A DNA stretch of 64,000 nucleotides from a virus (Duplodnaviria > Heunggongvirae > Uroviricota > Caudoviricetes): IMG/VR virus record IMGVR_UViG_3300031963_006119, one strand, 5' to 3'. Positions 1 through 64,000 of this stretch are shown in pieces. The notes beneath the pieces were generated by a model, which was not told where the DNA came from, did not search any database, and saw only the letters and a program-made list of their open reading frames with translations. Positions within the stretch are counted from its first letter, which is position 1. Every line of letters starts with the position of its first letter. The position numbers and the translations under genes are program-made.

Positions 1-133
1 TAGTTTCCTTATAAATGATTTTATTTGGAAACTACTTAGATCAACTTACTCCCAATATAATATTGGCATATAAGGCTTAACAGCGAAAGAATTGCTTTAA
101 GAAGTCTCAAATATATTTATGCCTTTTTTGTGC

Positions 134-162
134 TTGACTTCTAAGTAAAGATACTATATAAT
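134..162 (+). promoter_or_regulatory. sigma70-like promoter (TTGACT-17nt-TATAAT) upstream of OMP gene
   Basis: TTGACT at 134-139, 17-nt spacer, TATAAT at 157-162. Confidence 0.45.
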
Positions 163-203
163 TGCACATGACTAGATTAGTCATACATTTAAAGGAATTA
201 AAA

Positions 204-653
204 ATGAAGAAAATTGCAATAGCAACAATCTTAGCAGTAACCGCAATGTCGGTATCTGCTTTAGAAGTAGGTGTAACAGGTACTCGTGATTATGCAGGTA
301 CTGACCGTGATGGTTATGGTTTGACTGTTGGTCAATCTTTTGGCAAGGTTGGTGTCACAGCCGGGTTTGATCGTTTCACTTCTGGTACTAACGATCAAAA
401 TCGTTACAGCATTGTTACTGGCTACGATGTTGCTAACCTAGGTGTTGTAACTGTAACTCCTAAAGTTGGTGTCGCATATTTGGACAACCAGACTGGGTCT
501 GACGGTTATGCAATGACTGTTGGTATTGGCGCAAGTTTGCCAGTTACTAAACAAGTTAGTGTTGGTCTCGATCTTGCACGTCAATATGGTCAAGACCGTG
601 TTAATACATTCGACGGTAATCGTGTTACTGCCGGTGTTCGTTACAAGTTCTAA
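204..653 (+). CDS. outer-membrane beta-barrel protein (OmpA/OmpW-like), signal peptide
   Basis: RBS AAAGGAAT then ATG at 204. N-terminal signal MKKIAIATILAVTAMSVSA. Alternating amphipathic Gly/Thr/Val-rich strands. C-terminal ...GVRYKF aromatic terminus typical of OM beta-barrels. Confidence 0.6.
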   Translation: MKKIAIATILAVTAMSVSALEVGVTGTRDYAGTDRDGYGLTVGQSFGKVGVTAGFDRFTSGTNDQNRYSIVTGYDVANLGVVTVTPKVGVAYLDNQTGSDGYAMTVGIGASLPVTKQVSVGLDLARQYGQDRVNTFDGNRVTAGVRYKF

Positions 654-674
654 ACTTAGACAATCACAGATAGA

Positions 675-700
675 AAGCACCTTTGGGTGCTTTTTATTTG
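675..700 (+). terminator. rho-independent terminator
   Basis: AGCACC-TTTG-GGTGCT stem followed by TTTTT. Confidence 0.6.
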
Positions 701-776
701 AGTGTTACCATTTTATTTGATTTATTTTTTGATATCTGTTATAGTTATATTTGTATTCAACTTTGCAAGGGTTATT

Positions 777-1166
777 ATGTCTATGCATTTGGAAGGCCCG
801 TGGCTCAGTACCACCGGTAAGAAAAAAGGTAAGAAGAAATTCGCTTCGGCAGAACATGCTAGAAAAGCACGTGAGCAAGAAGAAAGTTGGAAGGCTTTTC
901 AAAAGAAATGGGAAATCCAATCTCCCAGCAAGCCTTTACCAAAGGCGTCTAGCCTAAGCTCGACATACAGTTTAAAAATTCCAGAAGGTCGCAATACAAC
1001 TGCACATATCAAAAGTTTGAACAGCGGATTGGGCACTGCTACTCTTAAGCCAGCCAAAGTGTATACTGGCACTATGGTAAAAGGTATTGCCACTATGCAC
1101 AAGAGTAATGCGGTTCCTGTCTTCAGTGATCAAGAAGCAGTGGACATCTCTAGTATGCGTAGGTAA
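777..1166 (+). CDS. hypothetical lysine-rich protein
   Basis: ORF with internal Met start after noncoding AT-rich stretch; no recognisable domain. Confidence 0.35.
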   Translation: MSMHLEGPWLSTTGKKKGKKKFASAEHARKAREQEESWKAFQKKWEIQSPSKPLPKASSLSSTYSLKIPEGRNTTAHIKSLNSGLGTATLKPAKVYTGTMVKGIATMHKSNAVPVFSDQEAVDISSMRR

Positions 1167-1175
1167 ATACTCTCT

Positions 1176-3113
1176 ATGAATGAAAAACATAAAGTTAGTT
1201 TTGTACAAGTAAATTTCCAAGTAGGTCCAGAAGAACTCAATTCGTTTCATTTACCATACACAGTTGGATGTCTTTGGGCACACGCTCAATCTCAACCAGA
1301 CATTGATTCGCAGTTTGAATTAAATCAATTAATCTGGCGACGTGACCCAATAGAGCAAGTAGTTGAACAATTAAAAAACGATTCAGTAGTTGGCTTTAGT
1401 ACCTACGTTTGGAATCTACAATATAATTTACACTTAGCTGAGGCTCTTAAATTACGCAATCCTAATTGTTTAATTATTTTTGGAGGACCAGAGCCGGCTG
1501 TGTCAGACCCTGCAATATTTTCTAAGTATCCTTGGATTGATGCTATTATTAAAAACGAAGGTGAAATTACTTTTACTGAAATCCTGCGTAACATTGAGAA
1601 CTTTGATCATGTGCCAGGTGTGCTAATAAATCAAAATGGTAGCGTACTAGATACTGGTCAGGCAGCACGAGTTGATGATTTATCAATTTTATCCAGTCCT
1701 TATCTAACAGGCACCTTTGATCAACTGTTAATAGATAATCCCAAGGTTAACTGGTCAGCTACACTGGAAACCAATCGTGGTTGTCCGTATCAGTGTACAT
1801 TTTGTGACTGGGGTAGTTTAACACTAAGCAAAATTAAAAAGTTTACTATAGAGCGTGTATATGCTGAACTTGAATGGATGAGTCGTAACCGCATAGATTT
1901 TGTACACGTTGCTGATGCTAATTTTGGTATTTTTCCTGAGCGAGATCGATCAATTGTAGAGCGATTTATTGAACTACAGCGTCAGTATGGTGCTCCAACT
2001 GGTATCTCTCAATCGTTTGCTAAAAATCAAAATCAAGAAGTAATTGACATTGTAGAACTGCTGGTCAAAAAAACTCTACGACCTACAACAGGTCTTAAGA
2101 TTAGCTTACAAACTTTTGACGATAATACTCTTGATGCTATCAAACGCAAAAATCTTAAAAGCAACAACATTGCTGAAATACTAGAAATTGGACGAGCAAA
2201 AGGTGTACCCATTGGTACCGAATTGATCATGGGGTTGCCGCGAGAAACACTTGAGTCTTGGCAAAACAATCTTTGGAAACTGTTAGACCTAGGTATGCAC
2301 AACGATATCGATATCTACTACTGCCAAGTACTAGAAAATGCAGAATTAAATCGAGTCCAAAAAGAAGTCTACGACATCAAGACTACAAAAATTTATGATT
2401 ATTTTAGTCCGTCGGCTCATGAAAATACTGGGGTTACAGCTGAGAGCATAGATGTTGTAATTAGTACTGCCCATATGTCTTTTGATGACATCATTGAAGC
2501 TAGTATATTCAACTGGAATTTGTTTACTTGGCACGTGGGCGGTTACAGCAACTTAGTTACTAGATTCTTAAATCGTTACAAAAATGTTTCCTATGAGGAA
2601 ATGTATACCAAATTATTTAAACAGGCACAACAGCATGAATGGTATCGTATACTGAAACAACAACAGATTGATGTACTATGTGATTGGTTCAAACACGGGC
2701 GTTGCACACTTGACAGCGGAATACCTGGAATCAAACTTTATGGCAACAGTATTATATTTCATACTCGCATGATACTAACACTTCAACCTGAGGTTGTTGC
2801 CAAATGGTATGACTTGTTAGATGAATTTGTAAAAGAATTTGAACTTGGGCAAGAGTTGCATCAGGACCTTATGGATCTACAACGACATCTTACCGTGCCA
2901 CTCAAAGAACGCAATTCTTATCCACGAACTCAACAATACCAACACAATGTTTGGCAATATTTAAACGATCACTCCAGTGAGTTACACAAAGTACCTACTA
3001 CGCTAAAGTTTGACTTTAACGAATCTACTATGAGCGATGCTCAATTTGTTGAGAGAGTATTTTGGAGACGCCGCCTCCGATTTGGACAGGCTAACATAAC
3101 CCAAATTGTTTGA
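1176..3113 (+). CDS. B12-binding domain radical SAM protein (class B-like)
   Basis: N-terminal cobalamin-binding-like region (VVGFSTYVWN...IIFGGPEP). Radical SAM Cys triad CPYQCTFCDWG. 645 aa. Confidence 0.7.
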   Translation: MNEKHKVSFVQVNFQVGPEELNSFHLPYTVGCLWAHAQSQPDIDSQFELNQLIWRRDPIEQVVEQLKNDSVVGFSTYVWNLQYNLHLAEALKLRNPNCLIIFGGPEPAVSDPAIFSKYPWIDAIIKNEGEITFTEILRNIENFDHVPGVLINQNGSVLDTGQAARVDDLSILSSPYLTGTFDQLLIDNPKVNWSATLETNRGCPYQCTFCDWGSLTLSKIKKFTIERVYAELEWMSRNRIDFVHVADANFGIFPERDRSIVERFIELQRQYGAPTGISQSFAKNQNQEVIDIVELLVKKTLRPTTGLKISLQTFDDNTLDAIKRKNLKSNNIAEILEIGRAKGVPIGTELIMGLPRETLESWQNNLWKLLDLGMHNDIDIYYCQVLENAELNRVQKEVYDIKTTKIYDYFSPSAHENTGVTAESIDVVISTAHMSFDDIIEASIFNWNLFTWHVGGYSNLVTRFLNRYKNVSYEEMYTKLFKQAQQHEWYRILKQQQIDVLCDWFKHGRCTLDSGIPGIKLYGNSIIFHTRMILTLQPEVVAKWYDLLDEFVKEFELGQELHQDLMDLQRHLTVPLKERNSYPRTQQYQHNVWQYLNDHSSELHKVPTTLKFDFNESTMSDAQFVERVFWRRRLRFGQANITQIV

Positions 3114-3148
3114 TTAACAAGTAATTTTGTCAAAAGATGTCAAAAACC

Positions 3149-3177
3149 TTGCATTTCTTTATGGAATGTCGTACAAT
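3149..3177 (+). promoter_or_regulatory. sigma70-like promoter (TTGCAT-17-TACAAT) driving long leader of SleB-like gene
   Basis: TTGCAT 3149-3154, 17-nt spacer, TACAAT 3172-3177. Confidence 0.4.
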
Positions 3178-3441
3178 AGGATATATATTAAACGTTTCGC
3201 ACAGAAACTGAGATAGTAGAACCAAAGTATGTCACAAGCTGAAATGGTTCCGCGGGTCTTGGCCAATGAGAAACCCGTATTTTCGGGACGCCAAGGGTCG
3301 CCAAAGGCACACAAGTTATGAGATTGTGCGTCCAATGGAGACAACTACACGAAAGTAGGGTTCTTTCAGAGCCTCGTGAAGTTAACTCCCTTTATGTAAT
3401 GTGATATGAATTTTGTATCACACCAAGTCAAAGGAGGACTT

Positions 3442-4014
3442 ATGGAAAAGACAATCAGGGCATTAGCCCTTGCAGTAGGTTTGTTGTTTGCAGTAGTTAT
3501 TCTGCAACACATCACAAGCAATAAGTTTCAAGCTCTCAAAATGTCAGCGGGAGTAAGTTTCCCAGATGTTGTAACAATTAAGACTAGAGAAAAAGAACTC
3601 GAATGTTTAGCACTTAACATTTATCGAGAAGCAGGTTATGAGCCTTTTGAAGGAAAGGTAGCCGTAGCACAAGTTACCCTAAACCGTGTTGCGCACCCAG
3701 CGTTTCCAAAAGACGTTTGCGGTGTAGTTTATCAAAAGACTACAACAATAAGAACCATATGCCAGTTCTCATGGTATTGTGATTCAACACATCGTAACAG
3801 ACCAATAAACTCAGAAGCTTACAAAGAAAGCTATGCTGTAGCCAAAAAAGTATTATTGGAAAATTTTAAACTTGACGTATTAAAAACAGCCCTGTATTAT
3901 CATGCAGATTATGTTAACCCACAATGGAAGTTAGAAAAAATTGGAAAAATTGGAACTCACATCTTTTATAACGAAAAACCTAGAACGATTGAAAGAATAT
4001 ATGCAAAATTTTAA
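3442..4014 (+). CDS. cell wall hydrolase, SleB/Hydrolase_2 family
   Basis: RBS AAAGGAGGA then ATG 3442. TM/signal anchor. Motifs ALNIYREAGYEPFEGKVAVAQVTLNRV and FSWYCD typical of SleB-type lytic enzymes. Confidence 0.65.
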   Translation: MEKTIRALALAVGLLFAVVILQHITSNKFQALKMSAGVSFPDVVTIKTREKELECLALNIYREAGYEPFEGKVAVAQVTLNRVAHPAFPKDVCGVVYQKTTTIRTICQFSWYCDSTHRNRPINSEAYKESYAVAKKVLLENFKLDVLKTALYYHADYVNPQWKLEKIGKIGTHIFYNEKPRTIERIYAKF

Positions 4015-4306
4015 TATTGAACAATTTAAAGAAACAATCTCTGCTTCAATCTCTAAAGTATCAGCAGAAACTTTTGGGTGGCTAGGTATTGTAATATTAC
4101 ATGCTTCAACTATTCCTAGTTTACTGGCTGTGATGAGTGGATTAACAGACAGTTTACCACCTGTGGATCTAGTACTGTTAGTTTGGACTGGATTGGTACT
4201 GATGTTTATTAAAGCCGCAGTACAGAAAGACATGTTAAATTTAGTCACTATTGGTATTGGATTTATTGTCCAAGCTATGATGATGGCTTTAATATTCTTT
4301 AAGTAA
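3941..4306 (+). CDS. small membrane protein (start uncertain)
   Basis: Two predicted TM helices; overlaps 3' end of SleB-like gene so true start is probably an internal Met. Confidence 0.35.
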   Translation: MEKLELTSFITKNLERLKEYMQNFNIEQFKETISASISKVSAETFGWLGIVILHASTIPSLLAVMSGLTDSLPPVDLVLLVWTGLVLMFIKAAVQKDMLNLVTIGIGFIVQAMMMALIFFK

Positions 4307-4384
4307 TTTGGTAAAATTCAATCTTGACAGGACCTACGGGTCCTGTTATACTATAGACTGTATTAACAACCCACAGAGGCACAC

Positions 4385-4861
4385 ATGAAAAAGGCATTTT
4401 TAGTTTTACCAATTATTGCAGTTCTTTCTGCTTGTTCTTCAATGAAGGACGTTCCAGAACGCAAGACTTACGCACAACCAACCTGGTATCAGGAATGTGT
4501 GCAAGAAGGTGTTAAGGGTTGGTTCTGGTGGAAAGAGGATTATGTTTATGCTTGCGGTGCAGGCGAGTCAAAATACTCTCAAGCATCTGAAGAACAAATG
4601 GATGCAATCGCTATGAATAACTTTGCCAAACGTATCAATGGTTCTGTTAATTCAGAAACTGTGATTGATATCAAAGACGATGTAAAGACTACTCGTACTA
4701 TGATTTCTTACAAGGTTACTGACACAGCAATTCGCAGGCATGTAAAAAGCGAAAAAGGTCATTTTACAATGAACGGTCGTCACTATACATTTGTTCGACT
4801 TGAAATGAAAAAGAACGTATTCGATCAACTCATAGCTGAAGCTAGTGCTAGGAAGCAGTAA
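4385..4861 (+). CDS. lipoprotein
   Basis: Lipobox LSACSS after signal peptide; RBS AGAGGCACAC upstream. Confidence 0.55.
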   Translation: MKKAFLVLPIIAVLSACSSMKDVPERKTYAQPTWYQECVQEGVKGWFWWKEDYVYACGAGESKYSQASEEQMDAIAMNNFAKRINGSVNSETVIDIKDDVKTTRTMISYKVTDTAIRRHVKSEKGHFTMNGRHYTFVRLEMKKNVFDQLIAEASARKQ

Positions 4862-5169
4862 TGAAAACTCTAGTCCTACTAGGAGCAATTGTAATACTAT
4901 CTGGCTGCTCCTCAGCAACCAAAGTTGCTGATCAAGGACCTCAGTACTGTTATACTACTCAGAACATTCAAACAAAGAATGGTGAGCGAGTAGAAAGCCA
5001 GACACAGGTCGAATGTTCTGACAAGCCAGGGCATTGGCGTAAACAAGCAGGTGTTGCAAAACAATGCCGCCCTTACCAAACTGTAGTTAACATTAAAGGA
5101 CGAGATAAAAATGTTCAAGGCATCCTTTGCCAACATCCGGATGGTTCTTGGCATCCTGAGTTTAATTAG
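4861..5169 (+). CDS. lipoprotein
   Basis: Signal peptide with lipobox LSGCSS; Cys-rich mature part. Confidence 0.5.
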   Translation: MKTLVLLGAIVILSGCSSATKVADQGPQYCYTTQNIQTKNGERVESQTQVECSDKPGHWRKQAGVAKQCRPYQTVVNIKGRDKNVQGILCQHPDGSWHPEFN

Positions 5170-5533
5170 TTTAACAGCCTGTTCATCAACTCCGTATTAC
5201 GGAGATGTTAGTACAGCTCGGACTTATTCAAATCCAGGAAGCTCTATTAACATTCTTTATAACTGGGGCAAGTACACAGCTTATTCTGTCCCAACAGAAG
5301 ATCGAGCAGAACATGAACGTTGCGTATATTTCGCACTTGATGAAATTTCTGTGGGCGAATCTTGCAAATGGTTTAGCAAGACTAGTTCGGCAAGAGGTGA
5401 AGTTCGAGTATCCATTATAAAACCAAACACATGTACAGTATTACATTCTACTATCTGGTACAAAGGCAATCCAAAAAGTTTTAGAGAAGAGGCCTGCCTA
5501 CAAGGTAAGACTTGGAAATTCGTGCATGGATAA
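5141..5533 (+). CDS. lipoprotein
   Basis: Internal Met start MVLGILSLISLTACSS with lipobox; third lipoprotein in a row. Confidence 0.5.
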   Translation: MVLGILSLISLTACSSTPYYGDVSTARTYSNPGSSINILYNWGKYTAYSVPTEDRAEHERCVYFALDEISVGESCKWFSKTSSARGEVRVSIIKPNTCTVLHSTIWYKGNPKSFREEACLQGKTWKFVHG

Positions 5534-5549
5534 GCGATAAATACTACTT

Positions 5550-6968
5550 ATGATATTTGCTATCTTACTTGCACTATCCGGCCTAACTCTATCAGCAGTG
5601 GCCATATACTACAGCGTTATAGGTCTTACCGCAGTATTTGCCGCGGCATTTTGGCCCATTGTTGTTATGGGCACTACATTAGAAATATCTAAGTTAGTTG
5701 CCGCAAGTTGGCTCAAAGCATATTGGACTAAGATACCTTTAGGAATGAAAGTGTACATGAGTGCCGCAGTAATAGTACTCATGGTCATTACTAGCATGGG
5801 AATATTTGGTTTCTTAAGCAAAGCACATTTGGATCAAAATATTGTAAGTGGCGATGTCCAAAGCAAGATAGCTATTTACGATGAAAAAATCAAAACGGCA
5901 AAGGACAATATAGATGCGAACCGGAAGGCGCTTAGACAGATGGATGAAGCTGTGGACCAAGTTATGGGTCGAAGCAATGATGAAAAAGGTGCCGACAAAG
6001 CTGTTGCAATCCGAAGAGCACAACAAAAAGAACGTGTCCGCCTTCAATCTGAGATTGCGGCCGAACAGAAAACTATTGCCGCCCTTAGCGAAGAAAGAGC
6101 GCCTATTGCTGCCGAGGTACGCAAAGTTGAAGCAGAAGTAGGCCCAATCAAATACATAGCGGCCCTACTGTACGGAGATAATCCTGATGCTAATTTGCTA
6201 GAACGTGCAGTAACATGGGTTATTATAATAATTGTATTTGTGTTTGACCCACTGGCAATATTAATGTTATTAGGCGCACAGATGACTTGGCAGTGGTATA
6301 GAGAAAATAAAGATAAGTTAAGAGATGAATATGATTTCTCAGACGGTATCAGAGGGCCGATACTAAAAGAAGATGAAGAGCTTCCTACTGTTACAGAACC
6401 TATAGTTTCTCAGCCTGACATAGAAGAAGGCAATCGATTAATAGCAGAGATTGAAAAAGAAGAACTAGAATTTATTGATTTTGACAAGCAAGAATCTGAA
6501 CCAAAAGTAGAAACAATAACTAAGATAGAACAAGAAGAAACTAAAGAAGATCCTCAACCTAAGGTTGAAGCTACCAATGTAGATCAGCCTGAAGATCTGT
6601 CTAAAAAAAAACTTATAGAATCATCGGAAGAATTTCGCCTAACTAAAGAGCAGTTAGATGCTTTAGATAATTTAGAAGAATGGAATCAAGCCAAGCATGA
6701 TTGGAAAGAAGATAATCCAAATCTAAGTCTTAAATTTTTTAAACAACTTTATCTCGATGGCAAGATAAACAAACTTCCCTGGGAAGATTATGTAGGTAGA
6801 GCACAAGCTAAAAAAACCTATATGATGAAGGATAAAGATCAGCAAGTGACTTTGGAAACAGTTGAATCAAACGATGTTGAGCAAAATCCTACTGTGGGAT
6901 ACATACAGAATGAAGAACAAAAAAAACAAACAGCAATCTGGAAAAGCATAAGATCCAAAGATGAGTGA
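5550..6968 (+). CDS. membrane protein with coiled-coil and acidic C-terminal region
   Basis: Multiple N-terminal TM helices, coiled-coil segment, later TM pair, Glu/Lys-rich tail. Confidence 0.5.
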   Translation: MIFAILLALSGLTLSAVAIYYSVIGLTAVFAAAFWPIVVMGTTLEISKLVAASWLKAYWTKIPLGMKVYMSAAVIVLMVITSMGIFGFLSKAHLDQNIVSGDVQSKIAIYDEKIKTAKDNIDANRKALRQMDEAVDQVMGRSNDEKGADKAVAIRRAQQKERVRLQSEIAAEQKTIAALSEERAPIAAEVRKVEAEVGPIKYIAALLYGDNPDANLLERAVTWVIIIIVFVFDPLAILMLLGAQMTWQWYRENKDKLRDEYDFSDGIRGPILKEDEELPTVTEPIVSQPDIEEGNRLIAEIEKEELEFIDFDKQESEPKVETITKIEQEETKEDPQPKVEATNVDQPEDLSKKKLIESSEEFRLTKEQLDALDNLEEWNQAKHDWKEDNPNLSLKFFKQLYLDGKINKLPWEDYVGRAQAKKTYMMKDKDQQVTLETVESNDVEQNPTVGYIQNEEQKKQTAIWKSIRSKDE

Positions 6969-7338
6969 TATTACTTTAGTTACACCACCAGACAAATACT
7001 ACAGCCAGGAATATAGTTTTTTGCTAGTATACCCTAGTGCAGTAATCAAATCTCAGTTCCAAGACCTAATAGAAAGTTTTGATAAACCCGTTATAGTTTA
7101 CCTTTACGAAAAAGAAGACGATCACGAACCTGAATGGTTATTTGATTGTTTTTACAAAGCAGACTGTGTCATATTAGACATTGACAATTGCGATACAAAG
7201 ATTAGAGATCTAGTAGCTTACTTTATAGCCAAAGATAAAACCTATTGGTTGACAAATGGTAGCGATAACTTATATAATATAATCAGTAAGAATAGAATTT
7301 TTAATCTAGACTTTTTATCTGGTAAATTAGGAGATTAG
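6961..7338 (+). CDS. hypothetical protein
   Basis: ORF overlapping previous stop (ATGA); no recognised domain. Confidence 0.45.
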   Translation: MSDITLVTPPDKYYSQEYSFLLVYPSAVIKSQFQDLIESFDKPVIVYLYEKEDDHEPEWLFDCFYKADCVILDIDNCDTKIRDLVAYFIAKDKTYWLTNGSDNLYNIISKNRIFNLDFLSGKLGD

Positions 7339-7339
7339 T

Positions 7340-7579
7340 TTGAGGTATCAAAAATCAGAACTTAAAGGACTTCGAGTTGAAGTTCGTAATGATGATGTTA
7401 ACGGAGCTCTACGAAGGTTCAAAAGGAAAGTAGAAGACAGCGGTCTCTTGCAAGATCTTAGAGATAAAGAGTTCTACGAAAAACCAACTACAGCTAGAAA
7501 AAAAGCAAAAGCGGCGGCAAGATCGCGCTGGCTTAAAAAACTATCACAAGATCCTTTTAATATAAAGCCAAGAAAGTAA
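7340..7579 (+). CDS. rpsU: ribosomal protein bS21 homolog (TTG start)
   Basis: VNGALRRFKRKVEDSGLLQDLRDKEFYEKPTTARKKAKAAARSR matches the bS21 signature (LRRFKR...REFYEKPT..RK.AK). Confidence 0.8.
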   Translation: MRYQKSELKGLRVEVRNDDVNGALRRFKRKVEDSGLLQDLRDKEFYEKPTTARKKAKAAARSRWLKKLSQDPFNIKPRK

Positions 7580-7582
7580 CAT

Positions 7583-8161
7583 ATGGCAATGCACACAGAA
7601 TTGTGGTTTCCTAGTGTCATATGGTCGTCTATGACACACTTTGGTAACAACGCTGAATTAAAACGGTTTGCGTATGAAAGACAAAAAACTGATCCAGGTA
7701 GAGTTATTAGCAACTTTGGGGGTTATCAAAGTAGCGATATTAAATCAGGTGATAACGCTGATGTTGATGCGCTAGTAGAAGCTATTGGATTAGAAATTTC
7801 AGGATGTGCAAGACAAGTTGGTCTGCCGCAATTAGAATTATATAATATATGGATTAATATTAATCCACCAAATGCCTACAATCATCTCCACAATCATACT
7901 AATAGCGTATTAAGTGGAGTTTACTATGTTGATGCTCAAGAGGGACAAGGTAATATTCAGTTTGAACGATCAGACAACGGCGAATACCATATTCCTACTC
8001 AAGTAGAAAAAGGAACCTATTACACAAGTACTAGGGCTACCTATGCCTCTAAATCAGGTGCTCTGTATATATTTCCAGGTTGGCTCAAACACAGCGTACA
8101 GAGTAATAAATCAAACTCAGATAGAATCAGTATATCATTTAACTACGGCGAAAAACAATGA
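7583..8161 (+). CDS. 2OG-Fe(II) oxygenase superfamily protein (phage TIGR02466-like family)
   Basis: HxH...SGVYY...H motif pattern. Paralog of ORF 23627-24169, which shares the SGVYY motif. Confidence 0.5.
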
Positions 8162-9324
8162 GAATTGAACAAGATATAAAGTTAGACTACAAAGATGTGT
8201 TAATTCGTCCTAAGCGTAGTACATTAGGCTCTCGGCAGGAAGTAGACTTATTCCGTAAGTTTAAATTTAGAAATTACAGTCCTGCTTTTGAGCACGAAAA
8301 TTGGGAAGAATATCAATACACTGGTGTTCCAATCATGGCTGCTAATATGGACGGAGTTGGTACGTTTGCTATGGCAGACATTCTTGCACATGAAGGCATG
8401 TTTACATGTCTAGTTAAGACATATAGTGCAGAAGAATTAATTGACTTCTTTAATGCAGATGAATATTATAGAACTCATCGAGTAGCATACTCAATGGGAA
8501 TTACACAAGCTGACTACGATAAGTTTGCTAATGTGTACAGCGAAACACTAACAAACATTAAATACGTTTGTGTGGATGTTGCTAACGGCTATTCCGAGCG
8601 GTTTGCAACTTTTATTAGAAAGCTTCGTGAAGCATATCCAGAAATCGTAATCATTGCTGGCAATGTAGTGACAGGCGAAATGACTGAGGAGTTAATTTTA
8701 AGTGGAGCAGATATTATTAAAGTGGGCATTGGTCCTGGGAGCGTTTGCACAACTCGTATTCAAACTGGCGTTGGCTATCCTCAGCTTAGTGCTGTTATGG
8801 AGTGTGCTGATGCTGCTCATGGTTTGGGGGGACATATTATTGCAGACGGGGGTTGTACCTGTCCAGGAGATGTCGCCAAGGCATTTGCCGCAGGAGCGGA
8901 TTTTGTTATGCTCGGAGGGATGCTGGCTGGACACGATGAAGGCGGCGGAGAAGTCATTACAAGACTCTACGAAACTAACGAGTTACAGGCCCGACAGCGT
9001 ATCCTAGAAGACGGGCAGTCAGAGTGGACATGGACTGGCTGCAAAATAGAAGAAAAGAAATTTGTAGAATTTTATGGTATGAGTTCTGAAGCAGCCAACC
9101 TAAAACATTTTGGTGGTTTAAAAGAATACCGTAGCGCCGAAGGGCGAGAAGTTTTAGTACCTTATAAAGGTAAGGTACTAAATACTGTACAGGACATACT
9201 AGGCGGTTTGCGTAGTACCTGTACGTATGCAGGCGCTAAGACGCTAAAGCAACTTAGCAAATGCACAACCTTTGTTCGTGTAACTCAGCAATTTAATGCT
9301 GTTTATGCAAGCAATGGTAAATAA
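8158..9324 (+). CDS. guaC: GMP reductase (IMPDH/GMPR family) with internal insertion
   Basis: [23 protein letters not shown]..., [56 protein letters not shown] closely follow bacterial GuaC. Confidence 0.8.
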
Positions 9325-9382
9325 ACTTGAGCGCCGATAATCGGGCTCAATATTAAATCTTGCTTATTATAAGGAGAAAATT

Positions 9383-9847
9383 ATGACAAGACTTACAACT
9401 CTAGACTTACCCTCATTTCACAGAGCTACTATCGGATTCGATAGAATGTTCAATGAGTTAGAAAGACAATTTGCTAACTCAGCATCGCAGGGATATCCTC
9501 CATACAACATTGCACAACTAAGCGAAGACGACTATACAATTAGTATCGCAGTCGCTGGGTTCAGTATGGATGACTTGGAAATTACCAAGGACAAAAATAT
9601 CCTACGCATTGAGGGGACCTCTCCGAAGGGAGATGACACAGTAAATTATCTACACAAAGGAATTGGTGCTCGCAATTTCCGTAGAGAATTTACTCTTGCT
9701 GACCATGTTGAAGTAGAAGGTGCTACACTAGAACTAGGCATGCTCAACATTAGTTTGAAGCGTGAAGTTCCAGAAGCACTACAACCTAAGAAGATTGCTA
9801 TTCAAGCACCTTCTAAAGTTGAAGCACTAACTATAGACAGCGAGTAA
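9383..9847 (+). CDS. ibpA: small heat shock protein, IbpA/Hsp20 family
   Basis: IGFDRMFNELERQF...GYPPYNI...YTISIAVAGF...L.IEG matches the IbpA alpha-crystallin domain. Confidence 0.8.
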   Translation: MTRLTTLDLPSFHRATIGFDRMFNELERQFANSASQGYPPYNIAQLSEDDYTISIAVAGFSMDDLEITKDKNILRIEGTSPKGDDTVNYLHKGIGARNFRREFTLADHVEVEGATLELGMLNISLKREVPEALQPKKIAIQAPSKVEALTIDSE

Positions 9848-9851
9848 CAGT

Positions 9852-9885
9852 CTAGGGGGAGTTAACCCTCCCCCTATTTTAACCT
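9852..9885 (+). terminator. rho-independent terminator
   Basis: GGGGGAG-TTAACC-CTCCCCC hairpin then TATTTT. Confidence 0.55.
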
Positions 9886-9896
9886 AGGAGACATAA

Positions 9897-10202
9897 ATGA
9901 GTACTTTAGCAGATATCCAAATTGACGAAAAAATTAAACAGATCACTCAAGAGCCGGCCAAATACAAAGTTATTTTTATTAACGATGATGTTACCCCAAT
10001 TGAATGGGTAATAGAAGTTTTAGTGAAAACTTTTAAACATAGCCAAACTAGTGCAGAAGCACTTACACTTCAAATTCACAGCGAAGGTAGTGCAGTAGTT
10101 GGTATATACTCATACGAAATTGCAGAACAAAAAAGTGTAGAAACTACTGTAGCTTCAAGAGACAAGGGATTTCCCTTGCAGATTAGGTTAGAAAAAGAAT
10201 GA
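9897..10202 (+). CDS. clpS: ATP-dependent Clp protease adaptor ClpS
   Basis: YKVIFINDDVTPIEWVIEVL...A..L.L.IH.EG.AVVG matches ClpS core. Confidence 0.75.
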   Translation: MSTLADIQIDEKIKQITQEPAKYKVIFINDDVTPIEWVIEVLVKTFKHSQTSAEALTLQIHSEGSAVVGIYSYEIAEQKSVETTVASRDKGFPLQIRLEKE

Positions 10203-10771
10203 GCAATTTAAAAGAACTTACAAAAGAACAACATACAAATGCTGAACGCCAAGCATTTGTAAAAGTTATCGTAAGCGGTAAAATTAATCCCGAACTATAT
10301 GCCACATACTTGTGGAATCAACATAAAAAATATGATCTATTAGAAGCACTTGCAGGCGCACAAGGCCTACTCAGTGATTTACCAGATATCAGACGTAAAC
10401 TGAAAATTGAAGAAGATTTTGCAGAACTTTGGACAAAAGATGTTCAGCCAGTTATAGTACCTAGTACTATAGAATACATCAATCACATGCGAAACATAAT
10501 GATTGATGCTGACGCACTTATGGCACATATCTATGTACTACACATGGGAGATTTAAGCGGCGGCCAAATGATTGCAAAGATGGTTCCTGGTCAAGGTCGA
10601 ATGTATCAGTTCAATACAGACAAAGATAAGCTCAAAGAACTAATTAGAGCTAAGACAAAAGACAGCATGGCCGAAGAAGCAAAGTATGTATTTGAGTCAA
10701 GCACTAAATTATTTCAAGAACTAATGGAGTTAGACATTGAGCATTATTTGGAATCATCTGATCAAGTGTAA
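10199..10771 (+). CDS. heme oxygenase
   Basis: Heme oxygenase signature HMGDLSGGQMI and overall helical HO fold-length (190 aa). Confidence 0.65.
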   Translation: MSNLKELTKEQHTNAERQAFVKVIVSGKINPELYATYLWNQHKKYDLLEALAGAQGLLSDLPDIRRKLKIEEDFAELWTKDVQPVIVPSTIEYINHMRNIMIDADALMAHIYVLHMGDLSGGQMIAKMVPGQGRMYQFNTDKDKLKELIRAKTKDSMAEEAKYVFESSTKLFQELMELDIEHYLESSDQV

Positions 10772-11432
10772 AGACGACATCATAGCAGTTTTTGACCAAC
10801 AGGCTAATGAAGTACACGAAGATGGAATGGAACACTTTAATCAACCCGATTCAGGATGGATTAATAGGGTATGGTCTAATCAGTATGTACGCAGAGCTCA
10901 CATAGATGTAGTTGATGCTAGAGTCACTAAAGGTCTATGGATGATGCATGTATGCGTGTTTCCAGAACTAACCAACGGTGGACCTATATACGGCTTTGAT
11001 GTTATTGCCGGCAAAAATAAGATGACTGGAGCATTCCACGATTTTAGTCCGTCAAGCGGTGGTGCAGATCATCCTATGATATTAGGCTACAAAGATAGTG
11101 TAGAAAATTTTATTCCAAAAAAACAAAGAGAGTTGCCTCAGTGGGCTAAGAATATCTTTACAGACAAAATGTTAGCTGCCGGCAACGTAAACACCGAAGA
11201 AGAAGCAGTTGCAATTATAAACATAGCACTTAACAATCTTCATGCATATTTTGATGAAATCAGCGGATTCCAAAATACATGCGGTGTTGATGAAACCATC
11301 AAAGCACAGAATTGGTACTGTCACAATCAGCGACAGAATCCCCATACTCCTAACGTAATGAAAAGTTTAGGTTTAAATGAAGCAGACGTTGATAAGTTTT
11401 GCACAGACATGCTGTTCCCTAACATCGTATAA
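10737..11432 (+). CDS. ferredoxin-dependent bilin reductase (PebS/PcyA/PcyX-like); start uncertain
   Basis: Sits directly after heme oxygenase as in phage ho1-pebS/pcyX pairs. About 230 aa, right size. Overlaps HO 3' end so the real start may be Met at about 10827. Confidence 0.5.
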   Translation: MSIIWNHLIKCKDDIIAVFDQQANEVHEDGMEHFNQPDSGWINRVWSNQYVRRAHIDVVDARVTKGLWMMHVCVFPELTNGGPIYGFDVIAGKNKMTGAFHDFSPSSGGADHPMILGYKDSVENFIPKKQRELPQWAKNIFTDKMLAAGNVNTEEEAVAIINIALNNLHAYFDEISGFQNTCGVDETIKAQNWYCHNQRQNPHTPNVMKSLGLNEADVDKFCTDMLFPNIV

Positions 11433-11452
11433 ATATACAATAAGGATTTATT

Positions 11453-13099
11453 ATGCGATTTTACGACTTTGGAAAAACTATTGTACATGAAGCAGTTGAA
11501 TCTGATCTTGAAGCACAAAAAGCTATACACGATCTAGATACAATTGGCGTTTTTCTTGGAAATCTTCCTCCAGAAAAAGAAAATGTAAAAGCATCTGTTG
11601 CGACAAAATTAAAAAATTTGTCATCATCAATAAGTGCATTTTTAGCCAAAGCTAAGATACAAACTGCACAACCTGCACAACCTGCACCTGCACAACCTGC
11701 ACCTGCACAACCTGCACCTGCACAACCTGCACCTGCACCTGCTAGAATGTCTACAGAGAGTATTTTAGAAGCAGAAGGTGCTAGCAGCGCAATTATTTCT
11801 ACTATCGATACACTAAAGCAACAAATAAAGGCGGTTGAAGCTTCAGATATTGATGAGAAAATAAAGAAAAATTTTATTAAACCGTTTAGACAACAATTAG
11901 ACGCTTTAACTAAACAAGTGGAAGAACTCCAGTTAGCAAAAGACGATGCTGTACAAAAACAACAAGAAGCTGAAAGTTTTGTTAAAGAAGTAAGTGTTTA
12001 CCTTGTAGCTTTAGGAAACAAAGTACAAGGTTATCAAGAAGAAAATTTAGAAAAAATGTCTTCTAAAGAAAAAACACAGGCAAAGAAAAAAGCAGTAAAC
12101 GCAGCTGAATTTACAAAAACATTAAAACAAGCCTTGTTTGGAAAAATTGTAGATATTCAAGAAGAGGCCAACGCATCACCAATTGAGATTAAACAGTTCT
12201 TAGCAGCCTGCGTAAAAGGCGATGTAATTAACATGTTATCAGTTATCGGTACCGATCGCGGAAATATTAAAAACTATGTAAATCCTAAATATAAAAAATT
12301 GTTTGATATATTTGTAGAACAGAATATTTTTAGTTATTCGCCAGGTAAAACATCTGGGGCAATTGGCCCAGGAGAAATGGCCTTATCAATGATGGGAAAC
12401 CCAGCTGAGAAAGCTAAAAAAGGTGACTTAAAAGTAGGCGATGTTGAAGTAGAAATTAAGGCCAGTGCATCTACAGGCGGTAGATTAAACAGTAAGAGTA
12501 TTGCAAAAGCAACTGCGGGATGGGATCTTTGGAGGAAAGGTATTGCTAATATTGTAGCAACTGCTCCTAAGAACGCATCTATTTTTACTACTGACAAAAA
12601 AGGCGCTAGGGTAAAAGTTGCAGTTAACAAATTTAATGGCGATCAATACAACATTACAAACGGCAAAGCAAAATTAGGCAATAAGTACAATTGGAATCCA
12701 AAAGGGTTTCAGGCACTGAACGAAGAAGTACTCGAGCCATACAGTAATTTTGATAAAACATTTGAACTATTTCATACTACTATCAAATCACTAGTGTTAA
12801 ACTTTGATTCTATTAAAAATGCTGATAAATTAATTGCTTCAGCTGTTGAGCAAGACGGCACTGTAGATTGGATGAAAATGAATAGAGCCTATACTAAAAT
12901 AGCATACGAAAGCTATCACCTAGCAGACGGCATAACAACAATTATGTTTTTAAGAACAGATACTTTAGATTATAGTATTATTAAAGACGGTAATGACCTA
13001 GTTAAGAAATTAGGAAAGACTGTAACAATGGGTGCAGGATTTAACTGGAATGACGATCAACAAACTCCAACTCCAGGTTATATGGCAGCTAAGTCGTAA
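11453..13099 (+). CDS. hypothetical protein with PAQPA tandem repeats
   Basis: 15-bp nucleotide repeat CAACCTGCACCTGCA x5 (11671-11750) encoding (PAQPA)n linker; rest coiled-coil/Lys-rich. Confidence 0.5.
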   Translation: MRFYDFGKTIVHEAVESDLEAQKAIHDLDTIGVFLGNLPPEKENVKASVATKLKNLSSSISAFLAKAKIQTAQPAQPAPAQPAPAQPAPAQPAPAPARMSTESILEAEGASSAIISTIDTLKQQIKAVEASDIDEKIKKNFIKPFRQQLDALTKQVEELQLAKDDAVQKQQEAESFVKEVSVYLVALGNKVQGYQEENLEKMSSKEKTQAKKKAVNAAEFTKTLKQALFGKIVDIQEEANASPIEIKQFLAACVKGDVINMLSVIGTDRGNIKNYVNPKYKKLFDIFVEQNIFSYSPGKTSGAIGPGEMALSMMGNPAEKAKKGDLKVGDVEVEIKASASTGGRLNSKSIAKATAGWDLWRKGIANIVATAPKNASIFTTDKKGARVKVAVNKFNGDQYNITNGKAKLGNKYNWNPKGFQALNEEVLEPYSNFDKTFELFHTTIKSLVLNFDSIKNADKLIASAVEQDGTVDWMKMNRAYTKIAYESYHLADGITTIMFLRTDTLDYSIIKDGNDLVKKLGKTVTMGAGFNWNDDQQTPTPGYMAAKS

Positions 13100-13214
13100 A
13101 AATAAATTTCTTTCAGCCTATTATTGACCTAAGTTAATTAATTATTATTAACTAAGCATAGAATATTTCCTCACCTCTCGTTAAATAGTATAAGGGGTAA
13201 CCGAGGAGAGGGTC

Positions 13215-13661
13215 ATGAAATACATCACAGCATTGGGGGCAATGCTAGTGTTTGCAGGTAGTGCATTCGCTACAGAGCTAATACATAATTTTCAAAGTCC
13301 AGCCTTTATACCAGGCAATGGATTCAGTCAGCACGTCTTGTCAATCCATCAATTAGAAGAATCTAAAAAGAAAGAAATTAAGAGCGAAGAACTGGCTGCT
13401 ATAGCTAAGGCAGAAGCTGCTGCAAAACAAACAAATCTAAGTAAATTCCTTGTTAACGTAGAAGCACGTATCTACGCACAATTGTCTAAACAATTAGCAG
13501 ATCAAATGTTTGCTGAAGGTACAGGAACAAGCGGAACTATGGACTTTCAAGGAACTAATATCAGTTGGGTTAAATCGGCCACAGAAGTAACTCTAACTAT
13601 TATTGAGGCCAACGGTAGCCGAACAGAAATTACTGTACCTATAGCGAGCTTTGCATTTTAA
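13215..13661 (+). CDS. CsgF-like curli assembly protein
   Basis: Signal peptide then NFQSPAFIPGNGFSQ, matching the conserved CsgF N-terminal FQFxNPxF...G motif. About 130-aa mature size as for CsgF. Confidence 0.55.
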   Translation: MKYITALGAMLVFAGSAFATELIHNFQSPAFIPGNGFSQHVLSIHQLEESKKKEIKSEELAAIAKAEAAAKQTNLSKFLVNVEARIYAQLSKQLADQMFAEGTGTSGTMDFQGTNISWVKSATEVTLTIIEANGSRTEITVPIASFAF

Positions 13662-14908
13662 TGAAATTAATATTATCATTGTTACTTGTCACTGTTCTTT
13701 CAGGATGCGCCACCATACACATGGATGCGGCTAGGGAAGATGCTGTGGCTCTAACACCAAGAGAGAGTCTTACTAATAAAATACCACAGTTAGACGGTCC
13801 TCCAATGACCATTGCAGTTTACGGATTCACAGACAAGACAGGACAAATGAAACCTAATGATAGGTTAGCTGTGTTTTCAAAGGCAGTGACACAAGGATCT
13901 GAAGTATTTTTAATCAAAGCACTTCAAGACTCAAAAAATTGGTTTAAAGTTGTAGAGCGTGTGGGATTAGATAACCTTATTAAAGAGCGACAGTTGATAC
14001 GTAATCAACGCGAGGTTTATGAAGGTAAAGATGCTAGACCATTAAAGCCAATGACTGTGGCAGGAATTATGATCGAAGGTGGTATCATTGGCTACGACAG
14101 CAACATACGCAGTGGCGGCAACGGCGCACGATTCTTAGGTATTGGCGGAAGTCAACAATATCGTGTAGATGAAATTGTAATTAGTCTTAGACTAGTAAGT
14201 GTAAACAGTGGGGAAGTATTAATTTCTAATGCTGTGAGCAAAACTATCTATAGCACACAACATAACGTTGGCGTATTAAGATTTGTTGATGCTGGAACCA
14301 AAGCACTAGAATTAGAAAACGGGCAGGCTCTAAATGAACCTACAACATATGCTGTTCGTGTTGCTATAGAACAAGCAGTATATGACATGATCATTGAAGG
14401 CGAAAAGAAAGGAATGTGGAGATTTAAAAAATCTGTAACACAAGAAGTGCCTGTAGTAAAGGAGGAAAAGAAAGATGAGCTGGTTCAACCACAAACCTCA
14501 CAAGCACCCCAAGGAGCCCCAGAGCCCTTACCACCCGCACCGATCGAGCCCGTCAAGCAAGAAAGCAATGGAGCAAGCCAAACAGTCGAGCCCAAAGCAG
14601 AAAAAATAACAAGGATAGTTCCTATACAACCAGAACATTTAGTAGTTGTAGAAAAAGTAGAAACAAATACAAATACTGCTCCAGTAGTTAAGCCACCCGC
14701 TCAATTGTGGAGTTCTAGATATCTTAAAGAAGATTCGTTTGTATACAAAGAACCAAATGAAAAAAGTCAACGAACATGGCAATTGAAAAAGGGAACAGAA
14801 TTTAATATCATTTCTCCAGGTCCGGAGGGGTGGCATTATGTAGTAGACGCAGAGAAGCGTAAGGGGTATGTGCGAGCTGACGTGCTTTCAGAACACAGAC
14901 CAAAATGA
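13661..14908 (+). CDS. csgG: CsgG-family curli secretion channel lipoprotein with C-terminal Pro-rich linker and SH3b-like domain
   Basis: Lipobox LSGCAT. IMIEGGIIGYDSNIRSGGNGARFLGIGGSQQYRVDEIVISLRLVSVNSGEVL is near-identical in pattern to the E. coli CsgG core. Extra about 140 aa with PxP linker and W...GYV SH3b-like end. Confidence 0.8.
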   Translation: MKLILSLLLVTVLSGCATIHMDAAREDAVALTPRESLTNKIPQLDGPPMTIAVYGFTDKTGQMKPNDRLAVFSKAVTQGSEVFLIKALQDSKNWFKVVERVGLDNLIKERQLIRNQREVYEGKDARPLKPMTVAGIMIEGGIIGYDSNIRSGGNGARFLGIGGSQQYRVDEIVISLRLVSVNSGEVLISNAVSKTIYSTQHNVGVLRFVDAGTKALELENGQALNEPTTYAVRVAIEQAVYDMIIEGEKKGMWRFKKSVTQEVPVVKEEKKDELVQPQTSQAPQGAPEPLPPAPIEPVKQESNGASQTVEPKAEKITRIVPIQPEHLVVVEKVETNTNTAPVVKPPAQLWSSRYLKEDSFVYKEPNEKSQRTWQLKKGTEFNIISPGPEGWHYVVDAEKRKGYVRADVLSEHRPK

Positions 14909-14987
14909 GAGTTAAGCATAGGAGAAAGTCTTTATTAAACTTAAAATTAGATGCATTAACAAACATAACTTGCATCTGGAGCGAAAA

Positions 14988-15659
14988 ATGAAAAAAAGAA
15001 TCACAGGCGGTGGTAAGTTGTCGAGAAAAGTACTTACAATTCTAATGATGGCTGGAATGCTGTCATCGGGGGCGTGGGCCAACGATGTTTATGTTGATCA
15101 GATCGGTGATAATACATCTGTATCTATTACACAAACAGGAGCAGGCAACACAGTAAACGGTAATGTTGGTGGCAACGGCAACGTTGATGATGCTGCTATA
15201 ATTCGTGGCGATCTCAATAATGTAACTATAAGTCAAATTGGTGCTAGCAATACACTTAGTATGATTGTTAACAATGAATCTAATGGAACAGGATCTACCA
15301 TAGTAGTTTCAGCAGATGGTAGCAACAACAATCAAACTATCGGTTGTGGTACTGCATTAAGTTCAAGTTGTAATGCTAGTATTATTAGATCTGAAATTAC
15401 AGGTAATAGCAACAATACTATACAGACGTTAAGTGGTGGCGTTGTGCAGAGTAAAATTAATATTAATGGCGATTACAACAATGTAACACATACAGCATCA
15501 GGTGTAGGTTTACATAATGGAGAAATAACAGTTTCAGGCAGTGGCACTAATCAACTTGCCAATGCAGTGACACTAACACAGAGTGGAGTATTCGCTAAAA
15601 ATGCAGTTATTACCAGCAACGGTTCTAATAATAACGTTATTGTTACTCAGTCCGATTAA
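14988..15659 (+). CDS. secreted curlin-repeat (CsgA/CsgB-like) protein
   Basis: Signal peptide. Repeated Q-x-G-x-x-N-x-(x)5-x-Q units (DQIGDNTSVSITQTGAGNTVNG, ISQIGASNTLSM, TLTQSGVFAKNAVITSNGSNNNVIVTQ) resembling curlin repeats. Asn/Ser/Thr/Gly-rich. Confidence 0.55.
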   Translation: MKKRITGGGKLSRKVLTILMMAGMLSSGAWANDVYVDQIGDNTSVSITQTGAGNTVNGNVGGNGNVDDAAIIRGDLNNVTISQIGASNTLSMIVNNESNGTGSTIVVSADGSNNNQTIGCGTALSSSCNASIIRSEITGNSNNTIQTLSGGVVQSKININGDYNNVTHTASGVGLHNGEITVSGSGTNQLANAVTLTQSGVFAKNAVITSNGSNNNVIVTQSD

Positions 15660-16704
15660 TAGCTTTGCCGGTGTTGGTAAAGTTACTGAACAGACTGGGC
15701 CTACAGAAATTGTAAGGAATAAGAAAAGTATTCCTTCTAGTCTAAACACGGGTGTGGAGATGAATGACACCATCTCCACAGCTAAAGCCAAAGCTGAATT
15801 AACCTTTGAAGATAAAACTACAGTTAAACTTACAGAACACAGTAAAATGATCATAGATGATTTTGTCTATGATCCAAAAAAAGGTTCTGGTAAATTAGCC
15901 ATCAATATGGCCTTAGGCACAGCTCGTTATGCAAGCGGACAAATAGCAAAAAATAATCCGCAACAGGTTGCTATCAAAACACCTACCGCTACTATTGCTG
16001 TGCGAGGCACTGATTTTTCTATGACAGTAGATGAATTAGGACGCAGTCTTGTAGTACTACTTCCTAGTTGTTCTCCAAACGGAGGCTGTGTTACTGGTGC
16101 TATCGAAGTTAGAAATCTAGCAGGTGTTGTGATATTAGATGTACCATATCAAGCTACATTAGTTAACAGTGCTTACACAGTACCTACAGAACCTACAATT
16201 GTAAAATTAGACCAAGCAAACATTAACAACATGTTGATCATTAGCAAACCTAAAGAAGTTGCAGATACAGAACAGGCTGGCCTAGCTAAGAAAGAAAAAT
16301 CTATTTTAGATTTTAACGAACTAGATATCGATTTGTTAAAGTTTAGTGCATTAGATGAAAATTCTTTAGATAAAAAAAATGAGTTAGATAGAAATGATTT
16401 AAATGCAGACCTATTAGCATTTAATGAATTAAATGAACTTGATAGACAAAATGCTAGTTTGTTGAGCAATGAATTAGACAATCCAATATTACCAGGATAC
16501 TCAGCAAACAAACCATTAGGCTTGTTGTATTATTTTAATGATGATCAAACTAAGGTTACATTATACAAGGCAGGTACACACAATACCACAGCAACATTTG
16601 ATACAACAAAGAACATTACATTTACCTTAATTCAAGATGGGCAGACTATTATTCAAAACGTGAATAAAGGTAGTACCAGCACTCTTATTGTAACACAAAA
16701 TTAA
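15583..16704 (+). CDS. secreted FecR-domain protein (start uncertain, overlaps upstream gene by about 55-77 nt in another frame)
   Basis: Signal peptide LLPATVLIITLLLLSPINSFA. FecR-like beta region (..TTVKLTEHSKMIIDDFVY...GTARY...VAIKTPTATIAVRGTDFSM). C-terminal Asp/Leu/Asn repeat region. Confidence 0.5.
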   Translation: MEYSLKMQLLPATVLIITLLLLSPINSFAGVGKVTEQTGPTEIVRNKKSIPSSLNTGVEMNDTISTAKAKAELTFEDKTTVKLTEHSKMIIDDFVYDPKKGSGKLAINMALGTARYASGQIAKNNPQQVAIKTPTATIAVRGTDFSMTVDELGRSLVVLLPSCSPNGGCVTGAIEVRNLAGVVILDVPYQATLVNSAYTVPTEPTIVKLDQANINNMLIISKPKEVADTEQAGLAKKEKSILDFNELDIDLLKFSALDENSLDKKNELDRNDLNADLLAFNELNELDRQNASLLSNELDNPILPGYSANKPLGLLYYFNDDQTKVTLYKAGTHNTTATFDTTKNITFTLIQDGQTIIQNVNKGSTSTLIVTQN

Positions 16705-16719
16705 CTAGTAGGTTTAGAA

Positions 16720-16750
16720 ATAAAAAACCCGCCAGGCGGGTTTTTTATGG
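16720..16750 (+). terminator. rho-independent terminator
   Basis: AAAAACCCGCC-AGG-CGGGTTTTTT. Confidence 0.7.
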
Positions 16751-16762
16751 TAAATACTTCAT

Positions 16763-17317
16763 ATGAAAATACTTGAAATAATCCAAGAAGCAGAAGCTAG
16801 CGACGATGAATTGCGTCAGCGGTACGGTGACTTTGATCCAGAAGATAAGCCAATGTTGCCTACTACTAAAGTTGGTGGAGCGCCGGCACCGACGCTATGG
16901 ACTGCATACGAAGCTATTCAAGATATATTAGGTAGAAGTCGAGTAACAGACGACGATGATGACTTAGAGCCCGGCATGTATTATGTCTACCCCAGTAACG
17001 AAACACCAATGTTTAAAGATACCGAAGAATCTGGCCCTGGCGGCAGTATTAATATTCCAAATTTAGAAAGCAAGGCTGCTCGTGATGTTGCGATTGCAGC
17101 TCACGAAGCATGTCATGCTTATGTACACGATCGTACAAAAGGTAGCGGGCGTGTTTATGCTAATGAAAAGATTATTAATAATCTAGCAGAGAAGTGGTTA
17201 CGTAAACATCTAAGCGGCACAGCATTACACGTTGCACTAGAAACTATCACAGGCAGTCGTATTAGTTATGGTAAGGATTACATGCCTAAAGGTCCAACAT
17301 CGGACAAAAGAAAATGA
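16763..17317 (+). CDS. hypothetical protein
   Basis: ORF after terminator; HEACHAY motif could be a metalloprotease-like HExxH, unverified. Confidence 0.45.
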   Translation: MKILEIIQEAEASDDELRQRYGDFDPEDKPMLPTTKVGGAPAPTLWTAYEAIQDILGRSRVTDDDDDLEPGMYYVYPSNETPMFKDTEESGPGGSINIPNLESKAARDVAIAAHEACHAYVHDRTKGSGRVYANEKIINNLAEKWLRKHLSGTALHVALETITGSRISYGKDYMPKGPTSDKRK

Positions 17318-17778
17318 AAATAAATGAACTAATGGCGGCAACTTCAGTGCCGTGGAAATGGACTTATCGCAGTGAGCGTCAGGCCACTGCTGAATTTACT
17401 GTGGGCAATGTGCTGTATGAATTCAAAGCAAAGAATTCAGAATACGATCATGTAGATGCAGACCGTGATGTAGTAGGCTACGATGATGAAGAAGAAAATG
17501 AAGAAGTTGACTACCGTGGTTACTGGGAAATTAGTTTTAACGGTGACGGCAAAACTAGCATGACCGGAACTGGTAACTCCGCACAAGTTATATCAGCTAT
17601 CACTGCTATAATAAAAGATTTCTTAATAACATACGACGATAAGATTCAAGTGATAGAATATGATGTACAAGGGTCTAGCGGTAGGGCAGGAGTATATGGT
17701 CGTATTTTTAATAAGCTGTTGCCAAATTGGACACAAGAAGATGGCTCACTACACGATGTGGAGGTAAAAAGACCATGA
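17314..17778 (+). CDS. hypothetical acidic protein
   Basis: ATGA overlap with previous gene. Confidence 0.45.
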   Translation: MKINELMAATSVPWKWTYRSERQATAEFTVGNVLYEFKAKNSEYDHVDADRDVVGYDDEEENEEVDYRGYWEISFNGDGKTSMTGTGNSAQVISAITAIIKDFLITYDDKIQVIEYDVQGSSGRAGVYGRIFNKLLPNWTQEDGSLHDVEVKRP

Positions 17779-18068
17779 GAAAAATATTATTAATTTTATT
17801 AGTTTGTTTGTCTAGCACAGTCAATGCACAATTTAGATATGATTATCCCTTGTTGTGTGACAGTACTGAAAAGATCATAAAAAGCCTTGGGGAAAATTAT
17901 AAAGAAATATTAACCTGGGGCGGAAAGCATTCTAGTGATAATAGTGCCTACAGTTTATGGATCAATGAAAAAGAAGGATCTTGGACATTACTTAAAATGA
18001 CTCCTGAAACTAGTTGCATACTAGGAGTAGGCACAGAATCTAAAATTAAACTAGGTACGTCAATATAA
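17775..18068 (+). CDS. small secreted protein
   Basis: Signal peptide MRKILLILLVCLSSTVNA; internal Met start overlapping upstream stop. Confidence 0.45.
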   Translation: MRKILLILLVCLSSTVNAQFRYDYPLLCDSTEKIIKSLGENYKEILTWGGKHSSDNSAYSLWINEKEGSWTLLKMTPETSCILGVGTESKIKLGTSI

Positions 18069-20113
18069 TGATTAAAAAAATACTTTTAAGTCCATGGACT
18101 GCTCTATTAACTCTAGCGTTAGTAGTAGGCATACGAATAGCAGATCCTACATTCGTTGAAAGTGTAAGACTACGCTACTTTGATACATTAATTACTTCTA
18201 AAGCACCTACAGAAAATAACATCTATACAGTTAACATAGACGAAGCTGCTTTAGACAAATACGGCCAATGGCCATTACCCAGGGCAGAATATGCTAAAAT
18301 TATTAAAGATTTGTATGATCGTGGTGCTGGCCTTGTCGTTCTCAATGTGCTTATGGCTGAGCCTGATCGCACTGGTGGCGACTCAACTCTTGCCTCAGCT
18401 CTTAAACAATATCCTGTAGTACTAGGATCAGTGCCTGCTGATAAAACTAAAAATATACCACGCAACCCAGGCAGTGCTGTACTAGGGCCAGAGTGGTTAG
18501 ATCAAATTGTACAATACCCGGGCCTTATTGCTAACGTACCGCAGTTAGAAAATTCAGCAGCAGGAATTGGTATTGTATCAACTATGCCTGAAGTTGACGG
18601 AGTGAATCGTCGATTACCTCTTATCGTTGCAGTTGGCGATAAACTTTATCCTAGCATAGCTATGGAAACACTGCGAGTAGCAGCTGGCGATTCAACCTTT
18701 CAAATCAAACTTTTTGAAGGCGGTGTTGAAAAAATGCGTATACCTAAGTTTGGTCCTGTTACTACAGATAACTTAGGTCGGGTATGGATTGATTGGAGTC
18801 AACAAAGTAAAAATGTTAGTTTACTTGAGTTGCCTAAAAACCTAGATGGTGCTATTGTTATTGTTGGTCCAACCGCAGCTGGTATCAGTAATCCTGTACC
18901 AACCAGTATGGGTGCTGTATTCCCACATGCTGTGCAGGCTAGTGTTATTGCTACAATGATTAACGGTATAGTTATACAGAGACCAGATTATGCCAACGGT
19001 GTAGAAATCTTAACACTAGTATTAGCAGGTATACTATTATTATTCTTAACAAGGTGGACTTATGTTGGTATTATTTCAGGTGTTGTTATTATTGGGACTA
19101 GTGTATTCGCTGGCTCCTATGCTTATGCACAGTTTAGTTGGCTCTTCGATTCAACTGGTATTGTGGTCGGGCTTGTTCTGGTTATGCTTCATGCTTATGG
19201 CATTAAGTTTATAAGCGAGTTCTTACAGAAACAAGCAATCAAGAAACAATTTGCAGGCTATGCTAGCCCTACAGTAGTTAGACTGTTACAAGAAAATCCA
19301 GACTTAATTAAGAAGGGTGTTAAGAAAGAAGTCAGTATACTGTTCTCAGACTTACGCGGCTTTACACCCTTAGGTGAAAGTTTTGGAGATGACGTTGCAG
19401 GTCTTACAAAAATAATGAACGGCTACATGGATGCCATTACACAACCTGTACTAGATGCAGACGGTATGATTATTAAGTACATTGGTGATGCTAGTATGCA
19501 TATACATAATGCACCTATTGAAGATTTGAACCATCCTGCTACAGCAGTACGCACAGGATTGAAGATGCTTAAAGCAGTGGAGAAATTTAATGAAGAAATC
19601 ATTATACCTCAAGGAAGACCTGCCGTTGGCATGGGTGCTGGTATTAATACAGGGTTGGGATATATTGGAGAGATGGGATCAACTGCAAGACACAGCTACG
19701 ATGTACTAGGTGATGCTGTTAGTACTGCTGCCCGTATTGAAAGTAAATGTAAAGAGTATGGATGCTTGTTGCTAGTTGGCGGCGCAACAGTTGATCGCTG
19801 TGGAGATGACTTCTTCTTCCTTAAGATTGATGATCTTGCTGTAAAAGGTAAGAGTGTAGGAATTGCTATCTATACAGTATTAGATGATATCACTGATACG
19901 TATCATGTTGCTAAAAAAATACACGAATCAATGCACGGTGCATACAGAGGACAAAAGTTTAGTACGGCTATTAGCATGTGTAAACAACTAAAAGGTCAGT
20001 TTGACGGCAAAATGGACAAGTATTACGACATGTGGATAGAGCGTTGTGAGTTCCAGCAGACTCAAACTCTACCTAAAGATTGGAACGGCGTTTTTATAGC
20101 GACAAGTAAATAA
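18068..20113 (+). CDS. membrane CHASE2-sensor class III adenylate/guanylate cyclase
   Basis: N-terminal TM, periplasmic CHASE2-like region, 3-4 TM helices. Cyclase catalytic core ILFSDLRGFTPLGE...YIGDASM...GINTGLGYIGEMGS. Confidence 0.7.
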   Translation: MIKKILLSPWTALLTLALVVGIRIADPTFVESVRLRYFDTLITSKAPTENNIYTVNIDEAALDKYGQWPLPRAEYAKIIKDLYDRGAGLVVLNVLMAEPDRTGGDSTLASALKQYPVVLGSVPADKTKNIPRNPGSAVLGPEWLDQIVQYPGLIANVPQLENSAAGIGIVSTMPEVDGVNRRLPLIVAVGDKLYPSIAMETLRVAAGDSTFQIKLFEGGVEKMRIPKFGPVTTDNLGRVWIDWSQQSKNVSLLELPKNLDGAIVIVGPTAAGISNPVPTSMGAVFPHAVQASVIATMINGIVIQRPDYANGVEILTLVLAGILLLFLTRWTYVGIISGVVIIGTSVFAGSYAYAQFSWLFDSTGIVVGLVLVMLHAYGIKFISEFLQKQAIKKQFAGYASPTVVRLLQENPDLIKKGVKKEVSILFSDLRGFTPLGESFGDDVAGLTKIMNGYMDAITQPVLDADGMIIKYIGDASMHIHNAPIEDLNHPATAVRTGLKMLKAVEKFNEEIIIPQGRPAVGMGAGINTGLGYIGEMGSTARHSYDVLGDAVSTAARIESKCKEYGCLLLVGGATVDRCGDDFFFLKIDDLAVKGKSVGIAIYTVLDDITDTYHVAKKIHESMHGAYRGQKFSTAISMCKQLKGQFDGKMDKYYDMWIERCEFQQTQTLPKDWNGVFIATSK

Positions 20114-20114
20114 T

Positions 20115-20447
20115 TTACTTACCTGTACTGTCAAATTTCTGACTTTGGCTTTGATATTTGTTAATAATAAAATCTAATTCTGCTCGATCATCGTTATTAA
20201 GTTGTTGATCAAGCATTGTTTTGTGTTCTAGCACCATTGCTAGTTTTGTGTTCATGCGAATCATGTCGTTGTCTAACATTCGTACACGATCTACTAACTT
20301 AATCAGCGTACCCATTGTTTCACCTATGATAGGATCTATTTCCTCAGTTACCCACTTCCATATAAAGTAGATAAAATATCCCATGCCCATTGCGGCAATA
20401 ATAGGAAATCCATACTCATTAATTGCTTTTGCAATATCATCTAACAT
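20115..20447 (-). CDS. small membrane protein (opposite strand)
   Basis: 110 aa, one TM (FPIIAAMGMGYFIYFIW) plus coiled coil. Converges on the cyclase stop. Confidence 0.45.
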   Translation of the reverse strand: MLDDIAKAINEYGFPIIAAMGMGYFIYFIWKWVTEEIDPIIGETMGTLIKLVDRVRMLDNDMIRMNTKLAMVLEHKTMLDQQLNNDDRAELDFIINKYQSQSQKFDSTGK

Positions 20448-20725
20448 TAGTCTCTCCTTGCATCGTTCTTACCTTCGTTAGCCGCAATTCGGTCTACGTT
20501 AGGTTTTACTTTTAGTGCATAGCTCATGAGAGCATCGATCTTTACTAGATCGTTGTTCATAGTTTGTACACGATTATCAAGCTGTGCAATAATGTTTTTT
20601 AGTGTTTTTACTGATCCAGTAACGCCCGCTAGAATAAACTTCAGCGAGATAAACACAAAGATTCCGGCCGCTAGTGCCCCTGCGATCGGAAATCCAACAT
20701 CTCCTACTAATGTTAGAAAATCCAT
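20447..20725 (-). CDS. small membrane protein (opposite strand)
   Basis: 92 aa, N-terminal TM (FPIAGALAAGIFVFISL) then coiled-coil. Stop/start overlap with 20115-20447. Confidence 0.45.
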   Translation of the reverse strand: MDFLTLVGDVGFPIAGALAAGIFVFISLKFILAGVTGSVKTLKNIIAQLDNRVQTMNNDLVKIDALMSYALKVKPNVDRIAANEGKNDARRD

Positions 20726-20825
20726 AAAAAAAGCCCCCTACGCTCTGCTATTGTATTTAGCTGTAGCCACTCCAAAAATTAGAATTTGGTAAATACAATG
20801 ACACTTTTAGTTCAAAGGAGAGGGA

Positions 20826-21110
20826 ATGAACAGTGACTTAAAACTATTTAAATGGATAATACTACTTCTAGCGTTACCGTTAGGATTAGCATATTTCAGC
20901 GATGGTGATAGATTCCGTTACCCATGCCAAAACCCAGACAATTGGGAGAAAGCAGAATGTCAGCTACCGAGATGTGATGTAACACGAACATGCCCGGAGC
21001 ATATATTCAAAGGCGGTAGAGATCCTAGACTAGGACCACCAAAGGACGGGGATACTCCAGCAATGAGTAAACCAGCTACTTCAAAAATTGATATTAAGGA
21101 ATGCAAATAA
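20826..21110 (+). CDS. small secreted Cys-containing protein
   Basis: RBS GGAGAGGGA, signal peptide, 4 Cys. Confidence 0.4.
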   Translation: MNSDLKLFKWIILLLALPLGLAYFSDGDRFRYPCQNPDNWEKAECQLPRCDVTRTCPEHIFKGGRDPRLGPPKDGDTPAMSKPATSKIDIKECK

Positions 21111-21667
21111 TGGAACTACTAAAAAAATTCACTAAAAAAGATGAAGATACAGGAGAACACTTTATCTATACTGAAGAGCAATTAATGGCTCGCTTAAAAT
21201 TCTTTATCGGTATTTGTCTATCACTGACACTATTCGGTATTGTATTTGTTGTGCTGTATTCATTAATATTTGTAACACAGCCTTTAAACGCAATTAGTCC
21301 AATTGATCAAAAATTCTTTGAATTAATTATTCCAATTGCTACATTCTTAACAGGTACACTAAGTGGTATTATGTTAGCAGGTGGTGATAAAGATCTAAGA
21401 GCCAAAGCATTAGATGCAGCTAATAAAGCACCTACAGTAAGCCCAGCACCAACAACACCTGCACCTAGCGGATTTAGTGCTAGTGCAAGTTTTGGCGGAG
21501 CAACTGCTAGTTTCAATAAGCCAGCAGCCCCAAGTTTTGGCGCACAGCCATTAGGTGGTACTCCAATGAGTGCTGTACCAAGTTGGGGGACTATTCCAAC
21601 TTCAACACCTATGATGAGTGCTACAGGCAAACCGATGCCAGTACAAGATCCAGAACCAGAACTGTAA
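21101..21667 (+). CDS. membrane protein with Ala/Pro/Ser-rich C-terminal low-complexity tail
   Basis: Two TM helices then APTVSPAPTTPAPSGFSASASFGG... tail. Confidence 0.4.
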   Translation: MQIMELLKKFTKKDEDTGEHFIYTEEQLMARLKFFIGICLSLTLFGIVFVVLYSLIFVTQPLNAISPIDQKFFELIIPIATFLTGTLSGIMLAGGDKDLRAKALDAANKAPTVSPAPTTPAPSGFSASASFGGATASFNKPAAPSFGAQPLGGTPMSAVPSWGTIPTSTPMMSATGKPMPVQDPEPEL

Positions 21668-21679
21668 ACTTATTAGTTC

Positions 21680-21712
21680 AAAAAAAAGGCCCGAAGGGGC
21701 CTTTTTTAATGA
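21680..21712 (+). terminator. rho-independent terminator
   Basis: AAAAAAAAGGCCC-GAAG-GGGCCTTTTTT. Confidence 0.7.
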
Positions 21713-21903
21713 CTGCTATTTTTCTTTATTGATTCCTTCAATGATCGTTATTAAAAAATACAATGAAAAACTGCTGGATAGTAGTTGATTTCTATTGTAA
21801 ATACATGTATAATAAACTTGTTCAGGTAGAAAACTCAGTATTTACACTGAGGTAATTTTAAACTGATAATTATTATTTCATGACACACACTAAGGAGAAG
21901 TAT

Positions 21904-22443
21904 ATGAAAACAGTTGGTGATAAACTAGAAAAATTTGCAGTCACAGGTGTTAAGCCAGGACAACCAGAAGATGCGTTCTTTGAAATTACAGACGAGAGTT
22001 TTGCAGGAAAATGGAAAGTAATCGTTTACTATCCAAAAGATTTTACATTTGTTTGCCCTACAGAAATTGTAGCCTACGACAAATTGGCACAAGACTTTGC
22101 TGATCGCGATGCAGTATTGCTCACAGGTAGCACAGACAATGAGTTCTGCAAAGTTAGCTGGCAAAATGCTCACGCAGATCTAAAGAAAATTACTCATACA
22201 CAATTTGCTGATACACAGCGTGGCGAGTTGAGCTTGATTGAACAGTTGGGCGTGTTCTACGCACCAGCAGGTGCCGCACTTCGTGCAACATTCATCGTTG
22301 ATCCAAACAATGAAATCCAACACGTTACTGTTAACAACTTAAACGTTGGTCGTAGCCCAGAAGAAACACTTCGTGTATTGGATGCGCTACAAACTGGCGA
22401 ACTTTGCGCTTGTAATCGCACAGTCGGGGGAGAGACTCTATAA
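21904..22443 (+). CDS. peroxiredoxin (AhpC/TSA family)
   Basis: RBS AAGGAGAAG. Peroxidatic motif DFTFVCPTEI. Resolving Cys near C-terminus (GELCAC). Confidence 0.75.
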   Translation: MKTVGDKLEKFAVTGVKPGQPEDAFFEITDESFAGKWKVIVYYPKDFTFVCPTEIVAYDKLAQDFADRDAVLLTGSTDNEFCKVSWQNAHADLKKITHTQFADTQRGELSLIEQLGVFYAPAGAALRATFIVDPNNEIQHVTVNNLNVGRSPEETLRVLDALQTGELCACNRTVGGETL

Positions 22444-22856
22444 TGTTAGACTGCCTAATAGTAGGTGATAGCATTGCAGTTGGTACAGCAATGGCTAGAC
22501 CAGAGTGCGTAAGTTATTCAAAAGGTGGATGGAACAGTTGGCAATGGAACAAAGATTATTTGTCTAAAGCCTCCTCACAACCTGCTAAAACTATTATTAT
22601 TAGTCTAGGAGCCAATGATCACAAAGGCGTCAAGACAGAAGCAGAACTTCGTAAAATGCGAGAAGCTGTTAAGGGCGATCGAGTATTTTGGATTGACCCT
22701 GGACAAGATCGTAAACCTATTCCGCACGATGCTATTGTACGCATTGCCAAAGAATACGGTGATGTGATATTGCCTAGACCAAAAAGCCATATGAGTGCAG
22801 ACGGAATCCATCCTACTGGACGTGGATATAAAATCTTAGGAGATCAAACACGATGA
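22443..22856 (+). CDS. SGNH/GDSL-like hydrolase
   Basis: N-terminal block IVGDSIAVG (GDS(L)-type), about 137 aa. Confidence 0.45.
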   Translation: MLDCLIVGDSIAVGTAMARPECVSYSKGGWNSWQWNKDYLSKASSQPAKTIIISLGANDHKGVKTEAELRKMREAVKGDRVFWIDPGQDRKPIPHDAIVRIAKEYGDVILPRPKSHMSADGIHPTGRGYKILGDQTR

Positions 22857-23359
22857 GTTTTATTGAAACAATAAAAGGCGCACTACCAGACTATGCAAAG
22901 GATACCAAGTTAAATCTTGATGCTGTTTTAGTACGCAGTACACTAGACGCAGATGTAGCCTTGGGTTGTGCTGTGGCTGCACTAGCCGCAACAGGTAACG
23001 GCAAGGTACTAAGCATCCTGTTAGCAGATGCTCCTGTACATGCAGAGTCAGCAATGACAGCCGCAAGCATTATGGCACAGAACAACGTGTGGTACCCATT
23101 CGTTGAGATGGCTGATGATCCTGCACTCAAAGGATTGCCTGCTCAGTTACGTATGAACGCTATTGCAAGTCACGGCGGAACAACTAAAGCAAACTTTGAA
23201 GCATTTAGTTTGGCTGCTAGTATTGTGGGCAAGTGTCACTTCTGTGTTAAGGCACATTACGAGACATTGAAGACAGAAGGATACACTGTTGAACAGCTTC
23301 GTGACATTGGTCGTATTGCTAGTGTGATGAACTCAGTTGCTAAGGTTTTGAATAGCTAA
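22853..23359 (+). CDS. AhpD-family alkylhydroperoxidase / carboxymuconolactone decarboxylase-like protein
   Basis: CxxC-type core KCHFCVKAH as in AhpD. Follows the peroxiredoxin gene. Confidence 0.55.
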   Translation: MSFIETIKGALPDYAKDTKLNLDAVLVRSTLDADVALGCAVAALAATGNGKVLSILLADAPVHAESAMTAASIMAQNNVWYPFVEMADDPALKGLPAQLRMNAIASHGGTTKANFEAFSLAASIVGKCHFCVKAHYETLKTEGYTVEQLRDIGRIASVMNSVAKVLNS

Positions 23360-23473
23360 TTTCACGATAGTGAATTAATGATTTTCACTATGTACTTTAG
23401 GTAGTTTTGTCAGTATAATGTTTATAAGTACTAATGCAAGACAGTACTTATTTCATTAACAAGGAGAACTATT

Positions 23474-23545
23474 ATGTGGACAACACCAACAGCAACTGAT
23501 ATGCGTTTTGGTTTCGAAATCACAATGTACGTGATGAATCGTTAA
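23474..23545 (+). CDS. pqqA: PqqA-like 23-aa precursor peptide
   Basis: RBS AAGGAGAA 7 nt upstream. MWTTPTATDMRFGFEITMYVMNR versus the canonical PqqA [23 protein letters not shown]: W2, P5, D9, R11, G13, E15, T17, Y19 and NR end conserved. Followed by terminator. Confidence 0.6.
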   Translation: MWTTPTATDMRFGFEITMYVMNR

Positions 23546-23562
23546 TAGTAAAAATGTTCTAG

Positions 23563-23597
23563 AAAGCTGCCCCACTTCGGTGGGGTTCTTTTTGACT
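23563..23597 (+). terminator. rho-independent terminator
   Basis: AAAGCTGCCCCAC-TTCG-GTGGGGTTCTTTTT. Confidence 0.65.
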
Positions 23598-23626
23598 TAA
23601 TGTTTAAATAATGTTATAGTTATCTT

Positions 23627-24169
23627 ATGATTGAATACGAATATTACGACTGGAATAATCTCATTGGTCCAAACCAACGAGAAAAATATGTCACCAACAT
23701 CCGACGGTTGGTAGCTGACGGACAATATTGGACAAATAGTCCTCGATATCAAACAAATGTAAATATTTTTGGATTACCTGGAGAAGAATGGACTAATCTA
23801 AAAATGAGTTTTATTTGGAGTTGTTTTGCTTATCTAAAAAGAGACGTTCCAATTAAAACAATTAAAAGCTGGGGGTATATGACATCACTGTCCTACACCG
23901 TAGAAGATAGAAATACTTATTGGCATCAGCATCTTAGACAAGATTCTAAAGTTATAAGCGGAGTATACTATCTTCAATTACCATCAGGTGTTGATATGTC
24001 AACTGCTGGAACCGAGTTCGCTCCGCAAGGGCCAGAAAACCCTGGACATCACTTCGCTGAAGCTCGAATAGGGCATTGGATCATTTGGCCCGGAAAAACT
24101 TGGCATCGTCCAGGAATTCTGCAGAGTCAAGAAGATCGCTTTATTGTTGCGGCTGATTTAGAGTTTTAA
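23627..24169 (+). CDS. 2OG-Fe(II) oxygenase superfamily protein (paralog of 7583-8161)
   Basis: Shares WHQHL...SGVYYLQLP...IWPGKTWHRP pattern with the 7583 ORF. Confidence 0.45.
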   Translation: MIEYEYYDWNNLIGPNQREKYVTNIRRLVADGQYWTNSPRYQTNVNIFGLPGEEWTNLKMSFIWSCFAYLKRDVPIKTIKSWGYMTSLSYTVEDRNTYWHQHLRQDSKVISGVYYLQLPSGVDMSTAGTEFAPQGPENPGHHFAEARIGHWIIWPGKTWHRPGILQSQEDRFIVAADLEF

Positions 24170-24184
24170 TATAAGTACTTAATC

Positions 24185-24406
24185 ATGGAGAAAAAAATGG
24201 AAGAAAAAGAAGCTAAACGCTGGGTATTTAAAGCAGAGGATATTTTTGAGGACATTCCCACAGATCCTGAGAACTGTCTAATGAAAATTCCTGAAGAAGT
24301 ATCTAATGCTATAGGGCTAGCACCTGGCGATCGAGTAAAAGTTTTATGGGGTGATCAGGGCACTATTATTATAGAAAAGGCAAAAGAAACAGATGCCAAA
24401 GAATGA
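24185..24406 (+). CDS. hypothetical small acidic protein
   Basis: RBS GGAGAAAAAAATG; 73 aa. Confidence 0.4.
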   Translation: MEKKMEEKEAKRWVFKAEDIFEDIPTDPENCLMKIPEEVSNAIGLAPGDRVKVLWGDQGTIIIEKAKETDAKE

Positions 24407-24614
24407 CGATCTACTAGAAGTTGAGGGCGAAATAGTAGAGGTTTTACCAAATCAAACATTTAACGTACTATTAGATGTGAACAAAAGCATGATTGTCTGC
24501 TACACCAGCGGACGTATGCGTCAAAACAAAATCCGATTAGTAGCAGGAGATCGTGTAAAAGTAGAAATGAGCTCATACGATCTATCCAAAGGACGTATTT
24601 CATTCCGTATATAA
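24393..24614 (+). CDS. infA: translation initiation factor IF-1 homolog
   Basis: LEVEGEIVEVLPNQTFNVLLDVNKSMIVCYTSGRMRQNKIRLVAGDRVKVEMSSYDLSKGRISFR aligns along its length with bacterial IF-1 (S1-like OB fold; ..G.V.E.LPN..F.V.L.NG......SGKMR.N.IR...GD.V.VE...YDLSKGRI.FR). Confidence 0.8.
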   Translation: MPKNDDLLEVEGEIVEVLPNQTFNVLLDVNKSMIVCYTSGRMRQNKIRLVAGDRVKVEMSSYDLSKGRISFRI

Positions 24615-24709
24615 TATTGGGTTTTAACTCCGATAAACTTGACTGTTAATTTTTTTCGTGTAAAGTGTAAATACAGTAGTGAATAGTTCTACTGTTTTGG
24701 AGAAGTACC

Positions 24710-25228
24710 ATGCAGATCTACACCAAAGGAAGTACACGAAAAACCCAAAAAATCGTTAAGGATTTGACTCGCTTCTGCGCAGAAATGCTCATGAGCAAGC
24801 GCCTTGCAGACGGTTTGTTGATCCGTATAGAATTTATTAAAGATCTTGACAATCAGTATGATGGCGATTGCGAGTATGTTGATGAAGAATCCCGCCCAAA
24901 AGAGTTCCTTATTAGAGTTAACAACTCATTAAAATTAAGCAAAAAACTTAGAACCATATGCCATGAAATGGTACATGTAAAACAGTATGCAACAGGTGAA
25001 ATGAAATACATGAGCCGTCCTGCCCGTTTTACCAAATTCCAAGGCACACTTTACCCAGACGAATTTGACTATTGGGATAGTCCGTGGGAAATTGAAGCAT
25101 TTGGACGTGAACCCGGATTGTATACCAGATGGATCGATTCTAGAGGTCATACCAAAAACATCATTTTTGACACACGTCACGTAGACGACGATATAACTTC
25201 TGAAGAGATAGAATATATTAAAGGTTGA
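24710..25228 (+). CDS. HExxH zinc metallopeptidase-like protein (paralog of 30933-31337)
   Basis: ICHEMVHVKQYATGE motif; same HEMVHV block in 30933 ORF. Confidence 0.45.
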   Translation: MQIYTKGSTRKTQKIVKDLTRFCAEMLMSKRLADGLLIRIEFIKDLDNQYDGDCEYVDEESRPKEFLIRVNNSLKLSKKLRTICHEMVHVKQYATGEMKYMSRPARFTKFQGTLYPDEFDYWDSPWEIEAFGREPGLYTRWIDSRGHTKNIIFDTRHVDDDITSEEIEYIKG

Positions 25229-25287
25229 CTGCCGTTTAGATTGATACTATAATATGTACTGTTATAGGCAACTACTAAAGGCAACAC

Positions 25288-26487
25288 ATGGCTTACCCAA
25301 AAAAAGTAACTGATCTTTTTGGACAAGATCTTTTCAAACTACTTGGTCCCAAAAAAGATCGCGTTCAATGGAACTCGCTCTCTTTCAAAGAAAAAGAAGA
25401 GCGTATCAAACACATCCCCGTTTATATTAGTACTCGTAGACTAGGTAAAACTCCTAGCTTTGAAGACATGTTAGTGGAGTGCTTCCGTGTGCTATCAAAT
25501 CTTGGATCAAACAATCCGTTGCGTGGAATTGACTTGCCCGAATTAAACAGTCTACTGAATGCAAGCAGTATTCATAATACTCCACCATTAAATTACTTTG
25601 GCGGGCTAACTAAAGTTGAAGAACTATACAAGAACGCAGAAAAACAAAGAGATATTTTTCTGAAACACATTCTTGTTGATCTAGTGTTTCAATTTGAACC
25701 CGGACTAGTATTTCCAGGTGTGGGGCGAAAAGATTCGCAAGGACGCATCTTTGTTAATGATGCCCAACACCGTACACTAGCATGTATGTTTTTTGGAATT
25801 GAAGAAGTTCCTCTTAACTACATCCTAAGTGACGACGAATACTGGGACGTTCAACAATATGCGGCTATCAATATTAATAGTCTGCAATGTTCTGACTTTG
25901 ACAAGTTTCGTATTCGTGTGCAACGAGGCGAAGCAAGCGTACAGGCTAAGTTCTCTGTTGATCCTGAAGACCAACTATGCATGGACATGAATGATGTGTT
26001 TCAACGCAACGATATTATTGTAGTTGAAAAGGGTGACAAAGAAGTAAGCATTAACAGCAAGGTGCTAACAGGTATTGGTAACATGGTCAAGTACTGGAAA
26101 GACTACGGCCCTAGCATTTCTACTCGTGCTATTGAGCTAAATGCTGTGATGTTCCCTACCAGCACATTTCAAACTGCTAATAGCTGGGGGCTGATGGAGT
26201 TTCTTAAAGCGCAGGATAACACTATTAATCCTATGCTAATGGACTATGCTATTCAGCAGGCAATTAAAACTTGGTTGCCCAAAGACAATCATGGTAACAA
26301 ACTGCACGATCAAATTAAAAAGAAGTGCAAAGAAGATAACGAAATCAATTCTATCCGTTTTGAGCCTATGGTGATTGCTGAAGGTATTCGACAGCTCTGC
26401 GAAGCCTACGGTGGCCCTGTAACCTGGAACTGGAATGAGCCACAGTGGACTGAAGAAAAGTTTGAGTTTGAATTGGACCTTGTTTAA
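25288..26487 (+). CDS. hypothetical protein
   Basis: 399-aa ORF, no recognised motif. Confidence 0.45.
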   Translation: MAYPKKVTDLFGQDLFKLLGPKKDRVQWNSLSFKEKEERIKHIPVYISTRRLGKTPSFEDMLVECFRVLSNLGSNNPLRGIDLPELNSLLNASSIHNTPPLNYFGGLTKVEELYKNAEKQRDIFLKHILVDLVFQFEPGLVFPGVGRKDSQGRIFVNDAQHRTLACMFFGIEEVPLNYILSDDEYWDVQQYAAININSLQCSDFDKFRIRVQRGEASVQAKFSVDPEDQLCMDMNDVFQRNDIIVVEKGDKEVSINSKVLTGIGNMVKYWKDYGPSISTRAIELNAVMFPTSTFQTANSWGLMEFLKAQDNTINPMLMDYAIQQAIKTWLPKDNHGNKLHDQIKKKCKEDNEINSIRFEPMVIAEGIRQLCEAYGGPVTWNWNEPQWTEEKFEFELDLV

Positions 26488-26981
26488 TGTGCAATGACTA
26501 TACAAAAGTCAATGCTCTGATTGAGGAACGCAAGCAGAATCCCTTCAAAGGGTTGTGTGAAGCTACATACATCAGCGACAGAATTTATTCTGAATTTGCA
26601 AAACGCAAAGATCTTAAATGGGTCAAAGTTCAAGATCTTAGACTCAAGTATCGTTGGTCAGATGCAGAGGCTCAGCTGATGTATGCTAAAACTCTAGACG
26701 GTTGGACGGACGGAGTTGGTGTTTACAGATTGTTTGACTTTGGTAAAGGTGAAAACAAAGTAGTTAAAGAAGATGGCATTGATAAACTGTTTCACGAACC
26801 TCAGCATGATCATATTGTTAGTCGAGACGAAGCTAAACAATTGGGCTGGACTGATGAACAAATTAATCATCCAAATAATTTGCAGTACATTAGTGCTATC
26901 CAAAATTTTATGAAAAGAAACTTTACCAAAAACATGTGGGAAGCAGTAAGTCCAACAGTGGGCAATCTTTTCAAAAAATAA
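26487..26981 (+). CDS. hypothetical protein (possible HNH-like)
   Basis: ATG overlapping previous stop; HEPQHDHIVSRDEAK resembles an HNH core weakly. Confidence 0.4.
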   Translation: MCNDYTKVNALIEERKQNPFKGLCEATYISDRIYSEFAKRKDLKWVKVQDLRLKYRWSDAEAQLMYAKTLDGWTDGVGVYRLFDFGKGENKVVKEDGIDKLFHEPQHDHIVSRDEAKQLGWTDEQINHPNNLQYISAIQNFMKRNFTKNMWEAVSPTVGNLFKK

Positions 26982-26982
26982 C

Positions 26983-27011
26983 TTGACAGCTAACATATTT
27001 GAGTATATAAT
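26983..27011 (+). promoter_or_regulatory. sigma70-like promoter TTGACA-17-TATAAT
   Basis: TTGACA 26983-26988, TATAAT 27006-27011. Confidence 0.5.
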
Positions 27012-27043
27012 ATACACATTACTTAGGCATTGAGAGGCATACT

Positions 27044-27868
27044 ATGAGCAAACTTCCTGACCCAAACGATCTTGATTGGGGCGCAATGAGCAAAAAACAA
27101 TTCAAGTATATGGAAATGGCTTACGAGCTTGCTGACGAAGAAGACGAAGCTCTTACTAGGCCTAAGACTCGAGTACAGCCCCTAAAGAAAAAAATGTTCA
27201 AAACTCAGGAAGTACTAGCTGTGGCATTTGCGGCTCAGGCTAGAAACAGTGGCTATGTTAAAGTTACTGAACGTTTTAACGAACCTGAGAACAAGACTCG
27301 TTTTGCAAATAAAGAACTGGTAAAATTTCATTACGCTGAACCTTCGCAGTGGATTCCACCAGACCATATTCCGTTAACAGTAACAGAAGATGACTATGAA
27401 AATGTAGACATTGCTCTTAAACATTTTAGACGCTATACTCTAGGTGTTATTGGCAATCAACTCACTGGCTTCCAGAAAGATGTATTTGATGCAGTTAATT
27501 TGGACGAAGTGGACGGCGGAAAACTAGGTGTCTTATCCTATGTTCCAGAATTGGTAAAGCGCGAAGTTGAAGAAAATAAATTTAAGAAGCTGTTGCGTAC
27601 AGAATATCATGCTAGTCAAGACATAGGCAAAGAAGGCGATTCCATTGAAGGTGTAATGAAGATTCTTAGCCGATTCTATTCAGAGCAATGGCAGAGCTAT
27701 AACTATGTTGCTGACTATATGGGTAACCTAGTTAGCTTTATGAACAAGTACGAACACGCAGTTGACGAAAGAAAGAAGTTTAAAGCCAAAGTTAAAGGAC
27801 ACGGAAAAAATAGAACTTTTGAAGTTCCTGAGACTAGGCTTAATCACGTTAAATTATATAAAGTATAA
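27044..27868 (+). CDS. hypothetical protein
   Basis: RBS GAGAGG; 274 aa. Confidence 0.45.
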   Translation: MSKLPDPNDLDWGAMSKKQFKYMEMAYELADEEDEALTRPKTRVQPLKKKMFKTQEVLAVAFAAQARNSGYVKVTERFNEPENKTRFANKELVKFHYAEPSQWIPPDHIPLTVTEDDYENVDIALKHFRRYTLGVIGNQLTGFQKDVFDAVNLDEVDGGKLGVLSYVPELVKREVEENKFKKLLRTEYHASQDIGKEGDSIEGVMKILSRFYSEQWQSYNYVADYMGNLVSFMNKYEHAVDERKKFKAKVKGHGKNRTFEVPETRLNHVKLYKV

Positions 27869-27870
27869 CA

Positions 27871-28728
27871 ATGAAAATTACAGTTGTATCAGATCTGCAT
27901 TTAGAGTTTTCTGATTGCTACGATATTAAGAACGCAGACAATGCTGATGTTCTGATTCTCTCAGGCGACATTATGGTTGCTGAGGATCTGCACGACCATC
28001 CAAACTTTGATTTCAATCCTTATAGTCATGGTGCGTTTGCTGACCTTGGTCGCAAGCAACAACGAGTAGCCACCTTCCGTGATTTCTTAAAGCGGATGAG
28101 CAACTTGTTTCCACATGTAATCTATATTGCAGGTAATCATGAGTTCTATCATGGCAAGTGGGTTAAAGGTATTCAGTACCTCAGAGATGAGTGTGCTAAG
28201 TTTCCTAATGTCTACTTCTTAGAGCGTGATGTTAAAGTTATTGACGATGTTGTGTTTGTCGGCGGAACTTTGTGGACTGACATGAACAAGCATGATCCGT
28301 TGACTCTGCATGCTGTGCGTGATATGATGAACGATTTCCGCATCATTAAAAACGATGAAAGAGGATTCACTCCGTTAAAACCTGCTGACACAGTTATTCG
28401 TCACCGTGAAACGCTTCAGTATGTTAAGCATATTCTTAGCGAACACAAAGACAAACGCTGTGTAGTAGTTGGACATCATAGTCCTAGTTTGCAAAGCATA
28501 CACCCTACATATGCAAGTGAGTTTTTGATGAACGGTGCATATCACAGTGATTTGAGTGAGTTCATTTTGGATCATCCACAAGTCAAACTGTGGACACACG
28601 GACATACTCATCATCCGTTTGATTATATGATTGGCGAAACACGAATTGTGTGTAACCCACGTGGTTATGAAAACGATGGTTACAGCGAAGACACAGGTTG
28701 GAATCCAAACATCATAATTGAAGTCTAA
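27871..28728 (+). CDS. calcineurin-like metallophosphoesterase
   Basis: DLHLEF, GDIMVA, GNHEFYHG, GHHSPS, HGHTH motifs. Confidence 0.65.
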   Translation: MKITVVSDLHLEFSDCYDIKNADNADVLILSGDIMVAEDLHDHPNFDFNPYSHGAFADLGRKQQRVATFRDFLKRMSNLFPHVIYIAGNHEFYHGKWVKGIQYLRDECAKFPNVYFLERDVKVIDDVVFVGGTLWTDMNKHDPLTLHAVRDMMNDFRIIKNDERGFTPLKPADTVIRHRETLQYVKHILSEHKDKRCVVVGHHSPSLQSIHPTYASEFLMNGAYHSDLSEFILDHPQVKLWTHGHTHHPFDYMIGETRIVCNPRGYENDGYSEDTGWNPNIIIEV

Positions 28729-28963
28729 CGTGAGCGAAGATATCTTTGCTGACTGGAAGAAGAATCGGTTCATAGTGGCCGATTCTTCTCTTACCGGTAC
28801 AGAAAAACACATAATAGTTTTAACTGATTTAGCATACTGGATAGAACATGCTGATGCTCTTGTAGAATGGTGCAGACATAATCCAAAAGCACAAACGCAG
28901 GGTATGACAGTTGAAATATCAGATGACAAAACTCTAACGCATTTTATATTAAAGTGGACATGA
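28718..28963 (+). CDS. small protein, member of LRW/LKW-tail paralog family
   Basis: Ends ...THFILKWT; compare 28954, 32808, 33116 ORFs. Confidence 0.4.
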   Translation: MKSNVSEDIFADWKKNRFIVADSSLTGTEKHIIVLTDLAYWIEHADALVEWCRHNPKAQTQGMTVEISDDKTLTHFILKWT

Positions 28964-29217
28964 ACATAGAACAAGATATCATTAATCGGGCTGGTAAGCG
29001 AATGTCCGACGAGATAGACTTTCATATCTTATCCGAAATGTTGATTGAATTAGGTTGGACTAAAATTGTGCTCAAACCAATGACACAAGAAACAGGGCAA
29101 GTTCTTGACACTTGGGTTGAGAAAAATGTCAAAGGACCTTTTGAGACAATGGGCTTAGTGTGGTTGTTTCAAGATTCTAAAGATGCTACAATGTTTATTT
29201 TACGGTGGGTCTCTTAA
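28954..29217 (+). CDS. small protein, LRW-tail paralog family
   Basis: Ends ...TMFILRWVS. Confidence 0.4.
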   Translation: MDMNIEQDIINRAGKRMSDEIDFHILSEMLIELGWTKIVLKPMTQETGQVLDTWVEKNVKGPFETMGLVWLFQDSKDATMFILRWVS

Positions 29218-29676
29218 ATGAAAGTTATTTTCTATAAAAAAATTGGACGCAAGTACGAAGCTGTATCAGAATACGACAACGAACTATTAGATGCGTTTCC
29301 CAAAGGTGATCATTTAGTGTCCGTTTACCCAGGCGGTGGCAGTAGACGTTTTAACATTGATCCAAACTATGCGGCTATGATTGCCGCTGGGCGTGTTGCT
29401 GAAGATGCTATCTGTCGTAAGATACAGGAAGCTACAGAACTACGCCCAATGAGCAGAGAGATAGACGAACACACTCAACGCAAATGGAAAGAATTTATTT
29501 CTGACGTGCCGGAAGAATTTCGTTTCATGTTTTCACATGGTTCTGCTCGAGATGCTGCCGAAGCTGGGGTCAAAGCCATGCAGGAAGAGGCAGACAAATT
29601 AATGACAAATCATGCTGTGCGCAAGGCATTTGAAAAATTTTTATTGGTTGCAAATTTAACAAAGGAAAATCACTAA
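29218..29676 (+). CDS. hypothetical protein
   Basis: 152-aa ORF. Confidence 0.45.
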   Translation: MKVIFYKKIGRKYEAVSEYDNELLDAFPKGDHLVSVYPGGGSRRFNIDPNYAAMIAAGRVAEDAICRKIQEATELRPMSREIDEHTQRKWKEFISDVPEEFRFMFSHGSARDAAEAGVKAMQEEADKLMTNHAVRKAFEKFLLVANLTKENH

Positions 29677-29852
29677 TGGCAAAAATTGTTCTATCATTTA
29701 TCATCTTATCTTTTATTTTCTATTTTGGCATTACTGCTGTAAGATCAATGTCAGGAAAAGAGAAATGGGCCTTGACAAAAACTGTAGCATACAGTACAAT
29801 TGTCGCATTACTAGCTGTTCTAGTGATGATGGTAATCGTAATTTTATTCTAA
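29676..29852 (+). CDS. small two-TM membrane protein (58 aa, below ORF-track cutoff)
   Basis: TAATG overlap with upstream stop; MAKIVLSFIILSFIFYFGITAV...VAYSTIVALLAVLVMMVIVILF. Confidence 0.4.
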   Translation: MAKIVLSFIILSFIFYFGITAVRSMSGKEKWALTKTVAYSTIVALLAVLVMMVIVILF

Positions 29853-29861
29853 GGAAACACA

Positions 29862-30656
29862 ATGAAACGTATTTTTACTCTTGCAGTTCTTGCCGCCGCA
29901 GTTCTTGCTACTGGATGTACTCGTATCGAAACTGGTGAAGTTGGTGTACGAGTTGGATTTGACAAACAGGTACAGCCAGGTGAGCTGTTGCCCGGCTCGT
30001 TCAATCAAGTGTTGATTGGTGATGTGCTAACATTTCCAATCAAGGATGTTAATGTTACACTAGAGAATATGACTCCAGTGGCCAAAGACAACTCAACAAT
30101 GAAAGACTTGGATGCTGTGGTTGTTTACAACATCAATCCACAACAAGTGTCTGAACTGTACGCTACAAAGAATAGAGCATTTCACGCAGAGTTCAAAGGC
30201 GACACCTATGTGATGTACAACTACATTGTTCAGAATGCTCGTAATGCTATCTACAAGGCCGCACGTAAGTACGAAGCACTGGATATGGCAGACAACCGCG
30301 GTGAAATGGAAAAGTTCATCCAGGAAGAAATTGTTCGAAACCTAGCAGACGAAAAGTTGGACGGCAGTATTATGATTAGCCAAGTGCTGATTCGTAACGT
30401 TGTGCCAGCAGACAGTGTTGTTGAAAGTGCTAACGCATTGGTTCGAAGCAAGAACGAATTGAAGCAGAAGGAAGTTGAAGTTAAGACTGCTGAAGCCGAA
30501 AGCCGTAGAATGGCAGCACTAGCCAACAACTCAGGTGCAAGTATTCAGTTCATGCAGGCACAGGCCATGTTGAACATCAGTGAAGGTATTAAGAACGGAC
30601 AGGTACAGACCATTGTTGTGCCCAGTAACTTTAATGCATTAATGATGAACAAATAA
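29862..30656 (+). CDS. SPFH/band-7 domain lipoprotein
   Basis: Lipobox LATGCT. RIETGEVGVRVGFDKQVQPGELLPG...P matches the start of SPFH domains. C-terminal coiled coil. Confidence 0.5.
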   Translation: MKRIFTLAVLAAAVLATGCTRIETGEVGVRVGFDKQVQPGELLPGSFNQVLIGDVLTFPIKDVNVTLENMTPVAKDNSTMKDLDAVVVYNINPQQVSELYATKNRAFHAEFKGDTYVMYNYIVQNARNAIYKAARKYEALDMADNRGEMEKFIQEEIVRNLADEKLDGSIMISQVLIRNVVPADSVVESANALVRSKNELKQKEVEVKTAEAESRRMAALANNSGASIQFMQAQAMLNISEGIKNGQVQTIVVPSNFNALMMNK

Positions 30657-30658
30657 TT

Positions 30659-30853
30659 ATGGATATGAATCAAGCGGCTGTATTTTTAGCAGGAAGTATT
30701 TTAATAATGTTAGGATTTGTTATTGTTGTAGCAGGAACCATCGCTATAAACAATATGATCCATAAATATTGGAAACCAGTAAAGATATGGACATTTGAAT
30801 CATATCCCCCCAGCGTTATGATACAGCAGAAAGACGAAAATAAAACTACGTAA
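30659..30853 (+). CDS. small membrane protein
   Basis: One TM (AAVFLAGSILIMLGFVIVVAGTIAI). Confidence 0.4.
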   Translation: MDMNQAAVFLAGSILIMLGFVIVVAGTIAINNMIHKYWKPVKIWTFESYPPSVMIQQKDENKTT

Positions 30854-30865
30854 TGTCTGTATAAA

Positions 30866-30904
30866 GAAAAGGGTCTTGACGACCCTTTTCTTTTGTGCTA
30901 TAAT
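30866..30904 (+). promoter_or_regulatory. overlapping terminator hairpin and TTGACG-17-TATAAT promoter
   Basis: AAAGGGTC-TTGAC-GACCCTTT hairpin + T-run; TTGACG 30876-30881 and TATAAT 30899-30904. Confidence 0.5.
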
Positions 30905-30932
30905 ACACAAATAGCAACACAGAAAGAATCCT

Positions 30933-31337
30933 ATGGAATTCAAAGTCAGCGGTAGTAAACGAAATAAAAAGTTTGTAGAAGCTATTCTTCCTAGTTTGAT
31001 TACACAACTTGGTTTGGATTCAAGTCGTAAGGCTGTTATAATCCAAATTGAAGATGACGGAACAGCTAATATGGGATCAACTATTCCTGTTGACGTGTTA
31101 GACTCTTATATTGTTGTAGTTAAGCCACATCGTAATCTTAAAGAAATTGGGTTTACACTAGCACATGAAATGGTGCATGTCCGTCAAATGGCCAAGGGCA
31201 TACTAAAAAGTGTCAAAAATGGTTATACGTGGGCCGGCAAGCGTTATAGCAACAAAACAAAATATTTAGATATGCCCTGGGAACAGGATGCATTTGCTCG
31301 GCAAGAAATTATTTTTCGTAGGGCGATTGAAGAATGA
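30933..31337 (+). CDS. HExxH zinc metallopeptidase-like protein (paralog of 24710-25228)
   Basis: LAHEMVHVRQMAKG. Confidence 0.45.
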   Translation: MEFKVSGSKRNKKFVEAILPSLITQLGLDSSRKAVIIQIEDDGTANMGSTIPVDVLDSYIVVVKPHRNLKEIGFTLAHEMVHVRQMAKGILKSVKNGYTWAGKRYSNKTKYLDMPWEQDAFARQEIIFRRAIEE

Positions 31338-31516
31338 ACGAACGAATTCAAGAACTTGAAATCCAATGTTGGGAGCCTCGTCAGTATGGACCTGCTTGGT
31401 TTAACTCAACAAAGTTCGCCGAGTTGATTGTTCGGGAATGTATGTCTAATTTATATCTACATGGGTATGACGATGCTAGGGCACAGATTAAACAGCATTT
31501 TGGAGTTGAAGAATGA
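31334..31516 (+). CDS. small protein, FAELIVREC paralog A
   Basis: Begins MNERIQELE...KFAELIVRECMSN; tandem paralog follows. Confidence 0.45.
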   Translation: MNERIQELEIQCWEPRQYGPAWFNSTKFAELIVRECMSNLYLHGYDDARAQIKQHFGVEE

Positions 31517-31806
31517 ATGAACGAATTAAGACCCTAGCCAAAGTCGCTGGCTACGATGAAATTAACAAAGCCGCAATGAAGTTGATAGGGTTTGACCCAG
31601 AAAAGTTCGCCGAATTGATTGTGCGAGAATGTTGTCTAGCATTGAATCCCATGTTGCGTGATATGATCAGTCGCGGGCAGGGAGTAGACATGATTAAACT
31701 ACATTTTGGAATGAATCCCAAAGAAATCACAACTGCTATGCTTGACGCCTCCATTGCACAATGCGAACAAGAATTAGTAAAAAAGAATGAACGAACAGAT
31801 GTTTGA
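31513..31806 (+). CDS. small protein, FAELIVREC paralog B
   Basis: Begins MNERIKTLA...KFAELIVRECCLA. Confidence 0.45.
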   Translation: MNERIKTLAKVAGYDEINKAAMKLIGFDPEKFAELIVRECCLALNPMLRDMISRGQGVDMIKLHFGMNPKEITTAMLDASIAQCEQELVKKNERTDV

Positions 31807-31860
31807 CAAAAGAGATAACATCATTTATAATGAAACATCAGTAAACAATAAGGAACAAAA

Positions 31861-32574
31861 ATGCTTACAGTAAAAGAATGGATGGAATTAGTTGATTATC
31901 GTATCACCGAAGGCGGGGATTACGGTTGGATGTGTTTTGGCCCAGACGCTTATAGTTTAAGTTCTTGGAATGGTGATCATGACGGCTACAGTTTTAATAT
32001 TGTTTTTGACACTAGAACTCAAACAGTATATACTGTAGAAGTATGCGATTATAAAAACGAACGTGCATATCGTATTATCAACCCTTTGTTTAAAACCATC
32101 CACGACAGTGAATCTGAGGATCGTGGTGTACTAGGCAATCAAGCCTGGGATGATGTTAATTGGATTGATTTGGAAGCTGACGACGACTTTATCCAAAAAG
32201 GACTTGCTATTCGTGATGGCGAAGATTACGACACTCGTGTAAGCGTTCCGTTGGACTTGCCCGATGATATGCTGTTTGATCTTATGAAGCAGGCACATGA
32301 GCGTGACATTACACTTAATGAACTGATGGAAGATGTTATTCGCAATGCTGTTGATAATGCAAAAAAAGATCCAGATGCATTTAAGGAAAGTTTTAGCGAG
32401 TTTCATAATGCTAAACCTGCAATGATGAAATCAAAAAAAAAAGAAAAAGTAAAGCGTAAACACCTAGCATATGAACTGCTAGGCGTTATCACTGATGTTG
32501 AGGAAGGCGCAGGCTTTGACGATATATGTTTAGAAACTATTAAAAGAGTTTGCGGCGAACTACAAAATGATTGA
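31861..32574 (+). CDS. hypothetical acidic protein
   Basis: 237 aa. Confidence 0.45.
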   Translation: MLTVKEWMELVDYRITEGGDYGWMCFGPDAYSLSSWNGDHDGYSFNIVFDTRTQTVYTVEVCDYKNERAYRIINPLFKTIHDSESEDRGVLGNQAWDDVNWIDLEADDDFIQKGLAIRDGEDYDTRVSVPLDLPDDMLFDLMKQAHERDITLNELMEDVIRNAVDNAKKDPDAFKESFSEFHNAKPAMMKSKKKEKVKRKHLAYELLGVITDVEEGAGFDDICLETIKRVCGELQND

Positions 32575-32807
32575 CTTACACTTTAGCATTAGGAATCCGT
32601 GGAGCAAAAAATGGCGCAACATTCGCTGTTGGCATGGTAATACTCCTTGGGATCGCAAGCACTGGGAAGTTGAAGTCATACAAAGTGCAGATCTAATTGC
32701 TTTTACATTTTCATTAACACACAGACAGGACCATGCTGGTATTAGAATTAGTACCGCATTACTCGGATATGAAATACAAGCGACGATCTACGATTCAAGA
32801 CACTGGG

Positions 32808-33134
32808 ATGAAAAGACAGCGTCCTATCACAGTTGAAGACTATCTAGCCAGCGAGGATGAACTAGTGTTCTTTTGGGATCCAAGCTCAATTAAACCGCCT
32901 GAGGATTTAATGAGCAAGGCTATACGAGTTCTTATTAGCGATCCCAAAGATCATCACGGTGTTCGAGGACTTGATATTAAAAGATGGGCTCAAGCCAACT
33001 GCAAAACTTTCTTTTGGTATGATGTTACTGACGTAAGTGATGCAAGTTATATCACTGACGAAATTCACGCATACTATTTTATCGATGAAAAAGATGTAAC
33101 ATTTTTTATGCTTCGATGGGGCGGACAGATGTGA
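32808..33134 (+). CDS. small protein, LRW-tail paralog family (start chosen at internal Met)
   Basis: Ends ...VTFFMLRWGGQM; ORF 32567-32836 overlaps and may instead be real upstream. Confidence 0.35.
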   Translation: MKRQRPITVEDYLASEDELVFFWDPSSIKPPEDLMSKAIRVLISDPKDHHGVRGLDIKRWAQANCKTFFWYDVTDVSDASYITDEIHAYYFIDEKDVTFFMLRWGGQM

Positions 33135-33355
33135 TAGAATATCGTCATCTTGATCATGAAGTTCTAATTGATGCTCATAAACACGGACCTGCCAGTAAAT
33201 GGTGCATTGATCAGTTTGGAGCTCGATGGGAAGCTATAGGTAATCGATCTGGACGCTGGTGTCTCTTTTGGGCCGGCCGTGATGCTCCTAAAAAATATAG
33301 GTTCTGCTTTGCTGACGAGCAAGATATGGTTTGGTTCGTATTAAGGTGGTTGTAA
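33116..33355 (+). CDS. small protein, LRW-tail paralog family
   Basis: Ends ...MVWFVLRWL. Confidence 0.4.
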   Translation: MGRTDVIEYRHLDHEVLIDAHKHGPASKWCIDQFGARWEAIGNRSGRWCLFWAGRDAPKKYRFCFADEQDMVWFVLRWL

Positions 33356-33357
33356 AA

Positions 33358-33744
33358 ATGAATGATATAAAAGAATTCTGTCACAAGTATGATGCATATG
33401 TACAAGAAAGCAAGCGCATGCATCGTAGAAGTCGCCGTATTGATTATAAGATGTGGAGTGAAAGCGACCCTAACATATATCAAGCTATTCCTTACGATGA
33501 AGTTAAGTGCGTAGAAATTCACCTGCCTGAGGATCGATTCCGTGCTCTATTAGAACATGACGAATGGTTATCAAAAGCAGGGTTACATGACAACAATTTC
33601 TTCAATAACAACGTAAGTCGAGTATCAAATCTAGTAGTACAAGCTGAACGAGAAACTCGCATACGACATGAAAATCCAAGTGTAAGAATTGCTTGGGAAA
33701 AATATCAAACATTGTTAAGATTAGTAGATAGCCATTATGATTAA
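33358..33744 (+). CDS. hypothetical protein (paralog of 34661-35065)
   Basis: Shared C-terminal block NPSVRIAWEKYQTLLRLV versus NPSVQLAWEKYKLLAGLS. Confidence 0.45.
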   Translation: MNDIKEFCHKYDAYVQESKRMHRRSRRIDYKMWSESDPNIYQAIPYDEVKCVEIHLPEDRFRALLEHDEWLSKAGLHDNNFFNNNVSRVSNLVVQAERETRIRHENPSVRIAWEKYQTLLRLVDSHYD

Positions 33745-34066
33745 AGAGCGTAAATTTCTTGCCTATTGGGACTGTCTTGGATTTGAAGGAATCTGGGACA
33801 TCACTACCTACGAGCGCCAAAAGCTTCTAGCTGATCTTAAGAATACTACGGTAACTGCTCCGGTTAATCTTAACGCTATGATGCTGAGAGCTAGATACAA
33901 TCCACAACGTAGTCCTGAGATTTGGTTGTTTACTGCTACTGATACAATTAGGCAAGAAGAGTTAATGGATATTGCTCGAGACAATCCGCAGTATCTTGTG
34001 GACCTAATTCGCGAGCGAGGTACTAGTCTTTATCGTAACACACCGCAGAAACAAGTTATTACATGA
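33737..34066 (+). CDS. hypothetical protein
   Basis: 109 aa. Confidence 0.4.
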   Translation: MIKERKFLAYWDCLGFEGIWDITTYERQKLLADLKNTTVTAPVNLNAMMLRARYNPQRSPEIWLFTATDTIRQEELMDIARDNPQYLVDLIRERGTSLYRNTPQKQVIT

Positions 34067-34698
34067 TTAAGCTACAGGGCAAACTCCCTCGTGATATTGT
34101 ACTGGCCTGTTCAGGCGGTGTAGACTCAATGGCTGCACTAGATTTCTTGCGTAGAAATCATCGTGTAACTGTGGCCTACTTTAATCATAAAACTGAGCAT
34201 GGACAAAAAGCTGGTGCTTGGCTTAGAGAACAATGCCGTACCAAGTATACTGATGTTCGATACAGAGAACACACTATTGAAGGCGAATGTCCAAAAAATA
34301 TGAGCAAAGAAGAATGGTGGCGTAATGAACGCTATGCTTGGTTCAATGGTGAAGCTTGGAAAGGCCATACTGTAGTAACTGCACACCATTTGGATGATTG
34401 TGTAGAGACTTGGATTTGGAGTAGTATGCATGGTACAGCAAAAATTATTCCGTACACTCGGCAAAATGTAGTACGACCGTTTCGCTTAACCAGAAAGAGG
34501 GACTTCGAACTGTGGACAAATTTAAATAACATTGAGTATATAGAGGATGACAGTAATGCAAATATCTGTTATACTCGTAACTATATTAGACATGAGATGA
34601 TGCCGCATGTATTAAAAGTAAACCCAGGCATTCATAAACTTATTGCGAAGAGAGTACGAAATGAAGATTGGACTGAGTTACAGCCGATGTGTGCGTGA
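34063..34698 (+). CDS. tilS: PP-loop ATPase, TilS-like tRNA(Ile)-lysidine synthetase catalytic domain
   Basis: PP-loop LACSGGVDSMAAL. HTVVTAHHLDDCVETWIWSSMHG matches TilS block (TAHHLDDQ.ET). 211 aa, an N-terminal domain only. Confidence 0.6.
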   Translation: MIKLQGKLPRDIVLACSGGVDSMAALDFLRRNHRVTVAYFNHKTEHGQKAGAWLREQCRTKYTDVRYREHTIEGECPKNMSKEEWWRNERYAWFNGEAWKGHTVVTAHHLDDCVETWIWSSMHGTAKIIPYTRQNVVRPFRLTRKRDFELWTNLNNIEYIEDDSNANICYTRNYIRHEMMPHVLKVNPGIHKLIAKRVRNEDWTELQPMCA

Positions 34699-35065
34699 TA
34701 TTGTTGACGGAAAAGTAGACATTGACGATGTGTTGGTGTTGATCACTCGCACTGATTTTGATCCGAGAGATGCTGATCAATGGAAAGGTATCTGGGAAGG
34801 ATACGGGGGCGGCCAAACTTTTGGTAACCCACTTAGTAATCCAGAATGGATGGACTATCCTGCAGAGGATGAAGATCGATTTCGTAGCGTAAGCATTGAA
34901 CTTTGGGAAACTGGTAAACTGCACCAACCTCGCAAGTTTGGGTCTCACCCTCGACGATTGCCCTACTACTGGTTAGAAACGTTTGCTCCTGAAACAGAAG
35001 TTGCATCTAACCCCTCAGTACAACTCGCTTGGGAAAAATATAAACTTCTAGCAGGTCTAAGCTGA
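34661..35065 (+). CDS. hypothetical protein (paralog of 33358-33744)
   Basis: See 33358. Confidence 0.45.
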   Translation: MKIGLSYSRCVRDIVDGKVDIDDVLVLITRTDFDPRDADQWKGIWEGYGGGQTFGNPLSNPEWMDYPAEDEDRFRSVSIELWETGKLHQPRKFGSHPRRLPYYWLETFAPETEVASNPSVQLAWEKYKLLAGLS

Positions 35066-35502
35066 TGCTGGTTAATGTAACACATGATTCTCACTTAGCG
35101 TATTTAAAAGATGACCCTGTACGTCCGCACATACCCGTAGAGTTTAGGATTAGAAAACCCAATCAAGTTTGGTTATTAGAAGATGATTTTAGCGGTAGTG
35201 TACATGGCGTAATCTGTGTTGCATATACACACACTGTACCTACCACAGAACAAGAGTTAATGAACTTCTGCGACAACGATGGTGATATTGTTGTGTTTTA
35301 TACAGTATGGAGTTATACCAAAGGTGCAGGTCGAGACATAGTATTTGGTGTTGCGAGACATATCAAACAAACTAGAAAAGTTAGTCGGTATGTAACATTA
35401 AGCCCTAAGACAGAAATGGCTAGAAAGTTTCACTTAGCCAACGGAGCAATAGTTTTACAAGAAAACCCAGAAAGTGTTAATTACGAATATTTGGAGATAT
35501 AA
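35065..35502 (+). CDS. hypothetical protein
   Basis: ATG overlapping previous stop. Confidence 0.45.
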   Translation: MLVNVTHDSHLAYLKDDPVRPHIPVEFRIRKPNQVWLLEDDFSGSVHGVICVAYTHTVPTTEQELMNFCDNDGDIVVFYTVWSYTKGAGRDIVFGVARHIKQTRKVSRYVTLSPKTEMARKFHLANGAIVLQENPESVNYEYLEI

Positions 35503-35975
35503 TGGAAGATACCAACGAGTATGAAGAATTTGCTAAACGCATGGAAGAACGTTTTCCAAAAATGTTCGAAGGCAGATATGGTGGCTTTGCTGTAGGTGCG
35601 GGTTGGTATCCTATTATCGAAGCATTGTGTGCTAACATTCAAAGTCACGCAGATTGGCGAAACGATCAACGAAAACGGCTGTTAGAAAATAACAAGTATG
35701 TTCATCCAATACCCGAAGCAGTTCCGCAAGTAACTGTGGAACAGATTAAAGAAAAGTTTGGCGGACTACGCTTCTACTACCAAGGCGGCGACGACACTAT
35801 TGCAGGCATGGTACGTATGGCAGAAGCCTGGGCAGATGCAAGTTGCGAAGAGTGTGGTGCTCCTGGTACACAGCGTAATGGCGGATGGATTAGAACATTG
35901 TGTGATCTGCATGAGAATGAACATCAAGAACGATTACGCAGTCAAGAAATGAAAATGTCAGGATTTGAAGAATGA
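35502..35975 (+). CDS. hypothetical protein with C-terminal Cys cluster
   Basis: CEECGAPG...C..H zinc-ribbon-like. Confidence 0.45.
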   Translation: MEDTNEYEEFAKRMEERFPKMFEGRYGGFAVGAGWYPIIEALCANIQSHADWRNDQRKRLLENNKYVHPIPEAVPQVTVEQIKEKFGGLRFYYQGGDDTIAGMVRMAEAWADASCEECGAPGTQRNGGWIRTLCDLHENEHQERLRSQEMKMSGFEE

Positions 35976-36208
35976 GCGGCACGCCAGCAGACAAGAGTCC
36001 TGGTATAACAGGTTTCATTGAAATCTTTGAAGGTAGGCTAGCTAAAATGAAGCTACACCTTAAAGAAGAACTAGATAAGGCCAAAAGCGACAGAGATCGT
36101 AAAAGCATACGTAGGATTACTGCTGATGCTAGAAAGCTCAACCGGACACTAAAAGAAATGCGTAATGCTACAGCTAGGCATTGCCCACATTGCGGAGAGA
36201 AAATATGA
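35972..36208 (+). CDS. small basic protein with C-terminal CxxC
   Basis: ARHCPHCGEKI end. Confidence 0.4.
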   Translation: MSGTPADKSPGITGFIEIFEGRLAKMKLHLKEELDKAKSDRDRKSIRRITADARKLNRTLKEMRNATARHCPHCGEKI

Positions 36209-36651
36209 AGCCACAAGCACCAGCAGAAGGTATTTTAAAAACTAACGACTTTGGAAATTCAAAATGGTATCACGTAGTATGCGGATGCGGACAACCAGAT
36301 CATGCTTTAACTGTAGAAGTAGAAGCAGACGAAATGGGTGTTAGTGTGAACACATATGCTACAGTTAAAACTGACTACTGGACTGAAGCAGTTAAAAAGC
36401 GTTACGATATCAATAGTCCTTGGTTGCAAGAGTGGGATTGGTTTTGGAAAGATCTAGTAAACGGTGTTGTTACTAGGCTGCGCTTAACATGGGACGTTTG
36501 GACTAAAGGTTATGTTCGTGCAGAAACTACTGTTTTAATGAGTGAACAGCAGGCAATCAATTATGCACATACATTGACAAGTGCAGTCAAAGATGTTAAA
36601 CTGTTTAGAGATGAAAGTTTAAAGGAAGTACAAAATGGCTCAACACGGTAA
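36205..36651 (+). CDS. hypothetical protein
   Basis: RBS GGAGAGAAAATATG internal start. Confidence 0.4.
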   Translation: MKPQAPAEGILKTNDFGNSKWYHVVCGCGQPDHALTVEVEADEMGVSVNTYATVKTDYWTEAVKKRYDINSPWLQEWDWFWKDLVNGVVTRLRLTWDVWTKGYVRAETTVLMSEQQAINYAHTLTSAVKDVKLFRDESLKEVQNGSTR

Positions 36652-37474
36652 TTATTGGAGTTGCTCAAAGTTTGCAGATTGGATTCGCGGCACCAAAAAG
36701 CTCGGCGCCGGCACAGCCGAAGAATGGGATGAGTGGACTACTCAAGCACAAATGAAACACAACTTTCGCTACTGGTTAGCCGAAGAAGCACTTGGACACA
36801 TCCAAGACTTTGTCACATGGCCTGAAAGGAAATTAAATGACATTAGATATTATATTAATAATCGTTGGGTCAGTCGCAGCCATAGCCTTACTGCTCATGC
36901 TCGCGATATTAAGCCTGGGGATTGGTGCGATGTGGGCAATCGGTTTCTTCCTTGCCTTTTTAACGAGCTGGTGGATTTTGTTGAGATAGAGCAAGCCTGG
37001 CATCACTGCATATGGAGTGACGAAGCTAAAACTAAATTTGAAACTCCTTGGTGGCGCAAGGGATGGCTGCGTTGGAGAACTTGGCGTTGTCCAGAAGCTG
37101 GTATGGAATACTTAAAATGGGCATCAACTCTAACTAACGAAGAATGGTTAGACGAAGGTGAAAAGCACAAAGCAGAGCCTACATACCAAGCTACGGCTGC
37201 TAAAGAAATTATCGAACTTTACACCTGGTGGACTGTTACCTATCGCACTCGTCCAGACCCATACGAAGCAAGTGGCTGGAGTGCTCACTGTGATGCTATG
37301 CGTGTAAAGTACCCTGGTAGCATGTTCTCAAGTCTTAATTCAAAAGACCCAGAAGATCGCAAGGCCAGCGACAAAGCACACAAGTTACTTACTAAGATCG
37401 AAAAGGCTTATGAAAAGGAAGACGAAGCTATGATGATTCGTCTAATTAAAATCCGTCAATCACTTTGGACATGA
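36635..37474 (+). CDS. hypothetical Trp-rich protein
   Basis: 279 aa. Confidence 0.45.
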   Translation: MAQHGNYWSCSKFADWIRGTKKLGAGTAEEWDEWTTQAQMKHNFRYWLAEEALGHIQDFVTWPERKLNDIRYYINNRWVSRSHSLTAHARDIKPGDWCDVGNRFLPCLFNELVDFVEIEQAWHHCIWSDEAKTKFETPWWRKGWLRWRTWRCPEAGMEYLKWASTLTNEEWLDEGEKHKAEPTYQATAAKEIIELYTWWTVTYRTRPDPYEASGWSAHCDAMRVKYPGSMFSSLNSKDPEDRKASDKAHKLLTKIEKAYEKEDEAMMIRLIKIRQSLWT

Positions 37475-38229
37475 ATATGACATCAGTAACACAGCTTGGA
37501 CAGATACTAGCACAAATTAAACCAGCGCAATACACCTGGTTAGATGATTTTGAAGTTAAGACTGAAGATCAAGAAAAGACGTTTGATGCACCATTCGATG
37601 TGTTAGCCTCTATTATTTCTGCTATTGACGCAGACGCACCACTTTGGGAAATTGGAGAAGCTTGGAAATCTCTTAAGTATTCGAAAGGATTCGATGGCCT
37701 AAAGGTAACTGCTCCTAACGATTTTCAAATTCAGCGAGCAAATCAGATTCGCAAGTATTACAGGAATAAACTTACTATTCTAGCATTGAAGTCGCAGAGT
37801 ATGAGTAACTTTAGAGTAGATCTGCAAGAGCTGTTAAGCATGGATCCAACAAAATTAAAATTAAAGTTTTTGCCTATGATGATTCGCTTGCCTTCTTTTT
37901 ATAAAGAAGATACTATAATAGATAATCTAAAGAAAACTACAGTAGTGCCCATGCATAATCGTGCTCGACCCGAAAAGGAATCTAGGACATTGACATTTGT
38001 AGATAAGATTCATCGCAAAACTAAAAATCAAGATCTAAATTGGTACTGGTTTGTAAATGAACAAAATGTACTGCATCGTTTGAGCGTAGACGGCAAAAAC
38101 AAACTAAGTCATATTCTTGAAAAGTTTCTAGATAAACCTGTAACCATTGAGGCAAATTATCCTGTTCAGACTGTGCGAGGAACTGATCTTAGTTTCTTCA
38201 GTGTTGAAGGTGACTGGAAATTGTTATGA
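37465..38229 (+). CDS. hypothetical protein
   Basis: 254 aa. Confidence 0.45.
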   Translation: MDMNMTSVTQLGQILAQIKPAQYTWLDDFEVKTEDQEKTFDAPFDVLASIISAIDADAPLWEIGEAWKSLKYSKGFDGLKVTAPNDFQIQRANQIRKYYRNKLTILALKSQSMSNFRVDLQELLSMDPTKLKLKFLPMMIRLPSFYKEDTIIDNLKKTTVVPMHNRARPEKESRTLTFVDKIHRKTKNQDLNWYWFVNEQNVLHRLSVDGKNKLSHILEKFLDKPVTIEANYPVQTVRGTDLSFFSVEGDWKLL

Positions 38230-38447
38230 ATCGAGATGTAAGAACTCTAGTAGATCTTGCTATGGAAGTTGAAATGGAAGATCCTATTGACTGGGGCATG
38301 TTAGCTATTAGTGAACATGATGCTTATGAACTTATGGCTTCCCATGTACTTGAGATGAATAATGATAACTTGACAAACAAGGCTATTATTGTTAAACTAC
38401 TAGTAGAGAATTTTGTACTAAATCTCAAACTAATGGAATTAAGATAA
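38226..38447 (+). CDS. hypothetical small protein
   Basis: 73 aa. Confidence 0.35.
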   Translation: MNRDVRTLVDLAMEVEMEDPIDWGMLAISEHDAYELMASHVLEMNNDNLTNKAIIVKLLVENFVLNLKLMELR

Positions 38448-38689
38448 TGACAGTTAAAAAAACATACGCAGATACTGTTGATCTGCACTGCACGGATAAA
38501 AATGAAATAGTGCCAGCTGAAATCCTAGAATTTCGCCCAGGCATGCTTATTAGTGTAAGTATACAAAGAAAAATTAAAATGATACTTAAATTTAATCATC
38601 GAGGCAATAACTATGTTGGCTCGATGGCAGGTCTTGAGTTTACTACTGCTGGCCCAAAAGAAACTATTACTTACGAAGGAAGAAGATAA
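38447..38689 (+). CDS. hypothetical small protein
   Basis: 80 aa. Confidence 0.35.
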
Positions 38690-39306
38690 TGCCACTAATC
38701 CCAATGGTTGTTGAACAAGAGACTCGCGGCGAGCGTTCATATGATATTTACAGCCGCTTGCTCAAAGATCGAATTGTTATGCTCAACGGCCCTGTAGAAG
38801 ATAATATGGCTAATGTAATTGTAGCACAGTTATTATTTTTAGAAGCAGAGAATCCAGACAAAGACATTAACCTATATATTAATTCGCCTGGCGGTGCAGT
38901 TACCGCAGGACTAGCTATCTACGACACAATGCAGTACATCAAATGTGATATTCGTACTATTGTCATGGGTCAGGCATGTTCAATGGGCTCGTTCCTAGCA
39001 CAAGCAGGCACGGCAGGTAAGCGAGTAGTACTGCCTGAAAGCCGTACTATGATACATCGAGTTAGTTCAGGTACTCCTGGAACACGTGGTTCAGTTCATG
39101 TACAAGAACTTCAATTTGAAGATGCTATTCGTTCAATGGAAGAAAGTAAAAAACTCAACAAGCGATTAACCGAGCTGTATGTCAAACACAACACCAAAGG
39201 CAAACAATACGATGAGCTTTTTGAAACAATGAAATTTGATACTTTCTTAAATGCACAAGAAGCGGTTGATTACGGTTTAGCAGATAAAGTTGTAGAGAAA
39301 CGATAA
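38689..39306 (+). CDS. clpP: ATP-dependent Clp protease proteolytic subunit ClpP
   Basis: [54 protein letters not shown], catalytic Ser in GQACSMGS, His in MIHRV; near-collinear with bacterial ClpP. Confidence 0.85.
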
Positions 39307-39309
39307 TGA

Positions 39310-39687
39310 GTGACGGAGGAAAAGGCAGTGCAAGAAGAAAAGGCGCAGATGATGCAAAATACAGCAGTGGATGGGACCGAATCTACGGTACAAGATACAA
39401 TGGCGGCACTAAAAGGGATCCCAACAGAGGAAGCCCTGACCCAGATGCTCAAAGAACAGATCCTAAGAGTGACGTTCCTCAAACTAGACGGTGATCAAAG
39501 AATTATGACCTGTACAAAAAGTTTGAATTATATTCCAGAAAAGTCACGTCCATCCAACAGTTCAAAGCCAAGCAAGCCTGGCACAATCAATGTTTGGGAC
39601 ATAGACGCTGACAACTGGCGTAGTTTTCGATATGATCGAGTTCAAGCAGTTGAACTTAACATTTCAAACATACAAGAGGTTGGTTGA
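39310..39687 (+). CDS. hypothetical protein
   Basis: 125 aa. Confidence 0.4.
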   Translation: MTEEKAVQEEKAQMMQNTAVDGTESTVQDTMAALKGIPTEEALTQMLKEQILRVTFLKLDGDQRIMTCTKSLNYIPEKSRPSNSSKPSKPGTINVWDIDADNWRSFRYDRVQAVELNISNIQEVG

Positions 39688-39883
39688 CAAATCTCCGTTT
39701 TGAGCCTATTATAAGGTAGTTTTTTAGAACTGGGATAAATAAAATATATGAAAAAGGAAATGCTTTCAATGCTATTCGTAACACTATCCCCCGTAGCGTC
39801 AACAACACTTGGATCAGAGAATCCAGGCAGTGACGCCACCATGACTAGGGTTATGAAGTTGTAAGTAAGCACTAACAAACTTT

Positions 39884-39916
39884 AAAAACCCTGGACTAAA
39901 CACCCAGGGTTTTTTG
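39884..39916 (+). terminator. rho-independent terminator before tRNA island
   Basis: CCCTGG-ACTAAACAC-CCAGGG + TTTTTT. Confidence 0.65.
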
Positions 39917-39941
39917 TTGCGTAAAAACAACAAAAAAACAG

Positions 39942-39970
39942 TTGACAGGCAAGCAATAAGGCAATACAAT
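39942..39970 (+). promoter_or_regulatory. sigma70-like promoter TTGACA-17-TACAAT
   Basis: TTGACA 39942-39947, TACAAT 39965-39970. Confidence 0.5.
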
Positions 39971-40034
39971 AGACACTTACTTAAACAACAAAGCGGCTGC
40001 AGAGTTGTTCAAGTAAAAAGATTTTAAAAAGTAG

Positions 40035-40063
40035 TTGACACAGAACTTTTTCGGTGTTATACT
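40035..40063 (+). promoter_or_regulatory. sigma70-like promoter TTGACA-17-TATACT ahead of first tRNA
   Basis: TTGACA 40035-40040, TATACT 40058-40063. Confidence 0.5.
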
Positions 40064-40170
40064 ACGTAAACTGTAACAAGTTTACAAACGTTCTTTAAAA
40101 AGTTGAATACGGAAACAGATTAATCTGTTTTCATCTGTGTACAAAAGTGTACAGTTGAAAGCAGATTTAT

Positions 40171-40243
40171 TCCTCAGTAGCACAGCGGTAGTTGCACTTG
40201 ACTGTTAATCAAGGTGTCCGTGGTTCGATCCCACGCTGAGGAG
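40171..40243 (+). tRNA. tRNA-Asn (GTT)
   Basis: Manual cloverleaf: acceptor TCCTCAG/CTGAGGA, anticodon loop CTGTTAA, T-loop GGTTCGATCC, CCA encoded. Confidence 0.75.
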
Positions 40244-40251
40244 CCAATTTA

Positions 40252-40338
40252 GGAGCGTGGGCCGGATGGTAAGGCAGCGGTTTGCTAAACCGTAGATCAC
40301 GTAAAAAGGGTCACAGGGTTCGACTCCCTGACGCTCCG
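40252..40338 (+). tRNA. tRNA-Ser (GCT), long variable arm
   Basis: Acceptor GGAGCGT/ACGCTCC, anticodon loop TTGCTAA, 87 nt with extra arm, CCA encoded. Confidence 0.7.
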
Positions 40339-40349
40339 CCAAATTAAAT

Positions 40350-40421
40350 GCACGATTCGTCTATCGGTTAGGACGCTGCCCTTTCAAGGCGGAAAGACGA
40401 GTTCGATTCTCGTATCGTGTA
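40350..40421 (+). tRNA. tRNA-Glu (TTC)
   Basis: Acceptor GCACGAT/ATCGTGT, anticodon loop CTTTCAA, T-loop TTCGATT. Confidence 0.7.
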
Positions 40422-40680
40422 CCAAGTTTTTTAGTAAGTTGTTTAAGGTTACCTAGTCCGCTAGGGGTGAACGAAAAGGTGATTGCGTAGCAGAAATGCT
40501 CGGCCTTGATACCCATGAAGCAGGAGGGTTCTAGAGTATGACGAGACACCATCGAGTCAAAGGGCAAGAACTATTCCAAACTCCAGGAAGGCGGCGGAAC
40601 TACTAGGCCTGTAATGAGGTCTTGACGCAAGTTGGTGATGCGTGTCAAGAACTTCCTCAAACAATTTATTAAAGATTTTG

Positions 40681-40754
40681 CACCGTTAGCTCAGTTGGTT
40701 AGATCGCTTGCCTGTCACGCAAGAGGCCAGGGGTTCGAGTCCCCTACGGTGCGC
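40681..40754 (+). tRNA. tRNA-Asp (GTC)
   Basis: GCACCGTTAGCTCAGTTGGTTAGA..., anticodon loop CTGTCAC, GGTTCGAGTCC, CCA. Confidence 0.8.
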
Positions 40755-40809
40755 CATATTAGTTGACTTTGATTGTAAAGAGTGTACAATTAAAATATAG
40801 AAAGTTTTT

Positions 40810-40880
40810 GCCCTTATAGTTAAATGGTATAACGACGGTTTTGTAATCCGTAGTTTGCAGTTCGATTCTGTGTAGGGGCA
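40810..40880 (+). tRNA. tRNA-Thr (TGT)
   Basis: Acceptor GCCCTTA/TAGGGGC, anticodon loop TTTGTAA, CCA. Confidence 0.7.
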
Positions 40881-40897
40881 CCAAAGTGTTAGTTTTT

Positions 40898-40978
40898 GCC
40901 CCGGTGGTGTAATGGTAGCCACGCTGGTCTTAGAAGCCAGTGCCGCAAGGCGTGTCGGTTCGAGTCCGACCTGGGGCA
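40898..40978 (+). tRNA. tRNA-Leu (TAG), long variable arm
   Basis: Acceptor GCCCCGG/CTGGGGC, anticodon loop CTTAGAA, variable arm TGCCGCAAGGCGTGT, CCA. Confidence 0.75.
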
Positions 40979-40991
40979 CCAATGTTAGTAA

Positions 40992-41062
40992 GCGGGATTA
41001 GTTTAATGGTAAAACAGCAGATTTCCAATCTTCGGTCATCAGTTCGATTCTGATATCCCGCT
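40992..41062 (+). tRNA. tRNA-Gly (TCC)
   Basis: Acceptor GCGGGAT/ATCCCGC, anticodon loop TTTCCAA, CCA. Confidence 0.7.
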
Positions 41063-41081
41063 CCAATTTTAAAAGGTAGAT

Positions 41082-41306
41082 ATGAAAGCAAAAACTTTAA
41101 GTCGTGGTCCAACTATTGATACTAATAAATGTGTTGAAAATGTTGGTGGTAGATTTGATCTAGTATTAATTGCTTCAGTTAGAGCTAGAGAAATAGCAAG
41201 GAAACACAGGAACGACGAAATGTCTACCCAAGTTAATGCGCCAGTTTCTGCACTGCTTGAAATTCAAGAAGGCAAAATTGGTAGAGAGTATCTAAGAAAA
41301 GTATAA
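41082..41306 (+). CDS. rpoZ: DNA-directed RNA polymerase omega subunit homolog
   Basis: RBS AAAAGG. VENVGGRFDLVLIASVRAREIARK matches the RpoZ signature (GNRFDLVLVAARRARQ). 74 aa. Embedded between tRNA genes. Confidence 0.6.
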   Translation: MKAKTLSRGPTIDTNKCVENVGGRFDLVLIASVRAREIARKHRNDEMSTQVNAPVSALLEIQEGKIGREYLRKV

Positions 41307-41327
41307 TCGGAGTGTGGCGCAGTCTGG

Positions 41328-41402
41328 CTAGCGCACCTGGTTTGGGACCAGGGGGTCCAAGGTTCGAATCCTTGTACTCCGACCATTTTTTGGGCTGTTA
41401 GT
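41328..41402 (+). tRNA. tRNA-Pro (TGG)
   Basis: C1-G72 start CGGAGTG as in bacterial tRNA-Pro, anticodon loop TTTGGGA, CCA. Confidence 0.75.
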
Positions 41403-41411
41403 GATAATGGG

Positions 41412-41483
41412 AGCACGGGGCCTTTGCAAGGCTTAGGTCGGGGTTCGATCCCCCGACGGTCCACCAAATATGCGGGTATGATG
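41412..41483 (+). tRNA. tRNA-Ala (TGC)
   Basis: Acceptor with G3:U70 wobble (Ala identity), anticodon loop TTTGCAA, T-arm CGGGGTTCGATCCCCCG, CCA. Confidence 0.7.
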
Positions 41484-41491
41484 TAATGGTA

Positions 41492-41562
41492 ACCTGAAAC
41501 CTTGCCAAGGTTTATTCGCGAGTTCGATTCTCGCTACCCGCTCCAAATGTTTTAGAAATATT
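41492..41562 (+). tRNA. tRNA-Gly (GCC)
   Basis: Acceptor GCGGGTA/TACCCGC, anticodon loop TTGCCAA, CCA. Confidence 0.75.
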
Positions 41563-41594
41563 TTTAAAAAGATGTTGACAAGACAGTAAAAATT

Positions 41595-41623
41595 TGCTAA
41601 AATAGACACATGTTAAGAATTTA
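41595..41623 (+). promoter_or_regulatory. consensus sigma70 promoter TTGACA-17-TAAAAT driving ORF-free region
   Basis: TTGACA 41595-41600, TAAAAT 41618-41623. Confidence 0.5.
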
Positions 41624-41629
41624 AGGGTG

Positions 41630-42830
41630 GTTTATCATCCTGTAGGCGGCTTGCCGTTTACAAAGAATAAGTGTGGCGACACACCCAAAGCTAGAATGCC
41701 TACATACTAGCGCCAGCAATGGTTCACGTAAACAAGCCTGCTCACTACCGCGAGGTAGCGTTCACTCATAAGACCGGTGGATGTAACAGCAAAGCTGATG
41801 TATGGGAAAGAACATTGTTCGACGTGCCGCAAGGAACACGGGGCAGTGAAAAGTAACAGGTGGTGCTGACTTCCATATAAAACCAATCAGTTAGTTGGTA
41901 TGAGAAAGGGTAGTGTACTTGTTCGAGGGGTCGCACCTAAGAGCTCGTATACAATGTAAATGGTTAGTGGGCTGTAGTAATACAGTACACCGATCGTGAA
42001 ACATCACTGAGTAGCTCGCGAGGCAAAAGGTATGTGGTGAGTTGTATTTTGTATTCCAAAAGAGTATGAAGCAACTGAGGCAGCTCATCGCGGTAGGTTA
42101 ATGTAGATCAATGGTAGATCATCTTCCTGTTAAGAAGAATGCTGTCGGTTCAAATCCGATCATTTAAACAAAAATGCAAAGACTGCCTCGGTCGTATGTG
42201 AAAAGTATCTAATACTTGAGTGGTAACACAATCAAGTCTAATGAAGCTCGCAAGGTAACATTAGTTTATACTGGAAGTTTCGTAGGGTGTTAGCGCACTC
42301 GAATAGCTCGCAAGGTTAACGGAATAGATGGTGTAGAATAGCATATGGCGTCAAGTCTACTGCCTGACTTAAAACGGCGATACTGTAAGCAGACTAGGTT
42401 ACATAGTGATATGGACTTAGTGGATGTCTAGAGAACGTATACTCGCAAGGTGTACGGTAATGCTAGAGGTGCTTATGGTTAAGATGTAATCTCAGTCTTA
42501 ACACTATTCTAAAACACATTACCACAAACAGCAATTAGAGCTGGTTGTATAACAATGTCGTAGTGTGTTTCAGAATAGCAGAAATGTTATGCACATGACA
42601 ATTCGTTGTCAGCAAGAGAATGTCACGCTATAAAGGTTTCTTCGAAGGACTGATATAGTAGAAGGGGACGGGTTCAACTCCCGGCTGATCGGAAGATCGG
42701 CGCAGATTGGTTGCTAACTGGACTAGTATCCCAAGTGACGTACCGAGTCCCGCTCGAGCTTGTTAATTCGGGTGAATGGTGCTTATAACGATGGAAGTAC
42801 TAATGAGTTGTCAGCTGTATAATATTTTGA
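41630..42830 (+). ncRNA. promoter-driven ORF-free structured region (candidate large ncRNA) with repeated CTCGCAAGG motifs, degenerate tRNA-like segment and tmRNA-like T-arm
   Basis: No + strand ORF in 1.2 kb of a gene-dense genome. Motif [A/G]CTCGC[A/G]AGG at 42013, 42245, 42305, 42441. tRNA-like 42097-42167. GGGGACGGGTTCAACTCCCGGCTGATCGG at 42664-42692. Confidence 0.35.
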
Positions 42831-42906
42831 AGCGGAGTAGAGGAGTCCAGTCGTCCTCGCTAGTCTCATAAGCTAGAGATCGCAGGTGCGAATCCTGCCT
42901 CCGCAA
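42831..42906 (+). tRNA. tRNA with CAT anticodon (Met or lysidine-Ile2), A1/A72 mismatch
   Basis: Anticodon stem-loop CTAGT-CTCATAA-GCTAG, T-arm GCAGGTGCGAATCCTGC, CCA; long D-loop. Confidence 0.6.
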
Positions 42907-42923
42907 CCAGTTTTATTTTCAAA

Positions 42924-43010
42924 GGAAGCGTGGCAGAGCCCGGCTTATTGCGTTAGTCTTGAAAACTAAAGACTCGAAAGGGTCCGTGAGTTCGAATCTC
43001 ACCGCTTCCG
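42924..43010 (+). tRNA. tRNA-Ser (TGA), long variable arm
   Basis: Acceptor GGAAGCG/CGCTTCC, anticodon loop CTTGAAA, 87 nt, CCA. Confidence 0.7.
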
Positions 43011-43028
43011 CCAGACATTAAAAAATAC

Positions 43029-43057
43029 TTGACAAGTAGACACAAATCATATACAAT
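43029..43057 (+). promoter_or_regulatory. sigma70-like promoter TTGACA-17-TACAAT
   Basis: TTGACA 43029-43034, TACAAT 43052-43057, RBS AAAAGGA before ATG 43084. Confidence 0.5.
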
Positions 43058-43083
43058 TAACACATAGAGAAAAGGACACAAAC

Positions 43084-43656
43084 ATGGAACTTACACTTCG
43101 TAAAGCAAGCGCACTTCAGAACAGCATCAACGATACTGTTAAAAGTATCACGTTGACACAAACAATTCGCATCAACGAGTTCCAAGAGGCTGAAGCTGAA
43201 ATATCTAAGGCTGCTCAGGAATTTAACAGCAATGTGTTTCGTCGTGTAGCACTGACAGATGTGCTGTACGAAATTCGCAAGGCAGTGAGCCGTGCAAATG
43301 CACAAGCAGGTGTCAATGAAAAGTTGGCAGACTTGGCTCAGCTTGAGAAAGATATCCAATTCTTTTCAGGTCTAACAGCTCATGACGTTCGTGAGTCTGC
43401 TCAAGTCATTGAGGGCAAGTTGAATAAAATTCGGAACCGCAAAGAAGACACTCGTGCAAGTTTGTACGGCCACAGTGATGAAGTTAGTACTTCTGTATTG
43501 ACTCGCAAAGATGTAGATACATTCCGTGCAAAAGTAGCAGAAGCCAAAAAGGCCAAGCAGAAATTGCAGGACGAGCTCTTAGAGCTTAATGTTCGTACAA
43601 CTATTGCCCTAAGTGGTAAGGCTGTGGACATTCTTAAGCACGAAGAATTGATCTAA
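43084..43656 (+). CDS. hypothetical coiled-coil protein
   Basis: 190 aa, good RBS, Lys/Glu/Ala-rich helical. Confidence 0.5.
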   Translation: MELTLRKASALQNSINDTVKSITLTQTIRINEFQEAEAEISKAAQEFNSNVFRRVALTDVLYEIRKAVSRANAQAGVNEKLADLAQLEKDIQFFSGLTAHDVRESAQVIEGKLNKIRNRKEDTRASLYGHSDEVSTSVLTRKDVDTFRAKVAEAKKAKQKLQDELLELNVRTTIALSGKAVDILKHEELI

Positions 43657-44165
43657 GGAAAACCCGGGCTCCCTTGCCCGTTATACACAGGGGGTGGGGC
43701 AGTCACCATAAAGAGTGCTAGGCGTGTAGTGCATTGGCCTTCCGATCCCGTGTAGGGAATCCGGGGACGCATTAGGTGAGGTTTAGCACCTTTCCAAAAG
43801 AATAAATGTTATGGACAGAGTAACCGCTCAGTCTAGGGCTCATGTGGTGTGAGTAGCTAGACACTTTATAAATGCTCTTTGAAGTTTAACTACACTTGAG
43901 AACACCAGTAGGTACTAAGTCGACTAACTGCTGAACGTGCAAGGAAGATACGGAGTTAAACAGTTTGGTTCGATTCCAACAGAGAGCACCTATAAGGTTT
44001 TGGTAGTATGCTGGTAACAGTAAACTACCCGGAAGAAGGCGAGAGATGAGGATGAACACCGTTATCGCTTCATGCGATGACTCCAATACTGGCAATCAGT
44101 CTTGAAAACTGATCGTGTTTGTATGCCCCGAATCTATCGAACTTGTGATTTGCTGTTCGGAAATA
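43645..44165 (+). ncRNA. rnpB: RNase P RNA-like (rnpB-like) element
   Basis: GC-rich, ORF-free island. GGAAAACCCGGGCTCCC (43657), CCAACAGAGAGCACC (43976), GCTGGTAACAGTAAACTACCCGGAAGAAGGC (44010) and GCCCCGAATCTATCGAAC (44125), in the same order as M1 RNA motifs AGGAAAGUCCGGGCUCC / CAACAGAGAGCA / GCUGGUAACAG..GGUAAACUCCACCCGGAGCAAGG / ACAGAACCCGGCUUAUCGG. Confidence 0.5.
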
Positions 44166-44302
44166 CGCAAGCCACTGTGCTTTGCATATTGTAATTTGCT
44201 TAGGGCCTAGAGTAACCTCAGCCCGTTTGCACCTTGCACAGTTCATTACTTACTTGCTAACTTTCGTTTTTTTATAAGTAATCTTACAAAGGAGACAAAC
44301 TT

Positions 44303-44977
44303 ATGTATGCAACAGGTGTTTTTCGTTCTGCATCGCAGATTAATAGTGCAATGGGCCGTGTTTACGGACATATGGCACTGGCAGTTATCACATCAATGAT
44401 TGTAAGTTATCTTGTAGGATCAAATACAACGCTGATGGAATTTTTCTTTACAGGCGCAATGAAATGGCTTGTAATCTTTGCGCCGCTTGTAGCCATTCTT
44501 GGCGTTAGCTTTGCAATGGACAAAATGAGTAAGAGTGCGTTACAGCTATTTTTACATGGATTTGCCGCATTAATGGGTCTAAGTTTTGCTACAATCTTTG
44601 TAGTATATAACATGGGAAGCATTGTAAGCGCATTCATGGGAGCTGCCGTTCTATTTGCTACAATGAGTGGCTATGGCTACTTCACTAAACGTAATTTGGA
44701 CGGAGTTGGCCAATTTATGTTCATTGGGTTGATTGCGATTGTTATTGCAAGTATAATCAATATTTTTATTGGTAGTACAGTTTTTCAAATGGTCATTAGT
44801 GCTATCGGAATTATTGTGTTCTTAGGCTTAACAGCATACGACACACAAAAGATTCGTGAGATGGTTAGTTACGACAATGATGGTAAGGCAGAAATTGCAG
44901 GCGCTCTTAGCTTGTACTTAGACTTTATCAACTTGTTCTTAATGTTACTACAACTATTTGGTGGTCGTAAGGACTAA
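44303..44977 (+). CDS. Bax inhibitor-1/YccA family membrane protein
   Basis: RBS AAAGGAGA; 7 predicted TM helices; 224 aa; BI-1/YccA-like N-terminal cytoplasmic segment and terminal basic motif (GGRKD). Confidence 0.6.
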   Translation: MYATGVFRSASQINSAMGRVYGHMALAVITSMIVSYLVGSNTTLMEFFFTGAMKWLVIFAPLVAILGVSFAMDKMSKSALQLFLHGFAALMGLSFATIFVVYNMGSIVSAFMGAAVLFATMSGYGYFTKRNLDGVGQFMFIGLIAIVIASIINIFIGSTVFQMVISAIGIIVFLGLTAYDTQKIREMVSYDNDGKAEIAGALSLYLDFINLFLMLLQLFGGRKD

Positions 44978-44984
44978 AGAATTT

Positions 44985-45056
44985 GCCTGGTTAGCTCAGG
45001 GGTAGAGCAACGCCTTTACACGGCGAAGGTCCGCGGTTCGAAACCGTGACCAGGTA
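44985..45056 (+). tRNA. tRNA-Val (TAC)
   Basis: GCCTGGTTAGCTCAGGGGTAGAGC..., anticodon loop TTTACAC, T-arm CGCGGTTCGAAACCGTG, CCA. Confidence 0.7.
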
Positions 45057-45129
45057 CCAGAAATGTTTCCGTATTCAAGAGTGTGGCAAAAATACAACAA
45101 TATTTTTGTCACTTTTTAAAGAAAATCTC

Positions 45130-45158
45130 TTGACAGAGATAAATAAATACAGTATACT
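45130..45158 (+). promoter_or_regulatory. sigma70-like promoter TTGACA-17-TATACT of short transcription unit
   Basis: TTGACA 45130-45135, TATACT 45153-45158. Confidence 0.45.
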
Positions 45159-45321
45159 ATACACATAGTAAGAAATTAACTAACAGAAAGAAAGATGATC
45201 AAAATGTTTAAGCAAATTAGAAAACATCAGATGTTTTGCATTCGCTGGTATCGACTACCAGGCGAGGGCCTTTCTGTAGGAGCAAGTTACGCATAACCAG
45301 TAACAGCTCAAAAAACAAAAA

Positions 45322-45362
45322 GACCCTCGGAATGTAAAATACTCCGGGGGTTTTTCTTTTAG
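45322..45362 (+). terminator. rho-independent terminator
   Basis: GACCCTCGGA...TCCGGGGG hairpin + TTTTTCTTTT. Confidence 0.6.
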
Positions 45363-45598
45363 TGCTATAGGAAACGAGATCCTGCTATCACTTTAAACTA
45401 GCAAATGGGCGGCCTAGGGGATGAAGTCTGTGGCGACAACACAGATGTTAAAATCCTAGAGTAGTTAAGAACACTATAGGGACGACTGGACTCATAGCCC
45501 AGAACTTTGTAAAAGGCGTTATTAGTGTTCTTAACTACACACTCTTCATTCGCCCTGCGACGGCGTCTAAAAGCATAGCGGAGAGTGTCACTAAGTTT

Positions 45599-45682
45599 GG
45601 AGATGTAGGAAAATTGGTAACCCCAGTGGACTGTAAATCCGCCGCCCTTCGGGCACTACTGGTTCGACTCCAGTCATCTCCA
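45599..45682 (+). tRNA. tRNA-Tyr (GTA), long variable arm
   Basis: Acceptor GGAGATG/CATCTCC, anticodon arm GTGGA-CTGTAAA-TCCGC, 84 nt, CCA. Confidence 0.75.
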
Positions 45683-45690
45683 CCAAACAT

Positions 45691-45762
45691 AGCCGCGTAG
45701 CTCAGAGGAAGAGCACTCGCTTGATAAGCGATAGGTCGACATTTCGAAACTGTCCGTGGCTA
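45691..45762 (+). tRNA. tRNA-Ile (GAT)
   Basis: AGCCGCGTAGCTCAGAGG..., anticodon loop TTGATAA, CCA. Confidence 0.7.
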
Positions 45763-45772
45763 CCAAATTAAT

Positions 45773-45843
45773 GTATCTCTAATGTAATGGCAGCATCACA
45801 GTCTCCAAAACTGTTCGTCGGGGTTCGAGTCCCTGGAGGTACG
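45773..45843 (+). tRNA. tRNA-Trp (CCA)
   Basis: Acceptor GTATCTC/GAGGTAC, anticodon arm ACAGT-CTCCAAA-ACTGT, T-arm CGGGGTTCGAGTCCCTG, CCA. Confidence 0.75.
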
Positions 45844-45853
45844 CCAAGTATAA

Positions 45854-45925
45854 CTCGCTTTAGTATAATGGATAATACAGTAGGCTTCTACCCTACGAAT
45901 ATGGGTTCGATTCCTGTAGGCGAGG
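45854..45925 (+). tRNA. tRNA-Arg (TCT)
   Basis: Acceptor CTCGCTT/AGGCGAG, anticodon arm GTAGG-CTTCTAC-CCTAC, CCA. Confidence 0.7.
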
Positions 45926-45935
45926 CCAGTAATAC

Positions 45936-46010
45936 GCACAGGTGGCAGAGAGGCCCAATGCAGTGGATTGCAAATCCGCAAAACCGTGAGTTCGAATCTC
46001 ACCCTGTGCT
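45936..46010 (+). tRNA. tRNA-Cys (GCA)
   Basis: Acceptor GCACAGG/CCTGTGC, anticodon loop TTGCAAA, T-arm GTGAGTTCGAATCTCAC, CCA. Confidence 0.7.
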
Positions 46011-46135
46011 CCAGTTACTGCAACAATCCGCTCGGGCTTCGTAGCGGAATGTAGTATTGAAGCCTATAAGTCCTGTGGAAGCAGGGGTCTAGATCCGTGT
46101 CCAAAGCGGTGTGGCTAACGAAGTGCCAAATTTAT

Positions 46136-46206
46136 TGGGGTATAGTGTAATGGTAGCACCACAGACTTTGACTCTGTTAGTCTAGGTTCGAACCCTAGTA
46201 CCCCTG
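46136..46206 (+). tRNA. tRNA-Gln (TTG)
   Basis: D-arm GTGT-AATGGTA-GCAC, anticodon arm ACAGA-CTTTGAC-TCTGT, T-arm CTAGGTTCGAACCCTAG, CCA; 1:72 pair uncertain. Confidence 0.65.
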
Positions 46207-46210
46207 CCAT

Positions 46211-46283
46211 AGTGATGTAGCATAGCGGCTAATGTACCTCCTTCATACGGAGTTTATCGTCGGTTCGAGTCCGACCATCACTA
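46211..46283 (+). tRNA. second tRNA with CAT anticodon (Met or lysidine-Ile2)
   Basis: Acceptor AGTGATG/CATCACT, anticodon loop TTCATAC, T-arm GTCGGTTCGAGTCCGAC, CCA. Confidence 0.7.
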
Positions 46284-46304
46284 CCAACTTTAAAGGAGAA
46301 ATAT

Positions 46305-46496
46305 ATGCCAACGATTAGATATCTTGATACTAGTATGTACGGATCGTATTTTGTCGACTGCGAAATATTAGAAAAAATAGACGAAGACACATTTAAGATT
46401 AAATTCTATGATGACAATATAGATGAATATGAAATAAAGGTAGTTGAGCGTGATCGTCTTGAGTTTCCTAAGTTTAGTGATTACGCATCTTATTAA
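46305..46496 (+). CDS. hypothetical small protein
   Basis: RBS AAAGGAGAAA then ATG; 63 aa; sits inside tRNA island. Confidence 0.45.
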   Translation: MPTIRYLDTSMYGSYFVDCEILEKIDEDTFKIKFYDDNIDEYEIKVVERDRLEFPKFSDYASY

Positions 46497-46670
46497 GGAG
46501 AAAACAAAATGGGGCGATCGTAGTTTTACTTATGATAGTAGCTTTAATTTACTTTATTGACAAAAATTTAAAATAGGAGAATGACATGAAACGTTCAAGT
46601 AAACGTTAGTGTCAACCTTGACCCCGTATTGGTCCTGGTTGGCACATTAAATCAATTTAATTACGACCAA

Positions 46671-46743
46671 CCACTTGTAGCGTTAACGGTAGCGCACTTG
46701 ACTCTTAATCAATGAGGTGTGAGTTCGAATCTCACCGGGTGGA
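46671..46743 (+). tRNA. tRNA-Lys (CTT)
   Basis: Acceptor CCACTTG/CGGGTGG (2 G-U), anticodon loop CTCTTAA, T-arm GTGAGTTCGAATCTCAC, CCA. Confidence 0.6.
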
Positions 46744-46750
46744 CCAATAC

Positions 46751-46823
46751 GGGAGTATGGTGAAATGGTTATCACAGCAGACTTTTAATCTGCCAGTTCC
46801 GGGTTCGAGTCCCGGTGCTCCTA
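46751..46823 (+). tRNA. tRNA-Lys (TTT)
   Basis: Acceptor GGGAGTA/TGCTCCT, D-arm GTGA-AATGGTTA-TCAC, anticodon arm GCAGA-CTTTTAA-TCTGC, CCA. Confidence 0.7.
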
Positions 46824-46837
46824 CCATAGATAAACAC

Positions 46838-46935
46838 ACTTTCAATCTGAATTGACAGATACAAACAACCAAGGGGAGCCTCTGGGTTCATCCAGTTTCA
46901 TCCTGAATTGACAGGAACAAGGTTGTAAGGGGAGC
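46838..46935 (+). repeat. two imperfect about 38-bp direct repeats (CTGAATTGACAG..AAGGGGAGCC)
   Basis: CAATCTGAATTGACAGATACAAACAACCAAGGGGAGCC and CATCCTGAATTGACAGGAACAAGGTTGTAAGGGGAGCC, each carrying a TTGACA hexamer. Confidence 0.5.
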
Positions 46936-46959
46936 CGAGTGTGTTTTTCTATGGTAATA

Positions 46960-47031
46960 CGGCCCTTGGTGAAATGGATATCATTTCGGTCTTCGAAACC
47001 GACGGTGGGAGTTCGATCCTCTCAGGGCCGG
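46960..47031 (+). tRNA. tRNA-Arg (TCG)
   Basis: Acceptor CGGCCCT/AGGGCCG, anticodon arm TCGGT-CTTCGAA-ACCGA, T-arm GGGAGTTCGATCCTCTC, CCA. Confidence 0.65.
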
Positions 47032-47041
47032 CCAAATATAT

Positions 47042-47113
47042 ACCCCTGTCGTTCAATGGATAGGATACCATGCTACGAACGTGGGGACGGTGGTTCGATT
47101 CCATCCAGGGGTG
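47042..47113 (+). tRNA. tRNA-Arg (ACG)
   Basis: Acceptor ACCCCTG/CAGGGGT, anticodon arm CCATG-CTACGAA-CGTGG, T-arm GGTGGTTCGATTCCATC, CCA. Confidence 0.7.
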
Positions 47114-47122
47114 CCAATCAAT

Positions 47123-47193
47123 GGTGTTGTTAGTGTAGTGGTAACACGACTGTCTGTGAAACAGTAGACCAGGGTTCGATTCCCGACTTCACC
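47123..47193 (+). tRNA. tRNA-His (GTG) with G-1/C73 but two T-T mismatches in acceptor stem
   Basis: D-arm GTGT-AGTGGTA-ACAC, anticodon arm ACTGT-CTGTGAA-ACAGT, extra 5' G and discriminator C typical of His, CCA; acceptor and T stems imperfect. Confidence 0.5.
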
Positions 47194-47332
47194 CCAAATT
47201 TGTAGTAACCAGCTAGGTGCTGTGTAAAAGGTGTTGCGGATAGTAGAGGTCTCATAGAGATAAGCTCGCTGTCGTTAAAGATCGTGACGCAAACTAATTG
47301 AGTTTTGTCTCAACCTACTACATTTTATTTTT

Positions 47333-47405
47333 GCCGCTTTAGCTGATGTGGTCATAGCAACGGATTGAAAATCCGAGGAACCCTGTTCGATCCGGGGAGG
47401 CGGCA
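47333..47405 (+). tRNA. tRNA-Phe (GAA)
   Basis: Acceptor GCCGCTT/AGGCGGC, anticodon loop TTGAAAA, T-arm CCCTGTTCGATCCGGGG, CCA. Confidence 0.7.
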
Positions 47406-47435
47406 CCATTAACTGTGTATGATTTTATATTATGG

Positions 47436-47510
47436 AGCGACCGGGGGATTCGAACCTCCGCTTCTTGGGTTACAGTCCCAAGTGTAGTGACCACTCTACT
47501 ACGAGTCGCA
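47436..47510 (-). tRNA. atypical tRNA on minus strand (anticodon region ACTGTAA/TGT, C33 or enlarged loop)
   Basis: Reverse complement reads GCGACTCGTAGTAGAGTGGTCACTACACTTGGGACTGTAACCCAAGAAGCGGAGGTTCGAATCCCCCGGTCGCTCCA: clear T-arm/CCA and D-arm GTAG/CTAC but 6-bp anticodon stem or 9-nt loop and imperfect acceptor. Confidence 0.45.
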
Positions 47511-47517
47511 TATTGAT

Positions 47518-48360
47518 TTAAGGTATTGTGCTACTAGTTGCCAACAGTTCTTTTATTTTGTCAAAAATTATCTTATTTCCTTCTGCGTTCATTGCATTAG
47601 CAGATTGTTGATAACCAATGTTATATTGGCTGTTATCTTTATATAGCTCGCGCATAGAAAGATCTACAGGTCCAGACGTAATAGTATACCAAGAAGGGTA
47701 CCATTGATCTTTACTAAAAAAATGTACACAGGGTATTTTTTTATTATGCAAGTACGAATCAATTTGCATTAATGCCCCATAGTATCTGTTTAATTGTAAA
47801 TCTGGATGATACATATATTTTCTAGTTAGTTCAAAAGCAGTCCAAAGTTCTTGGTAAAACTTTTCATCGTCTGATGCTATTCGAACCTGATCTAATAGTG
47901 CTTGTTTAATTTCACTACTATCCCCATCTTGCCATTTTATAAATGCATCAGTATAGTTTTCAAAATGAATGTTATAATATTCTAATAATTGTAAACATGC
48001 TCCGTTAGGGACGTTTTCAAAAAAATCAATATAAAAATCATGTTCTTTAAAGTCAGTTCCCCACATTGATTCTACCCAATTTCGAGCAGTGTATTTTCTA
48101 TCAAATGTAGTTTTGTCTATGTTCGAAACATCTTTGTTCCAGCTAGGCATAAAGATATGATACGGTGCGGCATGGAATATAATTGCTGTATCTAGTTTTT
48201 TAGTTTTCTTTAAATTGAATAATATTCTTTCCTCACTGCAATGTGGGATTCCAGAATGGACAATATTAGCATCAAACTCTTTTTTTAATAAACTTACAAA
48301 ATTCCATTCTTGGTTAGGATCATATCTAGAAATACTATCTCCATACACACCTATGTTCAT
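47518..48360 (-). CDS. hypothetical protein (possible SGNH-type hydrolase), opposite strand
   Basis: 280-aa ORF on - strand starting MNIGVYGDSIS (GDS block); divergent from promoter at 48446. Confidence 0.45.
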   Translation of the reverse strand: MNIGVYGDSISRYDPNQEWNFVSLLKKEFDANIVHSGIPHCSEERILFNLKKTKKLDTAIIFHAAPYHIFMPSWNKDVSNIDKTTFDRKYTARNWVESMWGTDFKEHDFYIDFFENVPNGACLQLLEYYNIHFENYTDAFIKWQDGDSSEIKQALLDQVRIASDDEKFYQELWTAFELTRKYMYHPDLQLNRYYGALMQIDSYLHNKKIPCVHFFSKDQWYPSWYTITSGPVDLSMRELYKDNSQYNIGYQQSANAMNAEGNKIIFDKIKELLATSSTIP

Positions 48361-48445
48361 TCTGAACTCCTAAAAAAGTATTTAGTAGTAGTTTTTTTTT
48401 AAAAATTATATGTGGATCGGTAGAAGATTAATTTTACCACACCAG

Positions 48446-48474
48446 TTGACAACATTACAACTTGACTATATAAT
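48446..48474 (+). promoter_or_regulatory. consensus sigma70 promoter TTGACA-17-TATAAT
   Basis: TTGACA 48446-48451, TATAAT 48469-48474. Confidence 0.55.
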
Positions 48475-48480
48475 AGCAAT

Positions 48481-48711
48481 ATGTATAACGTAATAGGAAA
48501 AGAAGAAACACTCAAAGTTCTTACACTTGCTGAAGCAATGAATGTTGCAAAGCATATGAATGAATATGTAACTATCGTTGGAAAAGATTTTGAAATCGTT
48601 GGCATATTTGGTGCTGACACAGTGAGCAATGGTAAACTACCAAGTGGTCACGATTACACTTGGAACAAGGCTAGCCGAATTGGTCGTGTGAAAAAAGAAC
48701 GTTCATCATGA
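48481..48711 (+). CDS. hypothetical small protein
   Basis: 76 aa. Confidence 0.4.
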
Positions 48712-49109
48712 TAAAAGAACTATTCGAAGGCCTTGATGAAAAAACAAAAACCTGCGGAATGTGCTTATTGAATCTTCCTTTAGGAATGTTTGGTACAGAT
48801 GGTGGTGCAAAGTATCTTAGATATGAATGTAAACCATGTGCAAAGAAACAATCTGCTTTATTGAAGAAGATAAAATCGACTGCACCTATTAGACCTAAAG
48901 ATTATACATGCCCTATTTGTAACAGAAACGAAGAAGAAGCAAAGGGACACAATCCTAATAAAAAAGGAGTTTGGTGTGCAGACCACGATCATGCTACTGG
49001 AAAATTTAGAGGTTGGCTTTGTCATAAATGTAATTTAGGGTTAGGTAATATGAATGATGATATTAGTAGACTAGAATCTGCTATAAAATACTTAAAGGAG
49101 CGAGTATAA
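48708..49109 (+). CDS. recombination endonuclease VII-like Holliday junction resolvase
   Basis: CxxC...CxxC zinc cluster and [23 protein letters not shown] block characteristic of T4 gp49/Endo VII family. Confidence 0.6.
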
Positions 49110-49576
49110 TGCCTTGGATTGAAAATGTAGCAGCCGCTGATATTCCAACAGGATTCCATCACGACGCCGGCGCTAACAGTATGCTGATCAGTATTGTGGA
49201 TCCTGCCAGCTGGCGTCCTGAAGCTAAACACCAATTCAAAGAGCGTCATAACTTTGAATTTTTAGATGTAGAAGAAAAAGACGAAGTGTTAGAGGAAGCA
49301 ATGAAGTGTAGTCACGAGCAGGCCGCAGAGCTTGTTCGACTGCTACAACACGCATTAGAGAACCGTATGAATGTTGTTGTGCATTGTTATGCAGGCGTAT
49401 GTCGTAGTGGTGCTGTGTGCGAAGTCGGAGTCATGATGGGCTTCAATGACACAGAACGTTTCCGTAGTCCAAACTTGCTAGTCAAGCATCGTATGATGAA
49501 GGCTTTGGGTTGGACATATGATGCTGACGAAAAACCAAACATTGATGATTGGCGTACATTTAGGAGTATTGATTAA
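49109..49576 (+). CDS. dual-specificity/protein-tyrosine phosphatase-like protein
   Basis: CX5R P-loop VHCYAGVCRSGAV. Confidence 0.6.
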   Translation: MPWIENVAAADIPTGFHHDAGANSMLISIVDPASWRPEAKHQFKERHNFEFLDVEEKDEVLEEAMKCSHEQAAELVRLLQHALENRMNVVVHCYAGVCRSGAVCEVGVMMGFNDTERFRSPNLLVKHRMMKALGWTYDADEKPNIDDWRTFRSID

Positions 49577-49767
49577 TGTATCTATGTAGAGAAGAAGTTC
49601 AAAAGATTCTGGACACTATAGACAAGTTTCCGGAGGCTACTAGTTTTGAGTTAATTCAAGACAACCACAGTGGCATTGGTAGTGTTACTGCGCTTATTGT
49701 GCATACCACAATTAACGGACTCCCTGGTGAGTTTAAAACTGAAATATCTGGCGTGGAGAATTGGTAA
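49576..49767 (+). CDS. hypothetical small protein
   Basis: 63 aa. Confidence 0.35.
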   Translation: MYLCREEVQKILDTIDKFPEATSFELIQDNHSGIGSVTALIVHTTINGLPGEFKTEISGVENW

Positions 49768-49988
49768 TGTATAAAACTATGTACAAAGAAGTTGAAGTTG
49801 ATGTTGATCTCAGCGACTTCGACACAGACGACTTAATTGAAGAATTGGAAAGCCGCGGCGCAGGTGTAACCGACTACGGTGATGGCAAAGATATTCTTAA
49901 TGCTATCTACGAAAAACGTAGACTGGGCAAAGACTATCAACAAGATTTAGATCAATTGATTTGGTTGGGTTTAGGGAAGATTCTATGA
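49761..49988 (+). CDS. hypothetical small acidic protein
   Basis: 75 aa. Confidence 0.35.
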   Translation: MVMYKTMYKEVEVDVDLSDFDTDDLIEELESRGAGVTDYGDGKDILNAIYEKRRLGKDYQQDLDQLIWLGLGKIL

Positions 49989-50001
49989 GTGGAGGATTGT
50001 A

Positions 50002-50517
50002 ATGTCTGTGTGTTATCAACTAGTTGGAGTTCCTGGTGCAGGTAAATCTACTTGGCTAGACAATCAAGACTGGATCAAAGGATTTGTTTCATTTGGTCAA
50101 ACTGGAATTAATTACTGGACTCCAAAAAGTGACTACGTAATAGTTTCTACAGATTACTTTGTAGAACGATTTGCTCGTCGAATGGGTTCAACCTATTCGG
50201 AAGTTTTTGATAAGGTAATGCCTAGAGCTATTCGTTTAATGATGCGTCGAGTTCGAAAAGCGCAGTCTGAAGGTCGCCGCATTATTTGGGATCAAACATC
50301 TACAACTTTGGCAAGTCGTAAACGTAAGTTTAATGCCTTGCCAGACTATGAGCATGTTGCTGTAGTGTTTAAGACTCCGGACTGGACAGAATTAGAACGT
50401 AGACTAAGCAATCGTCCTAACAAGATCGTTCCATTAGAAGTTGTTAAAAGTATGATTGATAACTTTGAAATGCCGACTGAAGCAGAAGGATTTAAAGAAA
50501 TCTGGTACGCTGATTAA
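50002..50517 (+). CDS. P-loop kinase-like protein (polynucleotide kinase / zeta-toxin-like)
   Basis: Walker A GVPGAGKST at N-terminus, 171 aa. Confidence 0.5.
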   Translation: MSVCYQLVGVPGAGKSTWLDNQDWIKGFVSFGQTGINYWTPKSDYVIVSTDYFVERFARRMGSTYSEVFDKVMPRAIRLMMRRVRKAQSEGRRIIWDQTSTTLASRKRKFNALPDYEHVAVVFKTPDWTELERRLSNRPNKIVPLEVVKSMIDNFEMPTEAEGFKEIWYAD

Positions 50518-50558
50518 CTGTGGCTTTTTTTTACAACATGCCCTGTCAGTCTATTTGG

Positions 50559-50587
50559 TTGACAGGGCTTTGTCTTGACTATATAAT
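50559..50587 (+). promoter_or_regulatory. sigma70-like promoter TTGACA-17-TATAAT overlapping an inverted repeat
   Basis: CCCTGTCA...TGACAGGG hairpin; TTGACA 50559-50564, TATAAT 50582-50587. Confidence 0.5.
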
Positions 50588-50618
50588 ATATGCATTACTA
50601 AAGATAAGAGAGAAAAAA

Positions 50619-51176
50619 ATGACAACTTGGTTGACTAGTGACCTGCATTTTGGACACGCAAACATTATGAACTTTTGTTCACAAGCAAGAGCAAGATTTC
50701 ATAATGATGTAACGTACATGAACGAAAAAATGATAGAAGAATGGAATGAAACTATTGCTCAAGATGACACCGTTTACATTCTAGGAGATGTTGCATTTCT
50801 TCCAGCTGACAAAGCTGTAAAGATTTTGCAACGATTGAATGGCAGAAAAATTTTGATTGAAGGAAATCACGATCGTAAACTGTTAAATGATCCAGTGTTT
50901 CGTAGATGTTTTGTAGAAATACATCCGTATTTGTGCATTAACTACGAAAAGACTCGTGTAGTAATGTTTCACTATCCTATTGCAGAATGGGATCAAATGC
51001 ATAGAGGTGCTGTTCACTTTCATGGTCACTTACACGGTGGCAAGAGTGGATTAGAAGAATATCGTGCAAGAGACATGGGTATGGATGCAACAGGAATGAT
51101 TGCGGTTACTATGGAGCGAGCCATTGCTGATGCAATGACTGGCAAGGTTAAAGGACACCACACCACTGTTATGTAA
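50619..51176 (+). CDS. calcineurin-like metallophosphoesterase
   Basis: RBS AGAGAGAAAAAAATG; SDLHFGH, GDVAF, GNHD, HYP, HGHLH motifs. Confidence 0.65.
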   Translation: MTTWLTSDLHFGHANIMNFCSQARARFHNDVTYMNEKMIEEWNETIAQDDTVYILGDVAFLPADKAVKILQRLNGRKILIEGNHDRKLLNDPVFRRCFVEIHPYLCINYEKTRVVMFHYPIAEWDQMHRGAVHFHGHLHGGKSGLEEYRARDMGMDATGMIAVTMERAIADAMTGKVKGHHTTVM

Positions 51177-51179
51177 GGA

Positions 51180-51689
51180 GTGATTATGACAATCGTAGAA
51201 AGAGCTAGGGTATTTGCAACAGCGGCACATTCAGCTGTAGCTCAACTTCGTAAGTACACAGGTGAACCATACATCGTTCACCCTGCTGAAGTTGTTCGCA
51301 TTGTTAGTACAGTGACTCACACTGACGCAATGTTAGCGGCGGCTTGGTTACATGATGTTGTAGAAGACACTGGTGTTACTAACGAAGTGATCCGTGCTGA
51401 ATTCGGAGACGAAGTTGCAGAGTTAGTGGGATGGTTAACTGATGTTAGTCGTCCTGAACAAGGCAATCGAGCTGTGCGCAAGGCTATTGACAGGGCACAC
51501 TCTGCTATGGCACCGGCAGCGGCGCAAACAGTAAAGTTAGCTGACTTAATCTCTAACACTCGTAGTATTATGGCACACGATGAAAAGTTTGCTAGAACAT
51601 ACTTAGAAGAAAAGAGATTGTTGTTAGAAGTAATGACTAAGGGCGATCCTGTGTTATTAGCTGAAGCTAGAAAGAATATCAGCAAATGA
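51180..51689 (+). CDS. HD-domain phosphohydrolase
   Basis: H...HD motif (AAHSA...AAWLHDVVED), 169 aa. Confidence 0.55.
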   Translation: MIMTIVERARVFATAAHSAVAQLRKYTGEPYIVHPAEVVRIVSTVTHTDAMLAAAWLHDVVEDTGVTNEVIRAEFGDEVAELVGWLTDVSRPEQGNRAVRKAIDRAHSAMAPAAAQTVKLADLISNTRSIMAHDEKFARTYLEEKRLLLEVMTKGDPVLLAEARKNISK

Positions 51690-51777
51690 CATATCGTCAG
51701 TACTATTGGCGAGAGATGATGAGAGCTCTCAAGGCTTTCATCATCTACTCACGGGGATTCATTTTAGGTAAACGTAT

Positions 51778-51939
51778 ATGAAAATTAAATTTGATAAAGA
51801 AACTATGCCCGACGAATTGTATAATGCACTACTACAGCATTTTGTAAATGAAGCAGTTGGACTAGGAGTAGAAGTAACCAAGCATACTCGATTTGAAGAT
51901 TGGGTAGTTGAGTGCAACATCAAGGTACCATTACAATGA
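51778..51939 (+). CDS. possible small protein (53 aa, below ORF-track cutoff)
   Basis: ATGAAAATTAAATTTGAT... ORF in otherwise empty 220-bp gap; weak RBS. Confidence 0.25.
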   Translation: MKIKFDKETMPDELYNALLQHFVNEAVGLGVEVTKHTRFEDWVVECNIKVPLQ

Positions 51940-52115
51940 AGGACGAAAGTCATTTACCAGTAGCAGAACAGAGTCTAGTTTTTCGTTTGCGTAAGCGAGC
52001 AGAAATACGTAGGCAAATTAAAGATCGTAAATCAGTGCAAGAAGGTGCCAATGATCGCATTGCGGATCTCTTAGAGGAAGCCGCTAACGAAATTGAAAGA
52101 CTGCAAAATGAGTGA
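51912..52115 (+). CDS. hypothetical small protein (start uncertain)
   Basis: 67-aa ORF, coiled-coil-like. Confidence 0.3.
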   Translation: MQHQGTITMKDESHLPVAEQSLVFRLRKRAEIRRQIKDRKSVQEGANDRIADLLEEAANEIERLQNE

Positions 52116-52482
52116 ACTATATCAATATATATTTAGCGACTATGCAGGTACTGGAGAAGGGCGCACCATGTGCGTTCTAATCACACGAGCATATCCAAAA
52201 AAAGATGACTACGAAGTACAACCAGATTTTGTTACAGACGAAACAGGTAAAATGGTGTATGTTCCAGGCAAACTAAAGCATAGTCAAAAATTTATTGCGG
52301 CTAGAGAATTCAAAGAACGATTTGGAGACTTCTATATTCATTTCGCAGAGAATTTGAGCAAGGAAGACTTCTTAACCAGATCTGGTAGACTTTTACCTGA
52401 AATGGTGTTAAAATTAGTTAACAGTGAGGATCAGCCTGGCAATCTTTACTTTGCACAAGAATTCCATTTTAACTTTAGCTGA
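52093..52482 (+). CDS. hypothetical protein
   Basis: 129 aa. Confidence 0.4.
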   Translation: MKDCKMSELYQYIFSDYAGTGEGRTMCVLITRAYPKKDDYEVQPDFVTDETGKMVYVPGKLKHSQKFIAAREFKERFGDFYIHFAENLSKEDFLTRSGRLLPEMVLKLVNSEDQPGNLYFAQEFHFNFS

Positions 52483-52488
52483 GGACAT

Positions 52489-53805
52489 ATGCGTACACAA
52501 CCCGAATACATTATTGGTGCTTTAGAAGATCACCCTAGCCGTCTTAATAAAGAAGGTATCCTCGAGTCGGCTATGGAAGAAGGACTAGACGAGTTCTTTG
52601 AAGGTGTACGTATGGCCTTGGATCCTCTTGTAACATTTGGCGTTAAGCAAGTACCAGAAGCTACTGTAGACGGGCAAGGACTTACTTGGGCTAATTTTAA
52701 AACACTTGCAGATCAACTTAATCGTAGAGAACTAACCGGTCATGCGGCACGTGATGCTATTAAACTATGCATGGACACAGCTACAGCATCACAGTGGAAT
52801 CGATTCTATCGACGCATCCTTATTAAGGATTTGCGTTGCGGTGTTTCGGAAAAGACTGTAAACAAGGTTGCTAAAAAATTCCCGCAGTACACAATTCCAA
52901 TCTTTGAATGTCAGCTTGCGCATGACTCAGCTAATCACGAAAAGAAGATGACTGGCAAGAAACAGATTGAAGTTAAACTAGACGGTGTTCGAGTCATTGC
53001 TGTAGTTCGTGTTGACGGCAGAGTCGAACTGTTTAGCCGCAATGGTAAAGAGTTTCATAACTTTGGACACATCGCAGACGAAATTTCTAAAGTAGTAAAA
53101 TTTAATCCGCCAGCTTATGACCTAGTGCTAGACGGCGAAGTAATGAGCGCCAGCTTTCAGGACCTAATGAAGCAGGTTCACCGTAAGGACAATGTTGCCG
53201 CAAGCGATGCAGTACTGCATCTGTTTGACATGTGTCCATTAGAGGATTTCCAAAAAGGTGTATGGGAAAAGCCACAGAGTGTCCGCAGTCAAATGGTTCA
53301 GGCTTGGGTTTCAAAACATGTGGCTTTTCTGCCACACGTCCAATGCTTAGACTGGGAAACTGTGGACTTAGACACCCCCGACGGACAAAAACGCTTTGTA
53401 GACCTGAATAAACGTGCTGTAGACGGTGGTTATGAGGGTGTTATGATCAAGGATGTTGATGCACCCTACGAGTGCAAGCGGAGCCACAGTTGGCTCAAAG
53501 CTAAACCATTTATAGAAGTAACATTAAGTATTACAGCCGTAGAAGAAGGAACCGGAAAAAATGAAGGAAGACTTGGGGCTTTTGTATGCAGTGGCGCGGA
53601 TGATGGGCGTGATATTAGGGTCAATGTTGGCAGTGGCTTTACGGATGATCAAAGATCCAGTTTTTGGACTAGTCGTAATGATCTTCTTAGTGCTTTGGTG
53701 GAAGTCCGTGCAGACGCCGTAACACAAAATCAAGACGGTACATATAGCCTTCGCTTTCCTAGGTTCAAAACTTTTAGAGGATTTGAAAAGGATGAAAAGT
53801 TATGA
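52489..53805 (+). CDS. ATP-dependent DNA ligase
   Basis: Adenylation motif I EVKLDGVR, 438 aa, OB-fold C-terminal region. Confidence 0.7.
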   Translation: MRTQPEYIIGALEDHPSRLNKEGILESAMEEGLDEFFEGVRMALDPLVTFGVKQVPEATVDGQGLTWANFKTLADQLNRRELTGHAARDAIKLCMDTATASQWNRFYRRILIKDLRCGVSEKTVNKVAKKFPQYTIPIFECQLAHDSANHEKKMTGKKQIEVKLDGVRVIAVVRVDGRVELFSRNGKEFHNFGHIADEISKVVKFNPPAYDLVLDGEVMSASFQDLMKQVHRKDNVAASDAVLHLFDMCPLEDFQKGVWEKPQSVRSQMVQAWVSKHVAFLPHVQCLDWETVDLDTPDGQKRFVDLNKRAVDGGYEGVMIKDVDAPYECKRSHSWLKAKPFIEVTLSITAVEEGTGKNEGRLGAFVCSGADDGRDIRVNVGSGFTDDQRSSFWTSRNDLLSALVEVRADAVTQNQDGTYSLRFPRFKTFRGFEKDEKL

Positions 53806-53967
53806 TAAAAATTGGCAGCAGATGGAAGACAGTTGACAACACATTTATAGTTATTGACGTAATAGAAAAAGAAGGAGACCCATGGGTCTATTATAAAAAC
53901 ATTAAAACACTACAAGAATATAACTGTCGCCAAGAAGCATTCGTAGGACGCTTCGGCGAAATAGTAA

Positions 53968-54201
53968 ATGAAAATTAATACAACACACAGTCAATTAAAA
54001 ACAATTAAACAAGGTGAGCCGGGCTTTATGCTCACTGACGGACTTGTAGTCGCACCAAGAGCAGGTTTTGAAATAAGTCAAAATTGTCCAGCTGAATATA
54101 AAAGTATTTTTATTACAGCAATTAATGCTGGCTGGATTAAACCCATAGCTAATGTCTATGCTCGAGATTTGACTTTCCAAGCATTAAAAGAATCGACGTG
54201 A
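53968..54201 (+). CDS. hypothetical small protein
   Basis: 77 aa. Confidence 0.35.
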   Translation: MKINTTHSQLKTIKQGEPGFMLTDGLVVAPRAGFEISQNCPAEYKSIFITAINAGWIKPIANVYARDLTFQALKEST

Positions 54202-54488
54202 CTTGGTTAGGACAACCTACTTATCATATAGTTGGCAATAACATAGAAGAACGGCGTAAAGTTCTTCTATACCAGTTTAGCATGGGCGATGTAGAAGACC
54301 CACAGCTATATGCCGCGTTTCCAATAAGTGAATGGCAAAAAACTGAAATTGGTCAGTGGTGTATGAAAAATGCCACAGACATAGAGTGGCACACAAACAT
54401 AGATCACCATTCATTGGGCTATAATGTAGTAATAACAGGTGTTCTCTCGGGCAAACATTTAACCTACTTTTTACTCAAAAAAGGTTGA
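54198..54488 (+). CDS. hypothetical small protein
   Basis: 96 aa. Confidence 0.35.
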   Translation: MTWLGQPTYHIVGNNIEERRKVLLYQFSMGDVEDPQLYAAFPISEWQKTEIGQWCMKNATDIEWHTNIDHHSLGYNVVITGVLSGKHLTYFLLKKG

Positions 54489-54543
54489 CTTCTTTTGGAT
54501 AAGCATATATACTAACGACTTACACAACTGTTAGGAGTAAAGC

Positions 54544-55833
54544 ATGGCAACCAAAGTCGGAATCAAAGTACCAAAAAAGAAAGCTCGGTTGGCGCCCACT
54601 GTACGCCAAGGATCCAAAATCAAAGGTCCTAGCTTTGAAGGTTGGGAAACTTGGCCAGGTGAACAGTATCACCGTGCTGTGCGTTCTGCTCGTGACTTTT
54701 ATTACGACAATTACAAGCCTGCAGATTTGCTACCAGAAGTTCTAGCATGGATGAAAGAAAATGGTTACAAGGCTGACGAAATCAAAAGTGTAAAAGCCGC
54801 TGGTGTAAACATTACCGTTTGCATCTACTGCAAACTGCTTCGTAATGGTATGCCTGACTACAATAAAGTACACGACGAGTTTTGGCAAGGCCTTTCTGGA
54901 ACTATGGGTCCAATTAAACCTGTTACTGATTATATTAAAACTGCCCTTGAACTAGCAATAGTTGGAGGCAAATCGATTGTGGTCCAAGAAGCCAAGGCTG
55001 AAAAAGTCAAAGCAAATACCTATACTCCTACTATTCAAGAACGTATTACAGAGCAAGCTCAAAAAGCTGCCGAAGATATCGATAATTGGCTTGAAGGATT
55101 TGTTGAAGATCGCAAAAACTTTAATCCAAAAGGTTTTGATTTTAAGGCTCACTTTAGTAAAATGGGCGTGACACAAGCACACGCTCGCAAATTGGTTGGC
55201 TTTTATCAAAAGGAATTGGAAGAGTTTCGTTCGCTCCAAAACTTACCCACAGCGGCACAACTCAAAAAAATGGATGCTAGAGAAGCAGATCATGTAGAGC
55301 AACTAAAAGAAGCCTACAGTCACCTTGCTAAGAAGGATGTCTCTAACTACATTGCGGCTCTAGAAACGCTTGTAGACGCTTGTACGCTTATCGTAGACAC
55401 CAGCAAAGCTACACGCAAACCTCGTACAGCAAAGCCTAAGTCGGCTGATAAATTGGTTGCTAAACTCAAATATATGAAAGTGGATCAAAAGTACAGTTTG
55501 GCATCCATTAACCCTACAGATATTGTGGGTGCAAATGAACTTTGGGTGTTCAATGTAAAGACTCGCAAGTTGGGCAAATATATTGCGTCTAGCATTGATC
55601 CAACTGGTATGGGCAGAAATGGGAGTGGACTTACAGTCAAAGGTACTACTGTTGAAGGATTTGATCCAGTAAAGAGTATCCAAAAAACTTTGCGTAAACC
55701 AGAAGAACAAATCAAAGCATTTAAAGCTGCCGGTAAGGTTGTATTGCGTAAGTTTTTAGAAGACATCAATACTACAGATACGATCATGAACGGACGTATT
55801 AATAGTGATACTATACTACTTAAAGTAGCATAA
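54544..55833 (+). CDS. hypothetical protein
   Basis: RBS AGGAGTAAAGCATG; 429 aa. Confidence 0.5.
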   Translation: MATKVGIKVPKKKARLAPTVRQGSKIKGPSFEGWETWPGEQYHRAVRSARDFYYDNYKPADLLPEVLAWMKENGYKADEIKSVKAAGVNITVCIYCKLLRNGMPDYNKVHDEFWQGLSGTMGPIKPVTDYIKTALELAIVGGKSIVVQEAKAEKVKANTYTPTIQERITEQAQKAAEDIDNWLEGFVEDRKNFNPKGFDFKAHFSKMGVTQAHARKLVGFYQKELEEFRSLQNLPTAAQLKKMDAREADHVEQLKEAYSHLAKKDVSNYIAALETLVDACTLIVDTSKATRKPRTAKPKSADKLVAKLKYMKVDQKYSLASINPTDIVGANELWVFNVKTRKLGKYIASSIDPTGMGRNGSGLTVKGTTVEGFDPVKSIQKTLRKPEEQIKAFKAAGKVVLRKFLEDINTTDTIMNGRINSDTILLKVA

Positions 55834-55852
55834 ACCCGCTCATACATGTATC

Positions 55853-56968
55853 TTGATAAATACATGTATGAGCACAAACAATCCTAACATTCACGATATA
55901 CTAAAGAGTCTCGGCGATGCTATCGACGGGATTTCTAAACGCGAAGTCCAAAAGACTAAAATTTTCGATAGAGAATTAAGCGGCGACAAAATTAACGGTG
56001 GTATGATTACCAACTTTGCAAGTGTCGGTATTAAAGATACTGCTACAAAGGCAATTTTACGAGTAGCAGATGACGGTATTCGAGTTGATGTAGTTCATAC
56101 AAATGTTGTTGCTTGTCCGTTAACTGTTAAAGGAAACTTAACAGTTGAGGGCGAAATACATGCCCGTAAACTACACGTTGACGAAGTATCAGCGGACATA
56201 AGATATGAAAGAACAAGTCCGCTAGAATTTAAAGGCGAAGACGGTTCATTAGCATATGGTAAGGGACTTATTTGGACAGGTGGTAGTTACACTAAACAAT
56301 TTGTTCTACAGCCAAAGCCGGATCGATTTTTTAGCTCAGAATCTATTGACCTGTTCAAAGACAAATACTACTCTATATCAGGTCTACCAGTGTTAACACA
56401 AACTGAGCTAGGCACTAGTGTTGTTAAAAGTAATCTAAAACAAATAGGTACATTAGACGAGCTTCGTGTTGCAGGCAACGTGGTAGTGGACGAATTTTTA
56501 TTCTGGGATGCTGACACACAACGTTTAGGTTTAGGAACAGATGCACCTAACGGTGCTATTAGTATTATGAGTTGGGATCACGAATTTGTAATTGATCCTA
56601 CTGAAGATAAGAAATTTAAAATAGGCACATGGACTACAACTGCACTAGAAATTATCACAGACGATTCTACTAGGATTGATATTGCACACAATGGTGTTGT
56701 AACTTTTTACGAAAAAGTTGTGTTAAAGCATAAGCTAGGTGTAGGTGTTAAGAACTTTGCTGAGGATGCTGATATCACTACAGCAGGTCCTGTGCGATTC
56801 CAAGATAAAAAGTTTGAAGTAGGTACAGAGATTCCTACAGCAGGTACTTACAAAAAAGGTGATATAGTATGGGACGCAAATCCTCAAGCTGGAGGGTATA
56901 CTGGTTGGATCTGTATACGTGAAGGCACGCCAGGTGTGTGGAAACCATTTGGTCAAATTTCTGTTTAA
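55853..56968 (+). CDS. hypothetical protein (possible virion/structural)
   Basis: 371 aa, beta-rich Gly/Thr/Val composition. Confidence 0.4.
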   Translation: MINTCMSTNNPNIHDILKSLGDAIDGISKREVQKTKIFDRELSGDKINGGMITNFASVGIKDTATKAILRVADDGIRVDVVHTNVVACPLTVKGNLTVEGEIHARKLHVDEVSADIRYERTSPLEFKGEDGSLAYGKGLIWTGGSYTKQFVLQPKPDRFFSSESIDLFKDKYYSISGLPVLTQTELGTSVVKSNLKQIGTLDELRVAGNVVVDEFLFWDADTQRLGLGTDAPNGAISIMSWDHEFVIDPTEDKKFKIGTWTTTALEIITDDSTRIDIAHNGVVTFYEKVVLKHKLGVGVKNFAEDADITTAGPVRFQDKKFEVGTEIPTAGTYKKGDIVWDANPQAGGYTGWICIREGTPGVWKPFGQISV

Positions 56969-56980
56969 TCAAACAATTTT

Positions 56981-57577
56981 ATGTGGGTCTTTGGCAACGG
57001 CGAAAGTCGTAAACATATTGATCTAGATCGTCTTAAAGGTTATAAGATAGGGTGTAACGCTATAATGCGTGACCATGAAGTAGACTATCTAGTATGTGTT
57101 GACAGACGTATGGTCAACGAAGCAATTAAAGATAATATAAACGAGACTACATTAGTTTATACTAGAAAAGACTGGTATGGCGATTATCGACATTTAAAAA
57201 ATGTTAGAGAAGTTCCAGATATTCCATACGAGTCTGTGATACGAGCCGATGAGCCGTTTCAATGGGGCAGTGGCCCTTATGCTGTGTTACTTGCGGCAAA
57301 ATTATCTAAAGAACGTTCTGTTAGTCTAGTAGGCTTTGATTTATACAGTGACAATAAACTTGTAAATAATTTATACAAAGACACACAGGGCTATGATGAA
57401 GCATCAAAGTCCGCAGTCGATCCACGCTATTGGATACACCAAATAGGCAAAGTTTTTGAACATTTTTCAAAAGTAAATTTTACAGTCTATCGTCCGCTTA
57501 ATTGGGAGACTCCCAAAGCCTGGATTAAATCTAACGTTGAGGTTGACAAGATAAGTAACATATACTATAATACATAG
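56981..57577 (+). CDS. hypothetical protein
   Basis: 198 aa. Confidence 0.4.
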   Translation: MWVFGNGESRKHIDLDRLKGYKIGCNAIMRDHEVDYLVCVDRRMVNEAIKDNINETTLVYTRKDWYGDYRHLKNVREVPDIPYESVIRADEPFQWGSGPYAVLLAAKLSKERSVSLVGFDLYSDNKLVNNLYKDTQGYDEASKSAVDPRYWIHQIGKVFEHFSKVNFTVYRPLNWETPKAWIKSNVEVDKISNIYYNT

Positions 57578-57629
57578 TATACTATACAGTGGTCTTTTAA
57601 TGACGTTCACCCCACTTTAAATACTCTGC

Positions 57630-58193
57630 ATGTCATCAAACTTGCTACCTACAAAAAGGAGACTAGAGATGGCAAAATATCTTTCAACAAAAACTTATGG
57701 CAATGACAGAGGTCTGTCATGTTGCTTTAGACAATGGCGTAGTACACATTCACACTGTTCGTTACTACACGGATACTCAATTGGTATCAAATTAATCTTT
57801 GAATCAAAAACACTAGATGATCGCAACTGGGTTATGGACTTTGGTGGACTCAAAGCATTCAAAGAGTGGAGTGAATGGCAATTTGATCACACTACTGTTA
57901 TGGCTTTAGATGATCCTCATCTCCCAAAGTTTAAGGAACTTGCTAAGTTGGGTAAACAAGCTGAAGGCGGTGTATTGGATTTGCGTCTAGTAGAAGCTGT
58001 TGGATGCGAAAAATTTGCTGAACTGGCATATCGCACAATGAATGAAATACTAGAAGCATACAAAGAAGGTCGTGCTTGGACTCATCCAGACGGAAGAGTA
58101 TTTGAAGCACGGTATCCTGTTGGTGCTGGTGTTCGTCTACGTTCAGTTGAAGTGTTTGAACACGCTGGTAACTCTGCTACTTATGAGGGTTAA
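57630..58193 (+). CDS. queD: 6-pyruvoyl-tetrahydropterin synthase / QueD-like protein
   Basis: RQWRSTHSHCSLLHGYS and WVMDFGGLKAF blocks parallel QueD/PTPS (H..H..C..LHGHS, W.IDF..LK). Confidence 0.55.
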   Translation: MSSNLLPTKRRLEMAKYLSTKTYGNDRGLSCCFRQWRSTHSHCSLLHGYSIGIKLIFESKTLDDRNWVMDFGGLKAFKEWSEWQFDHTTVMALDDPHLPKFKELAKLGKQAEGGVLDLRLVEAVGCEKFAELAYRTMNEILEAYKEGRAWTHPDGRVFEARYPVGAGVRLRSVEVFEHAGNSATYEG

Positions 58194-58195
58194 AA

Positions 58196-59026
58196 TTGCC
58201 AAAGATTGACAAAGGTCAATATACTAAAGAAGAATGGCGTAAGATAAAAGAACAGAGGCATTTAGAAAAACAAAAGCCTCAAGAAATTATTACGCCTAAT
58301 TTAGTTACCCATGAAGATAGTCTAAAAAATTATCTTCTTTGTTTAAAACACGGCACAAAATACGGTCCAGAATATGTAAACAAACTCTACAACATGGTTA
58401 AGAGAAACTGTAGTTTAGACTACGAGTTTGTTTGTTTAACAGATAACGCTAATGGACTAGATCCAAGAATAAAAACAATACCTTTGCCCGCCAACTTACA
58501 AGGATGGTGGTGTAAACCTTATATGTACAGTAAAGAGTTGCCTATTAATGGCACAATACTTTACATGGATTTAGATGTAGTAATAGCAAGTAATATAGAT
58601 AAACTTTTTACCTACCAACCTAATCACTGGTGTACTATTAGAGATTTTACCAGAGCTATGCGCCCAAGTTGGAAAAAATATAATAGCAGTGTAGTTCGAT
58701 TTAAAACTGGCCAGCTAGATTATGTCTGGACAGGATTCCGAGAAAATCAACACGATATTCAAAGAAGACTACATGGCGATCAAGATTGGTTATTTGAAGC
58801 TACACAAAAAAATCAAGCAATGCTGTATCCGGACAGTTGGATACTAAGTTGGAAATGGGAAGTTAGACGTACTAAAGAATTTGATTATGGCAGCACTAAA
58901 GGAAATCGAAAATTTAAACAGATAGAAGATGTAAAACCAAGGATTGAATGTTGTGTAACAGTATTTCACGGAGACCCAAATCCTCATAATTGTGAAGACC
59001 CTTGGGTGGTTGACAACTGGCGCTAA
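58196..59026 (+). CDS. hypothetical protein
   Basis: 276 aa, Trp/Cys-rich. Confidence 0.45.
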   Translation: MPKIDKGQYTKEEWRKIKEQRHLEKQKPQEIITPNLVTHEDSLKNYLLCLKHGTKYGPEYVNKLYNMVKRNCSLDYEFVCLTDNANGLDPRIKTIPLPANLQGWWCKPYMYSKELPINGTILYMDLDVVIASNIDKLFTYQPNHWCTIRDFTRAMRPSWKKYNSSVVRFKTGQLDYVWTGFRENQHDIQRRLHGDQDWLFEATQKNQAMLYPDSWILSWKWEVRRTKEFDYGSTKGNRKFKQIEDVKPRIECCVTVFHGDPNPHNCEDPWVVDNWR

Positions 59027-59043
59027 ATCTAGTATAATAACTT

Positions 59044-60144
59044 ATGAAAAAACGTATCGGCTTTGCTTGCAAATATATGTACCCTGATCGAACTCAAAAG
59101 AAAAAACTTTTGGAAGAAATTCAGAGACCACTAAATACTCGGTCAACTACTGTACAATGGTTGAACAGACAAACTAAGGCTGTAGCAGAACAGCGGCTTT
59201 GGGAAATTATGGAGCACAATATTGCTTCGTATAGGAGACTTATAGAATATGTTGGACGTTTGCCGCAAGATCTTAGAATGGTTAGACTGGGTAGCGATTG
59301 CCTTCCTGTGTACACTGAGCCGACTTGGGGGTACTATTGGAAGTTACCAGACGTTAGAGCATATTGTGAAAGAGAGTTTGCCTTGGTGGGCGAAACGGCT
59401 CGTAGGCTTGATGTGCGTGTGTCTATGCATCCTGGCCAGTTTACTGTGTTGGCATCTGAGTCAGATGACATTGTTAATCGATCAATAGAGGAGTTTGAAT
59501 ATCATGCAGATATGGCCCGTTGGATGGGGTTCGGCAAACAATTTCAGGACTTTAAAATCAATGTCCACATCGCGGGTCGCAGAGGTCCAGCCGGTATTAT
59601 CAGCGCACTTGGGCGTCTCTCACCAGAGGCGCGAAACTGTATTACTATCGAAAACGACGAAATGTCTTGGGGAATCGACGCCTCTCTCGAACTATCAAAG
59701 CATCTCGCTTTGGTGCTAGACATACATCATCATTGGATTAATTCTGGAGAATATATTGAAGCTACTGACGACCGTTTTAAAAGGATTATTGATAGCTGGC
59801 GTGGTGTTCGGCCTGTTATACATTATAGTGTTTCACGGGAAGACTGCCTTATTGGCCATTCCAAACACCAGCGCCCCGATCTTTGGACGCTACTAGAAAA
59901 CGGATACAAGAAAGCTAAACTTAGAGCACACAGCGATTACATGTGGAATGACGCTGTAAATGATTGGGCTCTTACATTCCGTGAATATGCAGATATTATG
60001 GTTGAATCTAAATGTAAGAATTTAGCAACATTGGACTTATATAACTATGCCAATACCAATGCAAGTATTAAGAATGAGTACGGATTCTTGGATGTTCAAC
60101 AAGCGCAGGATAGGGCATCAGCAGAAACTGTGCTTATTGCCTAG
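59044..60144 (+). CDS. uvdE: UV damage endonuclease UvdE/UvsE
   Basis: RIGFACKYM start, SMHPGQFTVLAS, NVHIAG, TIENDE, LDIHHH blocks match UvdE TIM-barrel motifs. Confidence 0.7.
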   Translation: MKKRIGFACKYMYPDRTQKKKLLEEIQRPLNTRSTTVQWLNRQTKAVAEQRLWEIMEHNIASYRRLIEYVGRLPQDLRMVRLGSDCLPVYTEPTWGYYWKLPDVRAYCEREFALVGETARRLDVRVSMHPGQFTVLASESDDIVNRSIEEFEYHADMARWMGFGKQFQDFKINVHIAGRRGPAGIISALGRLSPEARNCITIENDEMSWGIDASLELSKHLALVLDIHHHWINSGEYIEATDDRFKRIIDSWRGVRPVIHYSVSREDCLIGHSKHQRPDLWTLLENGYKKAKLRAHSDYMWNDAVNDWALTFREYADIMVESKCKNLATLDLYNYANTNASIKNEYGFLDVQQAQDRASAETVLIA

Positions 60145-60293
60145 GCGCTGTTATCTAAGTAATAAGTTTTTGTGGCTTAAACGCTGTGAAGTAATTACTA
60201 GTATGATAACTGGCCCTGGTGAATCTATTTTTGAAACGTATTGGTGTGACCCTAAAGAATTTCTACTCAACGAATTGAAACGGTAAATACAAT

Positions 60294-60581
60294 ATGAACT
60301 ACTTAACCAAAATGTACGGTCGCACATCAAGCGTAGTACCTAAAACTTCAGACAAAAATCCTAACCGAGTTGCCGGCGGGCTTCGTGGTCAAGGTGTAGA
60401 CACATTTACTATGCTAGGAGAAGATGGTATAGAAAAGCGTATTCCTACTCATGCTTATGTGCAGAGTCTGGAAGAGCAGATAAGAAAACAGCGAGCAGCC
60501 ATCGATGTATTAGATCGAAAGCTAGCTCGCCAAGATAGTGCAATTCAAACTATAGAAAGTTTGTTGCGCTCGCGTAATTAA
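60294..60581 (+). CDS. hypothetical small protein
   Basis: 95 aa. Confidence 0.4.
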   Translation: MNYLTKMYGRTSSVVPKTSDKNPNRVAGGLRGQGVDTFTMLGEDGIEKRIPTHAYVQSLEEQIRKQRAAIDVLDRKLARQDSAIQTIESLLRSRN

Positions 60582-60901
60582 GCACTAGTTTTCGGCTTAC
60601 GGCCACGTGTTGAAGCAGTCTTAGTGGCTGCTTTTTTAACGGTTGCCTTTGCTTTGGTTGCAGTCTTCTTAACGGCTGCTTTTGCTTTAGTCGCTACAAC
60701 TTTTACATCAGCTACATCAACTTTACCGTCTTTGTTAGCATCTGCAACTTCTGCAACAGCTTCAACAGTCTTTTCAACTGCGGCTTTCGCATCAGCTAAA
60801 TCAACTTTTCCGTCTTGATTGACATCAATACCAGTTTTACGATTTGCGTACCAAATCGCTGTACCAGCTACTACAACTATAATTGCAATTATAATTTCCA
60901 T
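60578..60901 (-). CDS. membrane-anchored protein with two EF-hand/dockerin-like DxNxDGxVD motifs and Lys/Ala-rich tail (opposite strand)
   Basis: N-terminal TM IIIAIIVVVAGTAIW; DVNQDGKVDLAD and DANKDGKVDVAD; tail KAKAAVKKTATKAKATVKKAATK. Confidence 0.5.
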   Translation of the reverse strand: MEIIIAIIVVVAGTAIWYANRKTGIDVNQDGKVDLADAKAAVEKTVEAVAEVADANKDGKVDVADVKVVATKAKAAVKKTATKAKATVKKAATKTASTRGRKPKTSA

Positions 60902-61132
60902 GTTAAAATACCTCCTTAAGGTCTTTTATTTAACTAAATACAAATAACTGGAGATTAAATTATGGCAGGACTATACAGCGGAAGTTTAAAATTGGATCGT
61001 GTAACAGGAATTAGACACGACAAAGGTCAATACATGACTTACGTTCCTGTTAAGAAAGATACTACTAAACTTCAAGAATCACCTAAAGGTATGAAAATAA
61101 CCCCTAACGTCACTAGTGACGGACTTAAAAAA

Positions 61133-61420
61133 TCATAACTTACTAATATCTAAACTAGAGCTAGCAGGTAAATCCCATACCTGCTTTTTTTGTACTCCGC
61201 GTTTCTGAGCAAATCTTTTAGCATCACATTTTGAGCAAACATGGAAATAGTTGTTGCTCAACCTCTTTGGATCCATACTTCCTTTTTCTCTTGAAAATTC
61301 CGTATCACAACTATCGCACCGAAATAGAGCATAAGTTCGTTCCCTGTCATACAGATGCTCAACACCCAGTTTACTTTTACGAGTGTGTTGTGTTTTTTCA
61401 ATTCTAGTGCCAATGAACAT
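61133..61420 (-). CDS. hypothetical zinc-ribbon protein (opposite strand)
   Basis: CDSCDT...CSKCD; followed on - strand by hairpin/T-run. Confidence 0.4.
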   Translation of the reverse strand: MFIGTRIEKTQHTRKSKLGVEHLYDRERTYALFRCDSCDTEFSREKGSMDPKRLSNNYFHVCSKCDAKRFAQKRGVQKKQVWDLPASSSLDISKL

Positions 61421-61506
61421 ATACTATTTACATTAAGATTATAAAATTTTACGATAAATAATTGAGCAGGAAAGAAATCCTGCTACATCTAATATCGGAG
61501 TAAAGT

Positions 61507-64000
61507 ATGGCAAGAAAAGAGATTAACATTGGCGTAGAAGGCAATGACGGCACAGGTGATAGTATCCGTGAGTCGTTTAGAAAGACCAACGAAAACTTTA
61601 ATGAACTATATGCTATTTTTGGAGCAGGCGGTACTATTAGATTTACTACGCTAAGTGATACTCCTGACGGCTATGAACCTAATACTGTATTATTTGTTGA
61701 TTCAAACGCTGACGGAATTAAATTTAGAGCCTTAGCTTCTAATTCAGCTGCTGATCCTACTGCCGACGATAGTATTTTAATTAGCTATGATACTCCTAAT
61801 AAAATTGTACTGTCAACATCTTTCAGAGCATTATCACAAGATTTATCACCGCAATTAGGCGGTCCTTTAGATGGAAGAAATAAAGCTATTGCTCGTATAG
61901 CAATATCACAAGAAGCAGTTGACGAGTTTAACGCAGAACAACCTAATCCTCAAATAACCATTGACGATCTAGTTATTACCAAAGGTTACGCTGATAATAG
62001 ATATATTGCGGGTGCCTTACCAATTAGAATTCCAGACGAGCCTGCTAATGCAAGTGATTATACGTTGGTTATTGAATCTTATTCAAATGGTAATATTGTA
62101 GTTACTGGTCACGGATTTGACAATACCATTAACGGAACTCCTTACAAATTTCGAGCAGAAGATACTGATCCATCCGGAATAGTAACTGATACAACTTATT
62201 ATTTACGGTATGCTACAGCAAATCAATTAAGTGTACATGCTACCAGAGCCGATGCTACTGTTCTAAGTCAGTCCGATGCCAATACAAATAAGATATTCAT
62301 TACGGGTACTATTGGTGTAGATGATGAGCATATTTTTGTTGATGCTGCATACGACTCAAACTTACAAGGATTTTATCTAGCTAATCAAGCAATACCTAGA
62401 AAATCAGTAGTTCGCCGTCAGGGTGATAAGATGACTGGACCGTTGATACTGCATGACAGCCCAGGCGAACTTGCAGGGCTAGCCAGCAGCGATGAAGATT
62501 TACAAGCAGCAACTAAATTTTATGTTGACAATACCAGTTATGCTAGTATCAGTAACTTATATGTAACTACGCAGGGCGACGATAGAATGACAGGAGTGCC
62601 AGCTGGTAAAGCAGGAACTTCTTGGAGTTATGCGTATAGAACTATTAACGCAGCAGCTCGGCGAGCTGAAGAAATTATTCAAGCATCTGAAGCTGAACCC
62701 GGTCCGTACATGCAGACTATTACTCGAGACGGCGGCACAACACCAGCTGAAGTACTTGAAGCTGCCATTGTTACTCCTGTGTTTAATCAAGCAAGGTATT
62801 TGATCGAACAAAATAGAGCGTTTGTTGTTAGTGAAGTTACAGGTTACTTACAATTTAAATATCCTAATTTTGATTATAATATTGAAACTTGCGAACGTGA
62901 TCTAGGTTTGATTTTAGATTCTATTGCATTTGATATTAATAGAGGACCCGCAGTTGATGCTACAGCTAACTACCTAACAAGATTGGCTGCTGAAAGATAT
63001 TATGCTAATGCAAGTGCTATTGTAGCAATTACAAGACAATTAACAGAAACTGTTGATGCTATTAATACTGCAAGAGATATGATTGCAGCAGTTCTGTTAA
63101 ATCGTCCATATTTACAAAGACCAATATCAAATATTACACAAGCAGCTATAGCAAGAGTTACTACTAGCGTTTCACATAATCTAGTAAGCGGTAATCAGGT
63201 GATTATTAAAAATGTATCTGGTATGACACAGGTCAACGAGAACGTTTATTATGTAAGAGTAGTAAGCCCAAATCAATTTGAGTTATTCACTGATCGAACA
63301 CTATTAACCGCAGTAAATTCATTATCTTTTACAGCATATAGTTCGGGCGGTATAATTGGTATTAGATATCAAGACGACGAAGGTCAATTTTTTGATATTG
63401 GTAATGATGCTGACGCAACATCAAGAACTGCTATCAGTGATAAGTTTAATTTAGTTACCAACATTATCCAGAACGGTATTAATGCTGGTGCATTAGTAGT
63501 ATATGGTAGTACATACAAAGTTGTTGTTAATAACGGCGGTCTTAGTGCAATTGACCAAGGTGTAGGCAATAACGTAGACTTATTACCAGGAAAAATACTA
63601 GTTGGTAAAATATCAGGCGCACAAGGACGTATTGTTAGCTTAACAACTAATGATCCAGCCGAAGGCGGCCAAGATAAAATTCTTGTGCATTTAATAAAGC
63701 CTATTGATTTTATACCAGGTGAAGATCTAGAGTTTGATAATTTTGTTAAACGCAAACAGATTACGATTTTTATTGAATCAGGTATTTATGAAGAAGACTA
63801 CCCTATTAAAGTTGCTGCCAACGTTTCAGTTGTGGGTGATGAATTTCGTCGCGTAATTATAAGACCAAATCGTCGAGTATCTCAATCACCTTGGGCAAGT
63901 ACTTACTTCTACAGAGATTTAGAATTTGATGGTATACCGCTGGTTACAGGAGGTAATAGATTCTATAACCAAGTAGGCGAAATACAAGGTAGATTTGGAT
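61507..64000 (+). CDS. large structural protein, tail-fiber/tailspike-like (3' partial, runs off window)
   Basis: ATG 61507 with RBS CGGAGTAAAGTATG; >830 aa open frame to window end, so it is absent from the ORF track. Beta-rich, Asn/Thr/Gly-rich composition. Confidence 0.5.
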   Translation, partial: MARKEINIGVEGNDGTGDSIRESFRKTNENFNELYAIFGAGGTIRFTTLSDTPDGYEPNTVLFVDSNADGIKFRALASNSAADPTADDSILISYDTPNKIVLSTSFRALSQDLSPQLGGPLDGRNKAIARIAISQEAVDEFNAEQPNPQITIDDLVITKGYADNRYIAGALPIRIPDEPANASDYTLVIESYSNGNIVVTGHGFDNTINGTPYKFRAEDTDPSGIVTDTTYYLRYATANQLSVHATRADATVLSQSDANTNKIFITGTIGVDDEHIFVDAAYDSNLQGFYLANQAIPRKSVVRRQGDKMTGPLILHDSPGELAGLASSDEDLQAATKFYVDNTSYASISNLYVTTQGDDRMTGVPAGKAGTSWSYAYRTINAAARRAEEIIQASEAEPGPYMQTITRDGGTTPAEVLEAAIVTPVFNQARYLIEQNRAFVVSEVTGYLQFKYPNFDYNIETCERDLGLILDSIAFDINRGPAVDATANYLTRLAAERYYANASAIVAITRQLTETVDAINTARDMIAAVLLNRPYLQRPISNITQAAIARVTTSVSHNLVSGNQVIIKNVSGMTQVNENVYYVRVVSPNQFELFTDRTLLTAVNSLSFTAYSSGGIIGIRYQDDEGQFFDIGNDADATSRTAISDKFNLVTNIIQNGINAGALVVYGSTYKVVVNNGGLSAIDQGVGNNVDLLPGKILVGKISGAQGRIVSLTTNDPAEGGQDKILVHLIKPIDFIPGEDLEFDNFVKRKQITIFIESGIYEEDYPIKVAANVSVVGDEFRRVIIRPNRRVSQSPWASTYFYRDLEFDGIPLVTGGNRFYNQVGEIQGRFG

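Follow-up and report, generated by a model that had tools for sequence, protein, structure and literature searches.

A type VIII secretion (curli) module in an uncultured large aquatic phage and the SH3b-like tail of its CsgG

Described viral curli modules and the locus in the window

Clusters of curli genes in viral genomes have been described in three studies (PMC7029224, PMC9004378, PMC9599517), in which the described hosts of the carriers lack a type VIII secretion system (T8SS) and of which PMC9599517 includes the FecR-domain and cyclase genes. The pelagiphage module is present in HTVC008M (gp014-gp019), in HTVC023P-type podophages and in uncultivated pelagimyophages (Zaragoza-Solas 2020, PMC7029224; PMC9599517, 2022). 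That of Melnitz, a T4-like Methylophilales phage of 141 kb (Kyanoviridae), spans gp99-gp104 and encodes CsgF, CsgG, a curlin-repeat protein, a FecR-domain protein, another curlin-repeat protein and a cyclase (Buchholz 2022, PMC9004378). Expression of viral curli genes has been reported from ocean metatranscriptomes, and they account for ~0.1% of the assembled viral proteins in GOV2.0 (PMC9599517).

The window analysed here is the whole 64,000-nucleotide stretch of IMG/VR record IMGVR_UViG_3300031963_006119. The four ORFs of the original prediction, for CsgF-like, CsgG, curlin-repeat and FecR-domain proteins, are all present on the + strand between positions 13215 and 16704. However, the conserved module reaches further, to a CHASE2 adenylate cyclase at 18068-20113 that the prediction, which ended at FecR, had missed, and its order is CsgF-CsgG-curlin-FecR-(variable slot)-CHASE2 cyclase. 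Linkage, counted for each gene in those viral loci with enough flank, is strict across viral lineages: CsgF lies upstream of CsgG in 62/62 related loci, the curlin gene directly after it in 56/56, a FecR-domain gene is found in 49/49 and the cyclase lies within 10 kb downstream in 34/34. A search for other phage genomes with csgG, as had been suggested, returned the same gene order in 65 IMG/VR contigs and in the cultured phages HTVC008M and Melnitz. The locus is almost certainly a member of the viral T8SS module of aquatic phages, and the view that such machinery is unusual in a phage is out of date, since it had already been annotated in both cultured phages and analysed in the studies cited above.

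Compared with HTVC008M, the window shares the order and all five families, with identities in pelagiphages of 47–51% for the CsgG core, 48% for CsgF, 42% for FecR and 36% for the cyclase; neither has CsgC, CsgD or CsgE, and no CsgE-, CsgC- or CsgH-like gene was recognised in our locus. Melnitz has the same order, with identities of 48–54% for the CsgG core and 53% for the cyclase. In contrast to the window protein, the CsgG of HTVC008M (280 aa) has neither linker nor SH3 domain, and that of Melnitz (278 aa) has no SH3b domain. Between its FecR and cyclase genes, HTVC008M carries another curlin-like gene, and Melnitz also has two curlin-repeat genes, whereas three small unrelated ORFs occupy this place in the window. 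In the podophage versions a histidine kinase precedes the module, but the 548-aa protein encoded upstream in the window has no kinase domain. The window lineage further differs from pelagiphages in its much larger genomes, in an array of 28 tRNA genes and in the heme oxygenase and bilin reductase genes placed just upstream of the module. Two features appear to be unreported: the CsgG-linker-SH3b fusion, confined to the large-phage clade of the window, and the replacement of the second curlin gene by three small ORFs. With bacterial curli systems (E. coli csgBAC/csgDEFG and alphaproteobacterial-type operons lacking csgCDE) the module shares CsgG, the CsgF plug motif and a Q-x-G-x-x-N subunit, but it is virus-encoded, lacks the CsgE, CsgC and CsgD of E. 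coli, is accompanied by genes for a FecR-domain protein and a CHASE2 cyclase, and has a CsgG with an SH3b tail.

The window belongs to an uncultured large aquatic phage and the module sits in its accessory-gene region. All families of the module are bacterial in origin and some contigs with related modules were binned into bacterial MAGs, as would suit a bacterial chromosome or island carrying an ordinary curli operon. These MAG contigs, however, are short and assigned to unrelated taxa (Polynucleobacter, Pelagibacter, Flavobacteriaceae, Pirellulales, Legionellales), so they are best explained as mis-binned phage DNA, and the contigs that do look truly bacterial (L084, L088, L090) carry CsgG with no FecR or cyclase gene nearby. 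Moreover, the 28 tRNA genes of the window lie within 7.3 kb, almost every gene is on one strand, PHROG matches include endonuclease VII, ATP-dependent DNA ligase, a head-maturation-protease-like protein and QueD, among others, and the module proteins align end to end with phage PHROGs. The relatives are viral contigs of up to 364 kb from IMG/VR, together with the two cultured phages. This evidence points to a phage, as first proposed, and makes a bacterial origin extremely improbable.

CsgF, the CsgG channel and its SH3b-like tail

The first gene (13215..13661, + strand) encodes a CsgF homologue that matches the Pfam family over nearly the whole profile (positions 4–132 of 132; 60.2 bits against a cut-off of 25.8, 3e-16) as well as phrog_35372 (1e-41). 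A putative signal peptide ending in …GSAFA and followed by TELIH was assigned by eye, as were all signal peptides and the lipobox described here. The mature N-terminus carries an F-x-x-P-x-F-x-x-G motif that is invariant among the aligned homologues (alignment A7). CsgF is known for its role in fibre nucleation and anchoring.

The CsgG ORF (13661..14908, + strand) starts with a lipobox (L-S-G-C, with Cys16), followed by the periplasmic domain and the channel-forming region. Residues 48–254 match Pfam CsgG with 183.4 bits (cut-off 20.8; 4.5e-54), within a core formed by residues 1–265 (13661..14455). Solved E. coli CsgG is matched at 2.5e-50, and PRK15184 of NCBIfam is matched at 8e-55, below its equivalog cut-off. 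The core had been called near-identical to that of E. coli, which overstates an identity of about 40% (40.5% to an enterobacterial csgG record). Among the clade members the core has a median amino acid identity of 93% and a pN/pS of 0.075, and it is under strong purifying selection. The constriction of the E. coli channel is formed by Y51, N55 and F56; in the HMMER alignment only the equivalent of F56 is retained, so the channel properties may differ. The core is followed by a low-complexity linker rich in Pro, Glu, Lys and Gln (approximately residues 266–347, 14456..14701; alignment A1), as predicted, whose length and sequence vary among relatives (median identity 39%, pN/pS 0.74).

The C-terminal tail (approximately residues 348–415 and the stop codon, 14702..14908) adopts an SH3 fold in the AlphaFold2 model of residues 342–415, which comprises six strands with a pLDDT of 81, and the SH3b-like domain proposed from the sequence was thus borne out. 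In Pfam, residues 360–410 of the window protein stay below the cut-offs of SH3_3 (24.1 bits against 27) and SH3_4 (21.7 against 24.1), but relatives pass them. The best Foldseek matches in the PDB are the bacterial SH3b domains of 3npf and 4r0k (NlpC/P60 dipeptidyl-peptidase VI) and 4krt (the phage endolysin Psm), with a TM-score of 0.70. Among 1.84 billion representatives, the closest proteins with this SH3 subtype are again CsgG proteins. A second, divergent subtype of SH3_3 type is placed at the same C-terminal position in three relatives (L017, L021, L026), which suggests selection for an SH3b function at this place. The domain is evolving rapidly (median identity 51%; pN/pS 0.44, synonymous sites being saturated) and is absent from CsgG of the close relatives L018, L019, L020 and L067; it is therefore considered accessory.

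In the window's clade, the periplasmic C-terminus of each CsgG subunit would bear a flexible linker of ~80 residues followed by an SH3b domain, which most likely tethers the channel to peptidoglycan. Other ligands are possible. The domain could serve as a protein-interaction module, contacting, for instance, the linkers of adjacent subunits, curlin or the FecR-domain protein, and might gate or recruit in the periplasm in place of CsgE, which was not recognised. Proline-rich peptides are common ligands of SH3 folds, and the linker is itself rich in proline; the Foldseek matches also include many eukaryotic SH3 domains, and the closest NCBIfam match is the uncharacterised SH3-and-anchor family TIGR04211, a weak one (0.0037). 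We consider this role unlikely, since in structure the domain best matches SH3b domains from cell-wall enzymes, the domain that substitutes for it in the three relatives is of a type usual in cell-wall-binding proteins, and close relatives work without any SH3 domain, which is easier to reconcile with an anchor than with an essential gate.

The curlin-repeat protein and its proposed export

The third gene encodes a secreted curlin-repeat protein, a candidate fibre subunit of CsgA/B type (14988..15659, + strand). The listed ORF opens at TTG 14970, but the true start is likely ATG 14988, with GGAG 9 nt upstream. Besides a putative signal peptide ending in …SGAWA (followed by NDVYV), the protein has Q-x-G-x-x-N repeats towards either end and, in its middle part, two cysteines that are invariant in the family. 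Taken alone, the window protein is marginal, falling just under the Curlin_rpt cut-off of Pfam (20.4–20.6 bits against 20.7), but 10 of 13 homologues match that family (best E = 1.7e-10), and a search of the whole PDB with the family profile recovers curli subunits alone (8c50, 2.7e-4; E. coli CsgA, 8enq, 0.11). Alignment A5 comprises family members that share 26–84% identity with the window protein, and the positions that stay invariant in it are the Q, G and N of the motif. The curlin assignment, made originally for the single protein, is therefore supported by sequence at the family level. The AlphaFold2 model, of low confidence (pLDDT 62), is all-beta with a strand-turn-strand arrangement, and a fold search with it gave no significant match.

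During infection, five products of the module would be exported by the Sec system. The CsgG lipoprotein is expected to assemble in the host into an outer-membrane channel, capped by CsgF through its conserved N-terminal peptide, and the curlin-repeat protein would cross it unfolded to form a beta-solenoid fibre with Q/N ladders on the surface of the infected cell. We hold the complete scheme, a tethered CsgG/CsgF channel exporting curlin and coupled to the cAMP sensor described below, with middling confidence. The phage might benefit through aggregation or 'sibling capture', or through exclusion of other phages, as proposed in the literature. The roles suggested at first, namely surface modification, superinfection exclusion, amyloid export and peptidoglycan anchoring, are likewise putative both for this locus and in published work.

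CsgG and CsgF could instead be a repurposed outer-membrane pore that takes up larger solutes or cofactors (PMC7029224, PMC9599517) or acts as a gated, pinholin- or secretin-like lysis timer, the role proposed by the authors of Melnitz, who saw no clumping of infected cells (Buchholz et al., PMC9004378); the curlin-like protein would then not be an exported amyloid. The lack of a recognised CsgE-like gate and the constriction residues unlike those of E. coli are also compatible with such a pore. Against it, the curlin-repeat gene follows csgG in every viral locus counted, its invariant positions being those of the amyloid motif, and CsgF, with its function at the fibre, is likewise kept throughout. 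Besides, an outer-membrane pore, unlike a holin, cannot depolarise the inner membrane, and a stable peptidoglycan tether is more in keeping with an apparatus that lasts than with a trigger of lysis. A pore without fibre export thus seems rather improbable, and export of curlin is the reading that we prefer.

The FecR-domain protein, the CHASE2 cyclase and the variable slot

The fourth gene encodes a secreted FecR-domain protein (15601..16704, + strand), as predicted. The listed ORF (15583-16704) opens at GTG, and ATG 15601 is the likely start. The FecR domain (approximately residues 62–157, counted from GTG 15583) matches Pfam with 46 bits (cut-off 24; 7.4e-12), above the cut-off as for CsgF and CsgG. 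It follows a putative signal peptide ending in …PINSFA (then GVGK) and is succeeded by an acidic segment rich in Leu, Asp, Glu and Asn and a C-terminal region with no recognised fold. The protein matches phrog_37870 over its full length (3e-88), NCBIfam gave only weak matches of LipL45/Lsa33 type and no sequence match was found in the PDB. It is not a FecR anti-sigma regulator.

The last gene (18068..20113, + strand) encodes a membrane-bound sensor adenylate/guanylate cyclase (Pfam CHASE2 2.3e-39, Guanylate_cyc 4.5e-15), in which an N-terminal transmembrane segment, a periplasmic CHASE2 domain and further transmembrane segments precede a cytoplasmic class III cyclase domain. Both metal-binding Asp motifs are present (FSDLRGFT and KYIGDA), and the protein matches phrog_35576 over its full length (2.4e-192) and class III cyclases of the PDB (down to 2.9e-21). 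The periplasmic FecR-domain protein and the cyclase may together act as an envelope sensor with cAMP in the host cytoplasm as output. The 'BiofilmReg' operon of Burkholderia contaminans, in which a LysM-FecR periplasmic protein adjoins a CHASE2 histidine kinase (PMC5192318), offers a precedent for this pairing: a secreted FecR-domain protein lies beside a membrane sensor with periplasmic CHASE2, a domain of peptidoglycan-binding type takes part (LysM there, SH3b in the window) and there is a link to a biofilm or surface phenotype. It differs in its output, a histidine kinase and response regulator instead of a class III nucleotide cyclase, in the placement of the peptidoglycan-binding domain on the FecR protein and not on a channel, and in having no curli genes.

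Three small + strand ORFs lie between these two genes. Two of them fill the variable slot proper (16763..17778) and encode proteins of 184 aa with a HEACH motif (16763-17317) and of 154 aa, acidic (17314-17778); both lack a signal peptide and a match in Pfam, PHROG or NCBIfam, have homologues at the same position in L020 and L067 only, and probably do not belong to the secretion machinery. The third (17776..18068) encodes a small secreted protein with the putative signal peptide MRKILLILLVCLSSTVNA followed by Q, and perhaps also acts with the CHASE2 sensor. It gave no informative family or PDB match; homologues immediately precede the cyclase region in L004, L009, L018, L022, L026 and L030. 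Its stop codon overlaps the cyclase start (TAATG), which suggests translational coupling of the two genes.

Viral setting of the locus

The window carries a dense array of 28 tRNA genes (40171–47509; 27 on the + strand and one on the − strand) that serves 19 amino acids, with small ORFs between the genes, as is typical of large or jumbo phages. Nearly all genes lie on a single strand, and the PHROG matches include endonuclease VII, an ATP-dependent DNA ligase, a head-maturation-protease-like protein, QueD, a PNK-like protein and phosphoesterases. Large aquatic phages typically carry accessory genes such as those found here, namely for a B12-binding radical SAM protein (1176–3113), a SleB-type cell-wall hydrolase (3406–4014), an IMPDH/GMP-reductase-like protein (8158–9324), a peroxiredoxin (21880–22443), an SPFH/Band 7 protein (29862–30656), 2OG-Fe oxygenases, HSP20 and ClpS; a porin-like fragment lies at 162–653. 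Two more genes of this set, for a heme oxygenase and a ferredoxin-dependent bilin reductase (10199–11432), lie shortly upstream of the curli module. This pair occupies the same position in 23 of the 56 related viral loci with enough flanking sequence and was seen in L003–L027, L067, L074 and L078 (L numbers denote loci with a related CsgG, on IMG/VR viral contigs or, from L074 onward, on genome contigs); ribosomal protein S21, HSP70, HSP20 and ClpS also appear in the neighbourhood of the relatives. CsgG relatives are borne by 65 IMG/VR viral contigs, some of them 160–364 kb long. On the grounds of the tRNA array, the one-strand gene layout, the PHROG matches, the accessory genes and these viral relatives, the window is of phage and not of bacterial chromosomal origin.

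No match to positions 10000–20200 was returned by megablast against the GenBank phages, and hence no close sequenced relative; the DNA ligase is at most 36% identical to those of isolates by tblastn and gave no taxonomic placement. A scan of 12900–20900 for sigma-70 promoters and terminators returned counts equal to chance, from which operon boundaries could not be drawn. The T4 late-promoter motif TATAAATA is rarer than chance, with one occurrence in the 64-kb window against 5.8 expected. Late promoters of the T4 type are probably not used by this phage, in contrast to the Kyanoviridae with the related module. The single site (11428–11435) is placed just upstream of the gene for a 548-aa PAQPA-repeat protein.

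A type VIII secretion module and its relatives

The original prediction placed a curli-type module of four genes at 13215–16704, and the four ORFs are present there on the + strand, encoding CsgF, CsgG, a curlin-repeat protein and a FecR-domain protein. The boundary had been drawn too short, since it leaves out the CHASE2 cyclase gene at 18068–20113. A tblastn search of the GenBank phages with the window CsgG retrieved four genomes of Melnitz, a cultured Methylophilales phage, and the cultured Pelagibacter phage HTVC008M, at 51–54% identity. The depositors annotated these genomes with CsgF first and then CsgG and a curlin-associated protein; the next two products are given as FecR-domain or hypothetical and as a second curlin-like or hypothetical protein, and an adenylate cyclase comes last. 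The gene order of the window is that of HTVC008M and Melnitz and is common to the 65 viral contigs: wherever a viral locus has enough flank, CsgG is linked to CsgF (62 of 62), the curlin-repeat gene (56 of 56) and the FecR-domain gene (49 of 49), with the cyclase within 10 kb (34 of 34).

Curli clusters of this kind are described as widespread in pelagimyophages, with uptake or "sibling capture" as proposed roles (Zaragoza-Solas et al. 2020; PMC7029224). A later study (2022; PMC9599517) defined the set as histidine kinase, CsgF, CsgG, CsgA/B, FecR, second CsgA/B and adenylate cyclase, found it in podophages and myophages, and reported global abundance (about 0.1% of assembled viral proteins in GOV2.0), metatranscriptome expression and transfer between viral families. 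Of that set, the window has neither the histidine kinase upstream nor the second curlin gene, which is optional. The upstream PAQPA-repeat protein was considered as a counterpart of the podophage kinase and discarded, as it matches no family at all. That the window module is a viral type VIII secretion module of the published, widespread kind is in our judgement nearly certain, and the initial finding is real and correctly identified. Its description as unusual in a phage is out of date, given the annotation in HTVC008M and Melnitz and the treatment in PMC7029224, PMC9004378 and PMC9599517. What the window adds is a new host lineage: the module extends beyond podophages and pelagiphage-type genomes of ~140 kb to a clade of much larger phages. 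Aquatic viromes are rich in phage curli modules, and this locus leaves the functional picture unchanged while supplying constructs for function tests.

Complete modules of the phage type were also recovered from bacterial genome contigs (L074–L079, L083, L085 and L092), in all cases on short contigs binned into unrelated metagenome-assembled genomes (MAGs) of Polynucleobacter, Pelagibacter, Rhodobacteraceae, Flavobacteriaceae, Pirellulales, Bacteroidetes and Legionellales. Since these contigs are short and spread over unrelated taxa, and L074 and L078 also carry the phage-type heme oxygenase/bilin reductase pair, they are best explained as mis-binned phage DNA. The few bacterial-looking contigs of this small sample have CsgG without FecR or cyclase.

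The CsgF–CsgG channel and its SH3b tail

CsgF (13215–13661, + strand) matches Pfam PF10614 at 3e-16 (60.2 bits against a cut-off of 25.8) over profile positions 4–132 of 132. The N-terminal motif F-x-x-P-x-F-x-x-G is invariant in the alignment of the phage CsgFs and is shared by E. coli CsgF, whose N-terminal peptide sits inside the CsgG barrel. The assignment as CsgF is upheld by the profile match, its full coverage and this CsgG-binding peptide motif, and a sequence search of the PDB with CsgF gave no match. By inspection, signal-peptide cleavage sites of the A-x-A type could be placed in CsgF, the curlin protein and the FecR protein. CsgF, CsgG and the FecR protein also have full-length matches to PHROGs, the families of phage proteins.

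The CsgG gene (13661–14908, + strand) encodes a protein whose residues 48–254 match Pfam PF03783 at 4.5e-54 (183.4 bits, cut-off 20.8). In a PDB sequence search the solved E. coli CsgG (6lqh, 3x2r, 4uv3) matches it with E = 2.5e-50, and the lipobox cysteine was located by inspection (MKLILSLLLVTVLSG-C16-A; lipobox L-S-G-C16), with S14, G15 and C16 kept in at least 90% of 59 aligned homologues. These results support its identity as a CsgG lipoprotein. The core had been called near-identical to that of E. coli CsgG, which is too strong for an identity of ~40%; with 186 bits against an NCBIfam equivalog cut-off of 505, the protein belongs to the family by profile but falls short of an ortholog-grade match to enterobacterial CsgG. 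The E. coli channel is a nonameric, 36-stranded barrel with a constriction of the Y51/N55/F56 type. When the two proteins are aligned by HMMER, the equivalent of F56 alone is retained at the constriction (KPNDRLAVFSKAV against KPYPASNFSTAV), and this loop is invariant within the phage clade. The 59 homologues hardly differ in the core; the linker after it varies in both sequence and length, and the last ~65 residues form a conserved C-terminal block.

The C-terminal block corresponds to the SH3b-like domain of the original prediction. On residues 360–410 of the window protein both Pfam scores are below threshold (SH3_3, 24.1 bits, cut-off 27; SH3_4, 21.7 bits, cut-off 24.1), and relatives pass the SH3_4 cut-off (P0390 and P0393, which carry the same type of tail, with 33.2 and 37.3 bits; L023 with 24.2 bits). 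The AlphaFold2 (AF2) model of residues 342–415 is a six-stranded barrel (pLDDT 81) whose top Foldseek matches in the PDB are all SH3 domains (E ~2e-3 for the best). The closest are the SH3b domains of the NlpC/P60 peptidases 3npf and 4r0k and of the phage endolysin Psm, 4krt (TM 0.70), with eukaryotic SH3 domains ranking behind. The tail is thus predicted to adopt the SH3 beta-barrel fold, in agreement with the initial reading.

With the window SH3b domain as phmmer query, 1.84 billion representative proteins gave just 80 matches, the nearest of which are CsgG proteins or fragments, some of them exceeding the SH3_4 cut-off. In a quick neighbour-joining tree of the CsgG cores the tail is limited to the terminal clade of the window plus L023, and no trace of it was found in HTVC008M, Melnitz or the other viral clades of that tree. 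A second, divergent SH3b subtype with the motif …VNIR…GWIP…FIKV is placed at the same C-terminal site in L017 (9959–11188; 28.8 bits), L021 (9995–11134; 36.3 bits) and L026 (9995–11209; 27.1 bits), in all three above the SH3_3 cut-off. Within the clade the SH3 domain is absent from the CsgG of L018 and L019, which have the linker only, and of L020 and L067. Values of pN/pS among clade members, uncorrected and with synonymous sites near saturation (pS 0.6–0.77, hence dN/dS was dropped), were 0.075 for the core, 0.44 for the SH3b domain and 0.74 for the linker, with median amino-acid identities of 93%, 51% and 39%, respectively. From its intermediate pN/pS and its absence from some clade members, the tail is judged to be under selection yet accessory.

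In the E. coli structures CsgG ends in the periplasm, which places the SH3b tail in this compartment, and the linker is of sufficient length for the tail to reach the sacculus. Since the closest folds belong to cell-wall enzymes, tethering to peptidoglycan would be the simplest reading of the tail. Buchholz et al. (2022; PMC9004378) modelled the CsgGF pore of Melnitz and proposed a role in lysis timing. The linker and SH3b tail, in two divergent subtypes, point to a stably wall-anchored apparatus and argue against a transient lysis pore. SH3 domains, peptidoglycan and C-terminal extensions are not mentioned in PMC7029224, PMC9004378 or PMC9599517, and a full-text literature search for CsgG together with SH3 gave nothing relevant. 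The CsgG–linker–SH3b architecture with two interchangeable subtypes is accordingly offered as an addition to the known module.

Extensions of another kind, 200–300 aa of low complexity, are found at the C-terminus of Granulosicoccaceae CsgG-like lipoproteins (L082, 3690–5294; L084, 9983–11707; L086, 3801–5237). A SPOR-like peptidoglycan-binding C-terminus suspected by eye on the Granulosicoccus protein of L084 was rejected, with no match in Pfam.

The putative exported cargo and the FecR–CHASE2 pair

The curlin-repeat gene spans 14970–15659 (+ strand), with a likelier start at ATG 14988, preceded by GGAG. Its product scores 20.4–20.6 bits against the Curlin_rpt (PF07012) cut-off of 20.7, falling up to 0.3 bits short, and the predicted repeats and the assignment to curlins hold at the level of the family. 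Among 13 phage homologues, 26–84% identical to the window protein, 10 match Curlin_rpt at E ≤ 0.01 (best 1.7e-10), and PF07012 is among the precomputed matches of roughly half of the close homologues. The invariant positions (Q38, G40, Q49, G51, N54, Q83, G85, N88, G111, N114, G139, N142, Q198, G200 and Q221) coincide with the Q, G and N of the recurring Q-x-G-x-x-N motif; two cysteines are invariant as well. When compared with 177,635 distinct PDB sequences the family profile retrieved two entries only, both of them curli subunits (8c50 at 2.7e-4 and E. coli CsgA, 8enq, at 0.11). Judged by the invariant residues and both sets of profile matches, the phage family is clearly curlin-like, though the match of the window protein itself is marginal. 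The AF2 model is all strand-turn-strand but of low confidence (pLDDT 62; shallow alignment of 81–91% identical sequences), and its Foldseek search of the PDB gave nothing below E = 0.06, with assorted beta-helix proteins listed and FapC and CsgA far down. Searches for homologues of the curlin and FecR proteins gave close viral relatives alone among the matches listed. The two cysteines, C120 and C128 (numbered from ATG 14988), are invariant in all phage homologues of the alignment and fall in the degenerate middle repeats. Their conservation suggests a disulphide, which E. coli CsgA presumably lacks.

The FecR-domain gene (15583–16704, + strand; preferred start ATG 15601) encodes a protein with a single domain, Pfam FecR (PF04773; 7.4e-12, 46 bits, cut-off 24), behind a cleavable-looking signal peptide. 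The prediction of a secreted FecR-domain protein was borne out in its domain and, by inspection, its signal peptide. An anti-sigma regulator of the E. coli FecR type was discarded, as the protein has a signal peptide in place of an anti-sigma domain; neither a sigma factor nor a TonB receptor or transducer was found in the module. The best NCBIfam matches, far under cut-off, are secreted proteins of the Leptospira LipL45/Lsa33 type, and a PDB sequence search returned nothing useful. The cyclase (18068–20113, + strand; phrog_35576, 2.4e-192) shows a periplasmic CHASE2 domain (136 bits) between transmembrane segments, followed by a class III cyclase domain (Guanylate_cyc, 56 bits) with the metal-binding aspartate motifs FSDLRGFT and KYIGDA, and PDB cyclases match it down to 2.9e-21. 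Bacteria are known to encode a secreted FecR-domain protein beside a CHASE2 sensor: in the Burkholderia "BiofilmReg" operon a periplasmic LysM-FecR protein is paired with a CHASE2 histidine kinase (PMC5192318). On the basis of this precedent and the gene linkage, the FecR-domain protein and the cyclase may together make up a single sensor of the envelope whose output is cAMP (or cGMP).

The FecR and cyclase genes lie as little as 6 nt and as much as 7 kb apart in the viral loci, and in pelagimyophages the slot between them is taken by a second curlin gene. In closer relatives of the window it holds proteins of 680–1164 aa with N-terminal signal peptides (L004, 13122–15170; L005, 13104–16598; L012, 13053–15404; L022, 12918–15479; L067, 12563–15121), which are absent from the window and could be lineage-specific cargo or surface factors; those of them on record have no Pfam family. 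The FecR–CHASE2 linkage in every locus examined and a slot that swaps secreted proteins resemble the bacterial FecR–CHASE2 sensor cassettes, and this clearer view of slot and pairing is a further addition to the known module.

We give an even chance to a mechanism in which a wall-tethered CsgG channel would export an amyloid subunit and be coupled to a cAMP sensor. A more specific and rather unlikely proposal is that a single clade of large aquatic phages has turned the curli channel into a trans-envelope device tethered to peptidoglycan. Each CsgG ring would be fixed to the sacculus by nine SH3b domains, the FecR-domain protein and the CHASE2 cyclase would report envelope or fibre status as cAMP, and additional cargo or surface factors particular to a lineage would come from the slot between them. 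If so, one operon would let the phage build an amyloid coat on its host and rewire host cAMP signalling.

In the window the slot contains three small ORFs over 1364 nt. The last of them (17776–18068, + strand) encodes a small secreted protein with nothing useful in a PDB sequence search, and its stop overlaps the ATG of the cyclase. A 184-aa ORF (16763–17317) bears a HEACH (HExxH-like) motif, without a signal peptide or a family match, and is found at the same place in L020 and L067 with 79–82% identity.

Follow-up and report, generated by a model that had tools for sequence, protein, structure and literature searches.

A phage-encoded CHASE2-sensor class III cyclase at the end of a curli-FecR gene cassette

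[quoted passage not shown] 2022, PMC9599517). The same gene order is reported in both myo- and podo-pelagiphages. A second curlin gene between FecR and the cyclase is frequent, not universal, and CsgF is preceded by one or more histidine kinase genes, the label 'HK' being defined neither in the text nor in the supplements of PMC9599517. In-situ transcript values for CHASE2 and Guanylate_cyc are listed in the supplement of that paper. Why phages whose hosts are not curliated have curli genes is a puzzle that has drawn several competing speculations in three papers, and the authors who described phage Melnitz observed neither clumping nor fibres in culture. Transcriptional regulation is described as very sparse in SAR11 and OM43, the known hosts of related phages; for cAMP-CRP in SAR11, the literature gave no direct statement, only one of minimal transcriptional regulation.

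The S. meliloti cyclases CyaD1, CyaD2 and CyaK combine CHASE2 with a class III cyclase domain and have the same receptor architecture as the phage protein described below. The FecR-domain gene SMc02177 adjoins cyaD1 (SMc02176), the signal enters via an outer-membrane beta-barrel, and the system includes Clr, NsrA and smc02177. CyaD1 without CHASE2 makes cAMP constitutively (PMC5498481), and smc02177 was tested and found dispensable for signal perception. We liken this system to the phage genes by architecture and gene neighbourhood, not by sequence identity: it serves symbiosis in a bacterium, has Clr as its dedicated CRP-type receptor and lacks curli genes, whereas no such receptor was found in the phages. 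FecR-domain proteins that adjoin CHASE2 kinases are also documented in Burkholderia and P. aeruginosa (PMC5192318). In the Burkholderia 'BiofilmReg' operon, which is linked to biofilm formation, and in its P. aeruginosa counterpart, a FecR protein adjoins a CHASE2 receptor with the same succession of one TM helix, CHASE2 and three TM helices; these systems differ in having a histidine kinase and response regulator as output and a FecR protein with LysM, and they are not phage-borne (PMC5192318).

The cassette and its surroundings

We analysed a 64,000-nt stretch of a Caudoviricetes genome (IMG/VR record IMGVR_UViG_3300031963_006119), here called the window, in which the following features were identified.

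13215..13661, plus strand: CsgF homologue, 148 aa, with a Sec signal peptide; first core gene of the cassette (Pfam CsgF PF10614, E=2.7e-14)
13661..14908, plus strand: predicted CsgG outer-membrane lipoprotein pore, 415 aa, lipobox LSGC (Pfam CsgG PF03783, E=4.5e-54, residues 48-254)
14988..15659, plus strand: curlin-repeat (CsgA/B-like) secreted protein, 223 aa, with a signal peptide (borderline Curlin_rpt match, family HMM)
15583..16704, plus strand: FecR-domain periplasmic protein, 354-373 aa depending on the start chosen, with an N-terminal signal or anchor (Pfam FecR PF04773)
16720..16748, plus strand: intrinsic-terminator-like hairpin AAAAAACCCGCCAGGCGGGUUUUUU, directly 3' of FecR (folding)
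16763..18068, plus strand: variable insert of three small ORFs, s184, s154 and s97, between FecR and the cyclase
16763-17317, plus strand: s184, with an HExxH motif, found in 12/85 loci
17314-17778, plus strand: s154, found in 5/85 loci
17775-18068, plus strand: s97, with a signal peptide, found in 14/85 loci
18068..20113, plus strand: CHASE2-sensor class III adenylate cyclase (putative), 681 aa (ORF, Pfam, PHROG and PDB alignments)
20115..20447, minus strand: tmA, small bitopic membrane protein, 110 aa (phrog_18771, E=3.5e-29)
20447..20725, minus strand: tmB, paralogue of tmA, 92 aa (phrog_18771, E=3.8e-30)

In 65/69 related viral loci the cyclase is preceded on its own strand by CsgF, CsgG, curlin and FecR genes, and the isolates Melnitz and HTVC008M have the same four-gene order. 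The cyclase is the terminal gene of a conserved phage cassette that runs CsgF, CsgG, curlin-repeat, FecR, variable insert and cyclase. The curli context is absent from the first-pass annotation of this DNA, which dealt with the cyclase and its downstream neighbours. Gene order and CHASE2/Guanylate_cyc architecture are those of the pelagiphage cassette (HTVC008M gp014-gp019; Melnitz gp97-gp104), and since the cyclase ends a cassette already described in marine phages, we regard it as a new example of a known thing.

The individual assignments differ in strength. The end of CsgF overlaps the start of CsgG (ATGA). CsgG continues into a Pro/Gln-rich linker and a C-terminal SH3b-like extension, with sub-threshold SH3_3 and SH3_4 matches at residues 360-410. 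The curlin-repeat protein matches Pfam Curlin_rpt at the borderline (E=4.8e-4, 20.4 bits against a cut-off of 20.7) and has N.V.I.Q.G repeat units at residues 32, 77 and 192. A curlin family HMM gives E=1e-74 on L083, a locus identical to the window's, and the orthologues in Melnitz and HTVC008M are annotated as curlin-associated. The FecR domain (residues 62-157, E=7.4e-12) follows a single hydrophobic segment at residues 7-25, and the protein matches phrog_37870 at E=3e-88; in NCBIfam it gave weak LipL45/Lsa33 matches only.

The window departs from the pelagiphage cassette between FecR and the cyclase, which are 1.36 kb apart. A second curlin-like ORF occupies this position in 55/65 loci, but none was found there in the window, which has the three unrelated small ORFs and the terminator-like hairpin instead. 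Neither s184, s154 nor s97 belongs to a family found in Pfam, NCBIfam or PADLOC, and ATGA-type overlaps join all three to one another and to the cyclase. The hairpin has an MFE of −16.7 kcal/mol (z=−4.83, equalled by 0/200 shuffles). Among 53 distinct loci a hairpin after FecR is present only in the window's own lineage, so that it is not a general feature of the cassette. A scan for sigma-70 promoters and terminators gave counts at chance level (34 promoter-like sites against 33 expected, 10 terminator-like against 6.8), and the T4-type late-promoter motif TATAAATA has one occurrence, below expectation and away from the cassette.

The first-pass annotation had also noted two small membrane proteins encoded convergently on the minus strand at 20115-20725, and both ORFs exist. 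The stop codons of the cyclase (20113) and tmA (20115) are separated by 1 nt. tmA has a TM helix with GFPI and a coiled coil; tmA and tmB are paralogous members of one PHROG family, phrog_18771. The pair is syntenic in ∼75/85 loci, and no part of the cassette is better conserved than tmB, which is 77% identical to its Melnitz copy. Of 50,697 phage records only six have tmB, and all six also have the cyclase. tmA and tmB are conserved, cassette-specific components. The genes before CsgF in Melnitz and HTVC008M are homologues of tmA/tmB (92-116 aa), and the pelagiphage cassette has the pair upstream of CsgF, whereas in the window it lies convergently downstream of the cyclase. These genes are candidates for the 'HK' of PMC9599517, although no conserved His and no kinase domain were found in the tmA/tmB family; no HisKA or HATPase Pfam match occurs in the whole window.

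We ascribe a phage origin to the cyclase because it matches phrog_35576 over its full length (E=2e-192), has orthologues in isolated phages (Melnitz gp104, 53% identity; HTVC008M gp019, 35%), has 284 related IMG/VR loci, and lies in a window with a 28-tRNA array and phage-type gene content. It is true that some close relatives (L086-L090, L093, L096) come from bins that bear a bacterial MAG label, which would suit a bacterial gene, with the contig mis-assigned or the locus a prophage remnant. Those MAG contigs, however, bear the complete phage cassette with tmA/tmB, the cassette is present in two phages that were isolated and sequenced, true bacterial homologues are at most 31% identical and have no curli genes, and the tRNA array and gene content of the window are those of a phage; we consider a non-phage source very improbable indeed. 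Megablast of the cassette against the 50,697 phage records gave no match, and its relatives were found by protein-level searches only. Relatives lie on contigs of 245-380 kb, and another window protein has its best isolate matches, at ∼35% identity, in jumbo Pseudomonas phages. The window's phage belongs to a different and apparently much larger uncultured lineage than the pelagiphages.

Domains and active site of the cyclase

The cyclase ORF has an ATG start and the exact bounds 18068-20113. The parts of its product, all encoded on the plus strand, are as follows.

18110..19033, plus strand: periplasmic CHASE2 domain, residues 15-322, flanked by TM1 (∼4-24) (Pfam PF05226, hydropathy)
18992..19213, plus strand: three transmembrane helices, residues ∼309-382 (Kyte-Doolittle)
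19223..19321, plus strand: cytoplasmic linker, residues 386-418, transducer-element-like (entropy, alignment to 6fht_A)
19322..19855, plus strand: class III nucleotidyl cyclase catalytic domain, residues 419-596 (Pfam PF00211, PDB alignments)
19868..20110, plus strand: C-terminal extension, residues 601-681, without family assignment (no Pfam match)

The CHASE2-like sensor region of the first-pass annotation is borne out by a Pfam match over residues 15-322 (PF05226, E=2.3e-39, 136 bits against a cut-off of 26.3) that spans profile positions 2-256 of 257, and its class III cyclase domain by Guanylate_cyc PF00211 at residues 419-596 (E=4.5e-15, 56.2 bits against a cut-off of 21.9). Kyte-Doolittle peaks at residues ∼4-24 (TM1) and at 309-327, 324-349 and 356-382 agree with the N-terminal TM and multi-TM segment proposed there. 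These peaks predict a topology in which a periplasmic CHASE2 domain lies between one TM helix and a set of three, with the cyclase domain as output on the cytoplasmic side. The linker, which aligns with the pre-catalytic-domain linker of chain 6fht_A, is the segment of lowest mean column entropy (0.49); many positions in residues 381-411 are invariant, and together with the catalytic domain (0.67) the linker forms the best conserved part of the protein. No Pfam family was found for the C-terminal extension, although several bacterial relatives match the cyclase as far as residue 681, and no named NCBIfam family was found for the cyclase. Sequence comparison confirms that the gene encodes a phage membrane class III cyclase with a CHASE2 sensor.

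A PDB search matched the catalytic domain to 38 solved cyclase chains at E<=1e-3, with P. aeruginosa CyaB (PDB 3R5G, class IIIb) among the best (E=1.8e-17). The sensor of CyaB is a MASE2 membrane domain, not CHASE2. From alignments with CyaB (3r5g), Cya2 (2w01/6fht) and CyaC (1wc0), and from conservation counted over 66 distinct phage homologues, the key residues of the catalytic domain are D428, R430, K470, D474, D545, S552 (in place of Asn), R556 and K593. The F-S-D-L-R-G-F-T block, recognised in the first pass as metal-binding, occupies residues 426-433, and its D428 falls in the column of the first metal-binding Asp in solved cyclases. The metal Asp pair D428 (FSD) and D474 (GD) aligns with CyaB, Cya2 and CyaC and is invariant in 66/66 phage sequences. 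For the substrate-specifying pair, which the first-pass annotation had proposed to inspect, Lys with Asp, Thr or Ser was read as ATP and Glu with Cys, Gly or Ser as GTP. K470 (66/66) and D545 (65/66) form an ATP-type pair; CyaB and the engineered adenylate cyclase 6fht both have Lys in the K470 column, where chain 2w01_A has Glu, and in the D545 column 2w01_A has Gly. The transition-state Arg, R556, is invariant across the phage homologues, and R430 and K593, like D428, D474, K470, D545 and R556, are invariant or nearly so in the 66 sequences. Since every catalytic residue type is present on one chain, the catalytic domain should act as a homodimer.

One position deviates. The first-pass annotation had named missing catalytic residues as the mark of a pseudo-cyclase; metal Asp, Lys and Arg are all present, but the transition-state Asn of the V-N-x-A-x-R motif is Ser552 here (GDAVSTAAR). 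The metal Asp, Lys and Arg also align in CyaB, which has Thr and Asn in place of D545 and S552. Phage and bacterial columns, read from an hmmalign alignment, show Ser in 65/66 phage sequences and Asn in all 71 bacterial relatives and in HTVC008M-like phage branches; Melnitz has Ser like the window, HTVC008M the canonical Asn. The window's clade carries a fixed double change, Thr/Ser545 to Asp and Asn552 to Ser, which turns the bacterial signature K...(T/S)...N...R into K...D...S...R. This coupled substitution arose once, in phages, and was kept throughout a large radiation.

Because the transition-state Asn is Ser in this clade, full activity should not be assumed. Yan et al. are said to have found in 1997 that an Asn-to-Ser change in a mammalian cyclase lowers kcat 30-100-fold, so the output of the phage enzyme could be low. 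Taken further, Ser552 might leave little or no catalysis, with the protein acting chiefly as the secretion module's scaffold or receptor in the inner membrane; the near-universal Ser of the phage sequences, set against the Asn of all 71 bacterial relatives and the HTVC008M-like branches, is what such an attenuated or pseudo-cyclase would predict. Against this, both metal Asp, Lys, Asp, two Arg and Lys are invariant in a clade that has diverged to about 53% identity, and the catalytic domain and linker are the best conserved parts of the cyclase. Ser552 is fixed and paired with a second fixed change, and it therefore looks like remodelling and not decay; loss of catalysis strikes us as quite unlikely. 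The retained residues suggest an active enzyme that would use ATP.

The double change also bears on the product. D545/S552 might reshape the base or ribose pocket and divert the enzyme from 3',5'-cAMP to another product, for instance cGMP, a pyrimidine cNMP or a deoxy or other nucleotide, and its single origin and retention through a large radiation are compatible with this. So is the match of the catalytic domain to PADLOC models of the Pycsar cyclase PycC (E=5e-14), which has a homologous class III-type fold. Yet K470 with D545 is the classical adenine-specifying pair, the PycC match (50 bits) does not rise above the generic Pfam match (56 bits), and no Pycsar/CBASS-type effector or other defence context was found, with no PADLOC effector among the cyclase's neighbours. 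An altered product is accordingly a doubtful proposition in our view. A possible use of such a product would be interference with host cyclic-nucleotide immunity. Identity as a Pycsar cyclase was considered separately and rejected: the PycC models score at most 50 bits, which we attribute to generic fold similarity, and the window cyclase differs from PycC in its purine-type K/D pair and its want of an effector partner.

Origin of the FecR-cyclase pair and its proposed role

Sampled bacterial homologues of the cyclase are 25-31% identical to the window protein. In 33/63 bacterial loci the CHASE2 cyclase is immediately preceded by a FecR gene on its own strand, an adjacency that Pfam confirmed in Rhodobacteraceae KLH11, and CsgG, CsgF, curlin and tmA/tmB were found in none of these loci. 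A cNMP-binding gene occurs within 5 kb in 19/71 bacterial loci, full CRP-type regulators among them, and 9/9 sampled matches were upheld by Pfam; the alphaproteobacterial relatives thus have a FecR/cyclase/cNMP-receptor neighbourhood like that of S. meliloti. No cNMP-binding protein was found, at thresholds as lax as E<=10, in the window, the 85 phage loci or the complete genomes of Melnitz and HTVC008M. The FecR-cyclase pair is of bacterial origin. FecR and the CHASE2 cyclase form an ancestral alphaproteobacterial gene pair that often lies beside a cNMP-receptor gene, and the phages kept this pair and joined it to a curli module without a detectable cNMP receptor.

Inheritance within the phage cassette is mosaic, FecR co-varying with CsgF, CsgG and curlin and not with the cyclase. 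L078 shows 85-91% identity for these four proteins versus 64% for the cyclase, and the pattern is reversed in L003, L006 and L007 (40-46% versus 80%). This uncoupling of the cyclase from the CsgF-CsgG-curlin-FecR block would suit a stand-alone auxiliary gene, merely co-located in a hypervariable island, that raises cAMP to manipulate CRP-type regulation of the host, along the lines suggested in the first-pass annotation. So would the terminator-like hairpin and variable insert that part FecR from the cyclase in the window, the dispensability of smc02177 in S. meliloti, and the CRP-type regulators that adjoin bacterial relatives. However, the cyclase stays 3' of FecR in 65/69 loci despite recombination, the same order is reported in myo- and podo-pelagiphages, and the adjacency in bacterial loci (33/63) is older than the phages. 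No CRP-like gene was found in the phages, and SAR11-type hosts have very little transcriptional control. We therefore think a stand-alone gene unlikely, while giving it some weight.

The best explanation of the whole, which we hold with modest confidence, is a receptor-type class III adenylate cyclase that would form the cytoplasmic output of a phage-borne envelope module. That module would comprise a curli-type pore (CsgG/CsgF), a secreted curlin-repeat protein, a periplasmic FecR protein and two small inner-membrane proteins, with the FecR and CHASE2-cyclase pair probably derived from an alphaproteobacterial signalling unit and combined in phages with a type VIII secretion module. During infection CHASE2 would most likely restrain the cyclase. 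A cue from the periplasm or envelope, for which the FecR protein or the pore might serve as relay, would lift this restraint, and the released enzyme would then make cAMP from ATP. Because the phages have no recognisable cNMP-binding protein, this cAMP would act on a host-encoded or non-canonical receptor. We infer the enzymatic activity, ATP as its substrate, the autoinhibition, the FecR or pore relay and the downstream target from the comparisons above. Several observations weigh against this explanation: Ser552, the mosaic inheritance, the hairpin, the dispensability of smc02177 in S. meliloti, the missing cNMP receptor and the want of fibres in Melnitz cultures.

A bolder variant would make the cassette a self-contained outside-in sensor, in which a curlin fibre or the CsgG/CsgF pore signals through FecR to the CHASE2 cyclase, D545/S552 gives a tuned or non-canonical output, and tmA/tmB or a host factor reads it and times lysis or exclusion. 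We regard it as something of a long shot. Possible cues under such a scheme are cell contact, superinfection and envelope damage. If true, it would bring a nucleotide second-messenger pathway into cells otherwise without one.

The basic discovery, a cassette with a cyclase, is already in the literature. New here are the ancestral FecR-cyclase pair, the clade-fixed D545/S552 change, and tmA/tmB as cassette-specific and the cassette's best conserved part. The cassette is not confined to the ∼140 kb pelagimyophages but is present also in an uncultured phage lineage that is apparently much larger, and an ancestral partnership with the CHASE2 cyclase is a more plausible role for its FecR protein than iron regulation. 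The phage-specific active-site variant offers an object for direct biochemistry. The factors recognised by CHASE2 domains are stated to be unknown (PMC5192318), and since the phage module is small and self-contained, it may be a convenient system for finding what CHASE2 senses.

The cyclase gene and the cassette that carries it

The first-pass annotation had placed a membrane-bound class III nucleotidyl cyclase with an N-terminal helix, a CHASE2-like periplasmic sensor and a multi-helix segment at 18068-20113. The ORF is found there on the + strand, with an ATG start and 681 codons for amino acids. Pfam matches to the CHASE2 sensor (residues 15-322, E=2.3e-39) and the class III cyclase domain (residues 419-596, E=4.5e-15) are far over the curated thresholds, and hydropathy gives one N-terminal helix (~4-24) and three more at ~309-382. 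The predicted topology, a periplasmic sensor and a cytoplasmic cyclase, is the one usual for CHASE2 receptors. The observation is confirmed and a chance pattern is excluded; the molecular reading of the protein was correct, and what it had overlooked is the genomic context. The family phrog_35576 matches the cyclase over its full length (E=2e-192), and relatives in a large protein database number at least 8,000. Among isolated phages, the nearest relatives are those of Methylophilales phage Melnitz (full length, 53% identity) and Pelagibacter phage HTVC008M (35%).

The cyclase gene is a member of a published phage cassette. In Melnitz and HTVC008M the order is CsgF, CsgG, a curlin-repeat protein, a FecR-domain protein, a second curlin-like or hypothetical protein and, last, the cyclase. 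The CsgF-CsgG-curlin-FecR run is also found in the window, and two small membrane proteins, tmA and tmB, lie convergent with the cyclase:

Cassette genes upstream and downstream of the cyclase
13215-13661, +, CsgF, Sec-type N-terminus
13661-14908, +, CsgG, lipobox
14988-15659, +, curlin-repeat protein, Sec-type N-terminus
15583-16704, +, FecR-domain protein, Sec-type N-terminus
20115-20447, -, tmA, small membrane protein
20447-20725, -, tmB, small membrane protein

Of the related viral loci whose upstream sequence spans 6 kb or more, 65/69 have all four upstream genes on the strand of the cyclase. The interval between FecR and the cyclase holds a second curlin-like ORF in 55 of these 65 loci, and the window belongs to the minority without one. 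Directly 3′ of FecR is a strong terminator-like hairpin (16720-16748, −16.7 kcal/mol, z=−4.8), symmetric with an A-run, a GC stem and a T-run and private to the lineage of this phage, and after it come three small ORFs, linked to the cyclase by stop-start overlaps. The hairpin marks the site where the second curlin gene was replaced.

The two convergent ORFs, also pointed out by the first-pass annotation, are real, and they are paralogues within one PHROG family. A single nucleotide separates the tmA and cyclase stop codons. tmA and tmB occur in ~75/85 loci, mostly convergent and downstream of the cyclase; their Melnitz (gp97/98) and HTVC008M (gp011/012) counterparts immediately precede CsgF in the same orientation. 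tmB is restricted to six records, all cyclase-bearing, among 50,697 phage records, and is the best-conserved cassette component (77% identity to the Melnitz copy). The two proteins belong to the cassette module, and as a pair they are its most conserved part, confined to phages that have it. They have in common a GFPI-containing transmembrane helix and an LDNR...D...R coiled-coil motif; neither has a conserved His, and no family annotation of their function was found.

The phage cyclase gene, its domain content and its ocean expression are already on record, given the GenBank entry of HTVC008M (gp019, adenylate/guanylyl cyclase) and three papers. Zaragoza-Solas et al. 2020 (PMC7029224) reported a curli cluster in pelagimyophages; the curli genes of Melnitz are a topic of Buchholz et al. 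2022 (PMC9004378), whose cultures showed no clumping. The cassette as a whole was described, in podo- and myo-pelagiphages, by Wittmers et al. 2022 (PMC9599517), with FecR, read as an iron-related regulator, and an "adenylate cyclase" among its genes. These authors presented a tree of the cyclase and proposed an origin in Alphaproteobacteria with transfer from one phage family to another. They detected cassette genes at 65/65 GOV2.0 stations, and their supplementary tables give metatranscriptome values for CHASE2 and Guanylate_cyc. The three papers do not treat the catalytic residues or topology of the cyclase.

Several other features surround the cassette. The window CsgG is unusually long (415 aa) and continues past its CsgG domain with a linker rich in Pro and Gln and, at the C-terminus, an SH3b-like domain (Pfam SH3_3/SH3_4 below threshold). 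Just upstream of the cassette, genes for heme oxygenase and a ferredoxin-dependent bilin reductase adjoin at 10199-11432, a pair found upstream of the cassette in 45-51/85 related loci. Between this pair and CsgF is a 548-aa protein with a (PAQPA)n repeat (11453-13099), present in only 5 related loci and without Pfam, PHROG or NCBIfam matches; the sole TATAAATA motif of the window lies 18 nt ahead of its start.

The active site of the phage cyclases

Alignment to solved cyclases puts the metal-binding residues D428 and D474, together with K470, R556, R430 and K593, all in place. K470 and D545 form an adenine-type pair; in chain 2w01_A these positions are Glu and Gly. Beside this pair an altered product, to which the paired change at 545 and 552 described below could be relevant, is improbable. 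The canonical transition-state Asn is replaced by Ser552, and Ser occurs in 65/66 distinct phage sequences, in which the remaining catalytic residues are invariant or nearly so. By comparison, (Thr/Ser)545 with Asn552 is found in 71/71 bacterial relatives and in HTVC008M-like phage branches, and is likewise the signature of CyaB. In a crude neighbour-joining tree without support values, the D545/S552 sequences, including those of the window and Melnitz, form one clade that is sister to the phage branches keeping the bacterial signature.

A mammalian cyclase with the same Asn-to-Ser change reportedly loses turnover 30-100-fold. An attenuated protein acting as a scaffold is a reading we consider hardly probable with the other catalytic residues retained. 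The D545/S552 site looks remodelled but functional rather than decayed, because the two changes are coupled, of single origin, kept down to ~53% identity and located where the protein is best conserved.

Bacterial counterparts and coupling within the cassette

In a scan of one genome per species, genuine bacterial genomes held cyclase relatives at no more than 31% identity, mostly from marine Alphaproteobacteria such as Ruegeria, Roseibium/Labrenzia and Tagaea. "MAG" matches at 36-63% identity come with the complete phage cassette, and binned phage DNA is their best explanation. In 33/63 bacterial loci the gene immediately 5′ of the CHASE2 cyclase, in the same orientation, encodes a FecR-domain protein; one such pair, confirmed by Pfam, is that of Rhodobacteraceae KLH11, where hemC and hemE flank it. 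CsgG, CsgF, curlin and tmA/tmB were absent within 10 kb of the cyclase in the bacterial loci examined. In S. meliloti, clr, cyaD1 and the FecR-domain gene smc02177 are neighbours, and in Burkholderia and P. aeruginosa a CHASE2 kinase gene adjoins that of a FecR-domain protein (PMC5192318). From these loci and precedents, the phage cassette is a bacterial FecR and CHASE2-cyclase unit fused with a type VIII (curli-type) secretion module; that FecR and the cyclase are foreign to bacterial curli operons was noted by Wittmers et al. 2022 (PMC9599517).

Identity patterns divide the phage cassette into three independently recombining blocks: CsgF-CsgG-curlin-FecR, the cyclase, and tmA/tmB, which co-vary. 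The four genes of the first block are co-inherited and the cyclase is decoupled from them. One viral locus (L078) matches the window at 85-91% identity in the four upstream genes and 64% in the cyclase; three others (L003, L006 and L007) match at 40-46% and 80%, respectively. Such decoupling might be expected of a stand-alone auxiliary cyclase, which we find unlikely alongside the gene order kept across the related viral loci. Co-inheritance with CsgF, CsgG and curlin argues that the specific partner of FecR lies within the secretion block, and any FecR-CHASE2 contact would have to tolerate exchange of partners. Because of this block recombination, and because smc02177 is dispensable for signal perception in S. 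meliloti, a relay step through FecR is one that we infer.

The source phage and the output of the cyclase

Twenty-seven contigs, of 320 kb at most, encode a protein identical to the cyclase, and several of the contigs with the 284 related loci in IMG/VR measure 245-364 kb. The window has 28 tRNA genes and auxiliary genes for radical SAM, ribosomal protein S21, IF-1, GMP reductase, Hsp20, ClpS, ClpP, heme oxygenase, bilin reductase, AhpC and AhpD-like proteins, a SpoT-like HD domain, DNA ligase, endonuclease VII and QueD. For another window protein, the top isolate matches are jumbo Pseudomonas phages at ~35% identity. From the contig sizes of its relatives, these tRNA and auxiliary genes and the low best isolate identity, the source is a large uncultured phage, distant from every isolate.

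tRNA array and translation/stress-related auxiliary genes in the window
7340-7579, ribosomal protein S21
9897-10202, ClpS
24393-24614, IF-1
38689-39306, ClpP
40171-47509, tRNA array, 28 genes covering most amino acids
51180-51689, SpoT-like HD_4 hydrolase

The tRNA array also encloses a gene for a membrane protein of the Bax1-I family (44303-44977). Three small proteins without Pfam matches have HExxH metalloprotease-like motifs: HEACHAYVH at 16763-17317, and HEMVHV[KR]Q at 24710-25228 and 30933-31337, the latter two looking paralogous. A terminal F[IMV]L[RK]W motif is common to four small adjacent ORFs (28718-29217 and 32733-33355) and suggests that they are paralogues of one family.

With a CRP-seeded profile, cNMP-binding genes turned up no more than 5 kb from the cyclase in 19/71 bacterial loci, and 9/9 re-tested matches were genuine by Pfam. 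The confirmed binders include full CRP-type regulators (Tagaea), stand-alone proteins of ~160 aa and fusions to SulP/STAS or glutaminase. Two of the bacterial loci have such fusions directly downstream of the cyclase, and these could be direct metabolic targets of its product:

cNMP-binding fusions in bacterial loci
L119:12703-14952 and L145:12660-14762, SulP/STAS transporter or glutaminase + STAS domain

Pfam found neither a cNMP-binding domain nor a histidine kinase in the 64 kb window. Our home-made, CRP-seeded cNMP profile was run on the window, every phage locus and the six-frame ORFs from the complete genomes of Melnitz and HTVC008M, and had no match at a cut-off as loose as E<=10. The phages appear to have retained the sensor and enzyme of the bacterial unit and not its reader. 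Since no phage cNMP receptor was detected, the target of the cyclase product would have to be a host protein or a kind of receptor that the profiles used do not recognise. The first-pass suggestion that it could rewire host CRP regulation is uncertain for the known hosts of related phages, because SAR11 transcriptional control is minimal according to a review; we found no statement on cAMP-CRP in the SAR11 literature.

What is new here, besides the phage-encoded cNMP receptor not being detected, is a new interpretation of FecR, more plausibly an ancestral partner of the CHASE2 cyclase than an iron regulator, together with an active-site variant specific to phages and small membrane proteins specific to the cassette. 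The CHASE2 cyclases of S. meliloti offer a working precedent, in which the signal enters via an outer-membrane barrel and removal of CHASE2 leads to constitutive cAMP (PMC5498481). On balance, the phage cyclase is probably an active, CHASE2-gated adenylate cyclase, through which a phage-borne envelope module would deliver its cytoplasmic output.

What the first reader, a model, noticed from the sequence alone, without database searches (positions are those of the whole stretch)
23474..23545. Orphan PqqA-like 23-aa precursor peptide gene with strong RBS and its own terminator
MWTTPTATDMRFGFEITMYVMNR matches the PQQ precursor peptide PqqA ([23 protein letters not shown]) at W2, P5, D9, R11, G13 and the E15-x3-Y19 pair that is cross-linked by PqqE, plus the NR terminus. 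No pqqBCDE is adjacent; neighbours are AhpC, AhpD-like, GDSL hydrolase and a 2OG oxygenase. A stand-alone pqqA in a phage could supply extra substrate to a host PQQ pathway, or be a RiPP precursor processed by other phage enzymes. The only radical SAM in the window, at 1176-3113, is a B12-binding class B type, not PqqE-like.
Basis: partly seen in the sequence, partly recalled or inferred. Interest (0 to 1): 0.65.

Follow-up and report, generated by a model that had tools for sequence, protein, structure and literature searches.

The report
Phage-borne PQQ precursor peptide gene
A large freshwater phage carries a real, self-contained gene for PqqA, the 23-residue peptide that its methanol-eating host consumes to make the cofactor PQQ; this kind of viral helper gene was reported once before, but here it also turns up, unannotated, in every cultured phage of these bacteria.

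Summary
ORF 23474-23545(+) encodes MWTTPTATDMRFGFEITMYVMNR, which scores well above the curated cut-offs of both PqqA models (Pfam 38.7 vs 21.1 bits; TIGR02107 37.7 vs 20). It has an AAGGAG ribosome-binding site, a triple stop and an intrinsic terminator.

The peptide is of the Methylophilaceae type. Intact pqqA ORFs occur in all nine cultured Methylophilales/Methylophilaceae phage genomes that the search found in the phage collection. They also occur in at least 587 IMG/VR contigs. In every phage record hit the gene is unannotated or annotated on the wrong strand.

The viral copies are under strong purifying selection (dN/dS about 0.07). None of the loci examined has pqqB-E nearby. Host genomes also scatter orphan pqqA copies.

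The best explanation is an auxiliary metabolic gene. The phage supplies the consumable precursor, and the host's PqqD/E/B/C convert it to PQQ for methanol dehydrogenase.

The alternative, a peptide processed by phage enzymes, is not supported. The B12 radical SAM enzyme is absent from relatives that keep pqqA.

A viral PqqA in methylotroph phages was already reported from Lake Baikal in 2020, so this is a new member of a known kind. Function remains untested.

The parts
23375..23391 (+). Conserved upstream element TTAATGATTTTCACTAT, a half-palindromic operator-like site. It lies 22 nt upstream of the -10 box and travels with pqqA in phages. A related site occurs upstream of host pqqA.
   Evidence: The element is unique in the window. 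It aligns across about 25 phage cassettes. TAATGAT is the most frequent 7-mer in viral upstream regions, in 33 of 74 at a median of -89. Host copies have the related palindrome CTAATGAaAATCATTAG at about -120. The binding factor is unknown.
23414..23419 (+). Probable -10 promoter hexamer TATAAT, with no good -35 hexamer.
   Evidence: Read from the sequence. (G)TATAAT is aligned at the same place in most related cassettes. The consensus scan did not list it because the -35 is weak. The promoter assignment is inferred.
23424..23451 (+). 5' leader hairpin: a 9-bp stem (ATAAGTACT / AGTACTTAT) with a 10-nt loop, at or near the predicted mRNA 5' end.
   Evidence: It appears in both the MFE and the centroid fold of 23424-23596. 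Hairpins of different sequence sit at the same place in other phage copies. Across 67 unique viral leaders the mean folding z-score is -1.28, and 28% fall below -2.
23461..23466 (+). Shine-Dalgarno sequence AAGGAG, 7 nt before the ATG.
   Evidence: Read from the sequence. An SD-like motif is present in 73 of 77 viral and 82 of 84 host copies.
23474..23545 (+). pqqA coding sequence, 23 codons plus stop: MWTTPTATDMRFGFEITMYVMNR. The cross-link residues are E15 and Y19.
   Evidence: The identical ORF is in the same phage from four other metagenomes. dN/dS is 0.066 among 66 unique viral sequences.
23569..23593 (+). Intrinsic terminator: GC-rich hairpin with a TTCG loop followed by TTCTTTTT.
   Evidence: A terminator-like hairpin lies within 90 nt of the stop in 43 of 72 viral and 69 of 78 host copies, against about 3 expected from shuffles.
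21880..23359 (+). Context only: AhpC (21880-22443), small SGNH/GDSL-like hydrolase (22443-22856) and AhpD (22853-23359), immediately upstream.
   Evidence: AhpC and AhpD lie beside pqqA in L012, L014 and L041, and on the same contig 2-5 kb away in L018 and L051. The SGNH protein lies on the same locus as pqqA in 14 related viral loci, within about 1 kb in 12 of them and on either side. A functional link is not shown.

Best explanation
This is a genuine pqqA gene carried by a large lytic-type phage whose host is very probably a member of the Methylophilaceae, betaproteobacteria that live on methanol. It acts as an auxiliary metabolic gene.

Proposed mechanism:
1. Host RNA polymerase transcribes a short monocistronic mRNA of about 170 nt. 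The unit has a -10 TATAAT box with an upstream operator-like site, a 5' hairpin, a strong ribosome-binding site, 23 codons, a triple stop and an intrinsic terminator.
2. The peptide is the sacrificial substrate of PQQ synthesis. Each PQQ molecule is built from the Glu15 and Tyr19 side chains of one PqqA molecule.
3. The phage encodes none of the enzymes. The peptide must therefore be bound by host PqqD, cross-linked by host PqqE, trimmed by a host protease, hydroxylated by PqqB and oxidised by PqqC.
4. The benefit would be a continued or increased supply of PQQ for periplasmic methanol dehydrogenase (XoxF/MxaF) while host transcription declines. That keeps energy and C1 flux available for phage replication. 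The logic resembles cyanophage psbA, where the phage carries the component that turns over fastest.

Shown here: the gene's identity, its expression signals, its conservation and selection in phages, the absence of pqqB-E from the phage loci, and the multi-copy orphan habit of host pqqA.

Inferred: expression during infection, processing by host enzymes, and the fitness benefit.
For: - **Family identity.** Pfam and TIGRFAM PqqA hits are far above the cut-offs. W2, P5, R11, G13, E15 and Y19 are present.
- **Host type.** The closest genomic peptides are overwhelmingly from Methylophilaceae (Methylotenera, Methylopumilus, Methylophilus, Methylobacillus). Their consensus is MWTTPAATEMRFGFEVTMYVMNK, which sources name PqqA of Ca. 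Methylopumilus / Methylophilaceae.
- **Distribution in isolated phages.** A blastn search hit only the pqqA stretch, in four phage isolates of Methylophilales or Methylophilaceae, each with an intact 23-aa ORF in an unannotated gap. tblastn of the peptide against 50,697 phage records hit P19250A, Venkman, MEP301, MEP401, MEP402, four Melnitz isolates and one spring-water podovirus. The only other hits were two mislabelled bacterial contigs.
- **Distribution in metagenomes.** At least 587 IMG/VR contigs carry a close relative.
- **Selection.** dN/dS is 0.066 with pS 0.57 among 66 unique viral sequences. E15 and Y19 are invariant.
- **No phage-encoded enzymes.** There are no pqqB-E homologs in the window or in 84 viral loci with flanks. 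The reference proteins were verified as PqqB/C/D/E equivalogs.
- **Host habit.** Only about 11 of 84 genomic copies lie in a pqqABCDE cluster. The rest are orphan and some are tandem. The literature reports 3-12 pqqA copies but a single pqqBCDE in Methylophilaceae (PMC4109929). It also reports orphan copies highly expressed when PQQ synthesis peaks (PMC9851590).
- **Self-contained unit.** A ribosome-binding site, a leader hairpin and a terminator are common to phage and host copies.
- **Published precedent.** PqqA was reported in a Methylophilaceae virus from Lake Baikal and interpreted the same way (PMC7678222).
Against: - No expression, peptide or PQQ measurement exists for any phage copy.
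- PQQ is a catalytic cofactor, not consumed in turnover. Extra synthesis during a short infection pays only if new apo-dehydrogenase is being made or PQQ is lost. No methanol dehydrogenase gene is in this 64-kb window.
- The host of this particular phage is inferred only from the peptide type. The window's variant (D9, I16, R23) is not identical to any of the best 80 genomic copies, and the nearest differs at 9 of 69 nt.
- The comparison loci were retrieved with peptide motifs, which inflates apparent amino-acid conservation in columns 9-23.
- Some 'genome' orphan copies in MAGs may be mis-binned phage contigs. For example, L106 has a phage-like neighbour.
Confidence: 0.72

Rival explanations
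1. The peptide is a RiPP precursor processed by the phage's own enzymes into something other than PQQ. Candidates are the B12-binding radical SAM protein at 1176-3113, the 2OG-Fe(II) oxygenase just downstream, or the small SGNH hydrolase.
For: The window does encode a class B radical SAM protein with weak similarity to RiPP C-methyltransferases (ApyD and TIGR03975 hits, far below their cut-offs). A 2OG oxygenase-like gene starts 82 nt after pqqA. The SGNH protein lies within about 1 kb of pqqA in 12 of 14 related loci, on either side.
Against: - The radical SAM gene is 20 kb away and has no homolog in any of 80 viral pqqA loci.
- Relatives L008, L017, L018, L020, L021 and L041 have its two flanking genes adjacent without it and still keep pqqA.
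- The downstream 2OG oxygenase also has no homolog in those loci.
- Sipho-, podo- and myovirus isolates of 35-141 kb carry pqqA. No homolog of the radical SAM, the downstream 2OG oxygenase or the SGNH protein appeared in the 2.5-kb flanks examined for four of them.
- The peptide keeps every hallmark of the canonical PQQ substrate, and the host-type sequence is retained.
- No SGNH homolog lies near host pqqA.
Confidence: 0.05
2. The gene serves PQQ production for redox or oxidative-stress management rather than for methanol oxidation. PQQ would act as an antioxidant, working alongside the adjacent AhpC/AhpD peroxiredoxin pair.
For: AhpC and AhpD lie beside pqqA in the window, L012, L014 and L041, and 2-5 kb from it in L018 and L051. 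In several host genomes an orphan pqqA lies next to an OxyR-like LysR regulator or glutathione synthetase. From established biochemistry, the PqqC step releases H2O2.
Against: Other relatives have AhpC-AhpD without pqqA within 6 kb. The phage isolates examined carry pqqA with no AhpC or AhpD homolog in their 2.5-kb flanks. Among phages the gene is restricted to those of methylotrophs. It is absent from the many sequenced phages of other PQQ-making bacteria, which points to methanol dehydrogenase as the beneficiary.
Confidence: 0.1
3. The sequence is kept for a reason other than its peptide product. It could be a patch of homology for recombination or integration at host pqqA loci, an RNA or operator decoy, or a neutral hitch-hiker recently copied from the host.
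For: Nucleotide identity of 80-87% between otherwise unrelated phages is confined to the 80-nt pqqA stretch. Eight IMG/VR copies are identical at nucleotide level to a genomic copy. The host-type operator is retained.
Against: - Synonymous sites are close to saturation while the peptide is conserved (pS 0.57, pN 0.07). That is the signature of selection on the protein, not on the DNA.
- Start codon, ribosome-binding site, stop position and terminator are all kept.
- Host neighbours of orphan pqqA are OxyR-like, MltA, GshB and oxidoreductase genes, not integrases.
- The gene is present in the Melnitz myovirus isolates (Kyanoviridae) and in this large phage, which carries a tRNA array.
- No Rfam family matches.
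Confidence: 0.06
4. The phage peptide is a competitive decoy. It would occupy host PqqD/PqqE and shut down host PQQ synthesis.
For: The window's lineage has its own variant (D9, I16, R23), not seen in the best 80 genomic copies.
Against: E15 and Y19 are invariant in all 66 unique viral sequences, although loss of either alone would still have been retrieved by the other search motif. From my recollection of other PqqA sequences, the three variant residues occur in bona fide PqqA of other bacteria; Thauera has D9, I16 and a C-terminal R. Phage P19250A's peptide is identical to the host consensus.
Confidence: 0.03

Closest known systems
PqqA, the PQQ precursor peptide (Pfam PF08042, TIGR02107), specifically the Methylophilaceae type MWTTPAATEMRFGFEVTMYVMNK
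   Same: Same length of 23 aa and the same motif W2-x2-P5 ... R11-x-G13-x-E15-x3-Y19. It shares the family-specific M10 and the V20-M21-N22 tail. It has the same monocistronic layout with a ribosome-binding site and its own terminator, and a related upstream operator. Like most host copies it is orphan, not next to pqqBCDE.
   Different: It is encoded by a phage. It differs from the host consensus at positions 6 (T), 9 (D), 16 (I) and 23 (R). This D9/I16/R23 variant was found only on viral contigs of the window's lineage among the sequences retrieved.
PqqA reported in a T4-like Methylophilaceae virus from Lake Baikal (population VP_266; Coutinho et al. 2020, PMC7678222)
   Same: The same kind of gene in the same kind of virus (large, freshwater, predicted Methylophilaceae host). 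The proposed role is also the same: boosting PQQ supply for methanol dehydrogenase.
   Different: The Baikal populations were reported at 35% GC and also carry a methanol dehydrogenase gene. This window is 38-41% GC over most of its length (up to 44% at the tRNA array) and has no methanol dehydrogenase in its 64 kb. I could not compare the sequences directly. That paper suggested viral radical SAM proteins might act in PQQ synthesis. Here the viral radical SAM is a B12 class B enzyme unrelated to PqqE and not linked to pqqA.
Cyanophage psbA (D1 protein) and similar auxiliary metabolic genes
   Same: The phage carries only the fast-consumed component of a host energy-harvesting system and relies on the host for the rest of the machinery. 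This is an analogy from established knowledge.
   Different: Here the product is a 23-residue sacrificial peptide turned into a small-molecule cofactor, not a protein subunit. No infection-time expression data exist.
Unannotated pqqA ORFs in cultured methylophages (P19250A, Venkman, MEP301, MEP401/402, Melnitz)
   Same: Intact 23-24-aa PqqA ORFs with 68-83% identity to the window peptide. All are orphan, and the phages belong to several taxonomically distinct groups.
   Different: Their peptides are closer to the host consensus (E9, V16, K23). Their genomes share nothing else with the window at nucleotide level. The isolate papers held in the searchable library do not mention a phage pqqA.

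Membership tests
PqqA (PF08042 / TIGR02107) | Score above the curated cut-off of the family models | tested here: met
   Pfam gives 38.7 bits against 21.1. TIGR02107 gives 37.7 bits against 20. Both matches span the full model length.
PqqA (PF08042 / TIGR02107) | Short ribosomal peptide (about 20-40 aa) with the Glu-x3-Tyr pair that becomes PQQ | tested here: met
   The peptide is 23 aa with E15 and Y19. Both residues are invariant in 66 unique viral and 65 unique genomic sequences.
PqqA (PF08042 / TIGR02107) | Conserved leader residues used for recognition (W2, P5, R11, G13) | tested here: met
   All four are present and invariant across phage and host copies. Their role in PqqD binding comes from the literature and was not tested.
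PqqA (PF08042 / TIGR02107) | Location directly upstream of pqqBCDE | tested here: not met
   No PqqB-E homolog is in the window or in 84 viral loci. This feature does not define the family in Methylophilaceae. Only about 11 of 84 genomic copies are in a pqqABCDE cluster, and 3-12 copies per genome are reported (PMC4109929).
PqqA (PF08042 / TIGR02107) | Converted to PQQ by PqqD/E/B/C | not testable with these tools
   This needs an in vitro cross-linking assay or genetic complementation.
Viral auxiliary metabolic gene | Host-derived metabolic gene inside a phage genome, flanked by phage genes | tested here: met
   The window carries a 28-tRNA array, RNR, DNA ligase, endonuclease VII, S21 and other phage-typical genes. 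The same gene order is found on metagenomic contigs of up to 317 kb. pqqA is also present in phage isolates.
Viral auxiliary metabolic gene | Maintained by selection in the virus | tested here: met
   dN/dS is 0.066. A lineage-specific variant is shared by the relatives of this phage. There is an ascertainment caveat because loci were retrieved by peptide motif.
Viral auxiliary metabolic gene | Expressed during infection and altering host metabolism | not testable with these tools
   Only sequence signals are available: the -10 box, ribosome-binding site, leader hairpin and terminator.
Phage-autonomous RiPP cluster (precursor plus phage maturase) | Co-occurrence of the precursor with a dedicated maturase gene | tested here: not met
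   Neither the B12 radical SAM gene nor the downstream 2OG oxygenase has a homolog at any of 80 other viral pqqA loci. The radical SAM protein is not PqqE-like.

The most novel reading that the evidence does not exclude
pqqA may be a near-universal, so far overlooked signature gene of phages that infect Methylophilaceae. It is kept by several unrelated phage groups: siphoviruses, Zobellviridae podoviruses, a Kyanoviridae myovirus and this very large freshwater phage. It comes with a host-type operator resembling a Fur box, so the phage copy may remain under a host regulator. If so, it would serve as a host-prediction marker for methylotroph phages. It would also be a directly testable case of a virus supplying a sacrificial cofactor precursor, because host-phage pairs are already in culture.
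Probability: 0.45. Interest if true: 0.6.

Novelty: new member of a known kind. Interest (0 to 1): 0.5.

Why it matters
Methylophilaceae (the OM43, LD28 and Methylotenera groups) are major consumers of methanol in oceans and lakes. Their methanol dehydrogenases depend on PQQ.

A phage gene that feeds the PQQ pathway would mean viruses tune the first step of C1 oxidation in these abundant bacteria. The gene is only 72 nt long, so gene callers miss it. It is absent from the gene calls on four metagenomic copies of this phage. It is unannotated or called on the wrong strand in the phage records I inspected. The exact peptide is not in a 15-billion-protein collection. Surveys of viral auxiliary genes therefore undercount it.

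Several phage isolates carrying the gene, and their hosts, are in culture, so the hypothesis can be tested directly. The near-exclusive link to methylotroph phages also makes the gene a practical marker for assigning hosts to uncultured viral contigs.

Tried and rejected
- **Pairing with the B12 radical SAM enzyme (1176-3113).** Rejected. It is a KedN5-like class B methyltransferase type. BLASTP against host PqqE finds only the CxxxCxxC motif. It is absent from all other viral pqqA loci, and relatives have its flanking genes joined without it.
- **Integration site (attP) idea.** The genes next to orphan host pqqA are OxyR-like regulators, MltA, GshB and an oxidoreductase, not integrases. Rejected.
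- **IMG/VR hits as host pqqABCDE contamination.** Rejected for the 80 loci examined, since none has a PqqB-E hit. The two 'Acinetobacter phage MD-2021a' records, however, are bacterial pqqABCDE contigs.
- **Known RNA family in the region.** None in Rfam.
- **Host identification through AhpC homologs.** The search returned only metagenomic relatives of the same phage group, with no organism names. It led nowhere.
- **Close isolated relative of the window phage.** There is no megablast hit for the first 25 kb. The DNA ligase is only about 33% identical to those of SPO1-like phages.
- **Counting independent genomic contexts.** Single-linkage clustering of flanks merged 64 of 84 loci through mosaic genes and was uninformative.
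- **Fur-box reading of the upstream operator.** Matches to the recalled E. coli consensus are enriched over shuffles. I found no literature link between pqqA and Fur and had no way to test binding. It is left unexplained.
- **Failed call.** One search failed on a length limit.

Full report
**1. The observation**

The ORF is real and lies at the stated coordinates. ATG is at 23474 and TAA at 23543-23545, followed in frame by TAG and TAA. The translation is MWTTPTATDMRFGFEITMYVMNR. AAGGAG lies at 23461-23466, 7 nt upstream of the ATG. A GC-rich hairpin with a TTCG loop and a T run lies at 23569-23593.

Against Pfam the peptide hits only PqqA (PF08042): E = 9.3e-10, 38.7 bits, gathering cut-off 21.1. 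Against NCBIfam it hits only TIGR02107, the PqqA equivalog model: 37.7 bits, cut-off 20. These E-values survive correction for the one to two thousand small ORFs (my estimate) of a 64-kb window.

**2. The genome it sits in**

The window carries 28 tRNA genes at 40171-47509. Nearly all its genes are on one strand. Pre-computed domain hits on identical metagenomic contigs show the following:

- ribonucleotide reductase, DNA ligase, endonuclease VII and UvdE;
- ribosomal protein S21, IF-1 and an RNA polymerase omega-like protein;
- ClpP, ClpS and HSP20;
- CsgF/CsgG;
- heme oxygenase plus a bilin reductase;
- a CHASE2-cyclase and AhpC/AhpD.

The same gene order occurs on contigs from many freshwater metagenomes. 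The longest is 316,657 bp. There is no close relative among 50,697 deposited phage genomes. It is therefore a large, uncultured freshwater phage.

On four metagenomic copies the gene callers left the pqqA position empty, although the ORF is there and identical. The exact peptide is absent from a collection of about 15 billion predicted proteins.

**3. Is it conserved elsewhere?**

A sensitive blastn search of 3.5 kb around the ORF against the phage collection returned four hits. All were confined to the pqqA stretch, and all were in isolated phages of methylotrophs: MEP301, Venkman, MEP401 and P19250A. In each, the match falls in an unannotated gap and contains an intact 23-aa PqqA ORF.

A tblastn search of the peptide at E <= 1 found 12 records:

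- the same four phages, MEP402 and four Melnitz isolates;
- one podovirus genome from Manatee Spring;
- two 'Acinetobacter phage' contigs that are in fact bacterial pqqABCDE loci.

In Melnitz and in the spring podovirus the annotated 'hypothetical protein' is on the opposite strand. In the four phages the ORF lies in an unannotated gap, and the table lists no feature for MEP402.

No phage of any other PQQ-producing host was hit. The search was sensitive enough to find an Acinetobacter-type PqqA at 59% identity.

**4. Which host, and how hosts use pqqA**

The same scan of one genome per prokaryotic species returned at least 587 loci. The best 80 are almost all Methylophilaceae: Methylotenera, Methylopumilus, Methylophilus and Methylobacillus. 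Two Thauera genomes are also among them.

The host consensus MWTTPAATEMRFGFEVTMYVMNK accounts for 65 of the 84 genomic copies retrieved. Sources name it PqqA of Ca. Methylopumilus / Methylophilaceae. It is identical to the peptide of phage P19250A.

The window peptide shares the family-specific M10 and the V20-M21-N22 tail. It has T6, D9, I16 and R23. Among the retrieved sequences this variant, and close ones, are found only on viral contigs related to the window. That indicates long residence in this phage lineage.

In the host genomes only about 11 of 84 copies sit in a pqqABCDE cluster. The rest are orphan and some are in tandem (PqqB-E identity confirmed). This agrees with Beck et al. 2014, who report 3-12 pqqA copies but a single pqqBCDE in Methylophilaceae (PMC4109929). 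It also agrees with reports that orphan copies can be the most highly expressed when PQQ synthesis peaks (PMC9851590). An orphan pqqA is therefore the normal way these bacteria raise precursor supply.

**5. Selection and anatomy**

Among 66 unique viral coding sequences pS is 0.57 and pN is 0.068, giving dN/dS of 0.066. The invariant residues are M1, W2, T3, P5, A7, M10, R11, G13, F14, E15 and Y19.

There is a caveat. The loci were retrieved by one of two peptide motifs, which inflates conservation in columns 9-23. However, loss of E15 or of Y19 alone would still have been retrieved through the other motif, and columns 1-8 were unconstrained.

The gene is a self-contained unit:

- **Ribosome-binding site.** An SD-like motif is present in 73 of 77 viral and 82 of 84 host copies.
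- **Terminator.** A terminator-like hairpin lies within 90 nt in 43 of 72 viral and 69 of 78 host copies, against about 3 expected.
- **Leader hairpin.** A hairpin follows the -10 box, at 23424-23451 in the window. It recurs with different sequences in other phage copies.
- **Upstream element.** TTAATGATTTTCACTAT lies at 23375-23391, 22 nt before TATAAT at 23414-23419. It is unique in the window, yet it travels with pqqA across phages. It resembles the palindrome CTAATGAaAATCATTAG upstream of host copies.

The upstream element resembles the Fur-box core as I recall it. Matches are enriched over shuffles, but I could not test binding and found no literature link.

**6. What it does not have**

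tblastn with verified host PqqB, C, D and E found nothing in the window, in 80 IMG/VR loci with up to 10 kb of flank, in four isolate loci, or in the metagenomic copies. The phage therefore depends on host enzymes.

The B12-binding radical SAM protein at 1176-3113 is a class B methyltransferase type. It shares only the CxxxCxxC motif with PqqE. It has no homolog at any other viral pqqA locus, and six relatives have its two flanking genes joined without it. The downstream 2OG oxygenase likewise has no homolog at those loci. The phage-autonomous RiPP reading is therefore not supported.

One loose end remains. A 137-aa SGNH/GDSL-like protein (22443-22856, with GDS, GxND and DxxH motifs) occurs on the same locus as pqqA in 14 related viral loci. 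In 12 of them it lies within about 1 kb, on either side. It is not found near host pqqA. This may be conserved neighbourhood rather than function.

**7. Mechanism proposed**

Host RNA polymerase makes a short, stable, monocistronic mRNA. The peptide is bound by host PqqD, cross-linked between E15 and Y19 by PqqE, trimmed, hydroxylated by PqqB and oxidised by PqqC. The resulting PQQ is loaded into periplasmic XoxF/MxaF methanol dehydrogenase.

One peptide is consumed per PQQ molecule, whereas the enzymes are reused. The precursor is therefore the component whose supply collapses first when host transcription stops. That would explain why phages carry only pqqA.

The gene's identity, signals, conservation and dependence on host enzymes are shown. 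Expression, processing and benefit are inferred. The main objection is that PQQ is not consumed in catalysis. Extra synthesis matters only if new apo-enzyme is made or the cofactor is lost, and this window has no methanol dehydrogenase gene.

**8. Comparison with what is known, and novelty**

Coutinho et al. 2020 (PMC7678222) reported a PqqA gene in a T4-like Methylophilaceae virus from Lake Baikal and proposed the same role. The kind is therefore known, and this is a new member.

I did not find two points in the searchable literature. Moon et al. 2017 on P19250A was not searchable.

- Every cultured methylophage genome that the peptide search found carries the gene, unannotated.
- The phage copies keep a host-type upstream operator.

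These points raise the value somewhat and make the hypothesis testable with host-phage pairs already in culture.

**9. Verdict**

The kind is known and the interest is moderate. Confidence that this is a true PqqA is about 0.95. Confidence that it works as a precursor-supplying auxiliary metabolic gene is about 0.7.

Noticed in passing
window 23375-23391; host loci such as L108, L150, L120 at about 120 nt upstream of pqqA: A palindromic operator-like motif is shared by phage and host pqqA upstream regions: TAATGA-N3-TCAyTA, with the host consensus CTAATGAaAATCATTAG. It resembles the Fur-box core as I recall it. Matches of 14 or more of 19 positions occur in 12-17% of copies against about 1% of shuffles. 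The regulator is unknown.
   Followed up: partly
window 22443-22856; L005-L009, L017, L018, L020, L021, L026, L041: A 137-aa minimal SGNH/GDSL-like hydrolase (GDS, GxND and DxxH motifs) lies within about 1 kb of pqqA in 12 of 14 related viral loci, sometimes upstream and sometimes downstream. No homolog lies near host pqqA. It is unclear whether this reflects functional coupling or conserved neighbourhood.
   Followed up: partly
window 1176-3113: The B12-binding class B radical SAM gene (KedN5-like, 243 bits but far below that model's cut-off) looks like an insertion. Six related phage contigs have its flanking genes (702-1166 and 3406-4014) adjacent without it.
   Followed up: partly
window 40171-47509: An array of 28 tRNA genes covers most amino acids. 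An RNA polymerase omega (Rpb6/RpoZ)-like ORF at 41082-41306 is embedded between tRNA-Gly and tRNA-Pro.
   Followed up: partly
window 24393-24614 and 7340-7579: The phage encodes a translation initiation factor IF-1 homolog (71.6 bits) and a ribosomal protein S21 homolog. Together these suggest it remodels host translation.
   Followed up: partly
window 10199-11432: Heme oxygenase and a ferredoxin-dependent bilin reductase sit side by side. This pair is best known from cyanophages, yet here it is in a phage whose pqqA points to a non-photosynthetic methylotroph host.
   Followed up: no
window 13215-14908 and 18068-20113: CsgF/CsgG curli-secretion homologs are present, as reported for pelagimyophages and Melnitz. 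A 681-aa CHASE2-sensor adenylate/guanylate cyclase is also present, with a 50%-identical copy near pqqA on L057.
   Followed up: no
L172 (Melnitz MZ577097 76134-76208), L173 (MW202481), L001-L004: In the deposited methylophage genomes I inspected, pqqA is either unannotated or overlapped by a spurious opposite-strand 'hypothetical protein'. Two 'Acinetobacter phage MD-2021a' records in the phage collection are bacterial chromosome fragments carrying pqqABCDE.
   Followed up: yes
host loci L146, L121, L148, L150 (about 6150-7130), L088: In several Methylophilaceae genomes an orphan pqqA lies convergent with an OxyR-like LysR regulator, and in one case next to glutathione synthetase. In the phage it lies next to AhpC/AhpD. 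This may hint at a link between PQQ and peroxide stress.
   Followed up: no
L106, L135 (genome-contig loci): Some short MAG contigs carrying 'orphan' pqqA also carry homologs of window phage genes (orf 3406-4014 and the CHASE2 cyclase). They may be phage contigs binned into bacterial MAGs.
   Followed up: no
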